A stretch of DNA of 64,000 bases. Source: Planctomycetota bacterium (GTDB lineage Bacteria > Planctomycetota > UBA1135 > UBA2386). This document shows positions 1 to 64,000 of this stretch, piece by piece. Made by a program: the position numbers and the translations under genes. How positions within the stretch are numbered: the stretch's first letter is position 1; every line of letters begins with the position of its first letter. Below the pieces are notes generated by a model. The model was not told where the DNA came from and ran no database searches. It saw only the letters and a list, made by a program, of their open reading frames with translations. Where the stretch lies: positions 576,001-640,000 of the forward strand of contig OZ245838.1 in the NCBI GenBank assembly GCA_965228735.1, written 5' to 3'.

Positions 1-55
1 GATTGTCAGGTAGGCGAGGCTCGCTGCGCGCATGAGCGTTGCTGTCCGCGCCTGA

Positions 56-1464
56 TCACTTGTCACGATCCGCATCCGTAGCAAGGAGCACGTCGAGCGG
101 TCGCCCACAAGCAGCCTCCAGCTCGGGGATGCTCTGGGCCACAGACTCAAGCCGTACGACATAGTCACGCCGAGTGGCAAGAAGTCGGTTCTGAGCCTCG
201 AGGACAGATAGAAAGCCTGTCTTGCCTGCCGCGAACGACTCTCGGGCAAGGTCAAGGCTGGCTTGTTGAAGCGGCAAGAGCTCCTTCTGGTAGAGGCGAG
301 CGGTTTCCTGCGCCATCGCGTAGCGTTCGTACGCACCCCGTACTTGTTGGGACACGTTCTCGGACACTCCCTCAAGGCGACGTATCGCCTGAGAGAAGCG
401 CAACTCGGCCTTGGCAATCTGTGCTTGGTTTCGGTCGAAGATCGGAATCTCAAGCCGGAATGCTGGACCCAGTTCTACATCGCTGCCGACCGTTTCGAAG
501 GCCAAGCCACCACCTAGCTTGCGCAGCTGCCGACGCCGCTCAAGAGGCACTGCGTTGCCTGCGGCCTCGACGGCCTTCTTCGCCGCGCGCAGGTCAAGCC
601 GGTGTTCTTCGGCAACTGCGAGCAGTCTCTTGAGGTCAACGCTCCACTCCGGTGGCGTGAGTGGTGGACTCGTGAGCTCAAGTTCCTGCGGCGGTACGGA
701 AACACCCAGCACCATCGCCAGGCGTCGTTTCGCTTCAAACGAAGCGAAGCTTGTGGAACGAACAAGCACCTGTTGCTCGAGGAAACCGGCGCGCGCGGCG
801 TTCTCGTCAACCTGCGTCGCAGCACCGGCAGCCTTGCGTTCACGCGTGAGTTCGAGGAACTCCTGTGCGGTCTTGAGATTCTCTTCTGCAACAGCGAGAG
901 AAGCACTCGAAGCAACGGCCGTGAAGTACGCCGACTTCGCCTGAGCCGCGAGCGTGACCGCGCGGCGAGCAACCTCGAGCACGGTTCGGTCTACTTGGCT
1001 TTCCGCAACCCTCGTGCGCGCGGGCAAGTGCCAGAGCTCGATGAGATTGTGGAGAAGTCCGCCCTCCATGTTCGTGCTTCCTCCATCGAGTGGAAGCGCA
1101 CCATCAGTTGGAGCGACGGGTTCGAGAGCAATCCAGCCTGCACTGCATCCGCACGCCGCACACCGATCTCGTAGAGCTGTTGCTGCAGAAGTCGATTGTT
1201 GAGAAGGCAAATCTGGACTGCGTCCTTTGAGGTCAACCCATCCTTCATGAGCTCTGCAACCAGCTTGCGCGCACGCTCTTCCTCTCCGGGCTGATAGAGG
1301 GTGTCTTCGCCGGTCGCTGCCTTTACCTCCTCTCGCGCTAGTTCGTAATCCGGCGTTGGGTCTACAGTGGCACATCCGCTCAAGGTGACTAGCAGCGCCA
1401 CAGCAGCGGCCACGAGCGTTTGCCGACGGAGCCGCCCAGTCTCCAATCTGGTAGTTGTTGCCAT
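56..1464 (-). pseudogene. czcC: TolC/CzcC-family outer-membrane efflux lipoprotein, frameshifted near 1092
   Basis: The N-terminus with lipobox LSGC and ...AGLLSNPSL lies in ORF 991-1473. The OEP C-terminus (LEIPIFDRNQAQI, GKTGFLSVLEAQ) lies in ORF 56-1375. One extra base at the GG at 1092-1093 restores ...VRF-PLDGG. It could be a sequencing indel. Confidence 0.85.
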
Positions 1465-1465
1465 G

Positions 1466-4400
1466 CTACGCAACCTCCCCGTCGGTTGTTGCTGGGACCT
1501 TCTTCATGACAAGCAGGTAGAGGATCGGCAGCACAAAGAGAGTCAGGACGGTTGACGTCAGCACACCTGCCACCACAACCGTCGCAAGTGGTCGCTGCAC
1601 CTCGGCACCGACTCCCGTGGAGATCGCCATCGGAAGAAAACCGACAGCATCCGTGATAGCCGTCGCCAGAACGGGACGAAGCCGTTGCTGTGTGGCTTCT
1701 GTGATCGCCGAACGGAGCTCGTTGCCCTGAGCAAGGAAAGAGCGAATGGCCGATACGAGGATCTGTCCGTTCAAGACGGCGATGCCTCCGAGCGCGATGA
1801 AGCCCACGGCGGCGCTCACGCTGAACGGCATTCCGCGCAGCCAGAGCGCCAAGACACCTCCGACAGCGGCGAAGGGAATCCCGGTATAGATCAGCAGGAC
1901 CTCCCGAAGACTCTTCAGGCTGAAGAACAGCAGGAAGAACACGAGAAGGAGCGTGACCGGAACAACGATCATGAACCGCACCTTCGCGTTGGCCAGATTC
2001 TCAAACTGACCGCCCCAGTTGATGACGTAGCCATCGGGGAGCTCCAGTTCGTTGGCGATCCGCGTCTGCGCTTCCTCAACAAACGAGGCAACATCGCGGC
2101 CGGCTACGTTGCACTGGACGCGGATCAGCCTTCGACCCCACTCACGGTTGATCGTCGAGATGCCCTCTTCTTCTGAGACGTCAGCCACGCTTCGCAGAGG
2201 TAGGCGAAGCCCAGATTTCGTTGGAATCAGCGTCGCACGTAGAGCGTCGGCATCGCCCCGGTGGGAATCCGGCAACCGGACAGCCAACGGGAACTTACGT
2301 TGTCCCTCGAAGACTTCGCCGACACGGCGTGTCCCGATGACCTCCACGAACTCGAGCACTTCCCGTCCTGACACTCCAACGCGGGCAAGTGCGTCGGGGT
2401 CCATGCGGATGCGGAGCGTTGGTTGCCCCGTGACCTGATCGACAGCGACGTCTGACTGTCCGGGGATGTCGACAAGAATGCGCTGTACCTCGTCACTGAT
2501 GCGCACGAGCTCGTCGAAGTCGTCGCCGTAGATCTTGATGCCGATGTCTGAACGGATGCCCGACGCCATCTCGTTGAGGCGCATCTCGATCGGCTGGGTT
2601 GCGATGATGTTCACGCCGGGTAGGTCGTCCACCAGGCTCTGCATGGCAGCGCCGAGCTCAGTCTGCGTGCTGGCCCTCTTCCATTCGCTTCGGGGCTTGA
2701 GCGACAAGAAGATGTCGGTCAGCTCGGTGCCCATGGGGTCAGTGGCGATTTCAGCTGTCCCGATGCGGCTCCAGACGTGCCGAACCTCGTCCGGAAAGTT
2801 CTCGAGCAAGAGCTTCTCGATGCGCGTGTTGTAGCGAACGGACTCCTCAATAGAGACACCGGCCAGGCGGATGGTGTTCAAGACCACCGCCCCCTCGCTC
2901 AAGCGCGGGATGAACTCTCCTCCCAGCCGTGTCGCAGTCCATCCGGCGAACACTAGAAGCAGCATCGCTCCGCTGAGAACGAACCACCGCAGCCGCATCG
3001 CTGCCGCAAGGAACCAGGCAAAGGCGCCGTTCATCGCGCGAGCGATAACACCCTCTCGCTCCCGAACACGCTTCGGAAGGAAGTAGTAGCCAAGGACCGG
3101 TGACAGGGTGAGGGCGATCAGCAGTGCCCCGCCAAGGGCGAAGATGAACGTCCACGCCATCGGGCGGAACATCTTTCCTTCGATTCCCTCGAGCGCGAGC
3201 ACGGGGAAGAAGACCACCATGATGATGGCCATGCCGAAGACGATCGGTCGAGCCACCTGCTTGCCCGACTCGGTGATGACCGCGAGACGCTCATCTTTGG
3301 TCAGCGGTCTCTTCAGCTCACGCGCACGCTGAGCCAGGTTCCGCATGTTGGCCTCGGTCATCACCACCGAGCCGTCGACGATGATGCCGAAGTCGATTGC
3401 ACCAAGGCTGAGGAGGCTTGCCGCGATCGCGAAGTGGTACATGCCGATCAAGGCAAACAACATCGCGAGTGGGATGGCGAGGGCTACCAGGAGACCGCCG
3501 CGAATGTTGCCAAGCAGTACGAAGAGCACGACGATGACGAGCAAGGCTCCGGCCAACAGGTTGTGCTGCACGGTTCCGATCACCTCGGTTGTCAGCTCGG
3601 TGCGGTCGTAGACGACTTCAACGACAACGTCTTCGGGGAGCGATCTCCGGACACCTACGAGCCGCTCCTTGAGCTCTTCGGTGACGGCCTGGGCGTTCTC
3701 GCCCATCAGCATGAAAGCAAGGCCTAGCACGACTTCGCCGCGACCGTTCGCCGTGACCGCACCGCGCCGGATCTCGTGGTCGACCCGAACCTCTTGCGCG
3801 ACATCTCGAATGCGGATCGGCGCACCGTCGAATGCGGAGACAACGATGTTCTCGATCTGGTTGACGGTTGAAACACGCCCGAGGCCATGCACGAGCTGCG
3901 ACTGCCCACCCGACGTGAGCACGCCACCACCGACGTTCTGATTGTTTTTCTCGAGCGCTTCGAAGACGTCCCCAAGGGTGAGGTCGTATTTGAGCAACGC
4001 CTCGGGCGAGACAACCACGTGGTACTGCTTCTCGTACCCGCCCCACGAGTTGACCTCAGCGACACCAGGAACCTTGCGGAGCTCCGGTTTGACGACCCAG
4101 TCGTGAAGGGTTCGCAGCTCTTCGAGCGTCCTGCGCGGGTTCTCCGAACGAAGGACGTAGTGGAAGATCTCTCCGAGCCCGGTGGAGATGGGGCCGAGCT
4201 GCGGACGCTCAATGCCTTCGGGAAGCTCTACTGTCGCCAGTCGTTCGGAGACGTACTGGCGCGCATCGATGATCCTCGTGTCGTCATCGAACGTCGCGAC
4301 GACCTGGGACAGTCCAAACTTGGATATGGAACGAACATCGGCCAGACCAGGAAGACCGCCGATCGAGAGCTCGACTGGAAGGGTGAGCTGCTGCTCAATC

Positions 4401-4594
4401 TCTTCCGGATTGAGCGCGGGGGCCACGGTGTTGATCTGGACCTGGACGGGTGTTGTGTCCGGGAAGGCGTCAACTGGCGTACGCGTTGCCGTGTAGATCC
4501 CGCCGCCGACCAGGGCAAATCCCAGCAGCAAGAACAGGAGGCGGTTGCGAAGTGAGAACTCGACGAGGCGCTCAAGCATGGAGTCCCCGTTCAC
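1466..4594 (-). CDS. czcA: CzcA/CusA-family heavy-metal RND efflux transporter
   Basis: 1042 aa with DAFPD, GAIDFGIIVDG and RLRPVLATA motifs of HME-RND pumps. Confidence 0.95.
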   Translation of the reverse strand: MNGDSMLERLVEFSLRNRLLFLLLGFALVGGGIYTATRTPVDAFPDTTPVQVQINTVAPALNPEEIEQQLTLPVELSIGGLPGLADVRSISKFGLSQVVATFDDDTRIIDARQYVSERLATVELPEGIERPQLGPISTGLGEIFHYVLRSENPRRTLEELRTLHDWVVKPELRKVPGVAEVNSWGGYEKQYHVVVSPEALLKYDLTLGDVFEALEKNNQNVGGGVLTSGGQSQLVHGLGRVSTVNQIENIVVSAFDGAPIRIRDVAQEVRVDHEIRRGAVTANGRGEVVLGLAFMLMGENAQAVTEELKERLVGVRRSLPEDVVVEVVYDRTELTTEVIGTVQHNLLAGALLVIVVLFVLLGNIRGGLLVALAIPLAMLFALIGMYHFAIAASLLSLGAIDFGIIVDGSVVMTEANMRNLAQRARELKRPLTKDERLAVITESGKQVARPIVFGMAIIMVVFFPVLALEGIEGKMFRPMAWTFIFALGGALLIALTLSPVLGYYFLPKRVREREGVIARAMNGAFAWFLAAAMRLRWFVLSGAMLLLVFAGWTATRLGGEFIPRLSEGAVVLNTIRLAGVSIEESVRYNTRIEKLLLENFPDEVRHVWSRIGTAEIATDPMGTELTDIFLSLKPRSEWKRASTQTELGAAMQSLVDDLPGVNIIATQPIEMRLNEMASGIRSDIGIKIYGDDFDELVRISDEVQRILVDIPGQSDVAVDQVTGQPTLRIRMDPDALARVGVSGREVLEFVEVIGTRRVGEVFEGQRKFPLAVRLPDSHRGDADALRATLIPTKSGLRLPLRSVADVSEEEGISTINREWGRRLIRVQCNVAGRDVASFVEEAQTRIANELELPDGYVINWGGQFENLANAKVRFMIVVPVTLLLVFFLLFFSLKSLREVLLIYTGIPFAAVGGVLALWLRGMPFSVSAAVGFIALGGIAVLNGQILVSAIRSFLAQGNELRSAITEATQQRLRPVLATAITDAVGFLPMAISTGVGAEVQRPLATVVVAGVLTSTVLTLFVLPILYLLVMKKVPATTDGEVA

Positions 4595-6192
4595 TTGTCA
4601 TCGACACAGCCAGCGCCGAGCCTCGACTTGAGGAACTCGGACATCACGGTGAATGCTCCTGTAGCAACAACAGGTTCGTCCGCGCGCAGACCTTCGACCA
4701 CCGCAACGATGTTGTTCGACGGTCGCTCGACCGTGGCGACGCGACGCAACGAGTAGAGGTCGTCTTCGAGTTTGACGAAGACGTAGAGCTTCTTCTCGAA
4801 CCGCTGGATGGCTTCCTTGGGCACATCCACTGCGCTTCTGGCATCCGAAGTGAAGACGATCGCGTCGCCGAACATCCCTGCGCTGAGCTTCCGGTCAGGG
4901 TTGCCGACCACGGCACGTGCCCGCAGCATGCGAGTCTTCTCGTCGATCGAGGTGTTGACCCATGTGATCTCACCACGTGACGCCTCGCTGGAAAGGCCGT
5001 GGAAGGTCGCCTCCACGCTCAGACCACTCTTGATGAGACCCGCGCGATCGGCAGGGATCGAGAGCGAGAGCCACATCGAGCCGAGATCCGCGAGAGAGAA
5101 TACGCTCTTGCCTGGCTCAACAGCTTCGCCGACCACCGCACTTCTCTCGACCAATGTGCCCTCGTATGGAGCGCGGACCAACAAGCGAGCTGAGGTGTCG
5201 CGATCCTTCTTGATCGCTGCAACCTCATCCGCCGTGAAGCCATAGTTGAGGAGTCTCTGTCTTGCTGTACTCAGCGTGAGCTCAGCGGTCTTGCACGCAG
5301 CATCGGCCTCCTGCACCTCCTTCTCCGAAGAGATGCTCTTCTTCGCCAGGCGCTTCTCTCGCTTGCAGGCAACCTCTTTCAGGTCGAGGTCGACCACGGA
5401 CGAGACGAACGCAGCCTTCGCGCTCGCTACTTCGGTGGAGTGCACTTCCACCAGAACATCTCCCGCCTTCACGTCCGCACCGACATCGACGAGCACTTTG
5501 CGCACGATCCCCGCGGCCAGTGGCGTGATGCGGGCCAGAGCATTCTGGTTGTAGGAGATCTCGCAGATGGCCGGAACGCTTTCCCGCACCGTGGCCTGGC
5601 GGGCGGGAACTGTCTGCACACCTGCCTTCGCAGCTGCACGGGCCGACTCGAAACGCACCTTGAGTTCGTCGCCTGGCTGCAGTTCTGCCGTGCGTTGTGG
5701 TTGGCAGATGCCGCAATCCGCCTCCGGCACCCCGTGTTCCTTACAGAAAAGACCTGGAACAGTGCGGGGGGGAGCATCCAGTTGCGCGCCCTTCTTGTCC
5801 TTCGGCTGCTTCTCGTCCTTGGAGTCTTTCTTCAGCTCGGGATGGCAGAGAAAGCACTCGTCCTCGTAGAGGCCGTGCTCTTCGCAGTAGAGGCGGCCCT
5901 TCTCCTCGAGCTGCGGCTGGCACATCCAGCATCGATTCTCGTAACGGCCGTGCTCCTTGCACCACAGGCGTCCTGACTCACGCTTGCTTGGATCACAGAT
6001 GAAGCACGTCTCGCCGGGTGTGTCGTGCTTGTGTGCGGTGCTCGTCGGATTCCTGCCAGTCGCGGTCGATTCACCTGCAGCAGGTTCGGAACCAGGACCA
6101 GGAGAGGGCTCCTGCCCACAACCGGAAAGGGCAACGCTCAAGGCGAGCATGCCGGCAAGAAACCAAGACCTTCCTCGTTTGTTGGTAGACAT
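4591..6192 (-). CDS. czcB: CzcB-like membrane fusion protein with N-terminal Cys/His-rich repeats
   Basis: Lipobox LSGC and MFP core (ARITPLAAGIV, RAPYEGTLVE). Start at ATG 6192 behind a GAGGGAG RBS. Overlaps czcA. Confidence 0.9.
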   Translation of the reverse strand: MSTNKRGRSWFLAGMLALSVALSGCGQEPSPGPGSEPAAGESTATGRNPTSTAHKHDTPGETCFICDPSKRESGRLWCKEHGRYENRCWMCQPQLEEKGRLYCEEHGLYEDECFLCHPELKKDSKDEKQPKDKKGAQLDAPPRTVPGLFCKEHGVPEADCGICQPQRTAELQPGDELKVRFESARAAAKAGVQTVPARQATVRESVPAICEISYNQNALARITPLAAGIVRKVLVDVGADVKAGDVLVEVHSTEVASAKAAFVSSVVDLDLKEVACKREKRLAKKSISSEKEVQEADAACKTAELTLSTARQRLLNYGFTADEVAAIKKDRDTSARLLVRAPYEGTLVERSAVVGEAVEPGKSVFSLADLGSMWLSLSIPADRAGLIKSGLSVEATFHGLSSEASRGEITWVNTSIDEKTRMLRARAVVGNPDRKLSAGMFGDAIVFTSDARSAVDVPKEAIQRFEKKLYVFVKLEDDLYSLRRVATVERPSNNIVAVVEGLRADEPVVATGAFTVMSEFLKSRLGAGCVDDK

Positions 6193-6232
6193 CACAATCG
6201 TTCTCTCCCTCGTCGCGAAAAACGGGCGAGCG

Positions 6233-6628
6233 CTATCTCGCTTCGGCACCCACGAACTTCTCAAGCACGCTCTCGGCAATGTCGAGCCATGACGAGTCGG
6301 CTAGCCGGTAGTAGGCGAGCTTGCCTTCGGCGCGGAACTCAACTGCTCCGAGGTTGCGCAGCTCTCGGAGGACCTGCGAGGTGCCGGACATGGAGATCCC
6401 GAGCACTTCACGGAGGTCGCAGACACACAGCTCCCGACCCTGAAGGGCCTTCAGTACGCGCAACCGGTTCGGGTTCGCGAGGACTCGAAAGGCGTCAGCG
6501 ACTCGTTGGAGCTCTGTGGTTGCGGGAAGCGACGCCTGAGCTTCCGAGACCATCGAGCAATCGACCTGGTTGATCTCGCAGGCCCCCTCGCGGGCCTTGG
6601 GGCTCTTCGACTTCGGCGTATCGTTCAT
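6233..6628 (-). CDS. ArsR/SmtB/CadC-family metal-responsive repressor
   Basis: FRVLANPNRLRVL...ELCVCDL...SGTSQVLRELR...EGKLAYY; first gene of the czc operon. Confidence 0.92.
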   Translation of the reverse strand: MNDTPKSKSPKAREGACEINQVDCSMVSEAQASLPATTELQRVADAFRVLANPNRLRVLKALQGRELCVCDLREVLGISMSGTSQVLRELRNLGAVEFRAEGKLAYYRLADSSWLDIAESVLEKFVGAEAR

Positions 6629-6664
6629 CATTTCAGTATATGATGAATCGACCGCGCAGGGCAA
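6624..6664 (-). promoter_or_regulatory. sigma-70-like leaderless promoter with overlapping ArsR-type operator
   Basis: Minus strand reads TTGCCC-N18-TATACT-gaa-ATG-ATG. A perfect inverted repeat TTCATCAT-N8-ATGATGAA at 6624-6647 covers the -10 and the start codon. Confidence 0.7.
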
Positions 6665-7186
6665 GTTGCTGAATGAAACTCTCGTGGGAAGTCACCAGGA
6701 GGTGGTCCGAGGGCGGGTCAAGGCCCCTTGGGATCGGGATTTACGCGCTTCTGAGCTGACCATCAGCGATCGCGAGGAGCTCCCTCGTACCTCATGCGCC
6801 GCGCCCATGACGACGAGAATGCGCTTTCGGCCCTCTTCGGGCCGGATGTTGGAGCCCAGAGGCAGACGTGGCGCTTGCGGGGAGGCAGTCGAAGGGCGTC
6901 TCGTTCTAGCGCTAGATCGCGGATGGCCCTAAACTGGCACAGACCACACTTGGCGAGCGGGATCATTCGGGGGAGAAGTCGTTCGTCATGCCGAACCAGC
7001 GGCGATCAAGTGGCCGGCGTGAGGCTAGCTCCGCGCCTGCGGCCGTTGCGCTCGGGTGAGTTTCGCCTACATTGCGGCCCCTGGGACTCCTTCAGGTGGA
7101 TTTCCTGAGCGGCACCTGGTTGTCAGGGTGAGGCGCTTTCGCGTTATCTCGGCCGTGCATCCGCCTAGCCCAGTCGAGAGAGATCC

Positions 7187-7822
7187 ATGAGAGGACATAT
7201 GAGAACCACCGTGCTCGCACTGCTATGCGGAGTCGTCTTTGGAGGCGTCCAAGCAATCGCTCAGGAGACCAAGAACGTTCCTGCGGCGAAGTCGACTACC
7301 CCGGCCACATACGTCGTCGGCGTGACGGGGATGACCTGAGGCGGTTGCGCCTCGGGGGTCCGTGAGACCCTCGCCAAGATCGCAGGCGTGAAGAGCGTCG
7401 AGATCGACCTCAAAGCCAAGACCGCGACCGTAGCCATGAAGAAGGGGGGGCTGACGCGCGAAGCTGTCGTCAAGGCGCTCGTGGACACCAAGTTCAAGGT
7501 GAGCTCCTTCGCGTCGGTCAAGGCTACGCGCATGACTCCGAAGGGCGTCTACGTCGTGGGCGTGACGGGAATGACTTGAGGCGGTTGCGCCTCGGGGGTC
7601 CGTGAGACCCTCGCCAAGATCGCGGGTGTGAATAGCGTCGAAGTCGACCTCAAGGCCAAGGCCGTGACCGTAGCCATGAAGAAGGGCTCGCTCACTCGCG
7701 AGGCTGTCGTCAAGGCACTTGCAGACACGAAGTTCAAGGTGAGCTCCTTCGCCTTGGTCGAGAAGAAACCGGCGGCGAAGAAGGCTGCCAAACCAGGCAT
7801 CAAGGCCGAGAAGAAGCTCTGA
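7187..7822 (+). CDS. Exported tandem-HMA selenoprotein (two GMT-U-GGC motifs; in-frame TGA at 7337 and 7577)
   Basis: One frame runs from ATG 7187/7199: signal peptide MRTTVLALLCGVVFGGVQAIA, two 80-aa repeats YVVGVTGMT*GGCASGVRETLAKIAGV.SVE.DLKAK..TV, and a Lys-rich tail. Each TGA sits at the first Cys of the HMA GMTCxxC motif and is followed by a SECIS-like hairpin. Confidence 0.88.
7353..7373 (+). promoter_or_regulatory. Putative bacterial SECIS element 1
   Basis: Stem CGGGGGTC/GACCCTCG with loop CGTGA; 21 nt lie between TGA 7337-7339 and the loop. Confidence 0.75.
7593..7613 (+). promoter_or_regulatory. Putative bacterial SECIS element 2
   Basis: Identical hairpin 240 bp downstream, after TGA 7577-7579. 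Confidence 0.75.
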
Positions 7823-7875
7823 GCTGGGTCGGCTAGACGATCGGGCCCCGGGCGCTGGCTGCGGGCCAATGCAAG

Positions 7876-7900
7876 GCCAACGCCACGACGTGGCGTTGGC
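7876..7900. terminator. GC-rich hairpin between convergent genes (possible bidirectional terminator)
   Basis: GCCAACGCCAC-GAC-GTGGCGTTGGC, perfect 11-bp arms; no U-tract. Confidence 0.5.
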
Positions 7901-7957
7901 GCTCAGCTGCAGCCGTGACGCTTCCCACGTCGCGGTTAGCGTCTCGGTTTCGATTCA

Positions 7958-10900
7958 TCAGCCCGTCGTCGTGTGCTGGCTACCGAGCCGCCGCTCCTTG
8001 ATGGTGCAGTAGAGCACGGGTACGACGAATACCGTGAGCATGGCGATCAGCATCCCACCGAAAGAAGGGATGGCCATCGGGACCATGATGTCGGACCCGC
8101 GGCCCGTCGAGGTCAGGACCGGGATGAGTGCGAGGATCGTCGTCGCGCTCGTCATGAGCGCGGGGCGGATACGCTTCTTGGCTCCCTCCACGACCAAGTT
8201 GTGTATGTCTTCGCGAGACCGCGGATGTGCTCCGCGGAAACTCTGTTCGAGGTAGGTCGCCATCACGACGCCGTCGTCTGACGCGATGCCGAATAGGGCC
8301 AGGAATCCGACCCAGATGGCGACGCTCAGGTTGATGGTGTCGACCTGGAAGAGGGCGCGCAGATTCTCGCCGAACAGGTCGATGTCGAGGAAGCCTCCGA
8401 TGCCGTACATCCAGATAAGGAGGAAGCCTCCTGCCCATGCGACCACGATGCCCGAAAACACCAGCAGCGAGGTCGAGACCGAACCGAACTGGAGGTAGAG
8501 GATCAGGAAGATGACGAACAGCGCGACGGGCAAGACCAGCGCAAGCGTCTTTTGGGATCGGATTTGGTTCTCGTAGCTTCCGGAGAAGCTGTAGCTCACG
8601 CCGGCGGGCAGTACGAACTCGCCGGAGTCGAGCTTCTGCTGTAGGAACGCCTGGCATTCTTCAACAACGTCGACTTCTGCGCTGTCCGCTTGCTTGTCGA
8701 AAACCACGTAGCCGATGAGGAACGTGTCTTCACTCTTGATGGCCTGTGGTCCGCGAACGAAGCGAATCTCCGAGAGCTCAGAGAGCGGGACCTGCGCGCC
8801 GGTCGGAGTGGGAACAAGGATCTCTCCGAGGCTCTCGGGCGTGTCGCGCAACTCCCGCAGATACCGGACGCGTACCGGGTACCGCTCACGACCCTCGACC
8901 GTCGTGGTGATTCGCTTACCGCCGATGGCTACCTCGATGACCTGTTGCACCGAGCCGACATGGAGGCCATACCTGCCGAGCGCCTTGCGGTTGAGCTCGA
9001 TCTCGAGGTAGGGCTTGCCAACCAGGCGGTCGGCGGTCACCGTCGGAGCGGATACGCCTGGGACCTGCTTCAGGTAGCGCTCCAGCTGCACGGCGACCTC
9101 CTCGATCGTAGCGAGATCGGGCCCTTTCACCTTGATGCCCATCGGCGCTCGCATGCCGCTTTGCAACATGACGATGCGCGCCGCGATCGGCTGCAGTTTC
9201 GGGGCAGATGTCGTGCCGGGTATCTCGGATGCCGCGACGATCTCGTCCCAGATGTCGTCGGGAGATTTGATGTGATCGCGCCACTGTCGGAACGGGCGTC
9301 CGTTCGTGTCGGGGATCAGGTCGCCTTCTTCGTTTCTCGCAAACTCGCCCGTTTCCTCGTCGAAGCGGAAGCTGATGCGGTCTCCGTCTTTATCGGTGAT
9401 GTATTCGGGCCGATAGTTGATGACCGTCTCGATCATCGAGATCGGGGCTGGGTCAAGAGGAGTTTCAGCTCGACCCAGCTTCCCGACGACTGACTCGACC
9501 TCCGGTATCCTGGCGATGGAGGTGTCCTGATACTGCAGGACCTCCATGGACTCACCGATCGACGCATGGGGGAGTGTCGTCGGCATGAACAGGTAGGAGC
9601 CCTCGTCCAGTGGTGGCATGAACTCCTTGCCGAGCCCCGGGAACACGCTCGCCATCCGTTGCCAGGGTGCACTCTGTCGCATGAACTCGGGCGCAAAGCC
9701 GAAGACGCGATCGAAACCGAACCAGGAGCAGGCGCCGAGAGCGACGATGAGGGTTGGCGCCGACAGGAACAGGAGCTTGTGTCGCAGGCACCATCGCAGG
9801 ACGCGCGGATAAACGCGTTGGAAGGCGAGGAACGTTCCTAGCAGTCCGCCGATCAGAACCCCGACGAATGCCAGGTTCTTGAGGAACCCGCGACTGGGAC
9901 CGAGCGGTAGCCACGATTGCGTTAGTTCGATCAGAACGAATAGCGCAACAGCCAGGCTGACGACGATCGGCCCCGAGTTACCGGTCCAGCGCGGGATCCT
10001 GCTCTTGAGGAGTTGGAATGCCGCAAATGCCAGGAGCAGACTCCCTCCGACGATGCTTGTTGTGATAGCTACGACGAGTCCTGCGGCGGCAAGCCCCGCA
10101 TGCATGAGAGCCTTGGTGCGCGTCGAGCGAATCGAGCCCGTGAACAGGATGTGGGCCGCCGGTGGGATCACCGTCAGTGCGACGATGATCGATGCAACCA
10201 GGGCGAACGTCTTGGTGAAGGCGAGTGGTTGGAAGAGCTTGCCTTCGGCGCCCGTCATCGTGAATACGGGCAAGAAGCTGACGACGGTCGTCGCGACGGA
10301 GGTGATGACGGCGCTGCCAACCTCGCGTGTAGCACGGAAGATCGTCTCGATGGGAGGTGTGTCGGGATCCGCTTCCCTGAGGTGGCGCAGGACGTTCTCA
10401 CAGATGATTACGCCCATGTCGACCATCGTGCCGATGGCGATTGCAATACCCGAAAGCGCGACGATGTTCGCCGCGACCCCGAACGTTCGCATGGCGATGA
10501 AGCACATCAGTACGGCGACTGGGAGCAAAGCGCTGATGAGCAAGGAGCTCCTCAGGTGAAGCACCATGATGAGCATCACGATCATCGTCACGAGGATCTC
10601 CTCGACGAGCGCTGAGTTGAGCGTGCCGAGAGTCTCGTAGATGAGGTCCGTTCGGTCATAGAACGGGACGATGGTCACCTGGCTGAGGTTCACGCCGGTA
10701 GGCCATGCCGACTTCTCATTGGATCTCAAGAACGGCACCCAGGCCGCTTGGTTGAGGTCGTCACCATCGAACGCCTCGAACCCCTGTAGGGCTGCGAAGC
10801 CGCGTAGCGCGTCTTTCGACGTTGCCGTGAAGTCAGCGATTGCCTTCGTCGGCAGTCCAGGGGCGATCTCCGCGATCTTCGCCTTGGTGTTCTTGATCGC

Positions 10901-11808
10901 CTGAAGCGGGTTGAAGCCGTAACGGACCACAACGACACCGCCAACGGCTTCTGCGCCGCCCTTGTCCAACGCCCCTCGACGCAGGGCGGGCCCCTTGGTG
11001 ACATGGCCGACATCGCGGACGCGGATCGGCACGTTGTCGTTGACACGTACGACGGTCTCCTCGATGTCCTCGACGTTCTTGACGAAGCCAAGGCCGCGGA
11101 TCACATACTCGGCTCGGCTGACCTCGATCGTGCGAGCGCCGACGTCGAGGTTCGACATCTTCGTTGCCGCGAAGACCTGATCCAGCGTGACGCCGTGTGC
11201 CCGCATGGCGTCCGGATCGACGTCGATCTGGTATTCCTCGACGAATCCACCGATGGAGGCGACCTCGCTTACGCCTTCTGCAGCAAGCAGCGTGTAGCGG
11301 ACATACCAGTCCTGCACACTGCGCAACTCCTGTGGCCCCCATCCTCCAGTGGGGTTGCCGTCGGGGTCGCGCCCCTCGAGTGTGTACCAGTAGACCTGAC
11401 CCAGTGCCGTGGCGTCCGGTCCGAGCGCTGGCTGGACGTCCGCGGGCAAGGTGCCTCTCGGCAGGCTGTTGAGCTTCTCGAGGACGCGGCTTCTGCTCCA
11501 GTAGAAGTCGATGTCCTCATCGAAGATGATGTAAACGGTCGAGAAGCCGAAGAACGAGTAACTGCGTACCGTCTTGACACCGGGCAGCCCGAGAATACGA
11601 TCTGCTGGTTCTCACCGATGTCGGGGATGGCGTCGACCGGAACCGGATCGCGTGGCAAGCCACCTGCTTTCCAATCGAACGGGGCGACGAGCGCACCCCA
11701 TCCCATGACGCCGAGCACAAGGAGGAAGACGATCAGCTTCTTCCGTAGGCAGAACCAGATCAGGCGGTCCAGGAACGACTTCGGTTCGTTGGTGAGATCA
11801 CTTGCCAC
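7958..11808 (-). pseudogene. cusA: CusA/SilA-family Cu/Ag RND transporter with an internal frameshifting deletion at ~11592
   Basis: The N-terminus (GTG 11808 ...VDAIPDIGENQQIVF) joins out of frame to GLPGVKTVRSYSFFGFS. The usual intervening segment of about two dozen residues (W.GRSP..VE.Q.TYPL) is absent. The rest is ORF 7958-11449 (GIAIAIGTMVD, RIRPALMT). Confidence 0.85.
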
Positions 11809-14137
11809 GGAGGTCCTCGCGAGGCTCGAGGGTTTCGATGGCGGAGCCGCAATCCAGCATCTTGGCGCCGTAGTAGGGGTTCTGCACCTCGTCCGAACCC
11901 TGCAACCAACGCGCGCCGCGGCCGTCGAATGCCATTGGGCAATGCATGACACGGACCTTCGCAGGCGAACCGAGTGCGCGGAGTGCCGTTTCAATACCCT
12001 TGGACACTTGCTCGAACGCCGCTCGCGCACCTTCGATGTCGTCGCCCTCGGAAATCTGGCGCGCGCTCGTGACCACTGCGTTCGTCAACGATTGCCACGC
12101 GACTTGCGCCGGTGCTGGTAGAGACGTCGACGAAACGCCGTCGGTTGCGGCGGCCAGCTTCGACGCTGCCGACTTGGCCTTGCTGAGATCGTCAGCTGCG
12201 AGGGCCGAATGCAGATCAGAGTAAGCCTCCCAGTTCCGTCGAAGCGCTGAGCGCACCTCCTCCGGCAACTCGACGGGCGTACCTGACGGGGATTCTGCCG
12301 TCGTTTGGAAGTGCTTCCGCATCATCTCGACCGACGTGGTGAGCTTCCCGAGGTTTGACTTCGCGGTCGACGTGTCAGGCGAAGCACTGCCTTCGAATGC
12401 GTCGTTCGACAGGCGCATCGACAGCTCCATCCACATCTTGTGGGAATCCCCCTCGAACAGCTGCATCCGGGTTTCGGCAACGGCCTTGCCGAGTTGCTCG
12501 AACCGTTGTTTTGCTTCGTGGAGGTCGCCTGCATCTACGGACGCGGTGATGTCAGCGTAGACCCGCTCGATCAGCTGCAGTCGAGTCCGCGCGCCCGCCG
12601 AGAGCATGGAAGCGTGGCTCTGACCCGAGGGCATCGTTGCTGGCTTCGTTCCGGCTCCGCCGCCGTGGTTGTGGCCGCCCGCGGGCTGGCCGCCCGCAGG
12701 GCTCATCATGCTCGGTCTGGCCTGCAACTGGAGAGCGCTGTCGATCTTGAAGTTGCCTTCGGCCACCACGAGCTCGTTTTCCTGGAGGCCGTGAAGGACG
12801 ACGTACTGGTCGCCGGCTCTCGGTCCGAGCACGACCTCCCGACCCTCGTAGGTCGGAGTCTCTCGGTCGGGGAGCTCGACGTAGACGATGGCGCGCGTTC
12901 CGGTCACCAAGGTGGCGGAGACCGGCACAACGAGCGGGGCTTCGTCCTGAACTTCAGTTGCGGGGACGTAGCCGAGTTCGTGGGCAGGGACGAGATCCAT
13001 GCCGCACACGTCGCACTTGCCGGGGCCGTCCTTCACGATCTCGGGATGCATGGGGGAGATCCACTTTCCGACGAGGGATGGATCCATGACCTTGCCAGCG
13101 CCAGCGATCCGGGCCGCGACGGTTGCGTGCACGAACATGTCTGGCTTGAGCAGGCCGTCGGGATTCGGCACGTTCACGCGGACCTTGACGGTGCGTGTGC
13201 GACGGTCGAGGACGGGGTCGATGAAGGAGATTCGGCCGTTGAACCGTCGTCCGCCGTAGGCCTCGGTCTCGAACGAGACCTGCTGACCATATCGAAGCCA
13301 CTCCAGGTCGCTCTCGTATGCGTCCAGTTGCACCCAGACGTGACTGAGGTCCGCGATCGTGAAGATGCGCGTTCCCGTCTGCACGTACATGCCCTCCTGG
13401 GCACTACGGTGGATGACGAGGCCGGATGAAGGTGCGTGGATCGTGACGTGCTCCTCGGCAGATCCCCGTTTCTCGATTGCCGAGATCTGCTCCTTCGAGA
13501 GGCCCCAGAGGCGCAGCTTCTCTCGTGCCGAGTCGATGGTGCCCTGAGCCGAGGCTCTCAGTGATTCGAACTCGCTCTTCTGCAGGTCTCCAAGCGATGC
13601 TAGCGCCTGTAGCAGCTCCTCCTGCGCGCTATAGAGCTCAGGGCTGTAGAGCTTCACCATGTGGTCACCCTTGCGCACGGTGACCCCGGTGAAGTCTACG
13701 TAGAGCTCGTCGATTCTCCCTGGAACCCAAGCGGTGATGTAGCCGAGTCGTGTCTCGTCGTAGGTCACCTTGCCGACGAGGCGCACCCTTGCATCGGGGA
13801 AGCGTCGCTCGACGGGGACGGTTCGAACGCGCATGAGGGCTCGCTGTTCCGGACGTATCGTCAGTTGTCGTAGCCCACCCGAGTCGCCGCCGCTCGAGGC
13901 CCGGATGAGATCCATCCCGCAGATGGGGCACTTGCCCTGCGATGGCATGCGGATCTGTGGGTGCATGGAGCAGGTCCACACTTCGGCTGCAGCGGCATGG
14001 CCTTCGTGCGTAGTCGTCGAGTGCTCGGGGTGCGTGGGCGGTGTTGCATCACCCCATAGGAGGTAGCCGACTCCGAGCCCGGCGATGGTTGTGGCGACGA
14101 GCAGCGCGGTCAGACGGGTGGTCTTGCTTACGTTCAT
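11798..14137 (-). CDS. cusB: CusB-like membrane fusion protein with heavy-metal-binding domains and DUF3347-like C-terminus
   Basis: WTCSMHPQI...CPICGMDL, SPMHPEIV...CDVCGMDL, and C-terminal HCPMAF...WLQ...NPYYGAKMLDCG. Confidence 0.9.
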   Translation of the reverse strand: MNVSKTTRLTALLVATTIAGLGVGYLLWGDATPPTHPEHSTTTHEGHAAAAEVWTCSMHPQIRMPSQGKCPICGMDLIRASSGGDSGGLRQLTIRPEQRALMRVRTVPVERRFPDARVRLVGKVTYDETRLGYITAWVPGRIDELYVDFTGVTVRKGDHMVKLYSPELYSAQEELLQALASLGDLQKSEFESLRASAQGTIDSAREKLRLWGLSKEQISAIEKRGSAEEHVTIHAPSSGLVIHRSAQEGMYVQTGTRIFTIADLSHVWVQLDAYESDLEWLRYGQQVSFETEAYGGRRFNGRISFIDPVLDRRTRTVKVRVNVPNPDGLLKPDMFVHATVAARIAGAGKVMDPSLVGKWISPMHPEIVKDGPGKCDVCGMDLVPAHELGYVPATEVQDEAPLVVPVSATLVTGTRAIVYVELPDRETPTYEGREVVLGPRAGDQYVVLHGLQENELVVAEGNFKIDSALQLQARPSMMSPAGGQPAGGHNHGGGAGTKPATMPSGQSHASMLSAGARTRLQLIERVYADITASVDAGDLHEAKQRFEQLGKAVAETRMQLFEGDSHKMWMELSMRLSNDAFEGSASPDTSTAKSNLGKLTTSVEMMRKHFQTTAESPSGTPVELPEEVRSALRRNWEAYSDLHSALAADDLSKAKSAASKLAAATDGVSSTSLPAPAQVAWQSLTNAVVTSARQISEGDDIEGARAAFEQVSKGIETALRALGSPAKVRVMHCPMAFDGRGARWLQGSDEVQNPYYGAKMLDCGSAIETLEPREDLRGK

Positions 14138-14141
14138 CTTG

Positions 14142-15545
14142 CTACTTCTCCTTGTCGGACGATTTCACGTCCGCGCTCTTCGTGGGGATCGCGTGGCCGA
14201 CGAGGCGCTCGAGTACCGCTCGCCACTGTCCGTGGTCGGCACGGGATCGCTCGAATGACAGTTCGAAGGACAGCAGCATCCGCTGCGCATCCACCAGGTC
14301 GGAGAAGCTTCCATTCCCCGCGCTGTAGGCTGTCTGAGTGGTCGCGAGCGACTCGCGCGCCTTGGGAAGCAGTGTGTCGCGATACAAGGCAATCTGTCGT
14401 TCTGCGTCGCGGATGCGGAACAGCGCAGTCGCCGCTTCTGCCTGAAGCTTGTTGAGCAGGTCTCCTCGTCTCAGTGCCGTCGAAAACTGGCGGGCTTTGG
14501 CTTCACGAACGGCCGCGTTGTACTTGCCGCGTGCAATTGGAAGATTGAAAGAGACGCCAGCAATGACGGCATCGTCGCCGCTGCCCGCCACTCCAGGCAT
14601 GCGAGCATCGCCGGTGGCCAGGTAATCGACACCGAAGGTGAAGTCGGGGTAGAAGTCCTTCTCGGCACGCAGGGCGGCTGCCCTTGCGGCGTCGATTTCG
14701 TGCCGCATCGCCATGAGCTCCGGGTTGCTGGTGGCAATCCACCCGAGAACCTCTTCGTCGGGGGCCCCGAGCGGATGGACGTCGGCCTTCTTTGGGAACG
14801 GGATCGGAGTCGATTTGCGTCGATTGAGCGCCGCGTTCAATCGTGCGATGAATGGCGACTTGCGATCGTCCAGGCTGGCCAGCTGGTTCTCCAGCTGGCC
14901 GAGTTCCACCTGGGCGCGGATGATATCGGGGTGGTTGGCGGCTCCTGCCCCGTAGCGGGCGCGGGCTACTCGCTCAAGCTGCTGGATGAGGTCGCGGTTG
15001 CCGCGGACGACTTCGACGGCACGCCCCAGATGGTAGTACTCCAGGTAGGCATCGATGACCTCTGCGACAAGCGAGTCTTTCTTCGCCTCGAACCTCTCCT
15101 TAGCGGCACCTGCAGCGCCCGAGGCGATCTGGCCCTGCAACTCGAGTTTGCCGAACCAAGGCAGTGTCTGTGATAGGCCGAACGCGTGCTGTTGCGGACC
15201 GACGCGGGTCTCGACTTCCTGGATGTAGTACCGGTAGCTGAACCTCGGATCCGGGAGCGCCGTCACCTGGGGGATGCGCTCCATCGCGGCGATGTAGTCC
15301 TGGAACGCGGCTTCCAAGCCGGGGTTGTTCAGTAGCGCGTACCGGATGTAGGTATCGAGATCGGAGTTGATTGTGAAGTCGGGCAGTTGCGGCCGTTCGG
15401 CGCGCATTCCGGCTGGTGCGCTGGTGTACGGACCGATGGGCGTCGTGCGTGGATGCATGCTGCACGCGGCAATCGTGGGTAGGAGGCAACAGAGGGCGTT
15501 GCCGACGCGGACTCGCGTCCACCGACGTTGTGCTGTCGTCTTCAT
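14142..15545 (-). CDS. TolC-family outer-membrane lipoprotein (CusC-like)
   Basis: 467 aa; lipobox IAAC; NNPGLEAA, LSQTLPWFGKL and YPDFTFG OEP motifs; upstream of cusB. Confidence 0.9.
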   Translation of the reverse strand: MKTTAQRRWTRVRVGNALCCLLPTIAACSMHPRTTPIGPYTSAPAGMRAERPQLPDFTINSDLDTYIRYALLNNPGLEAAFQDYIAAMERIPQVTALPDPRFSYRYYIQEVETRVGPQQHAFGLSQTLPWFGKLELQGQIASGAAGAAKERFEAKKDSLVAEVIDAYLEYYHLGRAVEVVRGNRDLIQQLERVARARYGAGAANHPDIIRAQVELGQLENQLASLDDRKSPFIARLNAALNRRKSTPIPFPKKADVHPLGAPDEEVLGWIATSNPELMAMRHEIDAARAAALRAEKDFYPDFTFGVDYLATGDARMPGVAGSGDDAVIAGVSFNLPIARGKYNAAVREAKARQFSTALRRGDLLNKLQAEAATALFRIRDAERQIALYRDTLLPKARESLATTQTAYSAGNGSFSDLVDAQRMLLSFELSFERSRADHGQWRAVLERLVGHAIPTKSADVKSSDKEK

Positions 15546-15635
15546 CGTGAGTTGACTCGATATGTGCGGATCATGAGAGCCGCACCCCCATAGGCGGTGA
15601 CCCGTACCATCTTAGGGGCGCTCGGTTTGGTGGGC

Positions 15636-16637
15636 TCAGTAGCCGGACCCGCTGATGATCTTCGCCTGTAGGATCAACGAGTGGAGTCGGTGGGACCCCT
15701 TGTTCTCCGGGTCGGTCTCGCACGCCTTGTTGCACCACTCGCTTGCGTCCGACAACGCCTCTCGTTCGAGGTAGATTTGACCGAGTGCGAGGTACGCCGC
15801 GGTCAGGCGGCTGCGTAGCTCCGCTTGGGCGGCCGCAAGGCGGTCGGCGGTGCTGGAAGCATTTGTCGACGCTTGTTCAGTTTCTGATGCTTCAGGGCCG
15901 ACCAGGTCGTGCACGGCCTTCCAGGTCTTCTCCATGCGCGCGATCCCTCGTTGTAGGCGGCGTTGATCTCGCATCTTTCCGTGGGCGGGGGGCGCAGAGT
16001 CAGACGCGCTCCGCTCCAGCGCGCGCCTGACCTTCTTGATGGCCGCTGTTGCTTCCTTCTCGGTGACGACGCGCGCGAATGGTGTGGCGACCGAGCGGAC
16101 CTTCTTGAGCAGGGCTCGTGCGGCGGCCGCGGCGTCCGTGTCTGAGTAGTCCCGGACGATCGTCTGTGCAGCGAGCTTTGCGGAGCCGTAGAGACCCGCT
16201 TCTGCGTCGGAACTGGCAGCGCGCAGGAGTTGCGTCGCGATGGATTGCCTGAGAGCCTTGATGAGGCGATTGCTCGCATCGGTCAGGGCAGGGTCGCGAC
16301 GTGCAGATTCACGTGCCTCGGCAATGCCGAAGGCAAACAGACCAAGTTCACGACACGTCTGAGCAAGCTCGAGATGAGCCGTGCCGCTTGTTTGATCCAT
16401 GCGTCCGGACAGGATCGCATACATCGACCGAGGCTTGATGTCGCCGCGCTTGAGAACGCGCGTTTCGACGCGTGGAAACGTAACGGCGATTTCGATGGTC
16501 GATGCCTGCACGTTCACGACTCGTCCGATAACGACCTCGCCGGTTCGAAGCGCGATCCCCTGTGCTGGAATGGCTGCAGCGATGAGGAAGAAGGCCGCTG
16601 TGAGCGCTGGGCCGACCATTGGGGAGGTAGGGTTCAT
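15636..16637 (-). CDS. Exported helical/TPR-like hypothetical protein
   Basis: Signal peptide; IALRTGEVVIGRV N-domain; C-terminal AYLALGQIYLE...ACETDPEN resembles a TPR. Start 16637 chosen because a sigma-54 site lies just upstream. Confidence 0.7.
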   Translation of the reverse strand: MNPTSPMVGPALTAAFFLIAAAIPAQGIALRTGEVVIGRVVNVQASTIEIAVTFPRVETRVLKRGDIKPRSMYAILSGRMDQTSGTAHLELAQTCRELGLFAFGIAEARESARRDPALTDASNRLIKALRQSIATQLLRAASSDAEAGLYGSAKLAAQTIVRDYSDTDAAAAARALLKKVRSVATPFARVVTEKEATAAIKKVRRALERSASDSAPPAHGKMRDQRRLQRGIARMEKTWKAVHDLVGPEASETEQASTNASSTADRLAAAQAELRSRLTAAYLALGQIYLEREALSDASEWCNKACETDPENKGSHRLHSLILQAKIISGSGY

Positions 16638-16690
16638 GGTGTTCCGGGGACTGTCCGCAGTCGTCGCGTGTTGATGTCCTGACTGCGGAG

Positions 16691-16706
16691 AGCAACATGC
16701 ATGCCG
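16691..16706 (-). promoter_or_regulatory. sigma-54 (-24/-12) promoter of the cus-type operon
   Basis: Minus strand CGGCATGCATGTTGCT (GG-N10-GC; consensus TGGCACG-N4-TTGC). Confidence 0.7.
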
Positions 16707-16856
16707 TTTCGCAGCAGCCTGAGGTACGGTCGTTGCACACACTGCGACGACGAAAGCCATTGCCTTGCCGCGGTAGGGGCAGCATGTTCCCCTCCGGCGA
16801 CGCCCAATTGGGCGACTTGAACGAAGCTGGCCCCGTTGCGGCGCGACCAGATCCTG

Positions 16857-18710
16857 ATGCCATCCTCACCAGAAACTGTTCACAGCGAGCGGAGCGATAC
16901 CGTGGCGAAGCCAGCGCACGAAGCCGGTGGGCACCTGCGGCGCCGTCTGTTGCTTTGGTCACTCGGGATCGCCTTGGTGCCGATGATCTTGCTGGCGGCC
17001 CAAGGCTACCACTGTGCCAAGTCGGCCGTCCTGGATGCCGCGACTGCCAGGTTGGCTCAGCTCACCGCTTCGCGCGAGCGCCAACTAGAGCTTTGGTTCC
17101 GCGAACGAGTCGCGGATGCGGGGTTCCTCGCTGGCTGTCCGGCAGTGCGGCATCGGTGTACGACTGACAGTTCTCAGGGGGGCGTGGAGCATGGTGCGAA
17201 CGCTCTGCTAGGTCAGTTCGTGGCGAGGAACGGTTTGTATGAAGCGCTTGGGCTCTACGATCTGAAGTGGCGGGAGCTGGCTGGGGCCGGGACTGATGCG
17301 CACGGAATCGAAGATTTCGAGCGATCAGACATCAAGCTCGCGGTGCGAACCTCAACGTCGGGGGCCGCGGGGCGAATACACCGGCATGAGAACGGGCAGC
17401 TGGGCATGCACTTCGGTGCTGCAGTGATGCGTGATGGCGTCATCACTGGGTATGTCTTGACGGCTCTCGACGAATCGAAGCTCGAAGACATCTTGTCGGA
17501 TGTAGGCGCAGGGCTATCCAACAGTCGCTGCTACTTGGTGTCGTCGGAAGGGGTACTGTTGACTTCGTCCGGACTGCGAGATTCCGGGGATGCTCTCCAA
17601 GCCGAGATTGACACCGTTGGGTTTCGTCGCGCGAAAGGAGGAGACTCGGGCGCGGCGCTCTACTCCGACGCCAGCGGCCGCGAGGTGGTAGGTGGCTTCA
17701 CCGCGCTTCCCCAGATGGGGTGGGTGCTGCTGCTCGAGCAGGACGCTGCAGAGGCCTTGGCGTGGCTCCCCGAGCTCAGCTCGAGGGCGGCGCTCACGGC
17801 GCTCGTCGTCGCCCTGATCGTTGTTCTCATCGTGCGCGTGGGGGCTCGGCAACTCACGACACCACTGCAGCAGTTGGTCCGGGTCGCACATCGTGTCGGT
17901 GGCGGGGATCACGCAGCCCGCGTCGTGCCCTTGGCTCAGCCCGAGGTAGATGCTGTAGGTCGTGCGTTGAACGGCATGCTCGACGAGTTGTCGCAGGCTC
18001 GGCAGCGAATCGTGCATTCAGAGACCCTAGCTGCGATGGGGGAGATGAGTTCGGCCGTCGTTCATGAGATGCGCAATCCGCTTTCGTCGATCAAGATGAA
18101 CCTCCAAGCAATCCGGTCGGGTCTCGCAGCCGGTAGCAGGCATGTCGAGCTTGCCGATATTGCACAAGAGCAGGTTTCTCGCCTTGAGCGGATGTTCACT
18201 GACCTGTTGTCGCTGAGCCGTCCGTTGTCGATGGACTACCGCGTGCATCGACTTCGGGACGTGATCGTGGCGGCGCTCGAGGCGGTCGAGAATGAGGCCG
18301 GGGAGCTGCGCTGTCGCATCCGTGTCGAGGATGGTCACGAGGACCTTGAACTCCGGATTGATTCGGAGCGGATCCGGCAAGTGTTGGTCAATCTGTTTGA
18401 GAACGCGATGGCCGCGACCGGGCCTAACGGGCAAATCGACGTTGCGGTCCTGCTCGACGAGCGAGCGAGGATGGTGGCGCTAGAGGTTTCGGACGACGGT
18501 CCGGGGATTCCAGAAGACAACCGAGAGCGACTGTTTCAGCCATTTTTCACCTCCCGGGAGCAGGGCACGGGGCTCGGGCTGGCGATCGTTCGGAAGATCG
18601 TCGATTACCATGGGGGCCGTGTCAGCGCAGCGAACCGCGTGGATGATCGCGGAGCGGTCGCTGGTGCCGTGTTCCGAATCGAGTTGCCCAATGAGCCAGA
18701 GCCAGCATGA
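16857..18710 (+). CDS. Membrane sensor histidine kinase (Cache-like, HAMP, HisKA, HATPase)
   Basis: Two TM segments; VHEMRNPL H-box; NLFENA, DDGPGI and GTGLGL boxes. Start is uncertain. Confidence 0.93.
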   Translation: MPSSPETVHSERSDTVAKPAHEAGGHLRRRLLLWSLGIALVPMILLAAQGYHCAKSAVLDAATARLAQLTASRERQLELWFRERVADAGFLAGCPAVRHRCTTDSSQGGVEHGANALLGQFVARNGLYEALGLYDLKWRELAGAGTDAHGIEDFERSDIKLAVRTSTSGAAGRIHRHENGQLGMHFGAAVMRDGVITGYVLTALDESKLEDILSDVGAGLSNSRCYLVSSEGVLLTSSGLRDSGDALQAEIDTVGFRRAKGGDSGAALYSDASGREVVGGFTALPQMGWVLLLEQDAAEALAWLPELSSRAALTALVVALIVVLIVRVGARQLTTPLQQLVRVAHRVGGGDHAARVVPLAQPEVDAVGRALNGMLDELSQARQRIVHSETLAAMGEMSSAVVHEMRNPLSSIKMNLQAIRSGLAAGSRHVELADIAQEQVSRLERMFTDLLSLSRPLSMDYRVHRLRDVIVAALEAVENEAGELRCRIRVEDGHEDLELRIDSERIRQVLVNLFENAMAATGPNGQIDVAVLLDERARMVALEVSDDGPGIPEDNRERLFQPFFTSREQGTGLGLAIVRKIVDYHGGRVSAANRVDDRGAVAGAVFRIELPNEPEPA

Positions 18711-20055
18711 CGCCCTCCGCATTCTGATCGTCGATGACGATGCGGCCATCTGTAGGTCGCTACAGATCCTCCTTGAAGAGCAGGGACACGCCGTCGCGAC
18801 GCGCACGAAGGGCGGAGCTGCCGGCGAGGCGGTGCGAGAGTTCGAACCTGACATCGTCTTCCTGGATCTCCGCTTGCCCGATCGCGATGGGTTGAGGGTT
18901 CTGAAGGACCTGACCGACGCCGCGGACGCGCCCGAGGTCGTCATGATCACGGGGGTTCAGGACATGAAGTCGATGATCGAGGCGATCCAGATTGGAGCAC
19001 TGGACTACGTCCGCAAGCCGCTGGCGGTAGAGGATGTGCTCGTGGCGATCGAGAAGTGTCGGCAACGGCGCCGGCAGCGGCGGCCAATGGCACAGCGGGC
19101 GGACCTCGTCCCGATCACTCCCGGTGCGGAGCACCCGGATGAAATCGTCGGGTCAGACCGACGTATCCTCGAACTCCTGAAGCAGGTCGGCCTTCTATCA
19201 AGGAGTCAGGTTACGGTCCTGATCGAAGGCGAGAGCGGCACGGGAAAGGAGCTTGTCGCCCGGGCGATTCATAACGCGTCATCGCCTGCTGAGCCCTTCG
19301 TGGCAATCAACTGCGCGGCGATCGTGCCCACACTCCTCGAGAGCGAGCTCTTCGGTTATGAGAAGGGGGCATTCACTGGAGCGGATTCCAAGAAGCAAGG
19401 GAGGCTCGAGGATGCAGGGGGCGGAACGCTGTTCCTCGACGAGATCGGCGACATGCCACTCGAACTCCAGGCCAAACTCCTACGGGCCTTGCAGGAGCGC
19501 ACATTCGAACGCGTAGGGGGCAACCACAGCGTCTCCTTCGAAGCGCGAGTGCTTGCAGCTTCCCATCGAGATCTCGGAGAAATGGTCGAGCGCGGTGAGT
19601 TCCGGGAAGACCTGCTATACCGCCTATCCGTTGCGCGGCTCGAAATCCCGCCGCTTCGAGAGCGTCCCGGAGACATTCGAATCTTGGCGACCCACCTTCT
19701 TCATCGGATCCGGCGGCGCCTGGAAAGCGAGGTCACTGCCATCTCTGAGACAGCGTTGAAGCAGCTCGAGTTGCACTCGTGGCCTGGCAACGTCCGCGAA
19801 TTGGACAACGTGCTCACCCGTGCCGTGGCGCTCGCTCGTGCAGACGTGATCGAGGAAGTGGATATTGCGCCGGCTAGGCCTTCTCACGAAGCCGTCGCCG
19901 AGGATGGTCCGGTCAAGAAGCTCTGGGAGGTCGAGCGGGATCACGTCCGCCACGCACTTGACAGTACGGGATGGAACATCACGCGAACGGCGCAGGTCTT
20001 GGACATTTCGCCAACCACGCTGCGGAAGAAGATCGTCGACTACGAACTGCGCTAG
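18691..20055 (+). CDS. NtrC/ZraR-family sigma-54-dependent response regulator
   Basis: Receiver domain (IVDDD, FLDLRLP), GESGTGKE, GAFTGA, WPGNVREL and a Fis-type HTH. Confidence 0.95.
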   Translation: MSQSQHDALRILIVDDDAAICRSLQILLEEQGHAVATRTKGGAAGEAVREFEPDIVFLDLRLPDRDGLRVLKDLTDAADAPEVVMITGVQDMKSMIEAIQIGALDYVRKPLAVEDVLVAIEKCRQRRRQRRPMAQRADLVPITPGAEHPDEIVGSDRRILELLKQVGLLSRSQVTVLIEGESGTGKELVARAIHNASSPAEPFVAINCAAIVPTLLESELFGYEKGAFTGADSKKQGRLEDAGGGTLFLDEIGDMPLELQAKLLRALQERTFERVGGNHSVSFEARVLAASHRDLGEMVERGEFREDLLYRLSVARLEIPPLRERPGDIRILATHLLHRIRRRLESEVTAISETALKQLELHSWPGNVRELDNVLTRAVALARADVIEEVDIAPARPSHEAVAEDGPVKKLWEVERDHVRHALDSTGWNITRTAQVLDISPTTLRKKIVDYELR

Positions 20056-20127
20056 GGGAGCATCCGTTGCGCCGCTGTCGAGCGGATGGCGGGGGCTGTG
20101 CACACTCGCCCGGCTGGGAGGCTTGCC

Positions 20128-20673
20128 TCACTGGGCTGTCGCACGCGACAGGATGCGTTCGGCCATCTGCTCGATGCGCCAATCACGCGCGTGCCCCGTT
20201 GGGATGAACTCCGTGCGGCCCAGTCGCTCGCTTCGAGAAGCGATGCGGAGCGTATGCCGACATCTGCCTGTCCAGGCTTCTCCTTGATCTCTGTCGAAGA
20301 ACGTAATGGTCAAGGAACCCAGCTCGTCTTTCTGGACGGCGTAGAGATCGTAGTCAGGGTCGTTCAGGCGTCGCCGTGTCTCAATACCGAGGGTCGCCGT
20401 GAGGAGGACCTCCGCCTCGCTCTCCGTAGATGGCCTGGCTCCGAGCTGCTGCAGGTAGTTGTCGATCGCGCGTTGCGCCTGGGCGAGCAGGCTTTCTTGA
20501 GAGTGCTCGCTTACGTCGCCTGTGAAGCTCGGTGCGTTGATCCACGCATAGCTCCGGATGTTCTTCAGGTCGAAATCGGGGCGTCCGCTGGTTCGGATCG
20601 TCGAGCAACCGCCGACCAAGGAGGCTACGAGCGCCAGGAGCAGCAGTGCCACGTAGTTGGGACGGGGGCTCAT
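20128..20673 (-). CDS. DUF4136-like lipoprotein
   Basis: Lipobox VGGC; DFDLKNIRSYAW, AIDNYLQQLG and GSLTITFFD pattern. Confidence 0.7.
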   Translation of the reverse strand: MSPRPNYVALLLLALVASLVGGCSTIRTSGRPDFDLKNIRSYAWINAPSFTGDVSEHSQESLLAQAQRAIDNYLQQLGARPSTESEAEVLLTATLGIETRRRLNDPDYDLYAVQKDELGSLTITFFDRDQGEAWTGRCRHTLRIASRSERLGRTEFIPTGHARDWRIEQMAERILSRATAQ

Positions 20674-20782
20674 GGAGCTTGGTGTGTGTAGGTGGTTGGT
20701 GGGCGGTTCGGCCCTCTGGTGGCCACGGTGTGGCAAGCGAGGCCGATGTTGATGCACCGGCTTCTCACTCACTTGCCGATAC

Positions 20783-21031
20783 CTACTTTTTCAGCTTCGC
20801 AAGGAACCGCTCCTGGTCCTCTTCGAACTCCTTCACGCACGGACGGCAGCAGAACTTGACCTCCTGGTTGCCGTAGACCTTGACGACGGGATCGCCCATC
20901 GAGCCGAGCTTGTTGTCGGTGACGATGCAGAGGTCACTCGTGTAGGGGATGACGTCTGCGCTTGGGCCCGAAGCGCACGCCGCGAACAGGACGAGTGCGA
21001 GAACGGGAAGCTTGGAACGGAGCGTTTTCAT
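20783..21031 (-). CDS. Small YHS/TRASH-like metal-binding lipoprotein
   Basis: Lipobox FAAC; CIVTDNKLGSMGDP...EVKFCCRPC. Confidence 0.8.
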   Translation of the reverse strand: MKTLRSKLPVLALVLFAACASGPSADVIPYTSDLCIVTDNKLGSMGDPVVKVYGNQEVKFCCRPCVKEFEEDQERFLAKLKK

Positions 21032-21063
21032 TTTGGAGATGCCTCGCTAAGAGATGTTGGCCA

Positions 21064-23166
21064 TCAGAAGGTCAAGACCAGGCCAAGGCCATAGCCATGG
21101 TCGGAGTGATACGAGGTCGAGAAACCCAGGTTCTGCGTGATCGTGTAATCGATGCCGACGAGCCACTCGAATTGCGTATTGGTGTCGTATTCGACGGAGG
21201 TGCCGATCCCAAGACGGTCGGTAAGCTGGAGCCCCTTGTCGAGTGAAAGTCGGAAGTCTCCCCGGCTGTCTACGCTGAGGTTTGACATCACGAGGTAGGG
21301 CAGGCGATAGCGCACGCCCGCGAATGCGCGACTCGTTGCCCCGTCACCATCAGCGTAGCGCCAGCCCAACTCGGTGGCGAAGTTCTGATCGATGTAGCGT
21401 GACCATCCGAAATCGACCTCGATGTTGTCCTCGTGTCCACCGTCTCGGTGGTCGTCGCCGAACGCCGATGGCAGTCCGATGTCCCACCGGGTGAAGAAGT
21501 CGTTCCGCCCCTTCATGAGCATGGCACGGCCCATGGTCATGTGGTTCTGTACCGTTGCATCGAAGAATAGGTAGGCCGGTTCGAGGAGCTTCGGGTCTAC
21601 GGTGGGTTGATACGTCGGATCCTGCTGGTAGCTGAACACGCGGGCCATGCCGGCATCCATGTGGTAGAGCAGGTGGCAGTGGAAGAACCAGTCTCCGCCC
21701 TCTTCGTCGGCGACCCACTCGATCGTGCGCTTGCCCATCGGGGGGACGTCCACGGTGTGCTTGAGCGGGGAGCGTTCGCCCTGCCCGTTGAGCACGCGGA
21801 AGAAGTGACCGTGCAGGTGCAGCGGATGGTGCATCATCGTGTCGTTGATGAGCTGGATGCGCAGCACCTCGCCCTTGCGGACGCGGATCGTCGAGTTCTC
21901 GGCCAAGGTCTCGTTGTCGAAGCCCCACAGATACCGGCGCATGTCGCCGGTGAGGCGCATGGTCAGCTCGCGGACTTCGGTGCCCGGTCCGGCGATGGTA
22001 GTGTCGGAGACTGCACGCAGCAGGCCGTAGGGCGCGAATGGGCGTTCCGCAGTAGCGGCTTCCAGCGCGCGCTTTGGCATCTGGCTTGCGAGCCCCGCGG
22101 CAAGCATCTCGTCCATCACGTATAGGTTCGCCCGCGGCGGGTCGACGGCCTCGATCAGCGGCCCATCCCCCAACAGCATCGAAGCGTGTCCGCTGCCATC
22201 TTGCGCCGTGGCTCGGATCTCGAGCGTGGACCGGGTCTCTGGCATGGTAACCACGACGTCGTACGTCTCCGCCATGCCGATGAGGAGGCGCCGGACCTCG
22301 ACCGGCTCTACGCGAATGCCGTCGCTGCCCACGATCGTCAGGTTGCCTTCGCCAGCGCCGAGGTAGAAGTAGGTCGAGGCCCCGGCGTTAACGATGCGCA
22401 GCAGGACGCGTTCACCCGGGCGGGCATCGAGCTTCAGTGCTCGCTTGCCATTGGCCAGGAACGCGTCGTAGCCCACGTCCGACAAGTCCATCGCCGGCAT
22501 GCGGTCCCCCTCGCGCTCGAAGTAATCCGAAACGGCGCCTCGCCGCCAGGCTCCGAGCAGCGACTGTTGCGTCCCCTTCTTCACCGAATACCACTCGCTG
22601 CCGCGCATCAGCCAGCGCATGACCGTGGTCGGATCATCGTCGGTCCAATCGGCCAGGACGACGACGTGCTCACGATCGAACGCAACATCGGGCTTTCTGG
22701 GTTCGATGACGATCGCACCCTGGACGCCCAGTTGCTCCTGCAGCCCTGTGTGCGAGTGGTACCAATAGGTGCCCGATTGCCGCAGCCGGAACTCGAATGT
22801 GTGTTCGCCGCCAGCAGGGATTGGAGGGGTGGTCAGGTATGGGACTCCGTCCATTTCGTTGGGCACGAGCAGCCCGTGCCAGTGGATCGAAGTCTCCTCG
22901 GATGGTAGCCGGTTCTTGACCGTGATTTGGGCGAGGTCGCCTTCTCTGAATCTCAAGACCGGGCCAGGGGAGGTGCCGTTGACGGTGAGCACGGTAGTCG
23001 CTGTGCCCGCGGGTGCGCCCGGAGTCTCCGCGATTACGAGCTCGTAGCGGACGACGTCCTTGCCCGAGGGAACCTCAGAGCCCGTGGCCTGCGCAGTGCA
23101 CTCTTGGGCTGCCGTAAACATGATGAGTGCAAAGACGGGGAGCAGGCTCCATGGAGGTCGGTTCAT
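21064..23166 (-). CDS. Multicopper oxidase (CopA/PcoA type) with C-terminal beta-rich CopB-like extension
   Basis: HWHG, WYHSH, HPLHLHGH and HCHLLYHM copper motifs; signal peptide; C-terminus ends in ...GLVLTF. Confidence 0.93.
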   Translation of the reverse strand: MNRPPWSLLPVFALIMFTAAQECTAQATGSEVPSGKDVVRYELVIAETPGAPAGTATTVLTVNGTSPGPVLRFREGDLAQITVKNRLPSEETSIHWHGLLVPNEMDGVPYLTTPPIPAGGEHTFEFRLRQSGTYWYHSHTGLQEQLGVQGAIVIEPRKPDVAFDREHVVVLADWTDDDPTTVMRWLMRGSEWYSVKKGTQQSLLGAWRRGAVSDYFEREGDRMPAMDLSDVGYDAFLANGKRALKLDARPGERVLLRIVNAGASTYFYLGAGEGNLTIVGSDGIRVEPVEVRRLLIGMAETYDVVVTMPETRSTLEIRATAQDGSGHASMLLGDGPLIEAVDPPRANLYVMDEMLAAGLASQMPKRALEAATAERPFAPYGLLRAVSDTTIAGPGTEVRELTMRLTGDMRRYLWGFDNETLAENSTIRVRKGEVLRIQLINDTMMHHPLHLHGHFFRVLNGQGERSPLKHTVDVPPMGKRTIEWVADEEGGDWFFHCHLLYHMDAGMARVFSYQQDPTYQPTVDPKLLEPAYLFFDATVQNHMTMGRAMLMKGRNDFFTRWDIGLPSAFGDDHRDGGHEDNIEVDFGWSRYIDQNFATELGWRYADGDGATSRAFAGVRYRLPYLVMSNLSVDSRGDFRLSLDKGLQLTDRLGIGTSVEYDTNTQFEWLVGIDYTITQNLGFSTSYHSDHGYGLGLVLTF

Positions 23167-23346
23167 CAGATGCTGTGCGCGCTCGTTTCGTCACGGGTTC
23201 TTGAGTGACGATGTTGTGGGTAGTGCCGGGAACCACCGAATGACGTCGGGGGGGGGCGGAACACGGGGATCCTAGGTTATTTTCGCGGCGGGCCCGAGGG
23301 CCGTTCCCTGGCGCCAGCTTTCGCTGGGCGCAAGGAGCGGCCAAGG

Positions 23347-24060
23347 CTACTTGCCGTTTCGGGCCTTCGGACGGGACTGTTCGGCGGTCGCCTTGTCAAT
23401 CGTCGAGATGAATGTGGAGGGCGTCTTGTCGAGCTTCTTTGCGCAGCTTGAACAGCAGATGCGGATCAAGCGACCGGCGATGACGACATCCTTTGGTTTC
23501 CCCATGCTGTCCAGGGGCTCGTTGCTGACTACGCACTTCTGCAACGGGTAGCTCTTTCCCTGCGCAGAGCTCACGGCGGCGTCCAGCTGCTTCAGGTACT
23601 TCCCGGGTGACTTCAGCGCTGTTGCCTTCTCCTTCGCATCAGCCAACAGGATGAGCCGGTTGCCGAGGACCAGGTTGACAGGCTTCTTCGGGAGCTTCTT
23701 GCCCGAGACGACCGATTTCGACATCGGGTAGATGGGGCGCTGGTCTGCGATGACCTTCTGGTCGAGCTTGGCCAAGCTGCTGTCGAGGTCCTTCTCAAAG
23801 CTGCCGGTGCAACCACCGCAGCAGAAGCGGACTTCGCGCCCTCGGTAGACCTTCACCAAGGGATCGCCCATGGTTCCTAGCTTCTTGCCGGAAACTGGGC
23901 AGGTGGCGAACGGGTAGGGGTCACCAGTTCTCGAGGTCTTGGTGGTCGGTTTCTGGTGAGGCGCCGGGTGGTCGTGGTGGCCGCCATGCTGCGCGGCCGT
24001 CGGTGCGCTCAGTAGCGCAATCGCAGTTACGGCGCAGATCGCGGAGCGGAGCAATGACAT
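23347..24060 (-). CDS. Exported triple YHS-like repeat protein with His-rich N-terminus
   Basis: Signal peptide; QHGGHHDH; CPVSG...FCCGGC and CVVSN...ICCSSC. Confidence 0.8.
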   Translation of the reverse strand: MSLLRSAICAVTAIALLSAPTAAQHGGHHDHPAPHQKPTTKTSRTGDPYPFATCPVSGKKLGTMGDPLVKVYRGREVRFCCGGCTGSFEKDLDSSLAKLDQKVIADQRPIYPMSKSVVSGKKLPKKPVNLVLGNRLILLADAKEKATALKSPGKYLKQLDAAVSSAQGKSYPLQKCVVSNEPLDSMGKPKDVVIAGRLIRICCSSCAKKLDKTPSTFISTIDKATAEQSRPKARNGK

Positions 24061-24178
24061 CTTGGGTTTCCTTCTTTTGGGCGGGTTTGGATGAGTGCTG
24101 GCGTACATCGCCATCGTGATGTTGGAGCCGTCGCGGCAGCGTTGGGCTGGCGCGCGCAAGGTGATTCCGACCCGCTTC

Positions 24179-24194
24179 AGCAAGGCGCGTGCCG
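24179..24194 (-). promoter_or_regulatory. sigma-54 promoter of the YHS-MCO operon
   Basis: Minus strand CGGCACGCGCCTTGCT. Confidence 0.72.
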
Positions 24195-24282
24195 TCGGAC
24201 GACCAAGGTGAGGTGTGATCCCAGGCGGAAGAAGGAGACTCGATGATGGCGAACAGCCGGTACGGTCACGGGCCTCAACGTC

Positions 24283-24837
24283 ATGACCGATTCCGAAAGC
24301 CATAAGCGACTCTTGATCCTGCTCGCCAGTCGTCGCCAGTTTCTGGCGTTTCTCGAGCGCCGTGTAGCATCGCGGGATGAGGCCGAGGAGATCCTGCAGG
24401 ACGCGTTTGCGCGTGGCGTCGAGCGCGTCGTCGACGTAGGCGAGGAGGGGAACGTCGTTGCCTGGTTCTACCGGATCCTCCGAAATGCCATCGTGGATCG
24501 GCATCGCCGGCGGTCCGAGGGGCACCCAGGCCTAGAGATTGACTCCGACCTCCTCCAGGTAGCTGAGGATGCCGAACGGCAGCGCGACGTCTGCGTCTGC
24601 ATCCAGGGGTTGTTGCCGCTCATCCATCCGGACTATGCAGAGCTTGTCCGGCTCGTAGATCTGGAGGGCCGGTCCGTCGGGGCGGTCGCCAAGGATCGCG
24701 GCGTCAGTGCTGGGAGTGCCCGCGTTCGCCTGCACCGCGCTCGAGCGGCTCTGCGGCGGGAAGTGCAGCTCACCTGTCGCACATGTGCCGAGCACGGCTG
24801 CCTCGACTGCAGTTGCGCGAGGCCGCCGCAGGCCTGA
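24283..24837 (+). CDS. CorE-like metal-sensing ECF sigma factor
   Basis: sigma2 (AEEILQDAF, WFYRILRN) and sigma4 (RVRLHRAR); internal CVC and C-terminal CRTCAEHGCLDCSC as in Myxococcus CorE (ECF44); no adjacent anti-sigma. Confidence 0.88.
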   Translation: MTDSESHKRLLILLASRRQFLAFLERRVASRDEAEEILQDAFARGVERVVDVGEEGNVVAWFYRILRNAIVDRHRRRSEGHPGLEIDSDLLQVAEDAERQRDVCVCIQGLLPLIHPDYAELVRLVDLEGRSVGAVAKDRGVSAGSARVRLHRARAALRREVQLTCRTCAEHGCLDCSCARPPQA

Positions 24838-24861
24838 CGGGGCGTCCTCTGGCACGGTAGG

Positions 24862-24887
24862 TGTAACGTTCGCCCAGTCTGGTCGTC
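24862..24887 (+). promoter_or_regulatory. ECF-type promoter upstream of the Cu ATPase
   Basis: TGTAAC-N16-CGTC, matching the generic ECF AAC/CGT pattern. Confidence 0.65.
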
Positions 24888-24917
24888 AGCGTGGACATGC
24901 AAAGCGAACGGAATCCC

Positions 24918-27182
24918 ATGTCAGATGAATCTCACCACGACGCCCCAGAGGCCAAGACCTGCTGCCATGGGGGCGAGCACGCCAACGCCGACGGGCATGG
25001 TCATGGCCTCCATCCTGCTAGAGGTCACACCGCGGGGGCCGGTCGACCAGCGCCCCCTGACACCTACACGTGTCCCATGCACCCGGAGATCGAGCAGGCA
25101 GGGCCGGGAACCTGCCCCATCTGCGGCATGGCGCTCGAGCCCGTCGATGCGAGCGCTGAGGCGGACGATACCGAGTACCGCGACATGCGGCGCCGCTTCG
25201 TCTGGAGCGCGGTGCTGGCCGTCCCGCTGCTCGTGCTTGCGATGGGGGACATGGTGCTCCCTGGCGCTCCGATCCATGGACTGTTTGGCGGGTTCTCACG
25301 TTGGCTGGAGCTGGCGTTCGCGACGCCGGTGGTGTCCTGGGCGGGCCTACCGCTGTTGGTGCGGGGCTGGGAATCCGTCAGGCGTTGGCAGCTCAACATG
25401 TTCACGCTGATTGGGCTCGGCGTCTCCGTCGCGTACGTCTACAGCGTGCTGGCGCTCGTGGCGCCCGATTGGTTCCCCGAGGGCTTCCGTGGAGCGCACG
25501 GCGTGGCCGTCTACTTCGAGGCCGCCGCGGTGATCGTGGCGCTCGTGCTGCTCGGTCAGGTCATGGAGCTGCGCGCGCGCAGCAGCACCGGCGCCGCGAT
25601 CCGGGCGTTGCTCGATCTGTCGCCGAAGATGACTCGGCGCATCGGCTCCGATGGCGCAGAGGAGGAGGTCGCTGTCGAGTCCGTCCGAAAGGGGGATCGC
25701 CTGCGAGTTCGTCCCGGCGAGGCCGTTCCGGTCGATGCCATCGTCGTCGAGGGCGGCAGCACCGTTGATGAGTCGATGGTCACGGGCGAGCCGGTCCCCG
25801 TGGCCAAGGCGGCGGGCGATCAGGTGATCGGCGGAACGGTCAACACGACGGGGAGCCTCACCATCGAGGCCGAGAAGGTCGGCGGCGAAACGCTGTTAGC
25901 ACAGATCGTCCAGATGGTCGCCGATGCACAGCGAAGCCGAGCACCGATCCAGCGGCTTGCCGATCGTGTCGCCGCCTGGTTCGTTCCCATCGTGGTCGCG
26001 TGTGCGGCGCTCGCGTTCGTCGTCTGGAGCGTTTGGGGGCCGGAGCCCCGCCTCGCCTATGCGCTGCTCAACGCGGTTGCCGTGCTCATCATCGCCTGCC
26101 CGTGCGCGCTCGGCCTGGCGACGCCGATGTCGATCATGGTGGCGACGGGGCGGGGCGCGCAGTTGGGCGTGCTGTTCCGCAACGCACAGGCGATCGAGAG
26201 CCTTCGTGCCATCGACACATTGGTCGTGGACAAGACCGGCACGCTGACGCTCGGACAGCCGAAACTGACTAACGTGCAGGTCGTCAGCGAAGCCGGAGCA
26301 GACGAGTCCGCCGTCTTGCGACTGGCGGCGAGCCTGGAGACGCGCAGCGAACACCCACTCGCGCGCGCCATCGTCGAGGGTGCGAGTGAGCGCGAGATCC
26401 AGTTGTCGGGCGTCGATGGGTTCGAGTCCGTGACGGGCAAGGGCGTCATGGGCCGGGTCGAGCAACAGGATGTCGCCCTTGGCAATCTCGCGTTGATGGA
26501 AAAGATCGGCGTGGCCGCGTCGGACGCGGACCGTACTCGGGCCGCCCGGCTGCAGGGTGACGGGGCCACGGTCATGTTCTTGGCCGCGAGTGGGCAGCTG
26601 ATCGGCATGCTGGCAGTCGCGGACCCGATCAAGGACAGCGCGCCGGAGGCCATCCGCGCCCTGCACGGTGCCGGTCTGCGCGTCGTGATGTTGACCGGCG
26701 ACAACCGGGCAACGGCCGAAGCCGTCGGGCGAGAACTGGGCATCGACGAGGTGATCGCCGATGCTCTGCCCGATCAGAAGCTCGCGACGATCGAGCAACT
26801 CCAGGAAGGCGGCGCCAAGGTGGCGATGGCCGGCGATGGCATCAACGACTCGCCTGCGCTCGCGAAGGCGGACGTGGGCATCGCGATGGGAACAGGAACG
26901 GACGTCGCGATGGAGAGCGCCGCCGTGACGCTCGTCAGGGGCGACCTGCGAGGCATCGTGCGTGCGCGCGAGCTGAGCGCAGCGACGATGCGGAACATCA
27001 AGCAGAACCTCCTGTTCGCGTTTGGCTACAACGCCGCCGGTGTGCCTTTGGCTGCGGGCGTACTGTTTCCGTTCACGGGTTGGCTGTTGAGTCCGATGAT
27101 CGCGGCCGCTGCGATGAGCCTGAGCTCGGTGTCGGTTATCGTCAACGCGCTGCGGCTACGTGCGTTCGGGTCGGCTGGTTGA
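24918..27182 (+). CDS. copA: P1B-1 copper-translocating P-type ATPase
   Basis: His-rich N-terminus; YTCPMHP; TGEP, CPCALG, DKTGT, SEHP, GDGIND, YN and MSLSS motifs. Confidence 0.96.
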
Positions 27183-27342
27183 TGAGGCCGCGCGCGCTGA
27201 GCCGCCACGCGTGGCGGTGCCCTCGGCCGCCATGTGTTTGGCCGGACAGCGACGGCGCTGACAGGTTTCGTTGCCGGGATGGCCGTGCGAATTGGGCTGT
27301 CCCCGTGGTGGTCGGTGGGCGGTGATCGAGGGTTGCGCGGCG

Positions 27343-27358
27343 AGGCACGCACGTTGCT
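27343..27358 (+). promoter_or_regulatory. sigma-54 promoter
   Basis: AGGCACGCACGTTGCT upstream of the second YHS-repeat gene. Confidence 0.68.
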
Positions 27359-27373
27359 GTCTTTGTGTCGCGA

Positions 27374-28137
27374 TGCGTTGCAATAATGGTTGTCCAGCAC
27401 GCTGGTCTCGGCGGTGCTTCTGGCGCTCGTTCGCACGGTCCCTTTCGGTCTCGGGGGTGGCAATCGTGCTCGCCGTGTTCCTTCTTGCGTGCGCGGCGCC
27501 CCGTGGCTCGGGTGCGGGAGGAGTTCGCAACCGCATTGCGCCGAGTGCGTTTCGAGTCTCTCGGCCTTACTTCAGGATCGGTGACCCCTACCCGTTCGCC
27601 ACCTGCCCAGTTTCAGGTGAGGACTTGGCCGTGACCAAGACTGGGCTCATCAAGTCCTACGGCGGTCGCGAGGTGCGGTTCTGTTGCAGTCAGTGTTCGC
27701 GGTTGTTCGGTCAGGATCTGGTGAGCAGTTTTGCAGAGGTTGACCGGTGGATCGTAGCGGACCAGGAGGGGATCTACGCGATGAGGGATTCAGTCGTGAC
27801 CGGGAGGCAGTTGCCGGCACGCCCCGTCGAGTTCGTCGTAGGCAACCGGCTCGTCAGGGTTGATTCGAGCGACGAGAGGGAGGCCGTCATGAAGGGGCCG
27901 AGCAAGTTCCTCGATGCTCTGAGCAGGGCTGCCGCGCGTTCCCAGGCAGACGGCTACGGCCTCAGTAGCTGCCCCGTGAGTGGTCGTCCGATAGGCCTGC
28001 CTGCGCCCCCGTACCTGGAAGCTGTTGTCGCGGGTCGCCTGATTCGGGTTTGTTGTCCAGACTGCCTTGCGAACATCGATGAGAATCCCGCGAAGTACAT
28101 TGCGGTTGTCGATGCAGCGCGCAAGTCGCCGGGGTAG
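27374..28137 (+). CDS. Triple YHS-like repeat lipoprotein, paralog of 23347-24060
   Basis: LLAC lipobox; GDPYPFATCPVSG identical to the paralog; FCCSQC and VCCPDC. Start uncertain (27374 or later). Confidence 0.75.
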
Positions 28138-28162
28138 CAAGTCATGTGCTAGCTGCTCGGCG

Positions 28163-28177
28163 TGGCATGGTGGTTGC
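28163..28177 (+). promoter_or_regulatory. sigma-54 promoter of the Sec-HMA lipoprotein gene
   Basis: TGGCATGGTGGTTGC, near consensus, about 70 nt before ATG 28249. Confidence 0.78.
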
Positions 28178-28248
28178 GGATGGCCTTGTGCAGCCCTGCG
28201 TTTCGGGCTTGCGTCTCGGTTCATCCAACAACACCCAGAACCCTAATC

Positions 28249-28551
28249 ATGAAGCATCTCTGGATTGCCTGCGCAGTCATCGTCGCGCTGTCATTCGCTG
28301 GCTGCAGCACGGTCAAGCACGACTCTCAGCTCACGTCTACCCAAGTCCACCTTGTCCTGGACAAGACGCCGACTTGAGGCGGTTGTGCCGCCACCGTGCG
28401 TGGTGCCGTGACCAAGCTCCCTGGCGTGTCGGGAATCGAGGTCGAGCCTGGTTCGGCCGATATCGTCGTCAGCCTTGACCCCAATGCGACAACTGTAGAG
28501 CAGTTGCTTGCGGGAATGGACGCCGCTGGGCAGTCGGCAAAGCGCAAGTAG
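28249..28551 (+). CDS. HMA-domain selenolipoprotein (KTPT-U-GGC; in-frame TGA at 28375)
   Basis: MKHLWIACAVIVALSFAGC lipobox; ...VHLVLDKTPT*GGCAATVRGAVTKLPGVSGIEVEPGSADIVVSLDPNATTVEQLLAGMDAAGQSAKRK then TAG; 100 aa with read-through. Confidence 0.85.
28381..28413 (+). promoter_or_regulatory. Putative bacterial SECIS element 3
   Basis: GGTTGTG-C-CGCCAC[CGTGC]GTGGTG-C-CGTGACC; 17 nt lie between the TGA and the loop; the loop shares CGTG with SECIS 1 and 2. Confidence 0.68.
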
Positions 28552-28778
28552 GGGGCCCGCGCAGCGCTGGGGCCGCGAGGTCTCGCCGCTGCGACTGCGG
28601 GGCTACTTACATGCATGTCGCCGCTTTCGGTCCGAAGCCTGATCACTCTGGATTGTGTCGGCGAGACCTCGCCGCTGCGTGAGTCGGCTGGAGTTGCGAG
28701 GCGATAGGGAGCAAGTCATGCCGCGCGGCTGGGATTCATCGGCGGGATGCTGTGCATCCCGGAGCGCTTCCAGGAGGC

Positions 28779-30098
28779 ATGATGAGAAATCGTGAAGTAG
28801 GGTCACAAGGGCTCTTGCGGCGCATTGCGGCTTACGTTCGGAGTCGCCTATGGCTGCAGGTTCTCATAGGGATGGCGCTGGGCGTGGGCGTTGGCTTGGC
28901 CCTCTCCCCCTCGGGAGGTGGTCTCTTTGCGGAGAGCGGCGCGAGACTGATTGCGTGCTGGCTGGCCTTGCCGGGTCATGTCTTCATGGCGCTGATCCAG
29001 ATGATGGTCGTGCCGCTGGTGCTCTCGTCGGTCATCCTGGGGATCGCGTCTGGTGGGTCAGCGGAGTTTCTCAAGCGCGTGGGGCTCCGAGTTCTTCCCT
29101 ACTTCGTAGCGACGACCTGTATCGCGGTGCTGATCGGGATCACCCTTGCTACCCTGATCGGGCCAGGTCACCTCGTCGATGGTGCGTCGTTCGATGGTGT
29201 CACCGATCAGGGGGGCATGCCAGTCGAGACGGGGGCTTCATCAAGACTGTTGCCCGAACGCATTGCAGAGATCATTCCGAGCAATCCGTCGAGCGCTCTT
29301 CTTCACCGAAGCATGCTGCAGTTGGTGGTGTTCGCGATGTTGGTTGGCGTCGCGCTGGTAGGGCTCAGATCCGAGTCCCGCGAACTCCTCATTCGGATTC
29401 TCCAGGCGACGCAGGAGCTTGCACTCAAGGTTGTCGGGTGGGCGATGGCGCTTGCACCAGTTGCGGTTTTTGGGCTCTTGGCGCAAGTGATGACGCGTAC
29501 TGGAGCGAATGCCCTCGCGGGGCTTGGGGCCTACGTGGCGACCGTCCTTCTTGGACTCGTAGCACTGATCGTCGTCTACTCCTTGCTCGTGCGGTGGTTG
29601 GGGAAGCAGGGGCCGTTGCAGTTTCTCGCCCGCATTCGTGATGCGCAGTTGCTTGCGTTCTCCACCTCGAGTTCTGCCGCCGTTATGCCGCTGTCGATGA
29701 AGATCGCAGAGGAAAGCCTGGGGGCGTCACGACCGGTCGTGCAGTTCGTCATTCCGCTTGGAGCGACCGTGAACATGGACGGAACAGCGCTCTATCAGGT
29801 GACTGCTGCCGTATTCATGACCCAGGTGTTTGGTGTGGACCTCAGCCTCGGTGAGATGGCGTTGCTGGCTTGCACGACGATCGGTGCTTCGATTGGATCG
29901 CCGAGCACTCCTGGAGTCGGCATCGTCATCCTGGCATCAGTGCTTCAGGGCATCGGGGTCCCGGCCGGTGGAGTGGCCATGATCTTGGGAGTCGACCGCA
30001 TCCTTGATATGTCGCGAACCGCGGTGAACGTGACGGGAGACTTGGCGGCGACCGTCGTGCTGGAGCGGTTGCTCCAGACTCCGGGACGGCGACATTGA
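28779..30098 (+). CDS. Dicarboxylate/amino acid:cation symporter (DAACS, GltP/TcyP family)
   Basis: AFSTSSSAA, GATVNMDGTALY and GVDRILDMSRTAVNVTGD signatures; AGGAGG RBS. Confidence 0.95.
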   Translation: MMRNREVGSQGLLRRIAAYVRSRLWLQVLIGMALGVGVGLALSPSGGGLFAESGARLIACWLALPGHVFMALIQMMVVPLVLSSVILGIASGGSAEFLKRVGLRVLPYFVATTCIAVLIGITLATLIGPGHLVDGASFDGVTDQGGMPVETGASSRLLPERIAEIIPSNPSSALLHRSMLQLVVFAMLVGVALVGLRSESRELLIRILQATQELALKVVGWAMALAPVAVFGLLAQVMTRTGANALAGLGAYVATVLLGLVALIVVYSLLVRWLGKQGPLQFLARIRDAQLLAFSTSSSAAVMPLSMKIAEESLGASRPVVQFVIPLGATVNMDGTALYQVTAAVFMTQVFGVDLSLGEMALLACTTIGASIGSPSTPGVGIVILASVLQGIGVPAGGVAMILGVDRILDMSRTAVNVTGDLAATVVLERLLQTPGRRH

Positions 30099-30205
30099 CG
30101 TGCGTCGCCTCAGAGGAGGTTCTCGCTTGGGCTCTGTTTCCGCGTTCGGCCCTCCGGTCGCGTTCGAGACTTCCCCTGGGGCGCCGATGTCGGTTGCTTG
30201 TCGGG

Positions 30206-31342
30206 CTATGATCCCCCGCCGCACTGCCGGATCAGTCTCTTGAGCACTCGTTCGACTGCGGCGCTCTCAGCCGCAAGTTGGGATCTCACGATGGCCTCTG
30301 GATGCGCCGGAGTGACGATGTCGCCGCCGTCTCGTCCGCCGTTGTGCATGTTCACCTGAAACGATGACTGGCCCGGTTGCGCTTCGCCAATCACTCGGGA
30401 TCCCATTCCCGACAGGCAGAACTGAATACGCCCACCGTTGCACCGTCGATCGGAGTCCACGTGGCCGAGCACTGCACCTACGAATGCGAGCAGCCTGCTT
30501 GTTGCTCTGTGGAGGTCGCTCGGCGAGAGGAAGAACATGGGAGTCATCATCCCGTCGTGATTGTGCGAGTGGCCTTGGACGATTCCGACGCAGATAGCAA
30601 TGGAGAGGTCCGTTCCGATCCAGCCACGGAGCATGGGGGGCTCCTGGTCGCGGTTTTGGAGCGCAATTCCGTCCGGCTCGGTCGAATGGGTCGGGCGCGC
30701 GTCGAGGAGTCTGGTTGGGCCGGCGACAAGAAGGTCGCCAGCCACATCGGGGAGGTGATCGAAGACGACGTCTTCGTTGAGCATGAGCGGCTGGCTCGGG
30801 GTCCACGAGATCGCGAGCCGAGGTGGATCGCTTCCGAGGTAGTTTGAGTTGGTCGATGGGACGACCTTGGACAAGTTGCTGCTAACTCGGCGGTCAATGT
30901 CTCCGACCGGTGGGGCGGAGCTCCATTGCAACAGGCTTCGGACAAGCTCCTTCTGCAGCTCAATGGAAGACGAGCACAGCTTGTAGGAGAGTCCGCCTTG
31001 CCACGCGCCAACCTCGGCGATGAATGCAGACTGATCCGATTCGGGGTCGGCGCTTGTCCTGAAGACCAGGATGTCCTTGTTGTGCCGCTTGGCTTCGGCG
31101 AACTCCTCCGCCGTGGCGGATCGCCCGCTGTCTAGTTTCGCCCCGTATCGTTGGCCGAGAAGGAGGATCATTGCATCGGCTTGCGCAACGCCGCGAAGGC
31201 AAGCTCCTCGAGGCGTTGCCCCGTCGGTTACAAAGTCCTCCGCGCGAATGAGGTCGACGCCAACGGACTCGCACGCCGCTACGGCAGCCGCGCGCATGTC
31301 CTCCATGCCACTCATGACGGAACTGATGAAAACGGACGTCAT
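30206..31342 (-). CDS. DUF4062 (TIR-like/NDT-like) domain protein
   Basis: VFISSVMSGMEDMRAAA...CLRGVAQADAMILLLGQRYG...SATAEEFAEA. Confidence 0.85.
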   Translation of the reverse strand: MTSVFISSVMSGMEDMRAAAVAACESVGVDLIRAEDFVTDGATPRGACLRGVAQADAMILLLGQRYGAKLDSGRSATAEEFAEAKRHNKDILVFRTSADPESDQSAFIAEVGAWQGGLSYKLCSSSIELQKELVRSLLQWSSAPPVGDIDRRVSSNLSKVVPSTNSNYLGSDPPRLAISWTPSQPLMLNEDVVFDHLPDVAGDLLVAGPTRLLDARPTHSTEPDGIALQNRDQEPPMLRGWIGTDLSIAICVGIVQGHSHNHDGMMTPMFFLSPSDLHRATSRLLAFVGAVLGHVDSDRRCNGGRIQFCLSGMGSRVIGEAQPGQSSFQVNMHNGGRDGGDIVTPAHPEAIVRSQLAAESAAVERVLKRLIRQCGGGS

Positions 31343-32031
31343 GCGAGGGGCTCCTCGTTGCCCAAGGCGGGGCCGTGCATCCAGTGTTCATCCAGAACTC
31401 GGTCGATCAGGTGGCCGGGCACGCATTTGTTCGGCCTCGTGTGAAGGGCTTCGGCGACATGCTGGAGCGCAATGCCCTGCAGCGCCAAGATGTCGTGGCA
31501 TCTCCTGTGCGATTCCCAGAGGGCTTTGGACATTCCTCCGAACCCCTCGTCAGGCCGCCTCTCTCTGAAGATGCACATGGCCTCCAGGTGGTCCGGACAC
31601 CTGATGGGAGGAAGGCTCTGGAGGTCGATGAGCTCGGCGGGGTTCGGAGGGGCTAGCTCTTCGCCGATGAGGCACTCTGCAGCGGGGCCGCTCATGTAGA
31701 GATCGAGGTGGGTGCCAAGATCGTCTTGAGGCGGTTCGTAGTGGCTCGCGCGTCCGTCGCCATTCGTCCGGGCGATGGCTGTGCGGATCATTACTCCGTG
31801 ATGCCTCATGACGACAAGGTGGCCGGCCTCGTGGTATGCCGCTCGCTTGAGTTCCGAGTCGATGATGGTGGTTCTCCGTTGATGTTGGCTGCCTTGCATG
31901 CTCCGGTGTGGCGGCGCTTTGCCAAGGCCTTGCGTGTCATGGTACCCTGGTCTCATGGAGCTCCACAGGGGCTCCTCGTCGTCAGAACTCGAAACACGGT
32001 CTGACGTCGCCTCGAAGTGCCGCAGCATCAC
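31339..32031 (-). CDS. Stand-alone M41/FtsH-like HExxH metallopeptidase domain protein
   Basis: RAAYHEAGHLVV...MSGPAAE...LQHVAEAL. The stop overlaps the DUF4062 start (ATGA). The true start is probably downstream of 32031. Confidence 0.7.
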   Translation of the reverse strand: MMLRHFEATSDRVSSSDDEEPLWSSMRPGYHDTQGLGKAPPHRSMQGSQHQRRTTIIDSELKRAAYHEAGHLVVMRHHGVMIRTAIARTNGDGRASHYEPPQDDLGTHLDLYMSGPAAECLIGEELAPPNPAELIDLQSLPPIRCPDHLEAMCIFRERRPDEGFGGMSKALWESHRRCHDILALQGIALQHVAEALHTRPNKCVPGHLIDRVLDEHWMHGPALGNEEPLA

Positions 32032-33327
32032 CCGGCAAACCTGGTAGCCACCAGGCTAAGGGGGCAGGGTTCACCGCCTGCCGTGATGTTGGCTCGTAGC
32101 GCTGGATGCCCGGAGACGGGCTCGTCCAGTGCGAGAGAGGCTTGAGCGAGTAATCCGTTCGAATCCATCGGGCCTTGGCGCCCGCGCTCTCGGGATCGGT
32201 TCCGAGGGGCGCGGTGCCCCTCTCCCGAACATGCGTCGAACGTCAATCCGCTCATTCTATCTCATGGTGATCCCGCGCTTCGGAGGCGGGACGACCGAGA
32301 CACGCCACGCGGTGGAACTCCGAGTGGTCGTGGATGACGAAGTTGGTGAGGTAGCGAAGGCGCCGACACCCCGCTTGCCCCGCACGGGCATGACTCGTGC
32401 GATTGCCCGTCCGTCGTGGCGGGTGCCATCGAGCAAGCGAGGAAGAGGCGTGCTGCCAAATCCACCTGCGGGGTCCGGGCCCGGTTGTCGTGATCGACAC
32501 CGCGTCCGTTCAACGCAAGCCAGCGCCGGGAGCTCGATCGCCGCGAGGCGAATCGACCGGACCTGACAAGTCCGGGGACCGAGGGAAAGTCCCTCGGCCG
32601 TGAAAAGTTCAACGGTGAAAGGCCCGCGAGGGCTTGCTGGTCAGAAGCATGGGAGACGGTGCCGAACTGCGAACGCACCTGTCCGGTCTGTAAGGCGGAG
32701 CTTCTGCATTCTGCCGCCTGAAATCCCGGAGGACCTGCTCCGGGGAGAGTGAAGCACCGGTCGGGAGACTAGGCTTCACGGGCTCGTGCCGCGGCGTGAA
32801 ACGCCGCTAGCAACGTGACCCATGCTTCGACGTGGTCCACTAATCGGGGAAGGACTCGAGCTGCCGGGGAGGTGCCCGGTGCCTGGCTGTCGACCAGGTG
32901 ATTCAAAGGCTCGAGTCTGGGAGCGAGCTGCAAGTAGAAGTCGGGCGGGAGCCCGAGCGGTGGCGAGACCGAAGGGTCTCGAAGGAGTCTTCGTGCGACT
33001 TCTTCCTGGCAAGGCAGTCAGGACCCGCGTTCGCGCACGCCGGTTGGCCCCGGCGAGCACAGCGACGACGAAAGCAGCGACGAGCGAACGAAACGTCACT
33101 CGAGGTGACGGTTGCTTGGTAAGCACGACTTGTGGCTGCAGGGGGTAGGGAAGTGCTCCGGGAGGAGCCGCCCCCTGCGGCGACAGGATGACGATGGACG
33201 CCGGAGGTTTATCCGGCGGCCGTCGCAAGGAGGTCTAGCGCAACCATCATGGATTGGACACGCCCTGCGGGCGTGCGATCTGGAATGTGGGTATGCGCGC
33301 AACGAGGTTGCCAAGGAGGTGATCAAC

Positions 33328-34113
33328 ATGGTTGGGCGATGGTCGCTGGCCGGAAGGTTCAGCGGCTTGGAGCGTGCCCGTAAACGCTCCGCACTTGTCC
33401 GTTCTGTGGAGCGGAGAGGTGCCAGGAAGTTGATAGGTGCAGTTGTGAACTACAGGTGTGAAGCCACGTCCGTGGCGGGGTTCGTCCAGCAGCTTGCGTG
33501 CTGCTACGTCCGCCACGGCTACCATCACTACGTCGTCGGTGAGATCCCACCGCACAAGGACCCACGCGCCGTGGACGAGCGGATGATCGAGCGCTACGAG
33601 CTCGGCGTGTCGAAGTTCGTCCGTGCGCGGCGCAAGCGGGCGGGTCTGCCCAACGTCCAGTACATCCGGTTTCGGCGGTTCTTCGTGTTGTGTGCCACCG
33701 AGCCGCGAGAGGGCCATCGGTTCTACGAGGAGCACTCGGCCTCGCAGGTCAGGGACGTTCGGCTCCAGCCGATCGCTTTCGGCGGCTACTCGATCGGTTG
33801 GCATCGTGGTGCTGATCGGCGATGGCATGTTTCGGTTCGGATCCACCCGGAGCGCTACCGTTCCCTCAAGGCCTACCTGCTCGAGCTAGCACGTCGACGG
33901 TCGGTCGGACAGGTTGCTGCGGAGTTCCAGTACCTCGGCTTCGAGCCCTATGCACCTGTTCGCCGACAGCTTCTCTCGCTCCTCAGAGCCGTCAACAAGG
34001 AGCGCAAGGTCGCCGGGCTGGGGAAGCTGCCGGTCGACTGTTTGCGGCTACGGCGCACGGTCGTAAGACCGTTCGGGATCGATGGGGTGGGGCCCTGCGG
34101 CGGCAAAGCATGA
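33328..34113 (+). CDS. Basic hypothetical protein
   Basis: AGGAGGT RBS; strongly coding-like, Arg/Tyr-rich ORF (GFVQQLACCYVRHGY...FEPYAPVRRQL). Confidence 0.7.
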   Translation: MVGRWSLAGRFSGLERARKRSALVRSVERRGARKLIGAVVNYRCEATSVAGFVQQLACCYVRHGYHHYVVGEIPPHKDPRAVDERMIERYELGVSKFVRARRKRAGLPNVQYIRFRRFFVLCATEPREGHRFYEEHSASQVRDVRLQPIAFGGYSIGWHRGADRRWHVSVRIHPERYRSLKAYLLELARRRSVGQVAAEFQYLGFEPYAPVRRQLLSLLRAVNKERKVAGLGKLPVDCLRLRRTVVRPFGIDGVGPCGGKA

Positions 34114-34262
34114 GAACTCCACGCGTCTGTCCTCGGTGTGGCGTCCCTTGGGCGAGCTTTGTCAGGAGATGTCCCGCATGCGGGCGCGCTCGATGCAGGG
34201 TTGTGGCTTACCTGACCGTGGCCTGGGTGCTCACCTGGGTCTTGGCGCTCATCAACCGGTGA
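34110..34262 (+). CDS. Small zinc-ribbon membrane protein
   Basis: CPRCG...CPACG followed by a hydrophobic tail; ATGA overlap with the upstream gene. Confidence 0.5.
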   Translation: MRTPRVCPRCGVPWASFVRRCPACGRARCRVVAYLTVAWVLTWVLALINR

Positions 34263-34396
34263 CCGCTCTGCCTAGCGCCTTGTTCGGGCGAATCGGCGTG
34301 CTCCAAGTATCGGGCACGACTGGCAGGCAGGGGACCGCGCGGTACCGACTTTGAGGTTCCCGGGGGCGGGCGAAGATCCGCCCGAAGCCGCGATTG

Positions 34397-37375
34397 CTAT
34401 CCAGTTCCTCGCGCAGCCATGAGGTCGAGTATCGTGTTCTCCAGCACCAGAGTCCCCATCGAAGGCAGCCACCTTTCGCGGTCTTCGAGCAGGTGTCGGG
34501 CTACGGAGAGGACGGCTTCTCGGTCATCTCCACGATCCGACGCAAGCTCAGGGCTGCGGCCAAGCGCTACAGCAGCTCGTCGGTGCCTGACTCCGCCAGC
34601 TGCGAGCAATCTTCCGGCAGGCGTTGGGACACCGAAGCGTAGGTGCTCGGGGAAGTCCGCAACGGCCTTAGACAGTTCGAGGTTATTCGCGTCGAGCAGC
34701 TTCCTTAGCAGCCCGATGCCCTGCTCGACGGCTACCTGGAGGACGTAGCTGACGACCCGGGAATGAACGCCGAGCATGGTGTCGATATCGGTTTCCGTCT
34801 GGCTGGCGATCTCCGCCAGAGATCGGCCGTCGATCCACGCCTCCAAGATCCTGGCGAAACTCGACCGCGATGGGGGGGATCCCCGGTAGGCCTCGTCGAG
34901 TGCCTCGGCTACCTCGGGAAGGCCCCACGCCCAGACCAGCAGTGTCTCTGTCAACTCCGGATCGGTTGGCGTTTCGATGTCATCCCAGCGTTGTCGCATG
35001 GGTAACAGATTGACCTCCACCGACTCCAGCATTCGTGCTCGCGTACCCGTTTCTCGGATCCATGCGAGTCTCCCCGCTCCCTTGATGGCTGCCACGCGTT
35101 GAGCACGCAGCTCGAACACCTGTTTCATCAGTGCCGTGGTCGTTTGTTGAGCTTGGCGGGCCGCGAAAGTCTGGCTCGAAAGCTCTCCGGCCATGCGCAC
35201 GAGTTCATCTTCGCCTAGCTCCTCGGCGGCAAGATCGATAAGCGTTGCATCGATGCCGTCGATCAGAGTGTGAAGCGCCGTCGCACCCTCAAGGATGTCG
35301 TTTGTGAGGGTGATGCTCCGCTGGCTCAGTGCTGACTCGACGCGCCCCATCAACTCGAGCAGTGCCCCGGAGACGCGTTCGCCTGGCTGTTGCTCGGCCA
35401 CGGGGGCGACAAGTTGCCATTGTCCAGGGTTGGCGCAGATGACCAGCCCCTTGGTGGTTGCCCCAGCTCGTCCAGCGCGCCCGACGAGGTTCTTGATGTC
35501 GCGCGCGAGCAGGTTCTCTGCTGCTCCGTTGGGGCCACGACGCTGCACGGAGTAGAGGACCAACGTCCTGATCGGCAGGTTGACGCCTTCCGCCAAAGTG
35601 TTGGTGCAGATGGCAAGGCGAACGTCTTTGTCGCGAATCAGCGATTCCACGACTTCCCTGCTCTCTTGCGGAATGTCTCCATGATGCAGTATGGCTCCTG
35701 CCGCAAGTGTTCGTGTGCCCACCCAGGAAGCGCCGTATTCCAGGGTGAAGTGCTCAACTGCCGACTGCAGCTTCACCGCATCCCCGACGAACTGCATGGG
35801 GGCGGGCAGGGGCAGCAGGCTCGCCAGTTGTTGGAGGAGTTCATGAGCGAGCCCTACGGCTCCCTGAGTGCCTCTCTTGTTGGCCGCGAACACGGCAACG
35901 GACCCCATCGAGAGCGACTTCCGTGCTGCTGCGATGGCTTGGGCCTTCACAGATTTGAAAGGGTATGTGTTCAGCCGGTTCGTAGTGGGATTGCGGTGGC
36001 GAAAGTCATCACGGCTCAGGAATCGTTCGATAGAGAACGTGGATGCGGCTTGGTGTGGGTGAAGCTGAAGCGCGACCGTCATGGCGGCGCCTTTGCCAGC
36101 TACCTGCAGCGCTGCGAACTCTGCGAGAGCCGGGCGGTAGTCACTGCGAACGACGGTCTGATCCGTGCCGCCAAGCCACACGTTGATCTCCTCGATGTTC
36201 GGGACGATCGCGGAAACGAAGACGAACTTTGGCGGGCCTTTCTCGCGGGCGCGCATGCGGGCGAGCAGCAACTCAAGTCCGACCCCGCGCGCCTCACCAT
36301 CGAGGAGGTGCCCTTCGTCGCAGATGACGAGGGATACTCGGGAGTAGAAGTCCGGCTCTGCGCTGAGCAGGCCCGATAGTGCCTCAGGCGTTGCGACGAT
36401 CGCGCGTGCTGCATCGAGGTCTCTGACTTCTTCGCCGGTGGGCACGGTACCTCCATACGCACACCTGGTGGGAAGGCCCATGTTGCTCAAGCGCTTTGCA
36501 AGGCTGCCGCGAAGCTCTGCCGCGAGCGAGCGAAAGGGGACGAGCAGGATGGCCACATCCTGCGGGTTGCGGTTGAGGTGGTGAAAGAGGAGGGTCTCAG
36601 AGAGAGCTGTCTTTCCCGCGCCTGTCGGCATCTGTAGGGAGAATGAGGCCACGCTTCCAAGCAGGCCGCTCCTAATGGCATCGATTTGCGAGGGGAAGAA
36701 ATCCCAGGTAGGTGGGGTCCGGTTGAGGAACGACCGCACTAGCGGGTCCCAGAATCCCGATTCGCCATCGGGTAGAACTGCACGGACGTTAGTTCGCTCG
36801 AACTTGGAGAGGACCCGCCCGAATAGCCGCCAGCCGATCCACTCACCGGAATCTGTGTGCAGTGCAGATGCCTCCTTCTCAGTCGCGTACTCGCCCTCCG
36901 CCCGAAGCACCTCAAGGTTCCCTCTTCGAACGCCGCCAACAAGGGTACGCACACGTGCCGACCTGATCGCCGGTGGACGTGAGAGCAGCTCGTAGCACGC
37001 GAGCTGAATGTCATCGAGGGCACCCGGGTCGCAGGTCTTCAACGTGACGTAGGCCGATGCAGAGTAACCGCCGAAGTAGAACGCGGCCGCAGCAAAGATG
37101 GCGGCTTCGGCCGCCATGATACCGGAGTAGGCGTTTGCCCGAGCTTCTCCTACGCCGCCGGCCTGAGTGATGGCGTTGCCCAGGCGTGACCAGTCGACCG
37201 GATCGCGGTAGGGCTCACGGAGCCTGTCGAAGAGCTCGCCGACGAGGGAAATGTAGTAGTCGTCGCCTCGTGACCTGATGTAGCTCAGCTGTAGTGGCGG
37301 CTGCGAGGAGCCGAACCGTTCCACGTGATGAAGGGCGTCAGCGTCACCGACCCACTTTGCCAGAGTTGCCCTCAC
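34397..37375 (-). CDS. hamB: Hachiman HamB-like Ski2/DEAD-box helicase
   Basis: MPTGAGKT, VATPE, DEGH, SAI, HHG, TNTLAEGVNLP and GRAGR; coupled to hamA by a GTGA overlap. Confidence 0.85.
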   Translation of the reverse strand: MRATLAKWVGDADALHHVERFGSSQPPLQLSYIRSRGDDYYISLVGELFDRLREPYRDPVDWSRLGNAITQAGGVGEARANAYSGIMAAEAAIFAAAAFYFGGYSASAYVTLKTCDPGALDDIQLACYELLSRPPAIRSARVRTLVGGVRRGNLEVLRAEGEYATEKEASALHTDSGEWIGWRLFGRVLSKFERTNVRAVLPDGESGFWDPLVRSFLNRTPPTWDFFPSQIDAIRSGLLGSVASFSLQMPTGAGKTALSETLLFHHLNRNPQDVAILLVPFRSLAAELRGSLAKRLSNMGLPTRCAYGGTVPTGEEVRDLDAARAIVATPEALSGLLSAEPDFYSRVSLVICDEGHLLDGEARGVGLELLLARMRAREKGPPKFVFVSAIVPNIEEINVWLGGTDQTVVRSDYRPALAEFAALQVAGKGAAMTVALQLHPHQAASTFSIERFLSRDDFRHRNPTTNRLNTYPFKSVKAQAIAAARKSLSMGSVAVFAANKRGTQGAVGLAHELLQQLASLLPLPAPMQFVGDAVKLQSAVEHFTLEYGASWVGTRTLAAGAILHHGDIPQESREVVESLIRDKDVRLAICTNTLAEGVNLPIRTLVLYSVQRRGPNGAAENLLARDIKNLVGRAGRAGATTKGLVICANPGQWQLVAPVAEQQPGERVSGALLELMGRVESALSQRSITLTNDILEGATALHTLIDGIDATLIDLAAEELGEDELVRMAGELSSQTFAARQAQQTTTALMKQVFELRAQRVAAIKGAGRLAWIRETGTRARMLESVEVNLLPMRQRWDDIETPTDPELTETLLVWAWGLPEVAEALDEAYRGSPPSRSSFARILEAWIDGRSLAEIASQTETDIDTMLGVHSRVVSYVLQVAVEQGIGLLRKLLDANNLELSKAVADFPEHLRFGVPTPAGRLLAAGGVRHRRAAVALGRSPELASDRGDDREAVLSVARHLLEDRERWLPSMGTLVLENTILDLMAARGTG

Positions 37376-38184
37376 GTCTCACCGCCCGCTTCCGCGACGG
37401 TGGCATGAGCGGCGTCGAATACGGCTTCGTAGCGTTCCTTCAGGTTTGGAACTGCGATGACTACAACCGTGTGGTCTGCAGGCGCTTCGTCGGGCGCGTC
37501 TGCCAGTTCGTTGTCCACGAGGTTCTCGCAAATGACCGCGACGGCGTGGAAGCACTTCTTGGCTTGGGGGTGGTCCGTGGCCTTGATGAAGCGGTCGAGG
37601 TGATCGATGGTCGTGCTGCCAAGGTCTTCATGAAGCGCACGTTCCCTCAGCCAAACTAGGGTCTTCGCCAATCGACTGGTTCGGTCTTTCTCGCAGTCAT
37701 CAATCGCCTTGGAAATCGGTGATGAGGCTCCGGCCGTGGCCTTCGTCTTTACCTCAGAGCACAGGATGCGGTCCTCGGTCGAGGAGCGTGGCCAGCTCGG
37801 CAGCACGAAGTGAACGACATCCGAGTGTGGCGCTGGTTTTGTTCGGTCCTGCTTCAGGCGCCACTTCTTTGGGCCAATGAGGTCGACATCGCGTTCGGCA
37901 GCTGCGTGGTAGAGAAACACCAGTATCTCGCCGAAGTCCCCTGACATCGTCGAACCTGGATCCGGGAGCCTCGCGGCGACGATCTCCGACCGAGGGCAAC
38001 CGGTTGCCTGCACGCGCGCCTTGAGGACGGTGTCATCGATGTAGCACCGACGGACTGAGACACCAAGGACGTCCGACCAAGCAGCAGCGTGCTCGTCGGG
38101 AACACGCACAAGCACGAAGGGCGATCGCTGCTCTTCGGCGAACCAGCGTGTCACGGTCTCAACTTCGAGGCCAAGGTCTCGCAT
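37372..38184 (-). CDS. hamA: Hachiman HamA-like (DUF1837) nuclease
   Basis: SGDFGEIL...HSDVVHF...SEVKT PD-(D/E)xK-like pattern directly upstream of the helicase. Confidence 0.8.
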   Translation of the reverse strand: MRDLGLEVETVTRWFAEEQRSPFVLVRVPDEHAAAWSDVLGVSVRRCYIDDTVLKARVQATGCPRSEIVAARLPDPGSTMSGDFGEILVFLYHAAAERDVDLIGPKKWRLKQDRTKPAPHSDVVHFVLPSWPRSSTEDRILCSEVKTKATAGASSPISKAIDDCEKDRTSRLAKTLVWLRERALHEDLGSTTIDHLDRFIKATDHPQAKKCFHAVAVICENLVDNELADAPDEAPADHTVVVIAVPNLKERYEAVFDAAHATVAEAGGET

Positions 38185-38711
38185 GCGCTACCCCTCGTGC
38201 ATCCAAGCTGGCAGCATTGGGCTTGGTTCTTCGAGCCCGTGACAGCAGTCGACGCACGGTCCAGAGCGCCCAGGGGGGAATCGATCTCGACTGATGGCTG
38301 CGCACGATCTCGGCGCTGCTGCAGGAGAAGTTCGCGATGCTGCTCGAGCATCTTGTTGCTCGCCGAAGTGCTCGAGTGGATCGGTCATCCGTGGAGAGGA
38401 AAGTGAGCCGGGGCAAGCACCGGGAAAAGGGGAAGAAGGAGAGTCAAGTGCTCTGTGTCCGTGCGGACAACCCCGGCTCATGGTGTGTCATGTGGCCACG
38501 ATGGGATCGATGACGTTCTCCTTCGCAGCGGTTGTCTATCTCATCGCTGTCGCGCCCTGTCGGCAAGTGCACATGCAGAAACGTGACGCGCGCCTCTATC
38601 AATACGCAGAATGGCCCGCTCGGCCGGTTCGTCGGTTGAAGGGTGCGATGTTCGCCAACCCGCCACCTATCTCGTCATATTCCAAAGATGCACTGTCAGT
38701 ACGCCAGCACG

Positions 38712-39434
38712 CTACGCGCGAGTTGGCCCCCGGGACGGCATCTCGTCCCAGATCCTTCCGTCGAGTAGGCGGCCGGCCTTCTTCTTGTTCGTGCCTCCCC
38801 ACTGCTTGAAGAAGAACGGAACGCCACCGACCGCGCAGGCGTCTCGGAGATCCCGAACCCACTCGGGGTCCATCGCCCGTGCGCCAGGTCCGGACTCTCC
38901 GCCGACGATGGCCCAGCCGATGCCGGTCAGGTCGATCTCGGTTAGCGGGCCCAGCAACGGCTCGAGAGAGAGGAAGCGGACGTTGGCGGGAACGGTTCGC
39001 AGGTCGTCGATCCGGTCGAGGTAGTCGGCGTTCTCGACGCTCACGCCCATCCAGACGTTCTCAGGCCAGGGCAGCTGAGGGGCGACCTCTCGCAGTCGAT
39101 CCGCGCGCTTCGTCAAGACCTGGAACGTGTGCTGAGGCGCTTGCTCCATGGTTCGGAACACGCGCTGGATGAACGATGTCGGCACGTCCTTGTGGAACAG
39201 GTCGCTCATCGAGTTGACGAACACGAGCCGGGGCTTCCGCCAGCGCAGTGGGATATCGAGCATGTGCTCCTGGAGCGTGAGCTGGAATCCCCTCGCGTAG
39301 TTGGCTTGCCCCATCGCCTGTAGGCGCCTTGCCATGCGTTCCGCGTAGCAGTGCTTGCAGCCTGGACTGGTCTTCGTGCAGCCCGTCACCGGGTTCCACG
39401 TGGCGTTGGTCCATTCGATTGTCGATCGGCTCAT
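38712..39434 (-). CDS. DUF5131 / phage Gp37-Gp68 family three-Cys protein
   Basis: [50 protein letters not shown]. Confidence 0.93.
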
Positions 39435-39898
39435 CGGTCACCCTCTAGTTGTTGTGATGCGTCCCTTCTGGCGGCCGGCCCCTGCTCGTGGTCACGTGAG
39501 TGCTCGCACTCCTCTGCAACGAAGCGAGCAGATGTATGAGAGACTCGAGGCCCGAGTCCGGGAGAAGCTGAAGCGCCGAACTCACCCCGTCTGCGACGGC
39601 TCGGTTGACATCGCGTTGGCGCCTGAGGGAATCGAATGATGCGATCAGCCGTAGCAGGTCGCAGGCGAACTCGCGGGCGCCAACTACTTGGCCGGGATCG
39701 CGATCTCGTGGACTGTGTGGTGGGATCATGCTTGCCGTCTCCTGATGTGGGCCTGGTTTCGCTGGGCACGTCCAAACCACGGTAGGTCGCGGATGCACCG
39801 CGGGAATCCCACCCGAAGGCTCTCTCGGTTCTGTAAACGCGCACACGTCGCGAAGCCCCTGCCGCGGATCGCCTTCGGATGCGGCCGTCCGTCGATGT

Positions 39899-41395
39899 TT
39901 ACTTCCGCGGACCATCTGTGAGGCCGAGATCCTGCGCGTCTCGCGCCCCGTTCTCAGATGGCTTCACCTTCGGCTTCCGGTCCAGTTCGTCCTTCAGTCG
40001 CTTGTAGTCCAGGTAGTGGAAGATCCCCTGGATGCTGTTCGTCGCCGAACAGACGAATGCGGTGAAGAGCTCGGCGATAGTCGCCTCCCTCTTCGTCAGC
40101 TCTTCCGCGACGCGGAGCACGACGCGCGGATCGGGTTCGCGCGCGTCCACGAATCGTTGCCACCAAGTCCTGGCAGACTTGGGAGCCGCGTCGACCTCGA
40201 GGCTCGGAAGGACCTCTTCGAGCCGTTCGCGAATCTGATCGTGCGTCCAGCCCCTCGTGTTCGTGATTCCATCGACACGGCCGAACTCGCGCGTGACGAA
40301 CGGTGGGAGGGCCGGGCGGTCCTCCTTCGCAGCTCGCGTCGATGCTCCGTAGTGGAAACGGGCCTTCTGTCCCTCGTCCACCGTCCGGCAGGTAACCTCG
40401 ATCCGATGCACGGGCCTCTGCTCCTGAAGGAGGCGCCAGATCGTCGGCTCGAGAACCTTCGTCGCGACCCGGTCCAGCGCTCGAGCTCCGGTCCCAAGGG
40501 ACAGCGCACGTCGGGCGATGGCTCGCATGGCTCCTTTCGAGATCGAGAGCTTGGCACCGTGTTTCGCGGCGAACGCTTGGGTGCTGCGGATGATCGATGC
40601 CTTGGAGTCCGAGAGTACACGTTCGAGCTCGTCGAGCGTCAGCGGGCGCAGGTGGGCGACGGTCGTGAAACGCCCGAGAAGTTCCGGGATCATGCCGAAC
40701 TCGACGAGCGCTCCGTGGCCTTCGAGCTCCGGGGAGACCGGGCCGGGATCACCTTGGATGCCTGTGAATCCGAGAGATCCTCGTCGGTGGCGGGAATCGA
40801 GGATCTCCTCCATCCCAGGAAACGCGCCGGCACACACGAAGAGAATCCCGCGAGTGTTGACCATCGTCGTCTCGCCCTCTCGGCGGATGGCAACCTTGGC
40901 GCCGTCCATCAGTTTCAGCAGGGACTGCTGCACGCCTTCGCCGGAGATGTCCCTCGAGCCGTCGGTCGACCGGCGCTTCTTGTCGATCTCGTCAATGAAG
41001 ATGATCCCGCGCTCCGCTCGGCGCACGTCGCCATCGGCCGCATGCAGCAGTCGGTGCACGATGCTGTCTGGGTGTTCGCCCGCATAGCCGACCTCGACGA
41101 GATTCGTCGCGGAGCACGTGGCGATGGGGGGGGCGATCAGACGGCCGAGCTCTCGGACCATTCGGGTCTTCCCACAGCCGGTTGGGCCTACGAGCAAGAC
41201 GTGCTGAGCGCCGAATGCTGGACCGTTGTGTTCGGAGGCCTCCGAGAGGCCCAGCTGGTGTCGGTACACGGCAAGCGCCAGGGCACGTTTCGCATGGTCC
41301 TGCCCGATGATGATCCGGTCGAGGTCCCTTACGAGCTCCGGAGGGCGCGACAGCGGAAGCCGGGCATGCCTCGGATGAGGCACTACCATGAGCAC
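39899..41395 (-). CDS. ClpX-like AAA+ ATPase lacking the zinc-binding domain, with a novel C-terminal extension
   Basis: IIGQDHAKRAL, GPTGCGKT, FIDEIDK, RDISGEGVQQSLLK, GMIPELLGR, GARAL; LGF loop present. Confidence 0.88.
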   Translation of the reverse strand: MLMVVPHPRHARLPLSRPPELVRDLDRIIIGQDHAKRALALAVYRHQLGLSEASEHNGPAFGAQHVLLVGPTGCGKTRMVRELGRLIAPPIATCSATNLVEVGYAGEHPDSIVHRLLHAADGDVRRAERGIIFIDEIDKKRRSTDGSRDISGEGVQQSLLKLMDGAKVAIRREGETTMVNTRGILFVCAGAFPGMEEILDSRHRRGSLGFTGIQGDPGPVSPELEGHGALVEFGMIPELLGRFTTVAHLRPLTLDELERVLSDSKASIIRSTQAFAAKHGAKLSISKGAMRAIARRALSLGTGARALDRVATKVLEPTIWRLLQEQRPVHRIEVTCRTVDEGQKARFHYGASTRAAKEDRPALPPFVTREFGRVDGITNTRGWTHDQIRERLEEVLPSLEVDAAPKSARTWWQRFVDAREPDPRVVLRVAEELTKREATIAELFTAFVCSATNSIQGIFHYLDYKRLKDELDRKPKVKPSENGARDAQDLGLTDGPRK

Positions 41396-42813
41396 ACTCC
41401 GACCGTCTGGATGTCGCGGGCGGTCGCGACGATGTCTTCGGCAAGCGCGAGGTCATTCGCGGATGGGCCGCCGACCGTGAGGAAGTTGTAGCCGACCCCT
41501 CCGTCTTCCAGGCCGTCGAAGACCGGTGCCCGGGGCATGCTGTAGAAGTCCAGGTGGTGCCCCGCCTCGGCCATCCCGCGAGCGAGCTGAGTCCCTGGCA
41601 GCACCGTTTGCACGTTGGGATAGAACCCGGCGACCTTGACGTCGGTGTCGCGGACCGCATCGGTCAGGTCGCGAGTCAGGTTCAGGGACCGTCTGTTCTC
41701 GAGAACGACCCCCTTGGTCGACATCGAGCCGAACATCAGCGACAGCCCGACCCGCGGCCCCTGCTTCGCGATCCACTTCGTGCGTTCCGCGACCAGTCTT
41801 GGCTGCAGCTGCGGCTTCCGGATGCCCTCGAGCACGTCCGGAGCGCCCGATTCGATGCCGGCATAGAGGTAGGTGCAACCATGGTCAGCGAGTTCGGCGA
41901 TGCGTCGCTCGGTGAGGGTCGGCAGGTAGACCTGGCAGCCCCATTCGCGGTCGAGACCGCGTAGTAGCGGAAGCAGTTCGGAGCTCGAGCCGTTGCCGGC
42001 CGGGAAGATGCTGTCCTGGAAGTAGAGTGCGGCGTCCGGGACACGGTCGGCTAGTTCTTCGACCCATCCGTAGTCGCTTGTGCGGAACACGCTGCCATCC
42101 CGGTTGGCCTCCGCGCAGAACGTGCACCGCCCATACGAGCAGCCACGGGAGACCATGAGCGGAATCGTCGACGGGGCCTCGAACACGTCGAATCGTGGGT
42201 AGCTCTCGGGAACCACGAGCGGCCGCGGGTCGCGGAAGCGACTGGGGCCGCGGTCGAACTCGACCCTCGCGGGCCAGTTGCAGTTCGCGACCGTGAACAC
42301 CCCACAGGTGGTGGCCTCGTCGAGCTCGCCCGGGTGCAGGTCCCGCGCGAAATCCGCTGCCGTTCGATTGTCTGTCAGATACAGCTCGAGCACGCCCTGC
42401 AGGGCCGAGGGTGCTTCGCCGCCGATCGAGATGTGCACACCGGGGAGTCGGTTGGCGGTCTTGGTGCCGATGTCGTTCTCGTGTGGCCCGCCTACGATGA
42501 CGAGGGTCTCAGGCGCGAAGAGGGAGCTCGTTGCGGCGATCCGCGCCGTTTCTTCGATGGCTGCCGTAGACGTCGAGATGCACAGCGCGCGTACTCGCCC
42601 GGTCGCGAGCAGACCCTCAAGGTGCCGGTAGAACTCGGCGGTCGGGCTGCCGGGGTCGAGGTAGCTCACTTGGCGTTTCGGGTTGGCTACGACGAAGGGG
42701 CCGGCAGCTGCGAACATGCTGCTCGGCACCGCGCGAAACTTCAGACGGCCGGGGTAGGGGGCGTGGACGAAGAGGACCTCTGGTGGGGTCACGGCTTCTC
42801 GGAGGACGGCCAT
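41383..42813 (-). CDS. B12-binding-domain radical SAM protein
   Basis: VIVGGPHE...GGEA N-domain; SRGCSYGRCTFC; GIESG. Overlaps the ClpX-like gene. Confidence 0.85.
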   Translation of the reverse strand: MAVLREAVTPPEVLFVHAPYPGRLKFRAVPSSMFAAAGPFVVANPKRQVSYLDPGSPTAEFYRHLEGLLATGRVRALCISTSTAAIEETARIAATSSLFAPETLVIVGGPHENDIGTKTANRLPGVHISIGGEAPSALQGVLELYLTDNRTAADFARDLHPGELDEATTCGVFTVANCNWPARVEFDRGPSRFRDPRPLVVPESYPRFDVFEAPSTIPLMVSRGCSYGRCTFCAEANRDGSVFRTSDYGWVEELADRVPDAALYFQDSIFPAGNGSSSELLPLLRGLDREWGCQVYLPTLTERRIAELADHGCTYLYAGIESGAPDVLEGIRKPQLQPRLVAERTKWIAKQGPRVGLSLMFGSMSTKGVVLENRRSLNLTRDLTDAVRDTDVKVAGFYPNVQTVLPGTQLARGMAEAGHHLDFYSMPRAPVFDGLEDGGVGYNFLTVGGPSANDLALAEDIVATARDIQTVGVCSW

Positions 42814-42886
42814 ACGGTCTAGATGCTAGATCCGAAACTGGGATATGCCAAGTGGGGAAGTAGGATTCGGTGCAGAGACTCCACAG

Positions 42887-43138
42887 ATGCCCAAGTCCAC
42901 CCATACGCCCGAGTACCGAGTGCTTCGGGATCTGCTGCGCGAGCTACGCGAGCGTGAGGGGACTCTTCAGGCCGACTTGGCGGAGAGTCTCGGGGTGCCC
43001 CAGTCCTACGTGAGCAAATCCGAGAACGGTGAGCGGCGGCTCGACATCCTCGAGGTGCGGGAGTGGTGTCGCGGGTTGGGGGTGCCGTTCGTTGAGTTCA
43101 GCAAGGAGCTGGATCGGCGTTTGCGTAGAAAGCGGTGA
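42887..43138 (+). CDS. XRE-family HTH regulator
   Basis: LRELRE...QADLAESLGVPQSYVSKSENGERRLD; divergent from the radical SAM gene. Confidence 0.9.
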   Translation: MPKSTHTPEYRVLRDLLRELREREGTLQADLAESLGVPQSYVSKSENGERRLDILEVREWCRGLGVPFVEFSKELDRRLRRKR

Positions 43139-43204
43139 GAATCGAGCGTGACCGCGAGGTCGGTAGCCGTGCACTGATTCGCGTGCCACGGACCGTGCGC
43201 CCGA

Positions 43205-43885
43205 CTACGCCAGGCAGTCGTCCTCCAGCCGCGTACCTCGCCTCCAGGCAGATTCGTAGGCCTCGAGGAATGCGCGAGTGATCGTCGGATGTCGGAGTTC
43301 GATCAGGTGTCGTAGCACGAGGCCGTCCCCGAACGTTTCCGTTTCGGTTGGGTGGTATCCGGGAACGGCGATCAGGACGGCGTCCTCATCGACGACCGCG
43401 AAGCTCAGCGGGAGCGGGTTCCCCGACGCGGTCTCGACAAACCTCTGGCGAAGAAGCTCGTGCGGCCCGAACTCGCGGATCCAGCGAACTCCGGCTTGAC
43501 GGTGGTCAGGACGTACGAAGATCAGGCGACGAATCTCGATGCCGCGCTCGAGCAGTCGACGGTAGAGGCCCAAGAGCTCATCGTGAGGCGCGTCGTCGTC
43601 GAGATGGATGAGGAGCAGGCTGCGGTGGGCGTGTCGGAACAGATCCGCGTAGCCGCGCCCGTGCAGGGCCCCATCGAGGTGCACACGCGCCACTCGGTTG
43701 CCGGAAGCAGCGGCAAGCAGCCCGACGAGAAAGGTGAGGAGGAGGAAGCCCGCCGTTCCAAGCGCGACCGTTGGGCCCGGGACCTCGAGTAACGAGGCCG
43801 CTGTAGCACCGAGTCCGGCCAAGCCGAGTGCGATCTCGACCTGTGCTGTCGTGAATGGAAACCAAGCGAGCTTCCTCTCCATCAT
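43205..43885 (-). CDS. Two-TM protein with a degenerate PLD-like domain
   Basis: Two hydrophobic helices, then AHRSLLL...RGIEIRRL...SFAVVDEDAVLI...FLEAYESAW; no intact HxK motif. Confidence 0.65.
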   Translation of the reverse strand: MMERKLAWFPFTTAQVEIALGLAGLGATAASLLEVPGPTVALGTAGFLLLTFLVGLLAAASGNRVARVHLDGALHGRGYADLFRHAHRSLLLIHLDDDAPHDELLGLYRRLLERGIEIRRLIFVRPDHRQAGVRWIREFGPHELLRQRFVETASGNPLPLSFAVVDEDAVLIAVPGYHPTETETFGDGLVLRHLIELRHPTITRAFLEAYESAWRRGTRLEDDCLA

Positions 43886-45351
43886 CCCTCCTGATTTGAG
43901 GGTCTCATGGATCGGAGGGCTACTCAAGTCGGCGGGTTGCGAGCGGTCTTGGGTTGAGGGAGAAAGTGGCTAGCCCAATAGCTGTGGCTTCCCGGAAGGA
44001 TGCCGCTCCTCAGGCGAGCGCAGCCCTCTTGTGTTCCCGTGAAGCTCTAAGGGGAGGACGGCAACCATCGCAAGATCGAATGAGGCGGCTGAGGGTCCGC
44101 TCGAGGATTGCTGTTGCCCAGTGGGCTAGTCGCGTCGACCAACTCATCTAGAACTTCTGCACGAGTTCCAGAGCTCGCTTCCCATAGGTCGCGAGCTCGT
44201 CGCTATCGACCAACTGCCCGCTGCTCGTGCCATCGTCTTGTGGGTGGTGGTATCGCTTCGCGTAATCCTTGAGGTCCTCCAAGTCTTCGAGGATGCACTT
44301 GGCCTGTGCGAGCGGAGATCCTTCGTCGGCGTCCGCGATGGCCTTCACGTAGTCGCCGAGCCATCCCTTCGCGTCAAGCTGGTTCGGCAACTTCCACCGA
44401 AGGTACTTCTCCAGCAGGACGCGCATTGTCTTCACAACACTCTCGGGGCTGCCATCGCGATACTCGCAATACTTCCAGAGTGTCGTGAAGTTCTGATAGT
44501 ACTCCTCAAGCACTTCGCTCTCGATGTCCCACTCCATCACGCCGCCAAGCTCAGTGAGCTGGAGTGTCTTCTTCTCGGCCGCGGGCAACTCGTCCCATAT
44601 GAGCTTTAGGAAGTTGGGGTCGTGGGACAGAACGACAACTTGGCGTGTCTTCTGGGCGAGCCTTCTGATGCTCTGCTGAGTGCAGACTCTTCTCCCGCGA
44701 TCCTGGCTAGTAAAGGGGTCGTCCAGCACGACCACTTTGTCCGCCAGGTTTGGACTCGCCTCGACCTGAGCGAAAAAGAACGCCAACGCAAGAGCGCTCT
44801 TGTCACCTGCGCTGAGCGTGTTCTTGAACGACGCCTGGTCATTGGGCGTCTTGAGGTCCCCTAGCCTCACCTCCTCCCATGAACCCTCGTGCGCCTCGAT
44901 GGCTAGGCAATAAGTCGTGCGAGGCTTCCCGCCCGGAAACTCGGCCGCCGTCTTTCGAACTCTGAAGGATGTGCCGAACCTCTTGAGATACTCGTTGATG
45001 CGCTTTTCGTAGCGTTGAAAGACGCTCTCGGAGTAATTCTCGAGCTTCTGTTTTGCCTTCAACTTCTCGAGGTCAGCTGCAGCTCTCTTGGTCCGTGCGG
45101 CGAGTAGCTCCTGGCATGCTGCTGTTGCCTCCGCCCCCGCTCGAGTATTCGTCGCCGCGAGTTCGGCAAGGTCTTGTCTTGCCTCCGTCAGGCCTCCCTT
45201 GCGCGATTCCTCTTGCTTGGCCCGCATTGCAGCGTTGACCCTCTCGACGGCCGAGTTGTAAGCCATCACCGAGGACCGTGCCTGAGCGACTGCTTCCTCT
45301 GCCGCACTCAGTTCCAGAGCAATATCGATTGCCTCTAGCGGCGCCTCACAC

Positions 45352-46776
45352 GGTAGTGCAGCATGCGTTCTGTAAACCGCCCGAGGCAGCTTGACGCAGT
45401 CGGCGGTGGTCGTCGCGGTCGGTCTGGGCGCTGCACCCTGGGTGCAGTGGCCAGGCCGACCGCGACGACCACCGCCGGCGCGGACGGATGCTTCAAGTCG
45501 GCGAGTCACGACGCTCAGCTTTTGTTAACCACAACGAAAGCAGAACGAAGTGACCCACCAATCCGAAAGTAGCACGCTCGACACCGTCTTGGAATCCATC
45601 GCAACGCAGGGTCTGGGAGGGATCGCGGACGCGATCCGCGTCCTCGTGAACGAGGCCATGAAGATCGAGCGATCCGCGTTCCTGGGCGCCGGTCCAAACG
45701 AGCGTACCGAGTCACGACGGGGCTACGCCAACGGCTTCAAGCCGAAGACCGTGGCGACTCGCGTCGGCGCGATCGAGTTCGCCGTCCCGCAGGTCCGCGA
45801 GGCCGTCGACGGCGAACGCTTCTATCCGACGGCACTCGAACGCGGGATTCGCTCGGAGCGCGCCCTGAAGCTCGCGGTCGCCGAGATGTACGTCCAGGGC
45901 GTCTCGACCCGCAAGGTCGCCGCGATCACCGAGGAGCTCTGCGGAGTACAGGTGTCGTCCCAGCAGGTCTCCCGGGCCGCCGCGGCACTCGACGACGAGC
46001 TGCAGCAGTGGCGGATGCGCGAGCTCGGCCGGTGCCGCTACCTGGTCCTCGATGCCCGCTACGAAAAGGTCCGGCACGCCGGCTCCGTCATGAGCGCCGC
46101 CGTCCTGATCGCGACGGGCGTCGATGATGCAGGCCATCGCTCGGTCCTCGGCGTCAGCGTGTCGCGCTCGGAAGCCGAGGTCCACTGGCGCGACTTCCTC
46201 GACAGCCTGCGTGAACGTGGCCTGCACGGGCTCGGACTCATCGTCAGTGACGACCACTCTGGCCTCCGCCAAGCTTTGGCGGCGAGCTTTCCCGGAGTCG
46301 CTTGGCAACGCTGCCAGTTCCACCTGCAACGCAACGCCGCTCCACGAGTGCCGACCGTCTCGTTGCGCCCGTCGATCGCTCGTGGACTTCGTGCGGTCTT
46401 CAACGCTCCAGACCGACCTGAGGCCGAACGGCTTCTTGATAGGCTTCTGGAGGATCACGCGGAAACCGCTCCCGACTTTGTCCGGTGGGCTCGCGACAAC
46501 GTCCCCGACGGCTTCGCTGTCTTCGCGATCCCGGCGACGCACCGTCGCTGCCTTCGCACGACCAACATGCTCGAGCGCCTCAACAAGGAGCTCCTGCGCC
46601 GCACCCGCGTTGCGACGCTCTTCCCCAACGACGCCTCTCTTCTCCGGCTCGCCACCGCGGTCCTCATGGAGATCAGCGAGGACTGGGTGACTGGCCGTCG
46701 CTATCTCTCCATGGACGCTGAGTGAAATGATTCGCCGACTATGGGCTCGCTCTTACAGAACGAATGTTGCTTTGCC
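45352..46776 (+). mobile_element. IS256-family insertion sequence, 1425 bp
   Basis: Imperfect 24-bp terminal IRs (GGTAGTGCAGCATGCGTTCTGTAA / GGCAAAGCAACATTCGTTCTGTAA); 8-bp TSD CCTCACAC at 45344-45351 and 46777-46784. Confidence 0.95.
45550..46725 (+). CDS. IS256 (Mutator-like) transposase
   Basis: EMYVQGVSTRKV, LDARYEKVR, SDDHSGL, WQRCQFH, TTNMLERLN. Confidence 0.96.
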   Translation: MTHQSESSTLDTVLESIATQGLGGIADAIRVLVNEAMKIERSAFLGAGPNERTESRRGYANGFKPKTVATRVGAIEFAVPQVREAVDGERFYPTALERGIRSERALKLAVAEMYVQGVSTRKVAAITEELCGVQVSSQQVSRAAAALDDELQQWRMRELGRCRYLVLDARYEKVRHAGSVMSAAVLIATGVDDAGHRSVLGVSVSRSEAEVHWRDFLDSLRERGLHGLGLIVSDDHSGLRQALAASFPGVAWQRCQFHLQRNAAPRVPTVSLRPSIARGLRAVFNAPDRPEAERLLDRLLEDHAETAPDFVRWARDNVPDGFAVFAIPATHRRCLRTTNMLERLNKELLRRTRVATLFPNDASLLRLATAVLMEISEDWVTGRRYLSMDAE

Positions 46777-48436
46777 CCTCACACTTCCTTGCCAAGGCAT
46801 CTCGGGCGACGCTTTGCAAGGACAGGAGGCTCTCGCTGAGGGCGTCGACGTCTAGCTCGAGCTGCTCATCGGTGGTGAGGTAGCTTCTCCAGTCTTCCAG
46901 AAGCCTGGTGTTGCCATCGAGCGTCTGCTGAATCCGGAGGAACGTGGTTTCGCTCACAAACGTGTCGAGCCTGGCCCTCCATGCTTCCACCGCGGCCTTG
47001 TGCTCTCGGTAACTCCCGGCGAAGTGGGTTCGGTAGGCTGCTAGAAGCTCTCGACCACTGAGCAGCGTTCCGCAGAACGGGCAATCGTCGTTAAGCATCA
47101 GGTTCACGCCTTGGTGCAGCCATGACTCATCCGTAGCCCTCATGTGATTGGTGGCGTGCTCCTGAATCAGCGCCTCAGCGTTCTCCGAGACATCCTCAAG
47201 CGTTGATCCGAGGATCTGGGCTAGCCCAGCAGGGAAGGTCGGAATTGTTACTGTCGATAGCAGGCTCTTCCCCTGAACTTCGGTCGAGGCTTCGAGCAGT
47301 GCGACGCGGCGCTTCGCCTCCTCGAACTTGGTATCGAAATCATCGCCCTTCTCAAGTGACAAGAACTTCTCCACCGCCATCGCGTGCGGCATGAGCTTCT
47401 GGACTTCGGCCTGTCTCTCTTTCTCCTCCCGAATCGCTTCGCGACTAGCTGCGTCCTTCGCATCGCAGTCTTCTTTCAGTTCGAGTCCTTCTTCTCCGAG
47501 GATGACGTTGTAGAGGTTTCGCCTCTGGTCGTGGCCAACGCATTCGCCCGCGTGGACGTTGTCGTTCACGAAGCGTGAGTCATACACCTCAAGGTGTGCG
47601 ACCGTGCCTGTCCATCCCCCCGACCGGAAGTCGCATTTGCCGGCCTCAGTGAGGAGCTCGACTTCTGGGCCGTCAGCGCAGCCGAGCGTCTGTCTTCCCA
47701 TGATGTAGGAACCGTCACCCGTGCGGAGCGACCGAAGGATGTCACACAAGGTGGTCTTGCCCCGCGCATTCGGCGCGAACATCAGTGTCGCGCGTCGAAA
47801 TTGGACATCTCCGGAAGATCCGCAGTTGCGAAACTTGCCGACATTCTTGATTGCAACAACCTTCTTCAGCATTGCGATGCCTCCAGGGGTTCGAGGCCCC
47901 AGATACCCGGGCAGAAGCTGTGCCGACATGGCGGGTTGCGAGCAACTACCTCTGCGAACATCCGGTCGTACTTCTACGGGGCGCGTTCGGGAAGGCTCTG
48001 GCTAAGGAGTTCTGGATTGATGCGAGAAACTGTCACGTGCGCTCGTTCATGTTCGGCGCGTGCACGGGGCTCGCTGGGTGCGACGGAACGCGGTCGGAGG
48101 GAAGGATCACGAGGCAGCCGTGGGCGGGGCTTTAGCACTGAACGGGAGAGAGTGCGGGAGTCCGTCCAGGAACAACCTGTGGTCTCAACCGCTCTGCCTG
48201 TCAGGCGATGGCGTCGCGGGACGCGACCAGCCTGGCCAAACAAATCGGAGCGGGGATCAAGCAACGGAACGTGGTATGGCCGCCATGCGCGGGAAACCAC
48301 GGCGCAACCACTCGTCGAGCATGACCTATCTCTTCGTCAATAAGAGGCGATTACGAACAGTTCGGACCACTTCGGGGCGGCTGGCGAACCATCGTGACCG
48401 TTGCAGCTAGCATCCGCGATGCGGGCTGGCGCACGG

Positions 48437-48982
48437 TCAGGATCCATCGGCAACCTCCTTTGTGCTGTCGGTTGCGATGCGGAGTACGCATCCCTCGACT
48501 GAGGAATAGAACTCCTCACCAGGGCCGACAATGACCGAGTCGAGTAGCTCGATACCGAGTAGCTGACCCGCTTCGCGCAGGCGTTCTGTGATCGCGCGAT
48601 CGTCACTCGACGGGTGCACGTCTCCGGATGGGTGGTTGTGCACGACGATGAGTGCCGCGGCATTGGCCAGGAAGGCCGCCTTGAACACTTCCCGAGGGTG
48701 AACAACCGTGGCCTGGGGTGTGCCACACGAGACGATGTGCACATGAGTCACGAAGTGGCGCGTGTTGAGGTAGAGGGCGGCGAAGTGCTCGCGGTCAGCC
48801 TCACCGATGAGCTCGCGCATCATCTTGGCAACGTCAAGTGCACTCCGGAGCGGTCCCGGTGGCACATAGCTGTTCGGGACCTCGAGCTTCGTCTCGAGCA
48901 TCCTGATCATCGGCGCTGCGAGCGGCGATGGGGGGAGAGTGCGCTGGTGCGCCTCGTCGTTCTTCTTCTTGCTGCGTTTCAA
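48437..48982 (-). CDS. radC: RadC-like JAB domain protein (mobile-element type)
   Basis: DREHF...VHPREVF...HNHPSGDVHPSSDD...LLDSVIV; TTG start behind AGGAGG. Confidence 0.9.
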   Translation of the reverse strand: MKRSKKKNDEAHQRTLPPSPLAAPMIRMLETKLEVPNSYVPPGPLRSALDVAKMMRELIGEADREHFAALYLNTRHFVTHVHIVSCGTPQATVVHPREVFKAAFLANAAALIVVHNHPSGDVHPSSDDRAITERLREAGQLLGIELLDSVIVGPGEEFYSSVEGCVLRIATDSTKEVADGS

Positions 48983-49507
48983 TCCGCCTCCTTGGTTGCG
49001 GCCTGGGGTTGGCGCCGCGCCCGCGATGGCGGACGAGTCGCTAACCCCAGGTCCGGAGGGGATGCGCAGTCTGGTGAGCGTCGAAACGACGCTCAGAACC
49101 TTTATTGGACGGACTACCCGAGAAACTGCCGCCCGAAGGCGGCAGAGAAAGAACACTGCCCAGGCGAACCCGAGCATCAACACCTCGAGAGTGACACGTC
49201 CTGGTTCCTTACGCAAATCGGCGTCGTCGAGTTTTCAGCTGCCGTTGGAGCCGTTCGTCGGTGTGGGCCTTCGTCAGAAGGCAGGGCCACGCCGGCGGGC
49301 GCGGTGCGCAGCCCGGTTGTTCTGGTCGGCGCAGTTGCCGTAGGTGAGTTCAGAGGGAGGGCCTTCTGGCATCTGAGCGTGGATCGACAGTTGTGTAGGG
49401 CGAAGAGGATAGAACCGTGACCCGAAGGGCGAAGCGGGCGCGAAGCGCCTGGCGCGGTTCTTTCCTCCGCCCGGTGACTACTCCCGGACCGGGAGTCAGC
49501 AGTCGCT

Positions 49508-49732
49508 TCAGGTGAATCCCATCGCGGCGCGCTGCTGGGCAAGGAAGGCTTCGATCTGCGCGGCTTGGCGCGGGTCTGGCTCGTCTCGATCCTGGTCGTC
49601 GTCGGGCGAGGTGTTCTGGTCGGCCGCGATGGGCTCGGACTCGCGACGCTTCGGCTCGGCCGGGACTTCGGATGGCTTGTCGTGAACGGGACGTCTGTGT
49701 TGGTCTCTCATCACGCGCGCGTGAGAGACCAA
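49508..49732 (-). CDS. Small acidic hypothetical protein
   Basis: Co-oriented after the par genes; C-terminal amphipathic helix; start uncertain. Confidence 0.35.
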   Translation of the reverse strand: MVSHARVMRDQHRRPVHDKPSEVPAEPKRRESEPIAADQNTSPDDDQDRDEPDPRQAAQIEAFLAQQRAAMGFT

Positions 49733-49782
49733 CTCAGGCAGTCACCGCGCAGCAGCCAGCGCAGGCCGCTTGGCGGGGGCTG

Positions 49783-50118
49783 TCAGAATCCCAGTCGCTT
49801 CAGCTCTGCATGGAGTGCCTGGCTGACGAGTTCCTGAATCGTGCTTGGCTCGACCTCGCTCATCCTGCACTCGAAGACAGCTCGACGTGCACGCTGGTAG
49901 ATGTCGGCGGGGACGCGGGTGTTGAGCTGCATGTCCGGATGCGTTGCGGCGGCAGACGCGGAGGTCGCCGGAGCCGTTCGTGTGTTCGTGGCGGGGCCGC
50001 TACGAATGAAGGCGCCGACTTCCGGGTCGAGGAATGCTCGTCGCTTCGCGGCGACGTCTCCGACGGCCGGCGGGTTCTGGTCGCCGGTCAGAGCGTCGGA
50101 CATCTTGCGTTCAGCCAT
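49783..50118 (-). CDS. ParG/RHH-like partition partner
   Basis: Overlaps the parA 3' end; flexible N-terminus then QLNTRVPADIYQRAR...IQELVSQALHAEL. Confidence 0.75.
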   Translation of the reverse strand: MAERKMSDALTGDQNPPAVGDVAAKRRAFLDPEVGAFIRSGPATNTRTAPATSASAAATHPDMQLNTRVPADIYQRARRAVFECRMSEVEPSTIQELVSQALHAELKRLGF

Positions 50119-50779
50119 GTGCCACCTCCGCTCGTGGTTGCTCCACGAGCATCATCAGCTCGTCGAACACAATCTCAAGGTCGGCGCCGCCGTGTTGACC
50201 GGCGCGTCCGAGGTCCCAGACTGTCGTTCTGTTCTGCGGTGCGATCTTGAACACGTTTAGGTCGCGGACCGAACCTTCTAAGGCGGCGATGCCTAGCGAG
50301 CTGAGGGCTTCACGCGCATCACGCGCGAGTCGTGAGCGTCGTGGGACCTTGTTGAGGACGACCGTGGCGAGCGGAGGCGTGGCAGGATGAATGCTGGTCG
50401 CGTAGTCAAGTTGGGACTTCGCCTCGGCCAGCGCCTCGGCGTCGAGAAAGGATGCGGATATTGGAAAGACCGCGAGGTCCGAGAGCACGAGCAGCGTGCG
50501 GGTGACCTCCCCCAGCCCGCCCGGTCCATCACAGATGACGAACTCGAGGCCCTCTGCGAGTTCGAGTACCTGGCGCGGCATGTCGTTGGGGCGCGTCAGG
50601 TCTACCGCATCCAGCGGCATGCATGGCTCGTGCGCTGCCATCCAGCGCGAAGACGAGCGCTGTGTGTCGGCGTCGAAGAAGCCGACGGCGCGGCCCCGCG
50701 CGGCGAGCCAGCAGGCGAAGTGGAAGGACAGCGTCGACTTGCCGACGCCCCCCTTCTGGTTGACGAACGAGATGATCAT
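50111..50779 (-). CDS. parA: ParA/ParF-type partition ATPase (type Ib)
   Basis: NQKGGVGKST, DADTQRS, ICDGPG; GAGGAGG RBS; no N-terminal HTH. Confidence 0.93.
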   Translation of the reverse strand: MIISFVNQKGGVGKSTLSFHFACWLAARGRAVGFFDADTQRSSSRWMAAHEPCMPLDAVDLTRPNDMPRQVLELAEGLEFVICDGPGGLGEVTRTLLVLSDLAVFPISASFLDAEALAEAKSQLDYATSIHPATPPLATVVLNKVPRRSRLARDAREALSSLGIAALEGSVRDLNVFKIAPQNRTTVWDLGRAGQHGGADLEIVFDELMMLVEQPRAEVAHG

Positions 50780-51237
50780 GGTGCCCTCCTCAGTTGATGC
50801 CCTGTTCGCAGTTTGCTCACAGATCGAGCGAGCACGCAAGATGGAAAGTGAGCGAGGTGGCGTGCTAGCAAGCTCGGTAGCTAGCTTGCTAGGTCGCTCT
50901 TCTGGCAAGTGCGCGACTTCGTTGGAGCCGCCCATCGGTGACGCCTCTCGGGATGCAGGCGAGAACGGGTCTTGCGCGAATCGTCGACCTGGGCAAGGGT
51001 GAGATCGGGCTCGTGTTGCGAGCCGTGCAATCAACTTGGGGAGGCGCCGATGTAGGACCGGACGTTGCCCATCGGGCAAAGAAAAAGCAGCCGCATGGGC
51101 TGCTCTTGCATGGAGGACCGCGTGGATCCTGTTCGTAGCTGACAGTTCGACCCTAGCGCGTTTCCGCCGCGTTCGTCAACGCCTCTATCGAGGCGACCTG
51201 TGTCGCATGCCTGCTCCCGCATCCATCGGAGGAGAGG

Positions 51238-52176
51238 ATGACATCACGAAAGAATGGAATCGAACGGAACGAGTTCCAGGGCAACTACACCGTCGCGACG
51301 CGTGCGGAGTTGGAGGCGATCCTCGTCGCGCATCGCGAACGCCGGTTGGGCAAAGACCGCATGCGCGTCTTCGCCGCGATGCTCGAGAAGCGGGCGCTTC
51401 ACGCACGCAGTCGCGTCGACATGCAGCGTATCGTGAACGCCAAGCGATCGACTGCGAAGCAGCTGTCGCGCGGTCGCATCGAGCGCCTCGAGAAGGAGCT
51501 CGGTGACCTGCTGGCGGGCACCCCGAAGGGCGGCAAGAAGGTCGCGGTCTCACGGAAGATGGCCAAGCACATTGCGACGGGTCAGGCCGCGTGCTCGGAG
51601 GCGATCGTGTTGCTCTACTACTGCATGCGTCGGCTCAAGCAGCGGCAGCGACGGGCGCGCCTGCTGGAGGGGGAGCGCTACGCGCGGTTTCGATACGCGG
51701 ACCTGGCTGCGCTCTCTGGGTGTGGGCGGTCGACGCTATGTCGAGCCGTCGAGAGGCTGCGGCGGCGCGGCTACCTGCAGGCACTCGAGGTACGGCAGGC
51801 CAATGAGAACGCCAACGGCTGTCTGTTCGTCGACGGTTCGCTGGTGACGATGACGTCGCATGTAGGTCGGCGATGGCGCTCGCGGCAAAAAACGACAACG
51901 CCCCCGCCGGTTTCTGACAACGCCCCTGATGCGTTTTCGACAACGCTAGATAACAGAGATCCCAAAACAGAGATCCTCAACAGGAGAGGCTTCCCCTTTG
52001 CGTTGGTCGAGAGAGGCGGAGCACTGGTGGCGATGTTGGCGAACCCGAGGCCGGCGAGCGCTCGGCGAGCAGATCCGGTGCCGTCTGTAACCGTGCGGTC
52101 TAGGTGCCCGGAGTTCTTGCGGATTCAGGAGCGGGCGAGGCAGATGCGGGAGTCGTGGGCCGAGGCCGTGGCCTGA
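51238..52176 (+). CDS. Putative replication initiator (winged HTH)
   Basis: YADLAALSGCGRSTLCRAVERLRRRGYL; internal direct repeats; divergent from parA. Confidence 0.6.
   Translation: MTSRKNGIERNEFQGNYTVATRAELEAILVAHRERRLGKDRMRVFAAMLEKRALHARSRVDMQRIVNAKRSTAKQLSRGRIERLEKELGDLLAGTPKGGKKVAVSRKMAKHIATGQAACSEAIVLLYYCMRRLKQRQRRARLLEGERYARFRYADLAALSGCGRSTLCRAVERLRRRGYLQALEVRQANENANGCLFVDGSLVTMTSHVGRRWRSRQKTTTPPPVSDNAPDAFSTTLDNRDPKTEILNRRGFPFALVERGGALVAMLANPRPASARRADPVPSVTVRSRCPEFLRIQERARQMRESWAEAVA
51894..51946 (+). repeat. Three GACAACGC direct repeats (iteron-like)
   Basis: Copies at 51894, 51916 and 51939; spacing 22-23 bp. Confidence 0.65.
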
Positions 52177-52266
52177 CGCGAGTGTGCTACCGCACACGCG
52201 TGTGCCGGCGGCTCATAACCAAGGACAGCCAGGTAGAGCCGGAGCGCTGCGCAACCGAATGGAGGT

Positions 52267-52539
52267 ATGCGTATGAGCTACAGCTCTCCCGGTGGTCCCG
52301 AGGACCGCCAAACCCAGAAGGCCGAGCGACCGATCGATGAGGTTCGCTACGGCCGTTGCAAGGTCGTCGTCTGGCTCAACAAGACCCAGAACGGCGAGAT
52401 GCTCAATTTCGTCCCGACCCGTCTCTACAAGGACGGCGAGGAGTGGAAGGAGTCGCAGTCGCTGGGCGTCGCGGAGCTCCTGCCGATGGCAGAAGCACTC
52501 CGTGAGGCGTTCCTGCGTGCGACTTCGCCGAAGCGGTAG
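52267..52539 (+). CDS. Small PC4/Whirly-like putative ssDNA-binding protein
   Basis: RPIDEVRYGRCKVVVWLN...TRLYKDGEEWKESQSLG; GGAGGT RBS. Confidence 0.65.
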   Translation: MRMSYSSPGGPEDRQTQKAERPIDEVRYGRCKVVVWLNKTQNGEMLNFVPTRLYKDGEEWKESQSLGVAELLPMAEALREAFLRATSPKR

Positions 52540-52858
52540 TCCAAACCCACGTCGCCCGAAACGGGCGACCAGGTTCTTTCCGATGTTCCGATAGAAGGCA
52601 AGCAGCGACCGCGCTCCACCTGGCACCTCGTCTCCGGCGGCGCCTTCGCGCCCATTCGGTTCCGTGCACATGTCGTTCGGTCTGCCATCGTCATCTTCAG
52701 GGATGGCCACACGTCTGCTCCCGGGCCGTTCTCGCGCCTGTCGGTCGCCGCGTGCAAGGACTACTCGGCCTTCGGCCTGCGTTCCTCCTTGACCCGGCGC
52801 CTCCTCGGCGCGCGCGTGCCCTCCGAACAGACGTGTAACCAACCATCTGAAGGAGGAA

Positions 52859-53128
52859 ATGATGGAAGAGAACAACAGACCAGTGCACGAGATCAGGATG
52901 GGCGGCGTGAAGGCGTCCATCTGGCAGAACGAGGCCAAGAACGGTGGGAGCTTCTACTCGGCTAGCTTCCACACGCTCTACCGGGATTCGGAAGGCAGCT
53001 GGCGTCGGTCCTCGAGCTTCGGGCGCGAGGACCTGCTGCTGCTGGCGAAGGTCGCCAACGAGGTCCACTCGTACATGCTGATGCAGTCGGCGCAGGCCGC
53101 CGAGGCAGAAGCGGACGACGGCGAGTAG
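52859..53128 (+). CDS. Paralogous small putative ssDNA-binding protein
   Basis: RPVHEIRMGGVKASIWQN...TLYRDSEGSWRRSSSFGREDL; acidic tail; AGGAGG RBS. Confidence 0.7.
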   Translation: MMEENNRPVHEIRMGGVKASIWQNEAKNGGSFYSASFHTLYRDSEGSWRRSSSFGREDLLLLAKVANEVHSYMLMQSAQAAEAEADDGE

Positions 53129-53241
53129 CGACACGCCTTGCCAACCTGCCCGGCGCCCTTGTTGGCGCCGGGCGCTTTCGCGCTCGGCTGCAGCAGCTCG
53201 GCATGACGGCTCGGTGCGCTCGCCCTGCGTGTGGCACGTGC

Positions 53242-53946
53242 CGCGCCAGCGAAGCTGTCACGCCACCTGCATAGCACGCGGCTCGCGCCCGTGTTCTCCA
53301 GGTAGGTGCGCCGACGAACGGCGCACGGTCGTCCTGCTTTCCCTGATGGGGTGCGGGCGTTCTGAGGCCGAGGCGAAGAACTGCCCGCACCCCTCAACGG
53401 GAAAGCGTGACCGGGGAAGGAGGCGGGCCCAAACGACGGAGGTCGACATGGATGCATTCGAAGACAAGAGAGGCCGGACGTTCCCACTAGGACGTCTTGT
53501 GAGCACGCCGGCGGCGCTGGCAGCGATTCCCCCTGACGAGATTCAGGCGGCGTTGGGCCGCCATGTGCAGGGAGACTGGGGCGAGTGTTGTCCCGAGGAC
53601 TGGGAGGAGAACGACCTGTCGTTGAAGCAGGGCTTCCGGCTGTTCTCGGTCTACCGGAGCTCGGCGGGAACCAAGTTCTGGATCATCACGGAGGCGGACC
53701 GGTCGGCGACGACGGTGCTGTTGCCGGCAGACTACTGATCCTCGAGGGAGGCCAGCGCACGCTGGCTTCCCGCTTAGGGGGTGAGATGCGCCGCTTCAAT
53801 CGTGCGCGTGCGCCATCGCAAGCACGGTCGACGCGCCAGCGAAGCTGTCACGGCCCGTGCAGGCGATGGCGTTGTTCGCGCACCGTTTCTCCACGTGGTG
53901 CGCACGCTCCTTCGCAGCACGTCCTCGCGCCAGCGAAGCTGTCACG
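53242..53946 (+). repeat. Three copies of the 21-bp CGCGCCAGCGAAGCTGTCACG
   Basis: Exact copies at 53242, 53832 and 53926, all intergenic. Confidence 0.85.
53448..53738 (+). CDS. Conserved plasmid-associated small protein
   Basis: FPLGRLVSTPAA...RHVQGDWG...N...G.RLFSVY...FWIITEADRSATTVLLPADY family. Confidence 0.85.
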   Translation: MDAFEDKRGRTFPLGRLVSTPAALAAIPPDEIQAALGRHVQGDWGECCPEDWEENDLSLKQGFRLFSVYRSSAGTKFWIITEADRSATTVLLPADY

Positions 53947-54136
53947 GTCCGTGCAACGCTTCGGTGCTTCCGCGCGCCGCTTCTCTCTTCTGGTGCGCCT
54001 GCAGGCAGGCGCTCAGTCTGGCTCTTTCCTTCGGGAGGGGCTCGGCGTTCTCAGCGCGCTGTGAAGAACCGCCTGCGCCCCTCACCGGGAAACAGCATTT
54101 CGGGTGAGGGGGCGGGCCGCATGCAAGGAGGAAAGC

Positions 54137-54838
54137 ATGAGAGAGAACGCAACATCAACACCAACCCTCGACCCCATGAGCAACGAGGTGTCGCCCTACG
54201 CAGCGACGGCCGGACTTAGCTCGGTAGTGTCCTATCCCAAGCGGTGCAACCTCTGGGGTGACGCTCGCTACCGGGGCAACTGCGATGGCACGTTGTTCAA
54301 GGAGCTCGTCTTGCGCTACCGCGCGAAACGGGTTGCCGACCCGATGATGGGTTCCGGAACGACCCGAGACGTCATTGCGGGGCTCAACGAGGCGACGGGG
54401 AGTCGAATCCGCTACTGGGGCGGCGACCTGAAGAAGGGCTTCGACCTCTACGAGGAGCAGCCGCGAGGTGAGTTCGACTTCGTGTGGGTGCACCCGCCCT
54501 ACTTCAACATCGTCAGCTACGGTGGTGGCGAGAAAGACCTGAGTTCGGAGGCCCACTACAAGCGGTTCATCACGAAGCTGACGGTCTGCCTGCGGAACGC
54601 CTACGAGTCGCTTGCCTTTGGTGGACACCTCGCCGTCTTGGTCGCGGATGTTCGGCGAGCGGGTGGTTACTACGCGCTAGGCAGAGACGTGATGAACATG
54701 GAGCCATGCCTGGGCGCGATGCGGTCGGTGATCATCAAGACGCAGCACAACTGCAAGTCCGATGGACGCACCTACGCGCGCATGAAGCACGTCCCCATCA
54801 AGCACGAGTACTGCGTGGTCTTTGAGAAGACGTCGTAG
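54137..54838 (+). CDS. Orphan amino-(N6A/N4C) DNA methyltransferase-like protein
   Basis: DPMMGSGTT SAM motif and HPPY catalytic motif; HEYCVVF. Confidence 0.85.
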   Translation: MRENATSTPTLDPMSNEVSPYAATAGLSSVVSYPKRCNLWGDARYRGNCDGTLFKELVLRYRAKRVADPMMGSGTTRDVIAGLNEATGSRIRYWGGDLKKGFDLYEEQPRGEFDFVWVHPPYFNIVSYGGGEKDLSSEAHYKRFITKLTVCLRNAYESLAFGGHLAVLVADVRRAGGYYALGRDVMNMEPCLGAMRSVIIKTQHNCKSDGRTYARMKHVPIKHEYCVVFEKTS

Positions 54839-54851
54839 CACAAGCAAGCGG

Positions 54852-55244
54852 CTACGCCTGGCGCTTCGGAGCGAGCGCCACGGCGTCGCCCTTGTGTTCG
54901 AAGCTCTCGTGCTTCAGCGCCTGTCTGAAGCGGAGCGCGAGACCTGTTCGCGTCTTGCCCTTCGCCTTCAGGTTGTCCGCGACGCGCTTCGAGAGCTCTT
55001 CTTCGTGAAGCGCTCCGTCCTGCAGCAGCGCCGCCATCTCTGCGATGACCTCCGTGGTCTTCACGCCGGTTCCGGCCGACTTCTTCTTCTTGACCTTCTC
55101 GCTACCCGTGAGCGCGGCGAGCGCCGTTTCGACGCGCTGCAGCTGCTCTTCGAGCTTCAGGAGTGACGCCCTTACGCCGTCGGCCTCCGCCTGCAGGCGT
55201 TGGCGTTCTTCGCGCAGTCCCGTGACATGATGTTCTAGAACCAT
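54852..55244 (-). CDS. Coiled-coil plus HTH-like hypothetical protein
   Basis: GGGGAGG RBS; heptad N-terminus, Lys-rich linker, helical C-domain. Confidence 0.65.
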   Translation of the reverse strand: MVLEHHVTGLREERQRLQAEADGVRASLLKLEEQLQRVETALAALTGSEKVKKKKSAGTGVKTTEVIAEMAALLQDGALHEEELSKRVADNLKAKGKTRTGLALRFRQALKHESFEHKGDAVALAPKRQA

Positions 55245-55572
55245 GCCTCCCCCTATAGCCCATGCGAAGAACAGGGAACGAGGAACAAGGAACACACCCG
55301 ATGCACCTGGCGGTGCGGACGCCGCGGCGGTGTCCTGCGGTAAGTCGAGACGTGATGGTGACTCGCGGCGTCAACGGCGTGTTTACGCCCAGTGCGGGCG
55401 GATCGGGGGAAGTCGGGGCGAGGAGCGGAGTTGCCGGTGTAAACGCGACGAGCGTGGCGGGGCGCGATGTTTACGCGTTGTCGGACACGGTTCTCGGGTC
55501 GGTGTGCTTTGCCATCCGCGTCGGGGGTCTTAGGCTCGCCTCGGCGCAGACCGGATGCAGATGGCGTAGATC

Positions 55573-56427
55573 GTGAGCAAACAGAAGAAGAACGACGGAT
55601 CGAAGAGCGTTGCTTCCGAGGAGGCTACAAGCCAGTCGAGGGCGGGCGATGAGTTCGTCATAGGGAAGCAGCAGGCTGACCGGCTAGGAGATCGGGGCGA
55701 AGGTGGTGAGGCTGCGAGCCTCTTTACGAGCATCAAGGGAGAGCGCCCGCTTCTGTTGAGGAGAATGCTGAGCTGGTTCTTTGCCGTTGACCATCGTGGA
55801 GGTGCGAGCTTGTCGGACGTCGCGTTGGCGCTCGGCATCGATGACGTTGAGGCACAGGCGTGCCTCGGGATTCTCAGCGAGGCAAAGCTCCTGCGTATCG
55901 AGGTAGCCGATGTTGCGCGCTACAGGGTCTCGCTAGCCGGACGCGGGGAGGCTCTTGCGCAGTTGCCGGCAATCGCCGGCGATGCAGACTCAAGCGCTCG
56001 CGAGTTGGCTGACCGTAGTCGCGTGGCACCGGCGAAGCTCCTCGATGACGCGTTCGAACGTGCTGCGGGAGCAGCTTGGGCTGTTGTCACCGGCGATCTC
56101 AAACCTGCTAGGCGAGATGTCCAGGCGTGGCTGGACGCGGTCAACGAACAGGTGCACGGTGCGGGCGACGCGATCGGGCACTTCGGGTCGTTCGAGTCGA
56201 ACTCTCGCTTCGCTGCCCGGCTTCGTCTCTTGTTGCAGGGGCTTGGCGACCTGCACCTCAAGGATCCGAAGACTGGCAAGCCCGGGGTGCTCTACCACGT
56301 CAAGTCTCCGGGATGCCCCGTTGGTCGGTTCGTTTTCCGAGTGGCCGAAGCAAACGGGCGGCAGCGAATCGGGAAGGCGTCGGTTGCCCTCCCTAGGCTC
56401 GAGCTAGCTGAGGAATCGAATGCCTAG
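55573..56427 (+). CDS. Hypothetical protein with a winged-HTH-like segment
   Basis: SLSDVALALGIDDVEAQACLGILSEAKLL...YRVSLAG. Confidence 0.6.
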   Translation: MSKQKKNDGSKSVASEEATSQSRAGDEFVIGKQQADRLGDRGEGGEAASLFTSIKGERPLLLRRMLSWFFAVDHRGGASLSDVALALGIDDVEAQACLGILSEAKLLRIEVADVARYRVSLAGRGEALAQLPAIAGDADSSARELADRSRVAPAKLLDDAFERAAGAAWAVVTGDLKPARRDVQAWLDAVNEQVHGAGDAIGHFGSFESNSRFAARLRLLLQGLGDLHLKDPKTGKPGVLYHVKSPGCPVGRFVFRVAEANGRQRIGKASVALPRLELAEESNA

Positions 56428-56540
56428 TCCACTTTGCCGGCCGCCTGGGCGGAATACCCGATCGTTGTAAACGCCTGTAAACGCGGACCGATCTAACCCT
56501 TCGGGTTGTTACTGGCACAATGTGCCAGTATAGAGAGGGC

Positions 56541-56915
56541 ATGACGCGCTCACAGCGAAGGCCCATCGGACCGGGTGACTACCACGGCATCGCGAGTGCG
56601 ATGGCGTGGGTCCACCTCTTCACCCCTGAGCCGCGTCGTCTTCGGTTCGTTCCTCCAACTGCACATCGGCGAGGGCTGATGCTGCTCGTCGACGGAGAGC
56701 CGCGTCCGGCCAGGGAGCGGGTGTGGCGCCGGGTGATCTCGAGTGCTCAGGAACACGGATACGAGGTCGCCGCTCAAGCAAGCGCGCCTACCGGCAGCGG
56801 CAAGGCTGACGACGGAGCCACAGAGGTCGTCGCCATCTTCTGCGATGACAGCGGCGAAGAGGCCTTGTTCATGGAGCTGTGGGCTGACGCGGTCATCGCT
56901 GAGGAGGGCAAGTGA
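56541..56915 (+). CDS. Hypothetical protein, paralog of the downstream C-domain
   Basis: GAGGG RBS; similarity to 56912-57433. Confidence 0.7.
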   Translation: MTRSQRRPIGPGDYHGIASAMAWVHLFTPEPRRLRFVPPTAHRRGLMLLVDGEPRPARERVWRRVISSAQEHGYEVAAQASAPTGSGKADDGATEVVAIFCDDSGEEALFMELWADAVIAEEGK

Positions 56916-57433
56916 GCAGGTTCGCCTTGCGCACTGTTGCCTGTCGTCTCGACCTGGGCCTGCATAGCGACCTCGTTGCCTTCGCCCGACGGGAAGGCCT
57001 GAGCGTTTCGTCCGCGATTAGCGAACTGGTCCATCGTGGCTTGATCATGGCAGCGGATCAGGAGGATGACCTCGATCAGGCTTGGCCAGCTAGGCCGGAC
57101 GATCCTGAGGTCATTGCGGCTTCCATGGCCTGGTCACAGTTGGCCGTCGATCCTGGGCGCACCACTAGGTTCGTGCGTCCGCTGAGCGACCGGCGTGGCC
57201 TCGTGCTGCTCATCGATGGTGTGCGGTCTGGGGCTCGAGCAGCGGTTTGGGATCGGGTGATCTCGGAAGTCCGGATGCGCGGCTACTCGATCGCCGCGCG
57301 AGCGACGGCCCCGACGTTCGGGGGTTACCCAAATGCGGTCGAGGTCCTCGCCATCTTCACGGAGGACGAGGAAGACGAGGCCAACTTCGAGGCCGTGTGG
57401 GCCGACGCCATCACCGTCGAGGAAAACGCATGA
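56912..57433 (+). CDS. RHH-like N-domain fused to the duplicated unknown domain
   Basis: TVACRLD...LVAFARREGLSVSSAISELV. Confidence 0.7.
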   Translation: MSRFALRTVACRLDLGLHSDLVAFARREGLSVSSAISELVHRGLIMAADQEDDLDQAWPARPDDPEVIAASMAWSQLAVDPGRTTRFVRPLSDRRGLVLLIDGVRSGARAAVWDRVISEVRMRGYSIAARATAPTFGGYPNAVEVLAIFTEDEEDEANFEAVWADAITVEENA

Positions 57434-57789
57434 CCAATCTCAGCGGCAAGGTGACCTCCGTTCGTCTGGACTCGGACATGTACGCCGAACTCATGCTGAG
57501 GGCCAAGCGCTCCGGGAAGTCGCTCTCCGAGGTGATTCGCGACTTGCTTGCTGACGCGATCGGCGTGGAAGGCCGGGAGGTCGAGTCACCAGCTGGCGGC
57601 GTAGGCCTCGTAGCAAACCAGCTGCTGCACGCAGTGGCTGTGTTGGGCGAGCGTCAGAAGGCGTTCGGCGAGGCGATTCTGCTGAACTTCGCTAAGGACG
57701 GCGACGTCGGCCGCAAGGCCGTCAACAAGTGGGTGAAGGAGAAGGTGCCCGTGATGCCGGTGCCGAACCACGACATGAACGGGAGCTGA
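57430..57789 (+). CDS. RHH (CopG/TrwA-like) relaxosome accessory candidate
   Basis: VTSVRLDSDMYAELMLRAKRSGKSLSEVIRDLL; upstream of the relaxase. Confidence 0.75.
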   Translation: MTNLSGKVTSVRLDSDMYAELMLRAKRSGKSLSEVIRDLLADAIGVEGREVESPAGGVGLVANQLLHAVAVLGERQKAFGEAILLNFAKDGDVGRKAVNKWVKEKVPVMPVPNHDMNGS

Positions 57790-58038
57790 ACGATGATGTC
57801 ACCGAGGACACAGGAGCCAGCGTCTGTCCATCTGGAGCTGGGAGACGGTCTGCGCAGATGGGGCGGGATGGGCCATCTCGTGCGACCGCACTTCATGGCT
57901 GATGAGTTGGTTCTTGAGCTCGTTGGCTACATCCAACGGGCTGCCATGAGGACGCCGCACCGAGCGCCCCGGTGCGAAGGGCAACGCCTGCGTCGCAGTT
58001 CCGCTTTCCACCTCAGCGCCAACTAGACCACGCAGCAG

Positions 58039-60720
58039 ATGCTCGTCTCCATGTCATCGGGATCCGGCAACCTCGTGTCCTACCACAGGCAGGACATCGA
58101 GCGCGAAGGTGACGAACTTCGCTTTCTGCGCTACCTGCTGCAGGACGGTGCGGTCCCCGTCTTTGGGGGTGTGGGGGCAGACGAACTGGATCTGCTTGGT
58201 GAGAAGGTCACGTTGCAGAGGTTCTCGGACATGAGTAGGGCGATTGGCCCTCAAGCCGAGCAGTTGCGTCAGAACTACGGGGACGACAGTGATGCGGCTT
58301 GGGACATGACCATCAGCGTCCCGAAGAGCGTCAGCGTCGTTGCTCTGCTCGGTAGCGACGACGTGCGCCGAACTGTGCAGGGGGCGGTGAACGAGACGGT
58401 TGACTCACTGGTCCGACACATCGAAGACCACGTGGTGAAGGCGCGGAGAGGAAAGGGTGGGATGCGCTCCGAACAGGTTGCCGGACTCGTGGTCGTGAAG
58501 TTCTGGCACATCGAGTCTCGCCACGGGGATCCGCAGCTGCATTGCCACGTTGTGATCTTCAATGCCGGCCTGAGACAGGACGGTACCTGGGGTTCCTTGC
58601 AGAGCCGTTCGCTATACGAGGCGAAGATGGCTTTGGGCGCGATGGCGACGTCCGAGTTGGCCTCGCGGCTCCGGGCCGAAGGGCTCGCGGTCCGCAAGAC
58701 GAAAGACGGTTTCGAGCTCTGCGGGATTCCAGAAGAGGTCCTCAAGGAGTTCTCGAAGGCGCGGGCGAAGCTCCTGCAGAAGGCGGGGCAGTTGGGATAC
58801 GAGTCGGCGAAGGCCCGCGAGGCGATCCAGCTACGGATCCGGCCGAGCAAGATCGAGCGTTCCTTCGACGATCTGGTCGGCGAGTGGCGGGCGACAGCGT
58901 CGCGGTATGGCGTGACGAAGCAGAGCATCAGCAGGCTGTTCGGATGGCGGGCGAAGGGAAACCTGGACCGCAGCCGGACAAATGCGCGGCGAGCTGCCAG
59001 CCGGGCGGTCGGTCAGGTCGCCGCGCAACATTCCTCCTTCCGCGAGACCGACGTTCAGAGGGTCGCCGCATATGCATGCCGAGGTGGTCATGCGCGGATC
59101 GGCGATGTCGTACGGGCGGTGGATCACGTGTTGCAGAACGATGAGCGGGTTCACAGGCTGGGCGAGCGACGCGGCAGCGTGCTCTACACCACTCGCGAGA
59201 ACTACGGGGTGGAGGTGGACGCCCTGGCGAATGCCGAGGCAATGCACAAGGCGGCGGGGCACCGCGTTCGCGAAGAGCAGCTCGACAAGGTGGCTCGGCG
59301 TCTCGGGCTGGATCGGGAGCAGCGAGTAGCGTTGAAGCACCTCGCTGGGACGAAGGGCGCTATCAAGGTCCTCAAGGGGGCGGCCGGGACCGGCAAGACG
59401 CGGCTGCTTGCCGCGCTGGTGGCGGCGGCAGATGCGGAGGGGCGACGCGTGATCGGGCTTGCTCCGACAGGTGTGGCGCGCGAGGAGCTGGCGGCCGGAG
59501 CGCGGATCGAGAGCACGTTCACCGTGGACCGGTTCGAGCGCCTGTCGCATTCGGTGCCGGCAAGAGCGCTGCGCCATCACGTGCGCATGCTCCTGCGGGT
59601 TTTGGTCAACCCGAGGAGTATGACCTGGAACCCGTCGCACATGCAGGTTCGGAAGGGCGACTACATCGTCGTCGATGAGGCTGCGATGGTGGGATTCCGC
59701 AAGCTGGCCAAGGTGATCGATAGGGCCAAGCAAGCGGGGGCGAAGGTCATCCTGTGTGGTGACGAGCGCCAGCTTGGTCCTGTGCTTTCAGGCGCCTCTC
59801 TGTTCTCAAGGCTCGCGGATCTGGTCGGCCACATCGAGCTCAAGAAGAACTGGAGGCAGCGGGAGCAACCGTGGATGCAGGCTCTCAGCGGTCACGTCCG
59901 CAGTCGCGAGGCCGACGAGGCGCTTCGCCTGCTCGCAGAACACGACAGACTCCACGTCTGCGGTGGGGAGGAGAGTCCGATCAACGCCTGTGTCGATCGC
60001 TACATGTCCTATGGGGCCGGTCAGAGGCGAGACACGCTGATCATCGCATCGACGCGCTCGCAAGTTACTCGGCTGAACGAGCAGGTGCAGAAGGCCCGAA
60101 TCGAGCGTGGCGAGCGGGTCGGTGCGCCCGTGGAACTCGGTGAGCGCGGCACCAAGCTGTATCGGGGCGCTGGAGCTTCTCCGTTGTGCTTCCACCTCGG
60201 TGACCGCGTCGTGCTGCGCCGCAACTCGTTCCGAGTTGACGTCACTGCGTTCGGTGGGCGGGGGCGCTTGTGGGCAAAGAAGCCCGGTGGCGTAGTGAAC
60301 GGAGACTTCGGAGAGGTCGTTGCTGCGAGCGGTCGTCATCTGCGCGTGCGTCTTGATCGAGAGGGGCGCAACGGGGCCGAACTGTTTGCCGACGTCGATC
60401 TGCGCGTGTATCCGCACGTCGAGCTAGGATTCGCGGCAACGATCCACCGTGTCCAGGGCAAGACCGTGGATCGAGCACTCGTGCTAGCCGATCCGGGGAA
60501 TCTGGACGCAGAACTCAGCTACGTGGCGCTGACCAGGCAGGCGCACGACCTCCATGTCTACACGCACGAGATCGCGGTTGGAGAGGGGCTCGCCGAGTTG
60601 TCCCGCAGCATGCAGCGTAGTCGGAGGGAGGAGCTTGCGACGACGATCCAGGACCAGCTGCAGCTGGAAGATCAGGCGTGGCGTCAGTCCCAGTCGCCGG
60701 GATTGGGGGTGAGGCTGTGA
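58039..60720 (+). CDS. MOBF (TrwC/TraI-like) relaxase-helicase
   Basis: WDMTISVPKSVS, HIESRHGDPQLHCH (HUH), EFSKAR; RecD-like GAAGTGKT, VDEA, GDERQL, TIHRVQG.T and YVALTR. Confidence 0.93.
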   Translation: MLVSMSSGSGNLVSYHRQDIEREGDELRFLRYLLQDGAVPVFGGVGADELDLLGEKVTLQRFSDMSRAIGPQAEQLRQNYGDDSDAAWDMTISVPKSVSVVALLGSDDVRRTVQGAVNETVDSLVRHIEDHVVKARRGKGGMRSEQVAGLVVVKFWHIESRHGDPQLHCHVVIFNAGLRQDGTWGSLQSRSLYEAKMALGAMATSELASRLRAEGLAVRKTKDGFELCGIPEEVLKEFSKARAKLLQKAGQLGYESAKAREAIQLRIRPSKIERSFDDLVGEWRATASRYGVTKQSISRLFGWRAKGNLDRSRTNARRAASRAVGQVAAQHSSFRETDVQRVAAYACRGGHARIGDVVRAVDHVLQNDERVHRLGERRGSVLYTTRENYGVEVDALANAEAMHKAAGHRVREEQLDKVARRLGLDREQRVALKHLAGTKGAIKVLKGAAGTGKTRLLAALVAAADAEGRRVIGLAPTGVAREELAAGARIESTFTVDRFERLSHSVPARALRHHVRMLLRVLVNPRSMTWNPSHMQVRKGDYIVVDEAAMVGFRKLAKVIDRAKQAGAKVILCGDERQLGPVLSGASLFSRLADLVGHIELKKNWRQREQPWMQALSGHVRSREADEALRLLAEHDRLHVCGGEESPINACVDRYMSYGAGQRRDTLIIASTRSQVTRLNEQVQKARIERGERVGAPVELGERGTKLYRGAGASPLCFHLGDRVVLRRNSFRVDVTAFGGRGRLWAKKPGGVVNGDFGEVVAASGRHLRVRLDREGRNGAELFADVDLRVYPHVELGFAATIHRVQGKTVDRALVLADPGNLDAELSYVALTRQAHDLHVYTHEIAVGEGLAELSRSMQRSRREELATTIQDQLQLEDQAWRQSQSPGLGVRL

Positions 60721-61367
60721 TGGATGCGCACCCGTTGGCCTACGAGCTCATCAGCATGAGGCTGGACCGCATCGCGAGGCGGGACCCGAGCCCCTGCGGC
60801 GTTGTGCTGCCAGACACGGTGGGGACGGGCGTCCGCTTGTTCGCCGAGTGTGCGGTGGTCCTGTTCCCGGCCTGGTTGGTGACTTGGTCGTGCCTGTCAT
60901 GGGGGAGGCTGGGGATCGTCAGCGGGGCAGGGCGAGCAGGAACGGTCCTCTACTACTGGCCGGAGATCCTCCTGATCCTCGGCGCGTTGCCGCCGTTGCT
61001 TCACGGGACGCTTTGTGCGCGAGACGGGCGAGAGATCGACCTTCGACGGAGGTTGTGGCACCACCTTCGCCCCTTCGTTCGTGTGCTGGTCGGCTACGCC
61101 CTGGCCGTGGCGGTGACGTTCCTGCTGGTCGATGCCGACCTGCGAGACATCAGAGATGGCTACTGGTCGACGCATGGTCTCGCACTGGCCGTCACGTTGC
61201 CGCTGCTCTTGGCCAGCTTCTACGCCCAGTTCGCCGTCACAGCGGAAGAGGTGACCCCGCTCTACGCGGGATACCGATGTCTTGGAGCGTCGCAGGTTGA
61301 AGAGGTTGCTCGCGCCGCTTGCGATGAACACATCCGGAGCTTCCGGGGCGAGGAGGATGATTCATGA
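60720..61367 (+). CDS. Multi-pass membrane protein
   Basis: About four hydrophobic segments; translationally coupled to both neighbours. Confidence 0.7.
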   Translation: MDAHPLAYELISMRLDRIARRDPSPCGVVLPDTVGTGVRLFAECAVVLFPAWLVTWSCLSWGRLGIVSGAGRAGTVLYYWPEILLILGALPPLLHGTLCARDGREIDLRRRLWHHLRPFVRVLVGYALAVAVTFLLVDADLRDIRDGYWSTHGLALAVTLPLLLASFYAQFAVTAEEVTPLYAGYRCLGASQVEEVARAACDEHIRSFRGEEDDS

Positions 61368-62872
61368 CCCCGACTCCGCATCCTATTGAGAGCGGGGAAC
61401 TGCTTTCGTTGTCGCAGATGGCTCGGACCTGTCCGGAGGCACTAAAACGTCTACGCCTGTCGGCGGCCTACCCTTTTGCGGGGAACATCCTTCCGGATGG
61501 TTGTCTGGCTCCGAACTTCATGTACTTCGGCCAGACCGGTTCGGGGAAGACGCTGGAGCTACGGATGTTGCTTCGGAACGTGCTGGGTGCGAGGCCGTGG
61601 GATGGTCGGGTGCGTCCTCGCTGTCGCATCGTAATCTTCGACGCGAAGGGCGAGGACCTAATGCCGAGCGTGCTTGGGTGGTGCCCGCCTGAGTACCTGA
61701 TCGACCTTCATGCCTACAGCGAGAGCGGAATCGCTCTGCATCTGGGCAAGAGCTGCGTGACGCCGGAAGACGGTCAGGAGCTCGCCCACATGATGATCGA
61801 GGACTCGAAGAAGTCGCATGACTTCTTCACCCCAGCAGCTCAACAGCTGCTCGAAGCAATCGTGCACACGCTACAGCTGCGCGGAGGCGATTGGTTTCTC
61901 TACGACCTTCTTATCGCGTGTGGGGATGAGTCCCTCCTGCGGCACGTCCTCCAGCTGCACCCTCGCGGCAAGAGCCTGCTTCGCGAGTATCTGAGGAAGG
62001 GCGTAGAGGCGAGTCAGAACATGCTGCAGACACTGAACGTCAAGCTGGGGCCATGGCGTCTCGCTAGTTTGCTCGAGCGGCGGGCAGAGCACTACATCAC
62101 GGTGGATGGATGGCTGAACTCGGGAGGGGTGATCGTCCTCAGGGGATCGTCAAGGAACTCCAAGACGATCGAGGCGTGGAATTCGTTTGTGTTCCGTCTT
62201 CTCGTCGCTCGGCTGCGCGATCGGGCTGAGAACTACCCCGTCGATGAGACGTTCCTCTTCGTCGACGAGACGCCGGAGTCGATTCTCGCCTCCTACCGAG
62301 AGGCGCTTCTCCTTGGGCGCATCAAGGGCGTTCGGACAGCGGCGACGATTCAGGACCCAGGCGGCCTGATCGCCCGTTTCGGCGGACGAGAGCAGGCCAG
62401 CGAGGCAGTCGGGCAGATCGGCAACCTCTGCGTTGGACGGCTTGCGTCACCTGATGCGGCTGAGTGGCTGTCGGGCTTCTTCGGAAAGCACGTGTTCTGG
62501 CAGGAGAAGCGAACCGACACGAAGTCGCCGCAAGGCCGGAGCACAACGATCGGTCACGAGTTGCGCGAGGATCACAACGTCTACCCCTACGAGTTTCAGG
62601 ACTTCCCGCAGGCCTCCCTTGGGAACGGTTACGAGGTCGTCGCGCGTGCTCCGATGGTTGGGGCGTGGCGCAAGAAGGTCGATGGCAAGTTCATCAAGCA
62701 GATGTTGGGCGAGCAGCCGCCCAACGAGAACGTGCGTCGTAGACGCAAGCTGACGAAGGAAGACATCGGCTACACCTGGGGTGCGGCGGACTATGCGCGC
62801 CTCAAGATCCCGCCGCCGTCGAGCGGCGGCGAGAAGAAGATGCGCGATGGAGGCGTTCGTCTGCCATGGTGA
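61364..62872 (+). CDS. Type IV coupling protein (TrwB/TraD-like NTP-binding domain)
   Basis: GQTGSGKT, IFDAKG, DFF..AAQ, LFVDE, GRIKG...TIQD, AEWLS. Confidence 0.88.
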   Translation: MTPTPHPIESGELLSLSQMARTCPEALKRLRLSAAYPFAGNILPDGCLAPNFMYFGQTGSGKTLELRMLLRNVLGARPWDGRVRPRCRIVIFDAKGEDLMPSVLGWCPPEYLIDLHAYSESGIALHLGKSCVTPEDGQELAHMMIEDSKKSHDFFTPAAQQLLEAIVHTLQLRGGDWFLYDLLIACGDESLLRHVLQLHPRGKSLLREYLRKGVEASQNMLQTLNVKLGPWRLASLLERRAEHYITVDGWLNSGGVIVLRGSSRNSKTIEAWNSFVFRLLVARLRDRAENYPVDETFLFVDETPESILASYREALLLGRIKGVRTAATIQDPGGLIARFGGREQASEAVGQIGNLCVGRLASPDAAEWLSGFFGKHVFWQEKRTDTKSPQGRSTTIGHELREDHNVYPYEFQDFPQASLGNGYEVVARAPMVGAWRKKVDGKFIKQMLGEQPPNENVRRRRKLTKEDIGYTWGAADYARLKIPPPSSGGEKKMRDGGVRLPW

Positions 62873-63702
62873 GGTTCCGCGTAGCGTGGCCAGATGGCTT
62901 GAGGTCCCGGGTCATCGGGGCGGTGGGGCTCTTCGGTCTGGGAGCCTGCGCAAGCCTCGGCGTCGCGGTCATGGCGTCCGAGGGGGCTGGGGTCGTGCCG
63001 GCCGCGATGGCGTCGTTGGTCGTTGGCGCATTGTCCATCCTGGCCTTCTGGGTCATCGACCTGGAGAGGCGGGCCAACGAGAGCCGCGAGCGAATGCAGG
63101 GCCTGGAGCACCAGGCGTTCGTGGCGGATGGGAGAGCGCTCGATGCTGTCGTGGATAAGCAGAAGATCGAGCAGGATCTGAGAGCGGAACGCACTCGTAA
63201 CGCCGAGCTGCACCGAGAGCTGAATGACCTGCGCGAGCGGCTGCGTCTTGCGGAGGCCGGTGCCGATCTGAAGTTCGTCGAGGATCTGCGTGATTCCCGA
63301 CGTGACATCGAGGCCGCCCGTGGGGACTTCCTCGAGTTCCTTGAGCACAGCTTCTTCCCTGTTGGCGAGCGATACGAGGCCTTCCTCGCTCGGTGTGAGC
63401 AGTGGGACGAGCGGGTGTCTCGCCTTCTGCAGTCGCTGGATGGCTCCCTGGCGACTCTTGGGATGGAAGACGGAGGCCCGGTGCTCAGGGTTGCGCTACC
63501 GGAGGACCCGGGGGAGACCTTTGGCTCGGAGGCAGGGCAGGGTGAGTCCAGGAAGGTCTGGCGGGATCTGGTGAAGCAGTTCCACAGCGACACCCGTCCG
63601 TCCTTTGACCTGGCGTGGTTGAACGACGCCTTCGATGCGATCTTCCTCTACGTCAACTCGCAGTGGGAGGCTCTTCAGGGGCAAGAAGGAGCGCGATCAT
63701 GA
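62866..63702 (+). CDS. Two-TM coiled-coil protein with a degenerate C-terminal J-like domain
   Basis: Two TM helices, coiled coil, RKVWRDLVKQFHSD...F..VNSQWEAL. Confidence 0.65.
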   Translation: MVRFRVAWPDGLRSRVIGAVGLFGLGACASLGVAVMASEGAGVVPAAMASLVVGALSILAFWVIDLERRANESRERMQGLEHQAFVADGRALDAVVDKQKIEQDLRAERTRNAELHRELNDLRERLRLAEAGADLKFVEDLRDSRRDIEAARGDFLEFLEHSFFPVGERYEAFLARCEQWDERVSRLLQSLDGSLATLGMEDGGPVLRVALPEDPGETFGSEAGQGESRKVWRDLVKQFHSDTRPSFDLAWLNDAFDAIFLYVNSQWEALQGQEGARS

Positions 63703-64000
63703 AGTTCCCGACGATCCGATCAACGAGGCGTGCGTTGACCAGCAGTTCCCTTCTCTCGCAGTCACGCGCGCTCCGAGTTGAGAGCGGGGTCGACGTGGCG
63801 GTCCTTGCGGACGCTACGGCATCGATGGAGCCCTTCATCGATGCGGTGAAGACGCGTTCGATGGAGCTTCTGCGACGCCTGGTAGCTCGTCACCAACATC
63901 TGCGGATGACCTTCGGCTTCTACCGAGACCACACGTGCCAGACGCCGTTCGCCTTCTTCGGTGATGGCGGTCCCACACGTGGCGAGTTCATCGGGGCGAG
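63699..64000 (+). CDS. vWA-domain protein (runs off the window)
   Basis: VDVAVLADATASMEPFIDAVK...FGFYRDH, MIDAS-like DxTxS; ATGA overlap. Confidence 0.75.
   Translation, partial: MKFPTIRSTRRALTSSSLLSQSRALRVESGVDVAVLADATASMEPFIDAVKTRSMELLRRLVARHQHLRMTFGFYRDHTCQTPFAFFGDGGPTRGEFIGA

Follow-up and report, generated by a model that had tools for sequence, protein, structure and literature searches.

Introduction

The accessible part of a 2026 review counts 119 selenoprotein families, a small subset of which carry two or three selenocysteine (Sec, U) residues, and it describes most catalogued bacterial selenoproteins as presumed redox enzymes, listing as open what Sec contributes as a metal ligand when it occurs in small binding proteins (PMC13188914). 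The families listed there include NF041115 (UxxU_metal_bind), which is HMA-like and carries two Sec, a UxxC heavy-metal ATPase and a putative mercuric transport protein (PMC13188914). A Sec form of an exported HMA protein had also been reported in the available part of the GOS survey, as one table row with 2 sequences named 'Mercuric transport protein MerP' (PMC2398784).

Here we analysed a gene located in a 64,000-nucleotide stretch of a Planctomycetota genome (hereafter the window; positions 576001-640000 of G000, the host genome, a single 7.19-Mb contig with 69% G+C), which is predicted to encode an exported protein with two HMA repeats, each with Sec in a GMT-U-GG-C motif. Like this protein, NF041115 members have an HMA-like domain, Sec at the metal motif and two Sec per protein, and are known from prediction only. 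Their UxxU motif, however, lies in one domain of 74 positions, whereas the window protein has UxxC in both repeats, each with its own SECIS element, although some of its relatives show UxxU or UxxxU. The window protein scored 70.7 bits on the NF041115 model when summed over the two repeats (41.9 for one), below the cut-off of 95, and none of the five genomes searched contained a match over that cut-off. A three-repeat homolog sums to 97.9, so the border to NF041115 is not sharp. MerP (TIGR02052) shares export, the HMA domain and a GMTCxxC-type motif, but the window protein has two repeats and reaches 58 bits against a cut-off of 92.55; merT, merA and merR were not found beside the gene, its neighbours being ArsR, RND and copper genes. 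The MerT/CopZ fusion-like selenoprotein NF045683 is likewise a Sec-containing heavy-metal protein with an HMA-type region; it is a membrane transporter, whereas the window protein is soluble after its N-terminal segment and scores 53 bits, from the HMA part only, against 375. The E1-E2 cation-transporting ATPase with UxxC (the TIGR01525 row in the accessible part of the review) also combines Sec with an HMA-type region and, unlike the window protein, is a membrane transporter. Finally, the CopZ/Atx1 chaperones and the tandem domains of CopA/ATP7B have the same fold but are cytoplasmic and contain Cys only, in contrast to the signal-like N-terminus and Sec of the window protein. CopZ is single-domain and lacks a signal peptide, and scores on CopZ models, summed over the two repeats of the window protein, remained below the cut-offs (84.2/85 for NF047957, 82.3/91 and 70.9/95 bits). 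The protein undershot every curated NCBIfam cut-off.

The available part of the review table includes no exported tandem UxxC HMA protein, and planctomycetes go unmentioned there (PMC13188914); the family is likewise absent from the accessible parts of PMC13326102, PMC12013277, PMC1976440 and bioRxiv 10.1101/2022.07.06.499078. A full-text literature search returned no paper on it, and further selenoprotein catalogues might list it. The initial annotation had seen novelty in two Sec residues within one secreted protein on a mobile metal island; this was overstated, since proteins with 2-3 Sec, and NF041115 itself, already appear in the accessible part of that catalogue (PMC13188914). Sec-HMA proteins and two-Sec proteins are known as kinds, and what is new is an uncatalogued exported Sec-HMA family with 1-3 repeats and up to 4 Sec, below the curated NCBIfam cut-offs.

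Results

A single reading frame hidden by two TGA codons

On the + strand, one frame runs from ATG 7187 or ATG 7199 to a stop TGA at 7820-7822. Retranslation confirmed what had first been noticed, namely that this frame is interrupted solely by TGA 7337-7339 and TGA 7577-7579, at Cys1 of a GMTCxxC motif; both codons sit in GMT-*-GG-C, with a distance of 240 nt (80 codons) between them. As the closest homologs start at the Met aligned with ATG 7199, translation more likely begins there. The product opens with a hydrophobic N-terminus that ends in A-I-A and continues with two repeats of 80 aa and a Lys/Ala tail (Table 1). Its best 11-residue hydropathy was 2.75 in the N-terminus against 1.61 elsewhere, in keeping with the signal peptide originally proposed, and the N-terminus was the most hydrophobic stretch in 23 of the 23 U-containing family sequences measured. 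Judged by inspection, this pattern and its conservation fit a cleavable signal peptide, and the protein is likely exported (Sec/SPI). With U read as C, the Pfam HMA model (PF00403) matched two stretches with 81.8 bits, against a cut-off of 24.8. AlphaFold2 predicted two beta-alpha-beta-beta-alpha-beta (ferredoxin-like) domains, with pLDDT >90 over most of the length (mean 80.6; 130 residues at 90 or more), and a fold search matched each domain to Atx1, CopZ and MerP with TM-scores near 0.8, the best whole-chain matches being the tandem domains of ATP7B and CopA. The Pfam score and the predicted fold thus agree that both repeats are HMA domains, as annotated at the outset.

Table 1 Features predicted at and around the two-Sec HMA gene (window coordinates).
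Feature	Position	Strand	Remarks
Putative sigma-70 promoter	7046..7073	+	Inferred; -35 TTGCGC 7046-7051, -10 TACATT 7068-7073
Two-Sec tandem HMA protein gene	7199..7822	+	207 aa; alternative start ATG 7187
Predicted Sec/SPI signal peptide	7199..7261	+	Sequence inspection; basic N-region, hydrophobic core, A-I-A end
HMA repeat 1 (GMT-U-GG-C)	7307..7519	+	Pfam, AlphaFold2, fold search
In-frame TGA, predicted Sec 1	7337..7339	+	Homolog alignment; Cys1 column
Predicted SECIS 1	7353..7373	+	8-bp stem, loop CGUGA, 21 nt past UGA, -13 kcal/mol
HMA repeat 2 (GMT-U-GG-C)	7544..7759	+	87% nt identical to repeat 1
In-frame TGA, predicted Sec 2	7577..7579	+	Homolog alignment
Predicted SECIS 2	7593..7613	+	Same sequence as SECIS 1
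Lys/Ala-rich tail	7760..7819	+	Low model confidence (likely disordered)
Perfect 11-bp hairpin	7876..7900	.	No U-run; between this gene and convergent cusA
Second hidden Sec-HMA gene, predicted lipoprotein	28249..28551	+	PT-U-GG-C; TGA 28375-28377

An identical protein is encoded in G013, a genome of a different genus, so the TGA codons do not arise from an assembly error. Contigs from DNA runs covered TGA 7337 in 4 of 4 runs and TGA 7577 in 2 of 4, without changes; the confirmation against sequencing data proposed earlier therefore stands for assembled contigs, not for raw reads. A 47-nt segment common to both repeats showed about twofold depth in two DNA runs, as two copies need, and diverged contigs from RNA libraries retained both TGA codons. 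RNA-library contigs also cover 7118-7866, but since the runs had been selected by this stretch, we do not deduce expression from them. A six-frame scan of the 7.19-Mb genome for GM[TSH]-TGA-xx-C returned just these 2 sites, and the TAA/TAG versions returned none, a pattern that goes beyond chance. The public protein collection holds the gene and its close variants only as 63-64-aa fragments lying between TGAs, and protein-database searches gave fragments that begin past the TGA together with multi-HMA ATPases.

Selenocysteine machinery, co-occurrence and predicted SECIS elements

The host genome encodes selA (454 bits, cut-off 268), selB (337/242), selD (367/125) and tRNA-Sec (76.6/47), so that the full selA/selB/selC/selD set is in place, and the host selD itself has an in-frame TGA, in GSG-U-AAK. 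TGA ends 1219 of 1865 long ORFs and is the commonest stop of the host, which indicates that the codon has not been reassigned genome-wide.

Homologs were searched in 61 relatives, in 401 genomes of the phylum and in 251 of the class. For the phylum search, every TGA-containing row was translated among the 150 matches listed of 299, and the counts are therefore lower bounds. Among these listed matches TGA occupied the Cys1 position in 36 genomes, and in four rows it terminated a protein with Cys at the motif; another TGA row, from G244, was unframed and left out of the Sec-form count. All 36 Sec-form genomes among the matches listed have selA, compared with 294 of the 401 genomes sampled, and selA was also present in 12 of 12 further Sec-form genomes, giving 48/48 verified TGA-at-Cys1 genomes, a figure that overstates independence because the genomes are related. 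In the two selA-negative genomes with TGA in the listed match, the motif carried Cys and TGA was the end stop. Among verified family genes, TAA or TAG never occurred at the Sec site, and the TGA column holds down to about 30% identity. Past the first TGA, dN/dS ranged from 0.10 to 0.40 in 8 of 9 pairs and was 0.81 in the other; by this comparison, the codons downstream of the first TGA are under purifying selection.

According to the accessible part of the review, the bSECIS model comprises a loop of 3-9 nt with G in the first two loop positions, a stem of 4-16 bp, a distance of 16-37 nt from the UGA and an MFE <= -7.5 (PMC13188914). Both predicted hairpins fall within all of these limits (5-nt loop, 8 bp, 21 nt, -13 kcal/mol), and no comparable hairpin lies behind the end-stop TGA 7820. 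We found 33 homolog hairpins, dropped 3 identical ones and analysed the 30 distinct sequences, in which 85% of cells pair and both sides change in 7 of 8 pairs; deriving the structure from the window's sequence biases these values somewhat in its favour. None of 500 shuffles reached any of five measures, and slid controls paired at 32-48%. Moreover, the Arg codon in the loop was CGT in 25 of 27 Arg cases, against a host usage of 8.7%; other Arg codons in the family genes were CGT in 13 of 151. Taken alone, the hairpin regions had unremarkable folding z-scores (-0.3 to -1.7), and a loosely defined hairpin stands behind 24,743 of the 134,581 host TGA triplets (18%), so the case for SECIS rests on the comparison. 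A strict hairpin pattern, defined after the hairpin had been seen, occurs behind 30 of those 134,581. Five of the 33 hairpins, all from one host family, keep the stem and lose the G-G/G-U loop, with a second hairpin behind. The host selD hairpin has a similar 5-nt loop, CGGGC. In the UxxU/UxxxU members L121, L125, L130 and L135, the first stem is kept, the loop is changed and a second conserved hairpin lies directly behind, possibly providing one hairpin per UGA.

The locus therefore presents what is expected of a bacterial selenoprotein gene: TGA at a conserved Cys, SelA, SelB, SelD and tRNA-Sec in the host, hairpins conforming to the bSECIS model and constraint downstream. With the machinery, SECIS covariation, selA co-occurrence and dN/dS all backing the double Sec reading of the initial annotation, both UGAs are very likely read as Sec in a SelB-dependent manner, as far as comparison of sequences can tell.

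A family with one to three repeats and a probable internal duplication

Family members have a hydrophobic N-terminus and 1-3 HMA repeats, with UxxC, UxxxC, UxxU, UxxxU or lone U motifs. Sec in two or three separate repeats was found in at least 10 other genomes, with two Sec in G013 (identical), G040, G048, G173, G250 and G323, three in G234, G343 and G387, and four in G227, and the finding is thus of a family rather than of a single gene. Six members that lack the second motif Cys carry a Cys in the beta2-beta3 loop, which presumably faces the metal site, as in MerP; this suggests, from the alignment, that a two-ligand site is retained in them. P0082 represents an all-Cys counterpart (32% identity) with a signal-like N-terminus, two GMSCGAC motifs and a Lys tail, and P0011 a three-repeat form whose Sec sites are recorded as Trp. 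The database entries P0002 and P0011 show Gly or Trp at the Sec column, which likely comes from gene callers using another genetic code.

In a quick domain tree (75 columns; 44 of 84 inner branches open; five mis-anchored duplicate rows included, two of them labelled Cys), the two repeats of the window protein were mutual nearest relatives (87% nt identity, dN/dS 0.18), so the two-Sec state likely arose when the domain, together with its SECIS, was recently duplicated within the gene. They fall inside a clade with support 97 that consists mostly of Sec domains with few Cys members, and in the same tree the Cys counterparts P0082 and P0024 share a clade with Sec domains. The G528 ortholog is 86% identical and has a single repeat. 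A single repeat agrees with such a duplication but was rejected as proof of the ancestral state, as a 47-nt identical repeat can collapse in short-read assemblies; the fragment P0009 contains a G528-like repeat followed by another GMT. The 79 loci found by a pattern scan of genome contigs with the read-through protein, in which the patterns assumed Cys codons, had 26-57% identity, and none was a close relative.

Other Sec-HMA genes of the host

Another hidden Sec-HMA gene shares the island with this one (Table 1). It follows the genes for a copper P-type ATPase and a TRASH/YHS-like protein and has a hairpin at 28389-28405 with the loop CGUGC. This lipoprotein type was matched in 41 of the 251 class genomes, with TGA at the motif in 28 of the 29 translated loci, and in four other genomes it adjoins a multicopper oxidase. 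Elsewhere in the host we noted a PS-U-GG-C gene after a multicopper oxidase in the adjacent island (L179; G000 494192, - strand), a chromosomal PY-U-GH-C lipoprotein (L176; 3694905, - strand) and, also on the chromosome, an exported two-Sec protein that lacks both a second Cys and a Pfam match (L175; 2372 and 2123, - strand). Three of the host's five Sec-HMA genes are located either in the window island or by a multicopper oxidase in the adjacent one. Inspection of the host genome by eye also turned up some 30 more candidate genes with an in-frame TGA and thioredoxin-, peroxiredoxin-, MsrA-, SelW- or AhpD-like motifs; the host selenoproteome is possibly very large.

Location on a mobile metal island

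The two-Sec HMA gene is carried by a 78.9-kb element (G000 564,827-643,706; 61-65% G+C), which has tRNA-Gly(CCC) and a 50-bp direct repeat at its borders. G013 contains it with 99.97-100% identity, inserted at the same tRNA but in other flanking DNA. The element encodes an integrase, a TrwC relaxase, a TrwB-type coupling protein, three RND systems, two P-type ATPases, a multicopper oxidase and a Hachiman-like pair; the ORFs scanned included no mating-pore genes, so the element is likely mobilisable and not self-transmissible. Its boundaries and metal gene cargo bear out the mobile metal island first suspected. At the same tRNA-Gly(CCC), G000 482,210-643,706 forms a tandem island array, with att-like copies at 564,827, 541,752, 489,185 and 482,210.

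Several other features of the window were recorded. Its cusA-like gene (~11593, - strand) has a 70-nt deletion near the 5' end that shifts the frame; the island copy of G013 has an intact cusA (~1300 aa), and the frameshift is either a mutation or an assembly error. A Mutator/IS256-family insertion at 45351-46774 splits an AAA_13 gene and is absent from the G013 copy, and transposase genes of the same family, with equal score, occur at other host sites. The Hachiman-like defence pair consists of a HamA-like gene and a DEAD-box helicase (34397-38184, - strand). A tRNA-Ala(AGC) called by ARAGORN at 13551-13638 (- strand), inside the cusB coding region, is probably false.

The two-Sec HMA gene lies between two heavy-metal RND operons, on the strand opposite to both, and appears to have its own promoter and terminator. 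Both hexamers of the putative promoter (Table 1) are identical in the G528 ortholog, where the spacer has diverged; a consensus promoter scan did not list this promoter. The hairpin behind the gene is likely its terminator, and the stop of RNA-library contigs from three studies at 7851-7866 gives a weak hint in this direction. The promoter hexamers and the downstream hairpin are both conserved with G528, there beside a multicopper oxidase. An ArsR-type operator is located about 550 nt from the gene, over the promoter of the other strand: the inverted repeat TTCATCAT-N8-ATGATGAA at 6624-6647, which covers the -10 box and the start of an ArsR/SmtB gene, is likely the ArsR/SmtB operator of the czc-like (ArsR-czcBAC) operon. 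A regulatory RNA in the 5' leader was considered and dropped, a two-sequence fold being too thin for the claim, and an Rfam scan of 6600-8000 gave nothing near the gathering score.

In a neighbour survey that scanned 77 of 197 ORFs in one set and 33 of 49 in the other, clear metal genes were near neighbours at 2 of 25 homolog loci (G381 and G528), and an AcrB-family pump of unspecified type was nearby at the G566 locus. No CusF match was found among the island ORFs scanned.

Discussion

We favour, with a probability of roughly 0.6, the view that the gene encodes an exported, free-standing buffer for soft metals with two sites, each made of a selenolate and a thiolate, a reading drawn from sequence comparison and predicted structure. 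Selenolate has a low pKa and affinity for soft metals. SelB very likely binds the in-frame CGUGA-loop hairpin 21 nt past each UGA and inserts Sec twice, an internal duplication having presumably copied domain, UGA and SECIS together and so created the second Sec site. The signal peptide would be cleaved after A-I-A, and the two selenolate/thiolate sites would then scavenge soft metal in the periplasm, both steps being put forward with moderate confidence. Each HMA domain could hold one soft metal ion between Sec and Cys, most likely Cu(I)/Ag(I) and possibly Hg(II)/Cd(II); metal binding as such is inferred from the modelled fold. Hand-over to pumps, oxidases or importers would use those available in the host, with no dedicated partner, and without selenium just a 46-residue stub would be made.

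Against a metal buffer stand the scarcity of clear metal genes around the homologs (2 of 25 loci) and the varied spacing of the motif (UxxC, UxxxC, UxxU, UxxxU, lone U), which suits redox chemistry as well as chelation. A periplasmic UxxC also tends to oxidise to selenenylsulfide. A less probable alternative is an exported selenoprotein whose UxxC centres perform selenenylsulfide/selenol-thiol cycling or scavenge electrophiles on an HMA scaffold, metal binding being incidental. It would explain why most homologs stand alone amid unrelated genes and why Sec is constant across members that differ in second ligand and spacing; motif inspection also points to numerous thioredoxin-, peroxiredoxin- and MsrA-like selenoproteins in the host, and uncharacterised UxxC selenoproteins are considered mostly likely redox in the accessible part of the review (PMC13188914). 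However, the predicted fold is HMA and not thioredoxin, the closest ortholog and several other host Sec-HMA genes adjoin copper genes, and HMA domains of known function are generally metal binders.

The initial annotation proposed a periplasmic Sec-based metal chaperone or sponge lying between two RND operons. Its location on the metal island holds, and the lack of a CusF match among the island ORFs scanned would leave room for a dedicated metallochaperone that replaces CusF and feeds the adjacent CusCBA-like or CzcCBA-like pump. A functional link to these operons finds no support: the gene runs opposite to both operons with its own apparent promoter and terminator, the ArsR-type operator overlaps the opposite-strand promoter at a distance of some 550 nt, the unit of promoter, gene and hairpin recurs in G528 with different neighbours, homologs mostly stand alone and no heavy-metal RND system was identified among the ORFs scanned beside the 25 homolog loci, all of which makes this chaperone unlikely. 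Far less probable still is that the gene is a pseudogene disrupted by two nonsense codons, that the assembly is wrong, or that TGA is reassigned genome-wide. Islands do gather broken genes, and the neighbouring cusA is frameshifted in this assembly, but a TGA that is never TAA or TAG in the same column of 48 selA-bearing genomes, down to about 30% identity, together with purifying selection downstream, a covarying hairpin and independent contigs with the same codons, argues against decay or artefact, and the rank of TGA as the commonest host stop argues against reassignment.

The value of the finding lies not in two Sec as such but in an uncatalogued family, in the modularity of repeat plus SECIS and in a recently transferred island, on which a selenoprotein gene is seen moving intact between genera. 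It also exposes an annotation gap, the gene being stored as 63-64-aa fragments or, as in P0011, with Trp at the Sec sites. Since one small soluble scaffold occurs naturally in UxxC, UxxxC, UxxU, U-only and all-Cys versions, it is possible to measure directly how selenium alters metal affinity. More speculatively, and with the odds against it, Planctomycetota may hold a wealth of exported Sec-HMA proteins so far missed by annotation, which would gain Sec valency by duplication of domain plus SECIS (up to 4 Sec, against the 2-3 catalogued), with a mobilisable island spreading two such genes between Sec-competent genera, so that the periplasmic copper, silver or mercury defence of these marine biofilm bacteria would depend on the supply of selenium. 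If true, this would amount to a selenium-gated, horizontally transferred metal-resistance module.

Follow-up and report, generated by a model that had tools for sequence, protein, structure and literature searches.

Two genes in a 64,000-nucleotide stretch of Planctomycetota DNA (the window) contain in-frame UGA codons, each followed at short distance by a hairpin with a CGUGN loop. Comparison with homologous sites makes it highly probable that these hairpins are ordinary bacterial SECIS elements, which would recruit the host SelB to read UGA as Sec and so yield predicted exported HMA metal-binding proteins with a U-x-x-C site. We favour this reading because the hairpins are conserved with compensatory changes, because they are tied to UGA-type sites, and because the genome carries the full Sec machinery. 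Gene callers end both genes at the UGA, and annotation would thereby overlook two metal-binding proteins encoded on a mobile heavy-metal element.

Predicted read-through genes and their hairpins

The genes were translated with TGA as U. The first, P0002 (7199-7822, + strand), encodes 207 amino acids comprising two tandem HMA domains, each with the motif GMT-U-GG-C, and a Lys/Ala-rich tail. A purine-rich RBS-like stretch lies at 7189-7195 and a signal peptide was predicted by eye. UGA 1 (7337-7339, +; residue 47) occupies the place of the first ligand of the HMA CxxC motif, and UGA 2 (7577-7579, +; residue 127) the first ligand position of the second U-x-x-C. The gene ends at a further UGA (7820-7822, +), likely a true stop; 14-40 nt beyond it there is no G-[G/U]-loop hairpin, and it serves as an internal control. 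Between P0002 and a convergent RND pump gene stands a perfect 12-bp inverted repeat (7876-7900), a possible terminator which the terminator scan did not call. The second gene, P0001 (28249-28551, +), encodes 100 amino acids with one HMA domain and the motif TPT-U-GG-C; its UGA (UGA 3, 28375-28377, +; residue 43) stands at the first HMA ligand, and a lipobox-like LSFAGC, recognised by eye, predicts a lipoprotein. The Pfam HMA model (PF00403, gathering cut-off 24.8) matched P0002 in two stretches (81.9 bits, E=4e-23) and P0001 with 38.9 bits (E=1e-9). Both proteins scored under every NCBIfam cut-off, the nearest models being CopZ, NF041115, MerP and NF045683. Contigs from RNA libraries of three studies span parts of the P0002 gene; these were not counted as evidence, since contigs are silent on transcription, strand and level.

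Hairpin 1 (7353-7373, +; loop 7361-7365) has an 8-bp stem, CGGGGGUC[CGUGA]GACCCUCG, lies 21 nt past its UGA and shows covariation in the in-frame register. Hairpin 2 (7593-7613, +; loop 7601-7605) is identical and likewise 21 nt past the UGA. Both fold at -12.5 kcal/mol with a closing pair probability of 0.97-0.98, and 5 of 200 shuffles of the surrounding 47-mer folded equally well. Hairpin 3 (28389-28405, +; loop 28395-28399), CGCCAC[CGUGC]GUGGUG, has a 6-bp stem 17 nt past the UGA and sits in a codon register different from that of hairpins 1 and 2. The free strand has a different minimum-energy fold (closing pair probability of the hairpin 0.04); with the UGA and the next 9-12 nt forced unpaired, as they might be on a ribosome, the probability rises to 0.44-0.77. 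Its bare perfect stem reaches -6.9 kcal/mol against a consensus cut-off of -7.5, although the consensus model's energy may be computed otherwise. The sequence-only reading had described both structures, the CGTGA-loop fold behind the first two UGAs and a different stem with loop CGTGC behind the third (28375), and both were recovered. An alternative first hairpin incorporating the UGA itself (GAGGCG/CGCCUC) was ruled out, codons +1 and +2 being variable and RNAalifold predicting no such helix. An Rfam search over 6600-8000 returned a single weak match, under its gathering score.

In bacteria, SECIS elements lie directly 3' of the UGA, with a G near the start of the apical loop. The consensus of Zhang and Gladyshev, as given in the legend to Fig. 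2A of PMC13188914, has a loop of 3-9 nt on a stem of 4-16 bp at a spacing of 16-37 nt, a G as the first or second loop base with G or U after it, and an energy limit of -7.5 kcal/mol. The three hairpins agree with the consensus as worded there in lying in the coding region 3' of the UGA, in their spacing of 17-21 nt, loop of 5 nt and stem of 6-8 bp, and in having G at position 2 followed by U. They differ in that loop bases 1 and 5 (C with A or C) are unpaired, whereas the common pattern of the model optionally pairs them; hairpin 3, moreover, is slightly weaker than the energy limit, and no conserved lower stem was found. Each UGA stands at a Cys-equivalent position with its loop 21, 21 or 17 nt away (CGUGA on 8 bp, CGUGC on 6 bp), and structure with compensatory changes is present in UGA-type homologs and absent from Cys-type ones. 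The mechanism is that of the known SelB/SECIS system, and the loop falls within the published bacterial consensus.

For comparison with E. coli, we take the published G23/U24 element to be that of fdhF. These two bases are the conserved apical ones of the E. coli-type element in the available text of PMC8659212; relative to that description, the hairpins share a minimal upper stem-loop some 11-13 nt after the UGA, an apical G-U and variability elsewhere, and differ in their closing bases and in lacking the bulged U (U17) of the 5' arm. Hydrogenases likewise show conservation of the loop G and constraint at the level of codons, as described in the accessible part of PMC13582414.

Constraint on the hairpin

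P0002 contains a direct repeat of 213 nt at a spacing of 240 nt, with 88% identity (25 of 213 positions differ). The sequence-only reading had held that the two copies diverge right up to the UGA and again afterwards, whereas the 47 nt from each TGA are frozen. The divergence is as described, with mismatches at 7318, 7330 and 7336 and then at 7384, 7387 and beyond, and the codons quoted for it are correct; the 47 nt (7337-7383 and 7577-7623, +), comprising the UGA, 13 nt, the hairpin and 10 nt, are indeed the same in both copies. This identity is no assembly slip, because a separate assembly graph, that of run X15 (which may be the source sample), contains a 47-nt unitig corresponding exactly to 7577-7623 at double depth. 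The longest mismatch-free runs between the repeats measure 47, 23 and 21 nt. Scattering 25 mismatches randomly over 213 nt leaves this particular 47-nt stretch untouched with P=0.0014 and yields a run of at least 47 anywhere with P=0.034. Synonymous sites were changed in 0/14 cases within the 47 nt versus 15/46 outside (Fisher one-sided p=0.0096); with a single-domain ortholog from another genome (G123) added, the figures were 0/11 and 18/45 (p=0.008).

The freeze is nevertheless narrower than had been claimed. In the single repeat pair, the flanks of the hairpin alone (0/7 synonymous sites changed, p=0.08) are within chance and the stem codons alone are not significant (p=0.12), and codons +1 to +3 vary freely among homologs. 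The demonstrable constraint is limited to the 21-nt hairpin, not the whole 47 nt: the identity is real and the extent of the element was overstated. Downstream of UGA 1, codons +1 to +61 differ between the repeats by 12 synonymous and 8 non-synonymous changes, a pattern expected for translated sequence. The tandem duplication thus offers a natural view of an RNA constraint within coding sequence.

The figures for the repeat pair alone leave some room for another account. The 47-nt identity would then reflect chance, gene conversion or a recent duplication; the genes would be decayed ones that truly end at the UGAs, and the hairpin would arise merely from encoding V-R-E-T in GC-rich DNA. A run of this length somewhere in the repeat has P=0.034, neither the stem nor the flanks are significant when tested separately, and chance or conversion may well account for the 26 nt outside the hairpin. 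Taken as a whole, we regard this account as exceedingly improbable. Beyond the UGA the frames stay open and purifying selection acts on them, Cys-type HMA genes are without the loop, and UGA and hairpin are retained together across many genomes, with rare codons and compensatory changes; the covariation described below largely refutes it.

The class was searched in 301 genomes, giving 71 UGA rows among the 60 loci listed. Removal of three rows from the identical copy in genome G007, four from two U-x-x-U genes, two duplicates and our own three left 59 sites. A hairpin was scored as a perfect stem of at least 4 bp carrying a G-[G/U] loop 16-37 nt from the UGA at no more than -4 kcal/mol. The sequence-only reading had staked its case on conservation of the hairpin in TGA-bearing homologs, and a hairpin of this kind was present at 59/59 homologous UGA sites (41/59 at -7.5 kcal/mol or better), compared with 3/18 Cys-HMA sites and 284/1,479 UGA stops. 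The loose consensus alone is therefore weak evidence, as 19% of true stops satisfy it. The CGUGN loop is far more discriminating: it was found at 48/59 UGA homologs, 0/18 Cys-HMA sites, 2/1,479 UGA stops and 9/2,000 sampled Cys codons. Together with the compensatory changes, these counts make it very likely that the hairpins are of SECIS type with a recurrent CGUGN loop, as had been proposed. Among the listed class matches to P0001 other than itself, 54/55 contain one TGA.

Covariation, which had been suggested as a check, was found in two codon registers, the homologs being grouped by register. In the register of site 3 (32 sequences), 192/192 cells pair and 3/6 base pairs are changed on both sides; 0/500 shuffles matched this, slid controls reached at most 53% pairing, and RNAalifold predicted only the hairpin-3 helix. 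In the register of sites 1 and 2, an in-frame CG[G/U]G occurs at 34/44 sites (26 distinct segments), with 96% of cells paired and 26 two-sided changes, a result equalled by 0/2,000 shuffles. These counts overstate the number of independent events, since the sequences are related. Codons +4 to +9 are nearly fixed in the site-3 register, and codon choice runs contrary to genome usage, Val being GTG in 32/32 cases (genome 39%) and Arg CGT in 25/30 (genome 8%). Four P0001 homologs have the hairpin shifted from 17 to 21 nt with the loop CGUGC retained, and in a three-domain homolog from another class (L190) the freeze extends across codons +6 to +12 only.

Several homologs depart from the U-x-x-C arrangement. 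In HMA-like homologs at L027, L039, L040, L025 and L031 (near 1500-1900), often two-domain, the second Cys is absent and Sec would be the sole remaining ligand; every UGA has its own CGUGN or CGGGA hairpin. The HMA homologs L192, L197, L200, L206, L018, L021 and L194 have two UGAs three or four codons apart (U-x-x-U or U-x-x-x-U). For L192, L197, L200 and L206 the perfect-stem scan gave no good hairpin, so that their SECIS may be bulged or shared.

All four components that Sec incorporation requires of the host, SelA, SelB, SelC and SelD, are encoded in the genome. The selA, selB and selD products exceed the NCBIfam cut-offs, and SelB has a winged-helix domain. The tRNA-Sec (selC) scores 76.6 bits; it is the one tRNA with anticodon UCA and the sole match over the tRNA-Sec cut-off among the 150 of 1,101 candidates scored. 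selA adjoins selD at G000:C1:121367-123694, with selB (1.54 Mb) and tRNA-Sec (2.83 Mb) at other places. The host SelD gene itself contains a UGA followed by a CGGGC-loop hairpin. In the phylum, selD was found in 220/301 sampled genomes, and most of those listed have an internal TGA. Use of UGA as a general sense codon was ruled out, TGA being the main stop codon of the host and ending 1,479 of 2,255 long genes.

The same hairpins could in principle bind SelB while the residue inserted at the UGA is Cys, delivered by a tRNA of the tRNA-ReC type, or some other amino acid. The accessible text of PMC13582414 reports that in some genomes tRNA-ReC brings about recoding to Cys that depends on a SECIS. 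We consider it very improbable in this host: its only UCA-anticodon tRNA is the match to tRNA-Sec, selA and selD are both present, and many known selenoprotein families here have a UGA at the Sec position. The hairpins are strong evidence that both proteins are selenoproteins.

The mechanism we propose for the SECIS reading follows the established bacterial SelB system. SelB.GTP.Sec-tRNA would bind the G-U at loop positions 2-3, which lies at the apex of the hairpin 17-21 nt past the UGA, and Sec would be delivered once the UGA reaches the A site. One element would serve each UGA, so that the duplicated domain would have retained two; as each repeat would need its own, the duplicated hairpin could not drift and the synonymous sites within it would be fixed. 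The constant part of the loop would be N1-G-(U/G)-N-N2, in this clade N1 would mostly be C and N2 A or C, left unpaired (CGUGA, CGUGC or CGGGN), and elsewhere the two may often form a Watson-Crick pair over a triloop.

Occurrence of the CGUGN loop

The sequence-only reading had also proposed a lineage-specific class of SECIS with loop C-G-U-G-N, which would imply that the SelB of this clade needs an open loop and reads C1 and G4 besides G2-U3. A screen for TGA codons within coding-like sequence of the host (203 of 69,991 listed) furnished 37 sites, chosen by peptide motif before RNA inspection, from which 33 fragments were scanned. A family match across the UGA was obtained for 22 (17 non-HMA, 5 HMA), 7 were plausible and 8 were rejected. 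These eight by-eye selenoprotein candidates were dropped because the family matches either pointed to a pair of adjoining genes or failed to back them, and CGUGN is absent from all eight. The loop was present at 8/22 validated sites, comprising 5/5 HMA and 3/17 non-HMA sites (Trx, SelL and VPGU), the latter to be compared with 2/1,479 stops (p=1e-5). Other non-HMA host sites have the loops CGGGC, CGGGU, GGUC (twice), GGUCG, AGGU and AGUU (twice, once on a bulged stem) or the paired triloops A[GUC]U, C[GUG]G and G[GUU]C, and three are without a clear hairpin. At a threshold of -4 kcal/mol, 5/17 non-HMA sites fail the perfect-stem scan: ArsC, Prx and one Trx7 have no such hairpin, and SelL and VPGU have a weak one of 4 bp.

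Variation is likewise found beyond the host. Loops of GUC, GGC, GGUCA or AGUU occur in 10/59 class homologs. L181 encodes an unchanged GGCAATVRGAL peptide with the paired loop G[GUU]C; that of L195 is C[GUG]G, likewise paired. A homolog at L164, a record titled Engelhardtia mirabilis Pla133, has a UGA and the loop CGUGC. CGUGN is also found in other classes of the phylum, at 13/29 UGA-HMA sites and 4/38 SelD sites. In the SelD survey, which sampled 43 loci out of the 220 genomes with selD, 26/38 sites from other families have paired triloops; the host's family has open CGGGC or CGGGA loops at 4/4.

A lineage-specific class gains something from these data, namely the recurrence of CGUGN in unrelated host genes and in at least two codon registers, the uniformly open SelD loops of the host's family set against the triloops prevailing in others, and the invariance of C1 and G4 across the 32 sequences of the site-3 register. 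The invariance, however, stems partly from a conserved V-R dipeptide and shared descent. One and the same host SelB must also serve GGUC, GGUCG, AGUU, AGGU and paired GUC, GUU and GUG loops, related genes such as L181 and L195 have exchanged the pentaloop for a triloop, and other classes use CGUGN too. The loop is thus neither used by nearly all host selenoprotein genes nor confined to the lineage, the survey covering this phylum. Comparison with the host's other SECIS elements, the check that had been recommended, also went against the proposal, as SelD has CGGGC and most of the non-HMA sites have other loops. We consider such a class unlikely, and a separate category of loop is not warranted on present evidence. 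Across the host, its class and the other classes, the constant is G-(U/G) at loop positions 2-3, with the open C...A/C pentaloop as a frequent local form.

Within the ordinary SECIS reading we tentatively entertain a weaker form of the idea, which is possible, if doubtful: Planctomycetota SelB may have a preference for C-G-(U/G)-G-(A/C) as an open pentaloop, in which C.A or C.C might make a non-canonical closing contact, and unrelated genes in different codon registers may have arrived at this loop time and again, even where this altered the protein sequence. If so, it would be distinguishable as a sub-type among bacterial SECIS elements and would serve as a highly specific search key (2/1,479 true stops) for a large, under-catalogued selenoproteome, with at least 22 sites and further uncatalogued candidate families in this host. 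In any case, CGUGN/CGGGN loops offer a low-noise key to further Planctomycetota selenoproteins, and the family provides natural variants (open pentaloop or paired triloop; spacings of 17 to 27 nt) bearing on what a non-enteric SelB reads.

Protein families, genomic setting and further candidates

HMA-type selenoproteins are tabulated in PMC13188914 as UxxC in cation-transporting ATPases (TIGR01525) and as NF041115; the accessible part of that table holds no stand-alone exported U-x-x-C HMA entry. P0002 and P0001 share with NF041115 (UxxU), NF045683 (a MerT/CopZ fusion) and TIGR01525 the HMA fold and Sec at a metal-ligand motif, and differ in being stand-alone, predicted exported and of U-x-x-C type, P0002 having two domains with a SECIS of its own for each. 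P0002 and P0001 reach 70.7 and 30.5 of the 95 bits of NF041115 and 53.2 and 16.7 of the 375 bits of NF045683. With MerP and CopZ (TIGR02052, NF033795, NF047957) they have in common an HMA domain with a GMT-C-x-x-C-type site, a metal-resistance neighbourhood and, as in MerP, a signal peptide; they differ in that Sec replaces the first Cys, and the scores are 58 of 92.55 for MerP and 84.2 of 85 for CopZ AFE_1862. No mer operon was found among the window proteins scanned. Judged by fold and gene context, the proteins probably chaperone or buffer metals for the efflux systems encoded nearby, either in the periplasm or anchored to the membrane, and Sec would provide a ligand for soft metals.

Use of Sec in Planctomycetes is already on record in the available portion of PMC4807772, and that of bioRxiv 10.1101/2022.07.06.499078 describes metal-related selenoproteins together with a GGU-loop SECIS. 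We found no description of the CGUGN loop or of these proteins in the accessible literature, which leaves most subscription papers aside; the candidate selenoproteins of planctomycetes in S9 Table of PMC4807772 may affect how new the proteins are.

The genes are surrounded by two RND efflux sets, an ArsR regulator, a multicopper oxidase, a P-type ATPase, a two-component pair, ParA, a TrwC relaxase (58039-60720) and a coupling protein. Some 60 kb of the window (all but 40001-44000) is 100% identical to G007, a genome from another genus of the same family, except for a 1.4-kb Mutator-family transposase stretch (about 45352-46773) missing from the G007 copy, which in turn has about 70 extra bases near window position 11593. 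G154, a 90% complete genome of the same genus, has no long match to window positions 1-40000. The window is therefore likely to represent a recently moved metal-resistance element, given its identity to another genus and the lack of a long match within its own. Just upstream of the lipoprotein gene P0001 lies a Cys-rich ORF (27271-28137, +) with repeated CPV(S/T)G, which looks YHS-like and has no Pfam match at 1e-5. The element also carries a HamA (PF08878) gene followed by a DEAD-box helicase (34397-38184, - strand), a pair presumably resembling the Hachiman anti-phage system.

Elsewhere in the host genome, two genes for FG-GAP-repeat proteins with an in-frame U-C motif (L078:276-965, +, and L079:446-1135, -; G000:C1:3065085 and 5872224) have matching [AGUUC] hairpins 19 nt behind the UGA and no NCBIfam match; they constitute a candidate uncatalogued selenoprotein family. 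Two paralogs with GHPLGCT-U-NNG (L085:545-1234, -, and L086:568-1257, -; G000:C1:4855623 and 7087946) have SECIS-like hairpins with loops CGUGC and GGUC; neither Pfam nor NCBIfam matched the 230-residue fragments that were scanned. Three single candidates, likewise with no family match, are DWL-U-MC with loop CGGGA (L088:327-1016, +; G000:C1:5150736), GRQA-U-GMC with loop C[GUG]G (L095:373-1062, -; G000:C1:7165651) and the HMA-like GLG-U-MGT, in which the second Cys is absent and the loop is CGUGA (L073:130-534, -; G000:C1:2123).

Follow-up and report, generated by a model that had tools for sequence, protein, structure and literature searches.

The gene at positions 28249–28551 of the analysed window (the whole 64,000-nucleotide stretch of Planctomycetota bacterium DNA) is very probably a real gene recoded for selenocysteine (Sec), as judged from its sequence and from those of its relatives. 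The reading of its product, P0001, as a Sec lipoprotein with one HMA domain, anchored on the periplasmic side of the membrane and binding Cu(I) through the U43 selenium and the C46 sulfur, is a prediction with a somewhat better than even chance of being correct. The features discussed below are collected in Table 1.

Table 1. Coordinates of the features discussed, numbered from the first letter of the window.
Feature	Position	Strand	Basis
Tandem two-Sec gene: second Sec-HMA gene, tandem GMT-U-GGC domains, hairpin loop CGUGA, different subfamily	7199..7822	+	sequence, fold, tree
Multicopper oxidase; then small YHS-like lipoprotein gene (20783-21031)	21064..23166	-	profile
CopA-type P1B ATPase; CPC, YN and MxxSS motifs, N-terminal HMBD, no HMA match	24891..27182	+	profiles, motifs
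YHS/TRASH-like Cys-rich ORF; no Pfam/NCBIfam match	27271..28137	+	label by eye
Predicted sigma-54-type -24/-12 site, TGGCATGGTGGTTGC	28163..28177	+	motif enrichment, rpoN
Sec-HMA lipoprotein gene (P0001), 100 aa	28249..28551	+	sequence, PF00403, AlphaFold HMA fold
Lipoprotein signal peptide with lipobox FAG-C19 at its end	28249..28305	+	sequence pattern
Metal-site codons U43-G-G-C46, TGA first	28375..28386	+	sequence and family alignment
Predicted SECIS hairpin; 6-bp stem 28389-28394/28400-28405, loop CGUGC 28395-28399	28389..28405	+	fold, covariation, controls, published consensus
MobF/TrwC relaxase of the 79-kb element	58039..60720	+	profile

Translation of the frame from ATG 28249 to TAG 28549–28551, with the in-frame TGA 28375–28377 read as U, gives MKHLWIACAVIVALSFAGC...KTPT-U-GGC-AATVRG...SAKRK-stop. 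The first-pass annotation of this DNA had picked out a lipobox FAGC, the stretch KTPT-TGA-GGC-GGT-TGT and the terminal TAG, and all of them are present. A basic N-region is followed by a hydrophobic stretch and then by the lipobox Cys, which is the order by which lipoproteins are recognized. The claim that the remainder is HMA-like is confirmed by a profile search with U read as C (Pfam HMA, PF00403; 38.9 bits vs. a cut-off of 24.8, residues 42–94), the match falling nearly all 3′ of the TGA. AlphaFold models residues 31–100 as an HMA fold (pLDDT 96–97) with the order beta-alpha-beta-beta-alpha-beta (E31–37, H44–55, E60–64, E71–76, H83–92, E97–99), in which the ligand pair is located where helix 1 begins.

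The host genome is a single 7.19-Mb contig (G+C 69%, 93% complete), in which selA, selB and selD score above their profile cut-offs, selD itself carrying one in-frame TGA. The tRNA-Sec (99 nt) is the sole tRNA with a UCA anticodon called at the default threshold. Since TGA is the commonest stop codon (4324 of 6406 long frames) and the anticodon of tRNA-Trp is CCA, the code is standard, with no genome-wide recoding. Decoding of the UGA as Trp or Cys, via a changed code or a suppressor tRNA, is extremely improbable: nothing was found in its favour, TGA ends most long frames, the only UCA-anticodon tRNA called is that of Sec, and the position aligns with Cys and bears a SECIS-type hairpin. The selA gene was found in 286 of the 301 genomes of the class, in all 104 high-quality ones and in 48 of the 49 genomes with the TGA form of the lipoprotein family; being near-universal in the class, it does not discriminate between genomes with and without this form.

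A scan of the host genome gave 40 candidate TGA sites with coding-like flanks and a hairpin. Of ten such candidates picked by eye, six score above the Pfam cut-off of a known selenoprotein family (deiodinase-like, Rdx/SelW, MsrA, two AhpC/TSA and Thioredoxin_7). About two dozen further plausible Sec sites are mainly of the thioredoxin fold, and several have no recognized family, for example GHPLGCT-U (three loci) and NW-U-CIG and IT-U-CLS in repeat proteins. A separate locus (L155:227-844, minus strand; host contig near 1926–2543) encodes an exported protein of 205 aa in which two TGA codons lie in frame (GIGG-U-AAA and GLG-U-MGT), each with a hairpin after it. Having no partner Cys and no Pfam match, this protein appears to be another Sec protein of two domains.

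A profile of 13 family members was searched in the 301 genomes of the class. By hand counts, 83 matches at E ≤ 1e-15 were obtained, 79 with one TGA and 4 with none; they are spread over 52 genomes, the TGA form occurring in 49. Among 401 genomes of the phylum, the sole strong match outside the class is a Cys form. The host genome holds two more lipoprotein paralogs, with PS-U-GGC and PY-U-GHC. Pattern-seeded scans with a single protein had given three loci in genome contigs and two Cys CopZ loci in metagenome contigs. The survey of homologs for Sec/Cys pairs proposed in the first-pass annotation was performed on 57 distinct fetched sequences of at least 50 bits, and the first ligand is TGA in 50 and Cys, at the same position, in 7 (a gene identical in the genome G157 and at locus L004 was counted once; loci L095 and L096, where the motif was mis-picked, were left out of the counts, TGA standing at the site in both). 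In the 50 distinct Sec sequences the TGA is always located at the first ligand position. Membrane anchoring, also proposed earlier, is supported by C19, which is unchanged in 13 of 13 aligned homologs, and by a lipobox pattern in 46 of the 50 Sec forms. In a quick tree the Cys forms have long branches and are scattered among the Sec forms, a pattern suggestive of changes from Sec to Cys.

The predicted SECIS hairpin starts 17 nt past the UGA (−8.1 kcal/mol in a folded 33-nt window) and agrees with the SECIS consensus published in the Figure 2 legend of PMC13188914. In an alignment of 13 sequences, 92% of cells are paired with 8 double-sided changes, a level reached in 0 of 500 shuffles, the test being inflated by the relatedness of these sequences. 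By a hairpin rule that was fixed, but composed after inspection of the same sequences, 50 of 50 family Sec forms pass vs. 1 of 7 family Cys forms, and over all sites 58 of 58 Sec sites vs. 2 of 30 Cys sites. Among controls the rule is passed by 5–7% of synonymous recodings of the gene and by 118 of 2855 TGA stops of long ORFs. The 76-nt stretch as a whole folds no better than shuffles (z +0.93), and whole-region folding of three windows of the gene gave no signal (z +0.93 to +0.06); the fold signal appears only in the short hairpin compared across homologs. The hairpin of the host SelD gene has a different loop (GGGCA) and fails the rule.

The first-pass annotation had preferred recoding over decay, and this preference is strongly supported, since the TGA is kept, the frame is conserved and a hairpin follows the TGA. 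The opposite reading, in which the TGA is a true stop and the locus a pseudogene or a gene for a 42-residue lipopeptide, is largely refuted and is considered very improbable. It could draw on TGA being the main stop codon of the host, on gene callers cutting such genes, and on the protein collection, which contains 52-aa post-TGA fragments of the paralogs and neither a full nor a truncated product of 28249–28551. A search of this collection gave Cys forms along with truncated fragments, which is what the cutting of Sec genes would produce. Against a true stop, 50 divergent sequences continue past the TGA in an open, conserved frame that finishes at a common end; moreover, the codon is confined to the first ligand, seven relatives have Cys there, and the hairpin tracks the TGA.

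Further support for recoding as the reading of this TGA is provided by the tandem gene at 7.2 kb, which has two Sec codons. The two window genes had been described as strongly diverged with TGA at the same motif position; the position is indeed shared, and over the HMA domain they are 29–31% identical. In the quick tree (branch supports by SH-aLRT) the lipoprotein family (57 rows) is split from the GMT-type domains, including those of the tandem gene, with a support of 97, and P0001 falls in a subclade of 15 rows, also with 97. Because a well-supported branch separates the two genes, they constitute independent evidence, as the first-pass annotation had argued. Its proposal that both form one module fared worse: no such module is shown, the genes lying 20 kb apart, in different operons, on one element.

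In the window, the lipoprotein gene is surrounded by copper genes. The first-pass annotation placed it downstream of copA; it is indeed downstream, but the YHS-like ORF intervenes, stopping 111 nt ahead of ATG 28249 (the true start of this ORF is probably further downstream than annotated). The Cys-rich YHS/TRASH-like exported proteins encoded at 20783–21031, 23347–24525 and 27271–28137 have no Pfam or NCBIfam match; in relatives, these proteins are again encoded next to genes for multicopper oxidases and CopA. The host also has a separate Cys CopZ-CopA pair.

With fetched flanks of 1.5–8 kb, CopA or a multicopper oxidase is found near 11 of the 15 members of the subclade, in four to five gene orders, these copper-linked rows including near-identical cassettes (95–98%). 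Among the other Sec forms such a gene is near 3 of 35, each of them the tandem partner of a subclade gene. Since 32 of the 35 non-subclade Sec forms have no copper gene in their flanks, the basic role of the family may not be copper-specific. At four loci (L038, L102, L103, L108) from four genera, two tandem Sec-HMA lipoprotein genes stand with a divergent CopA gene, the arrangements being 95–98% identical. A chromosomal family locus adjoins a gene for a 730–880-aa protein in 7 of 41 loci, with no metal genes, and the remaining family members occur in unrelated contexts. The gene for the conserved 730–880-aa protein immediately precedes the chromosomal Sec-HMA lipoprotein genes (L037:5221-7749, L040:8074-10659, L047:9155-11344, L111, L112, L114 and L120); its product has a C-terminal FRGPDAQGRPHFQVLHS motif and no Pfam match in the three copies scanned. 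The loci L018, L026, L045, L100 and L033 encode related HMA proteins that are exported and have the spacing U-x-x-x-C (UAVGC, UGAGC, UGVNC), together with one U-G-Q-U lipoprotein.

The whole window belongs to an integrated element of 79 kb, which extends beyond both of its ends (genome positions 564,827–643,706). The element is inserted at tRNA-Gly, its two boundaries being marked by perfect 50-bp direct copies of the 3′ end of tRNA-Gly, and carries genes for a tyrosine integrase and a MobF relaxase as well as a TraD-like gene. Its cargo comprises CopA, the multicopper oxidase, several CzcA/CusA-type RND systems, further P-type ATPases and the tandem two-Sec gene. In G157, a genome of another genus of the same family, the element is 99.97–100% identical vs. 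70–84% for chromosomal segments; the host copy has an extra 1.4-kb multi-copy insertion (621352–622773). The element also carries a HamA-like gene beside a Ski2-like helicase gene (window 34397–38184, minus strand), which we take to be a Hachiman-type defence pair, and a DUF4062 gene at 30206–31342.

A sigma-54 promoter had been proposed from TGGCATG-N4-TTGC about 70 nt upstream of the gene. The site starts at 28163 and ends 71 nt ahead of the ATG; in the form TGGCAT-N5-TTGCG it fits the GG-N10-GC pattern of sigma-54 sites, with rpoN present and a gene downstream. TGGCAY-N5-TTGC occurs 33 times in the host genome vs. 4–17 times at six other spacings, many of the sites lying just ahead of ORFs, and the host has two rpoN genes. 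This enrichment and the two rpoN genes make the site at 28163 more probably a real one than a chance match. The proposed promoter is thus plausible for this copy but does not appear to be a feature of the family: at 57 homolog loci, which overlap in part, the 450 nt ahead of the gene contained no sigma-54-type site. The closest ortholog (L006) ends a TolC-oxidase operon, and a sigma-54-type site stands ahead of this operon, 3.35 kb upstream of the ortholog. A sigma-54 activator is encoded at 18610–20055; that it controls the site at 28163 is a guess. A second TGGCAT-N5-TTGC at 22075 (plus strand), which falls within the oppositely oriented multicopper oxidase gene, is probably due to chance.

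A sigma-70 scan of 24000–29000 found no promoter, and a terminator scan of the same region gave 4 terminator-like sites vs. 2.4 expected. Two estuary metatranscriptome assemblies contain contigs over 28206–28466 and 28329–28479, both of which run across the TGA with no change listed there, the two coding differences listed being synonymous. One assembly has four short pieces in the oxidase and YHS genes and none over the rest of 6.3–26.2 kb. These contigs are not counted as evidence because of low depth, small word shares and possible DNA carry-over.

Among known systems, MerP (TIGR02052; PDB 1osd and 1afi) is, like P0001, a single exported HMA domain. MerP 1osd is the top PDB match of the P0001 model (Foldseek rmsd 1.7 Å over 71 columns, 31% identity), and the MerP profile is matched by 13 of 13 family members, P0001 reaching 32.8 bits vs. 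a cut-off of 92.55. Unlike MerP, P0001 has a lipobox in place of a cleaved signal, UxxC in place of CxxC and no Met at −2. The mer context of MerP is missing, as neither merT nor merA was found in the host genome (no PF02411 match for MerT; no TIGR02053 match over the cut-off for MerA). CopZ/Atx1 proteins (NF033795, NF033794, TIGR00003) share with P0001 the HMA fold, the two-ligand loop and the proximity to CopA. P0001 differs from them in its lipoprotein signal and Sec, and scores 22–30 bits vs. cut-offs of 62–95 (CopZ: 30.5 and 22.6 bits vs. 91 and 95 for NF033795 and NF033794). CopZ is cytoplasmic. The Met of GMxCxxC is missing in 50 of 50 Sec forms of the family, and the G-Y/F of HMA loop 5 is mostly G-E/Q/K. 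Because the Met is absent and the loop-5 aromatic mostly replaced, metal preference is not transferable from CopZ or MerP.

The UxxC of the ATPase family TIGR01525 lies in its N-terminal HMA domain. Table 1 of PMC13188914 lists this cation-transporting E1-E2 ATPase as a Sec-containing UxxC protein, along with a MerT-type selenoprotein and NF041115 ('putative mercuric reductase', UxxU). NF041115 is a small HMA-like selenoprotein, as P0001 is, with weak matches in 13 of 13 family members. P0001 has one Sec (UxxC) vs. two (UxxU) and scores 30.5 bits vs. a cut-off of 95, matching the 74-position model from position 13 only, over the domain. The TIGR01525 ATPase and the NF045683 MerT/CopZ fusion resemble P0001 in having Sec in heavy-metal proteins, and the ATPase shares the UxxC motif. 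Both are membrane transporters, in contrast to the free-standing 100-aa lipoprotein P0001, which gave no NF045683 match at E ≤ 0.001 (cut-off 375); 3 of 13 family members match it weakly. No stand-alone HMA lipoprotein is among the 119 families of Table 1 in PMC13188914, term searches of PMC13326102 and PMC12013277 returned no mention of the lipoprotein family, and full-text literature searching gave no paper on it. The word 'undescribed' of the first-pass annotation therefore holds for the lipoprotein architecture but not for Sec in HMA domains, which is already catalogued: compared with the Sec-HMA kinds known so far, the lipoprotein is a variant whose architecture is apparently new.

For P0001 the following sequence of events could be proposed. 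SelB would almost certainly read the predicted hairpin and insert Sec at U43, and the product would very likely be exported and lipidated, so that the predicted Se/S two-ligand site would face the periplasm. There, with a probability a little above even, P0001 could capture Cu(I) released by CopA and either buffer it or act as its donor for the multicopper oxidase or for RND efflux. Sec would be useful at such a site because selenolate is ionized at low pH and grips soft metals more tightly than thiolate.

P0001 could also be a real selenoprotein that serves as a broad soft-metal scavenger (Hg, Ag, Cd) of the MerP kind and is located on copper islands only secondarily. Its top structural and NCBIfam matches are to MerP, an exported HMA protein, the element bears RND systems and further P-type ATPases besides the copper genes, and most family members have no copper neighbours. 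The score against the MerP profile is nevertheless far below the cut-off, the 93%-complete genome gave no MerT match and no MerA over the cut-off, and the neighbours in the subclade are CopA and multicopper oxidases, so this role is considered unlikely.

In section 7 of PMC13188914, bacterial selenoproteins are for the most part regarded as redox enzymes, likewise most of those with UxxC as redox proteins, and a direct metal-ligand role of Sec in detoxification is an open proposal. UxxC might accordingly be a redox centre (a selenenyl-sulfide) of a periplasmic thiol/selenol relay, metal binding being incidental. The wealth of thioredoxin-fold Sec candidates in the host, the loss of the canonical HMA Met and aromatic residue in the family, and the conserved chromosomal locus with the 730–880-aa neighbour and no metal genes are consistent with a relay. 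Its probability is nonetheless rated low, since P0001 has the fold of HMA and not of thioredoxin, and its subclade recurs in copper operons. Cu(I) binding at the predicted Se/S site remains the preferred reading.

A wider picture is tentative and, on the whole, doubtful. This class of Planctomycetota may possess a suite of exported seleno-metallochaperones, one branch of which, carried on mobile copper islands, would serve CopA, on its periplasmic side, as a natural Se-ligated Cu(I) chaperone, partnered with the soluble two-Sec HMA protein of the same element. Such a resistance module would be workable only in Sec-decoding hosts.

The Sec-HMA lipoprotein family represents a small soluble-domain test case, in which a single fold occurs naturally both with Sec and with Cys. 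Common as the family is in the class (TGA form in 49 of 301 genomes at E ≤ 1e-15), gene callers truncate or overlook it, so that it is absent from inventories of copper islands in these bacteria. An element of this kind, found in two genera, would tie the spread of metal-resistance genes to the Sec machinery of the host.
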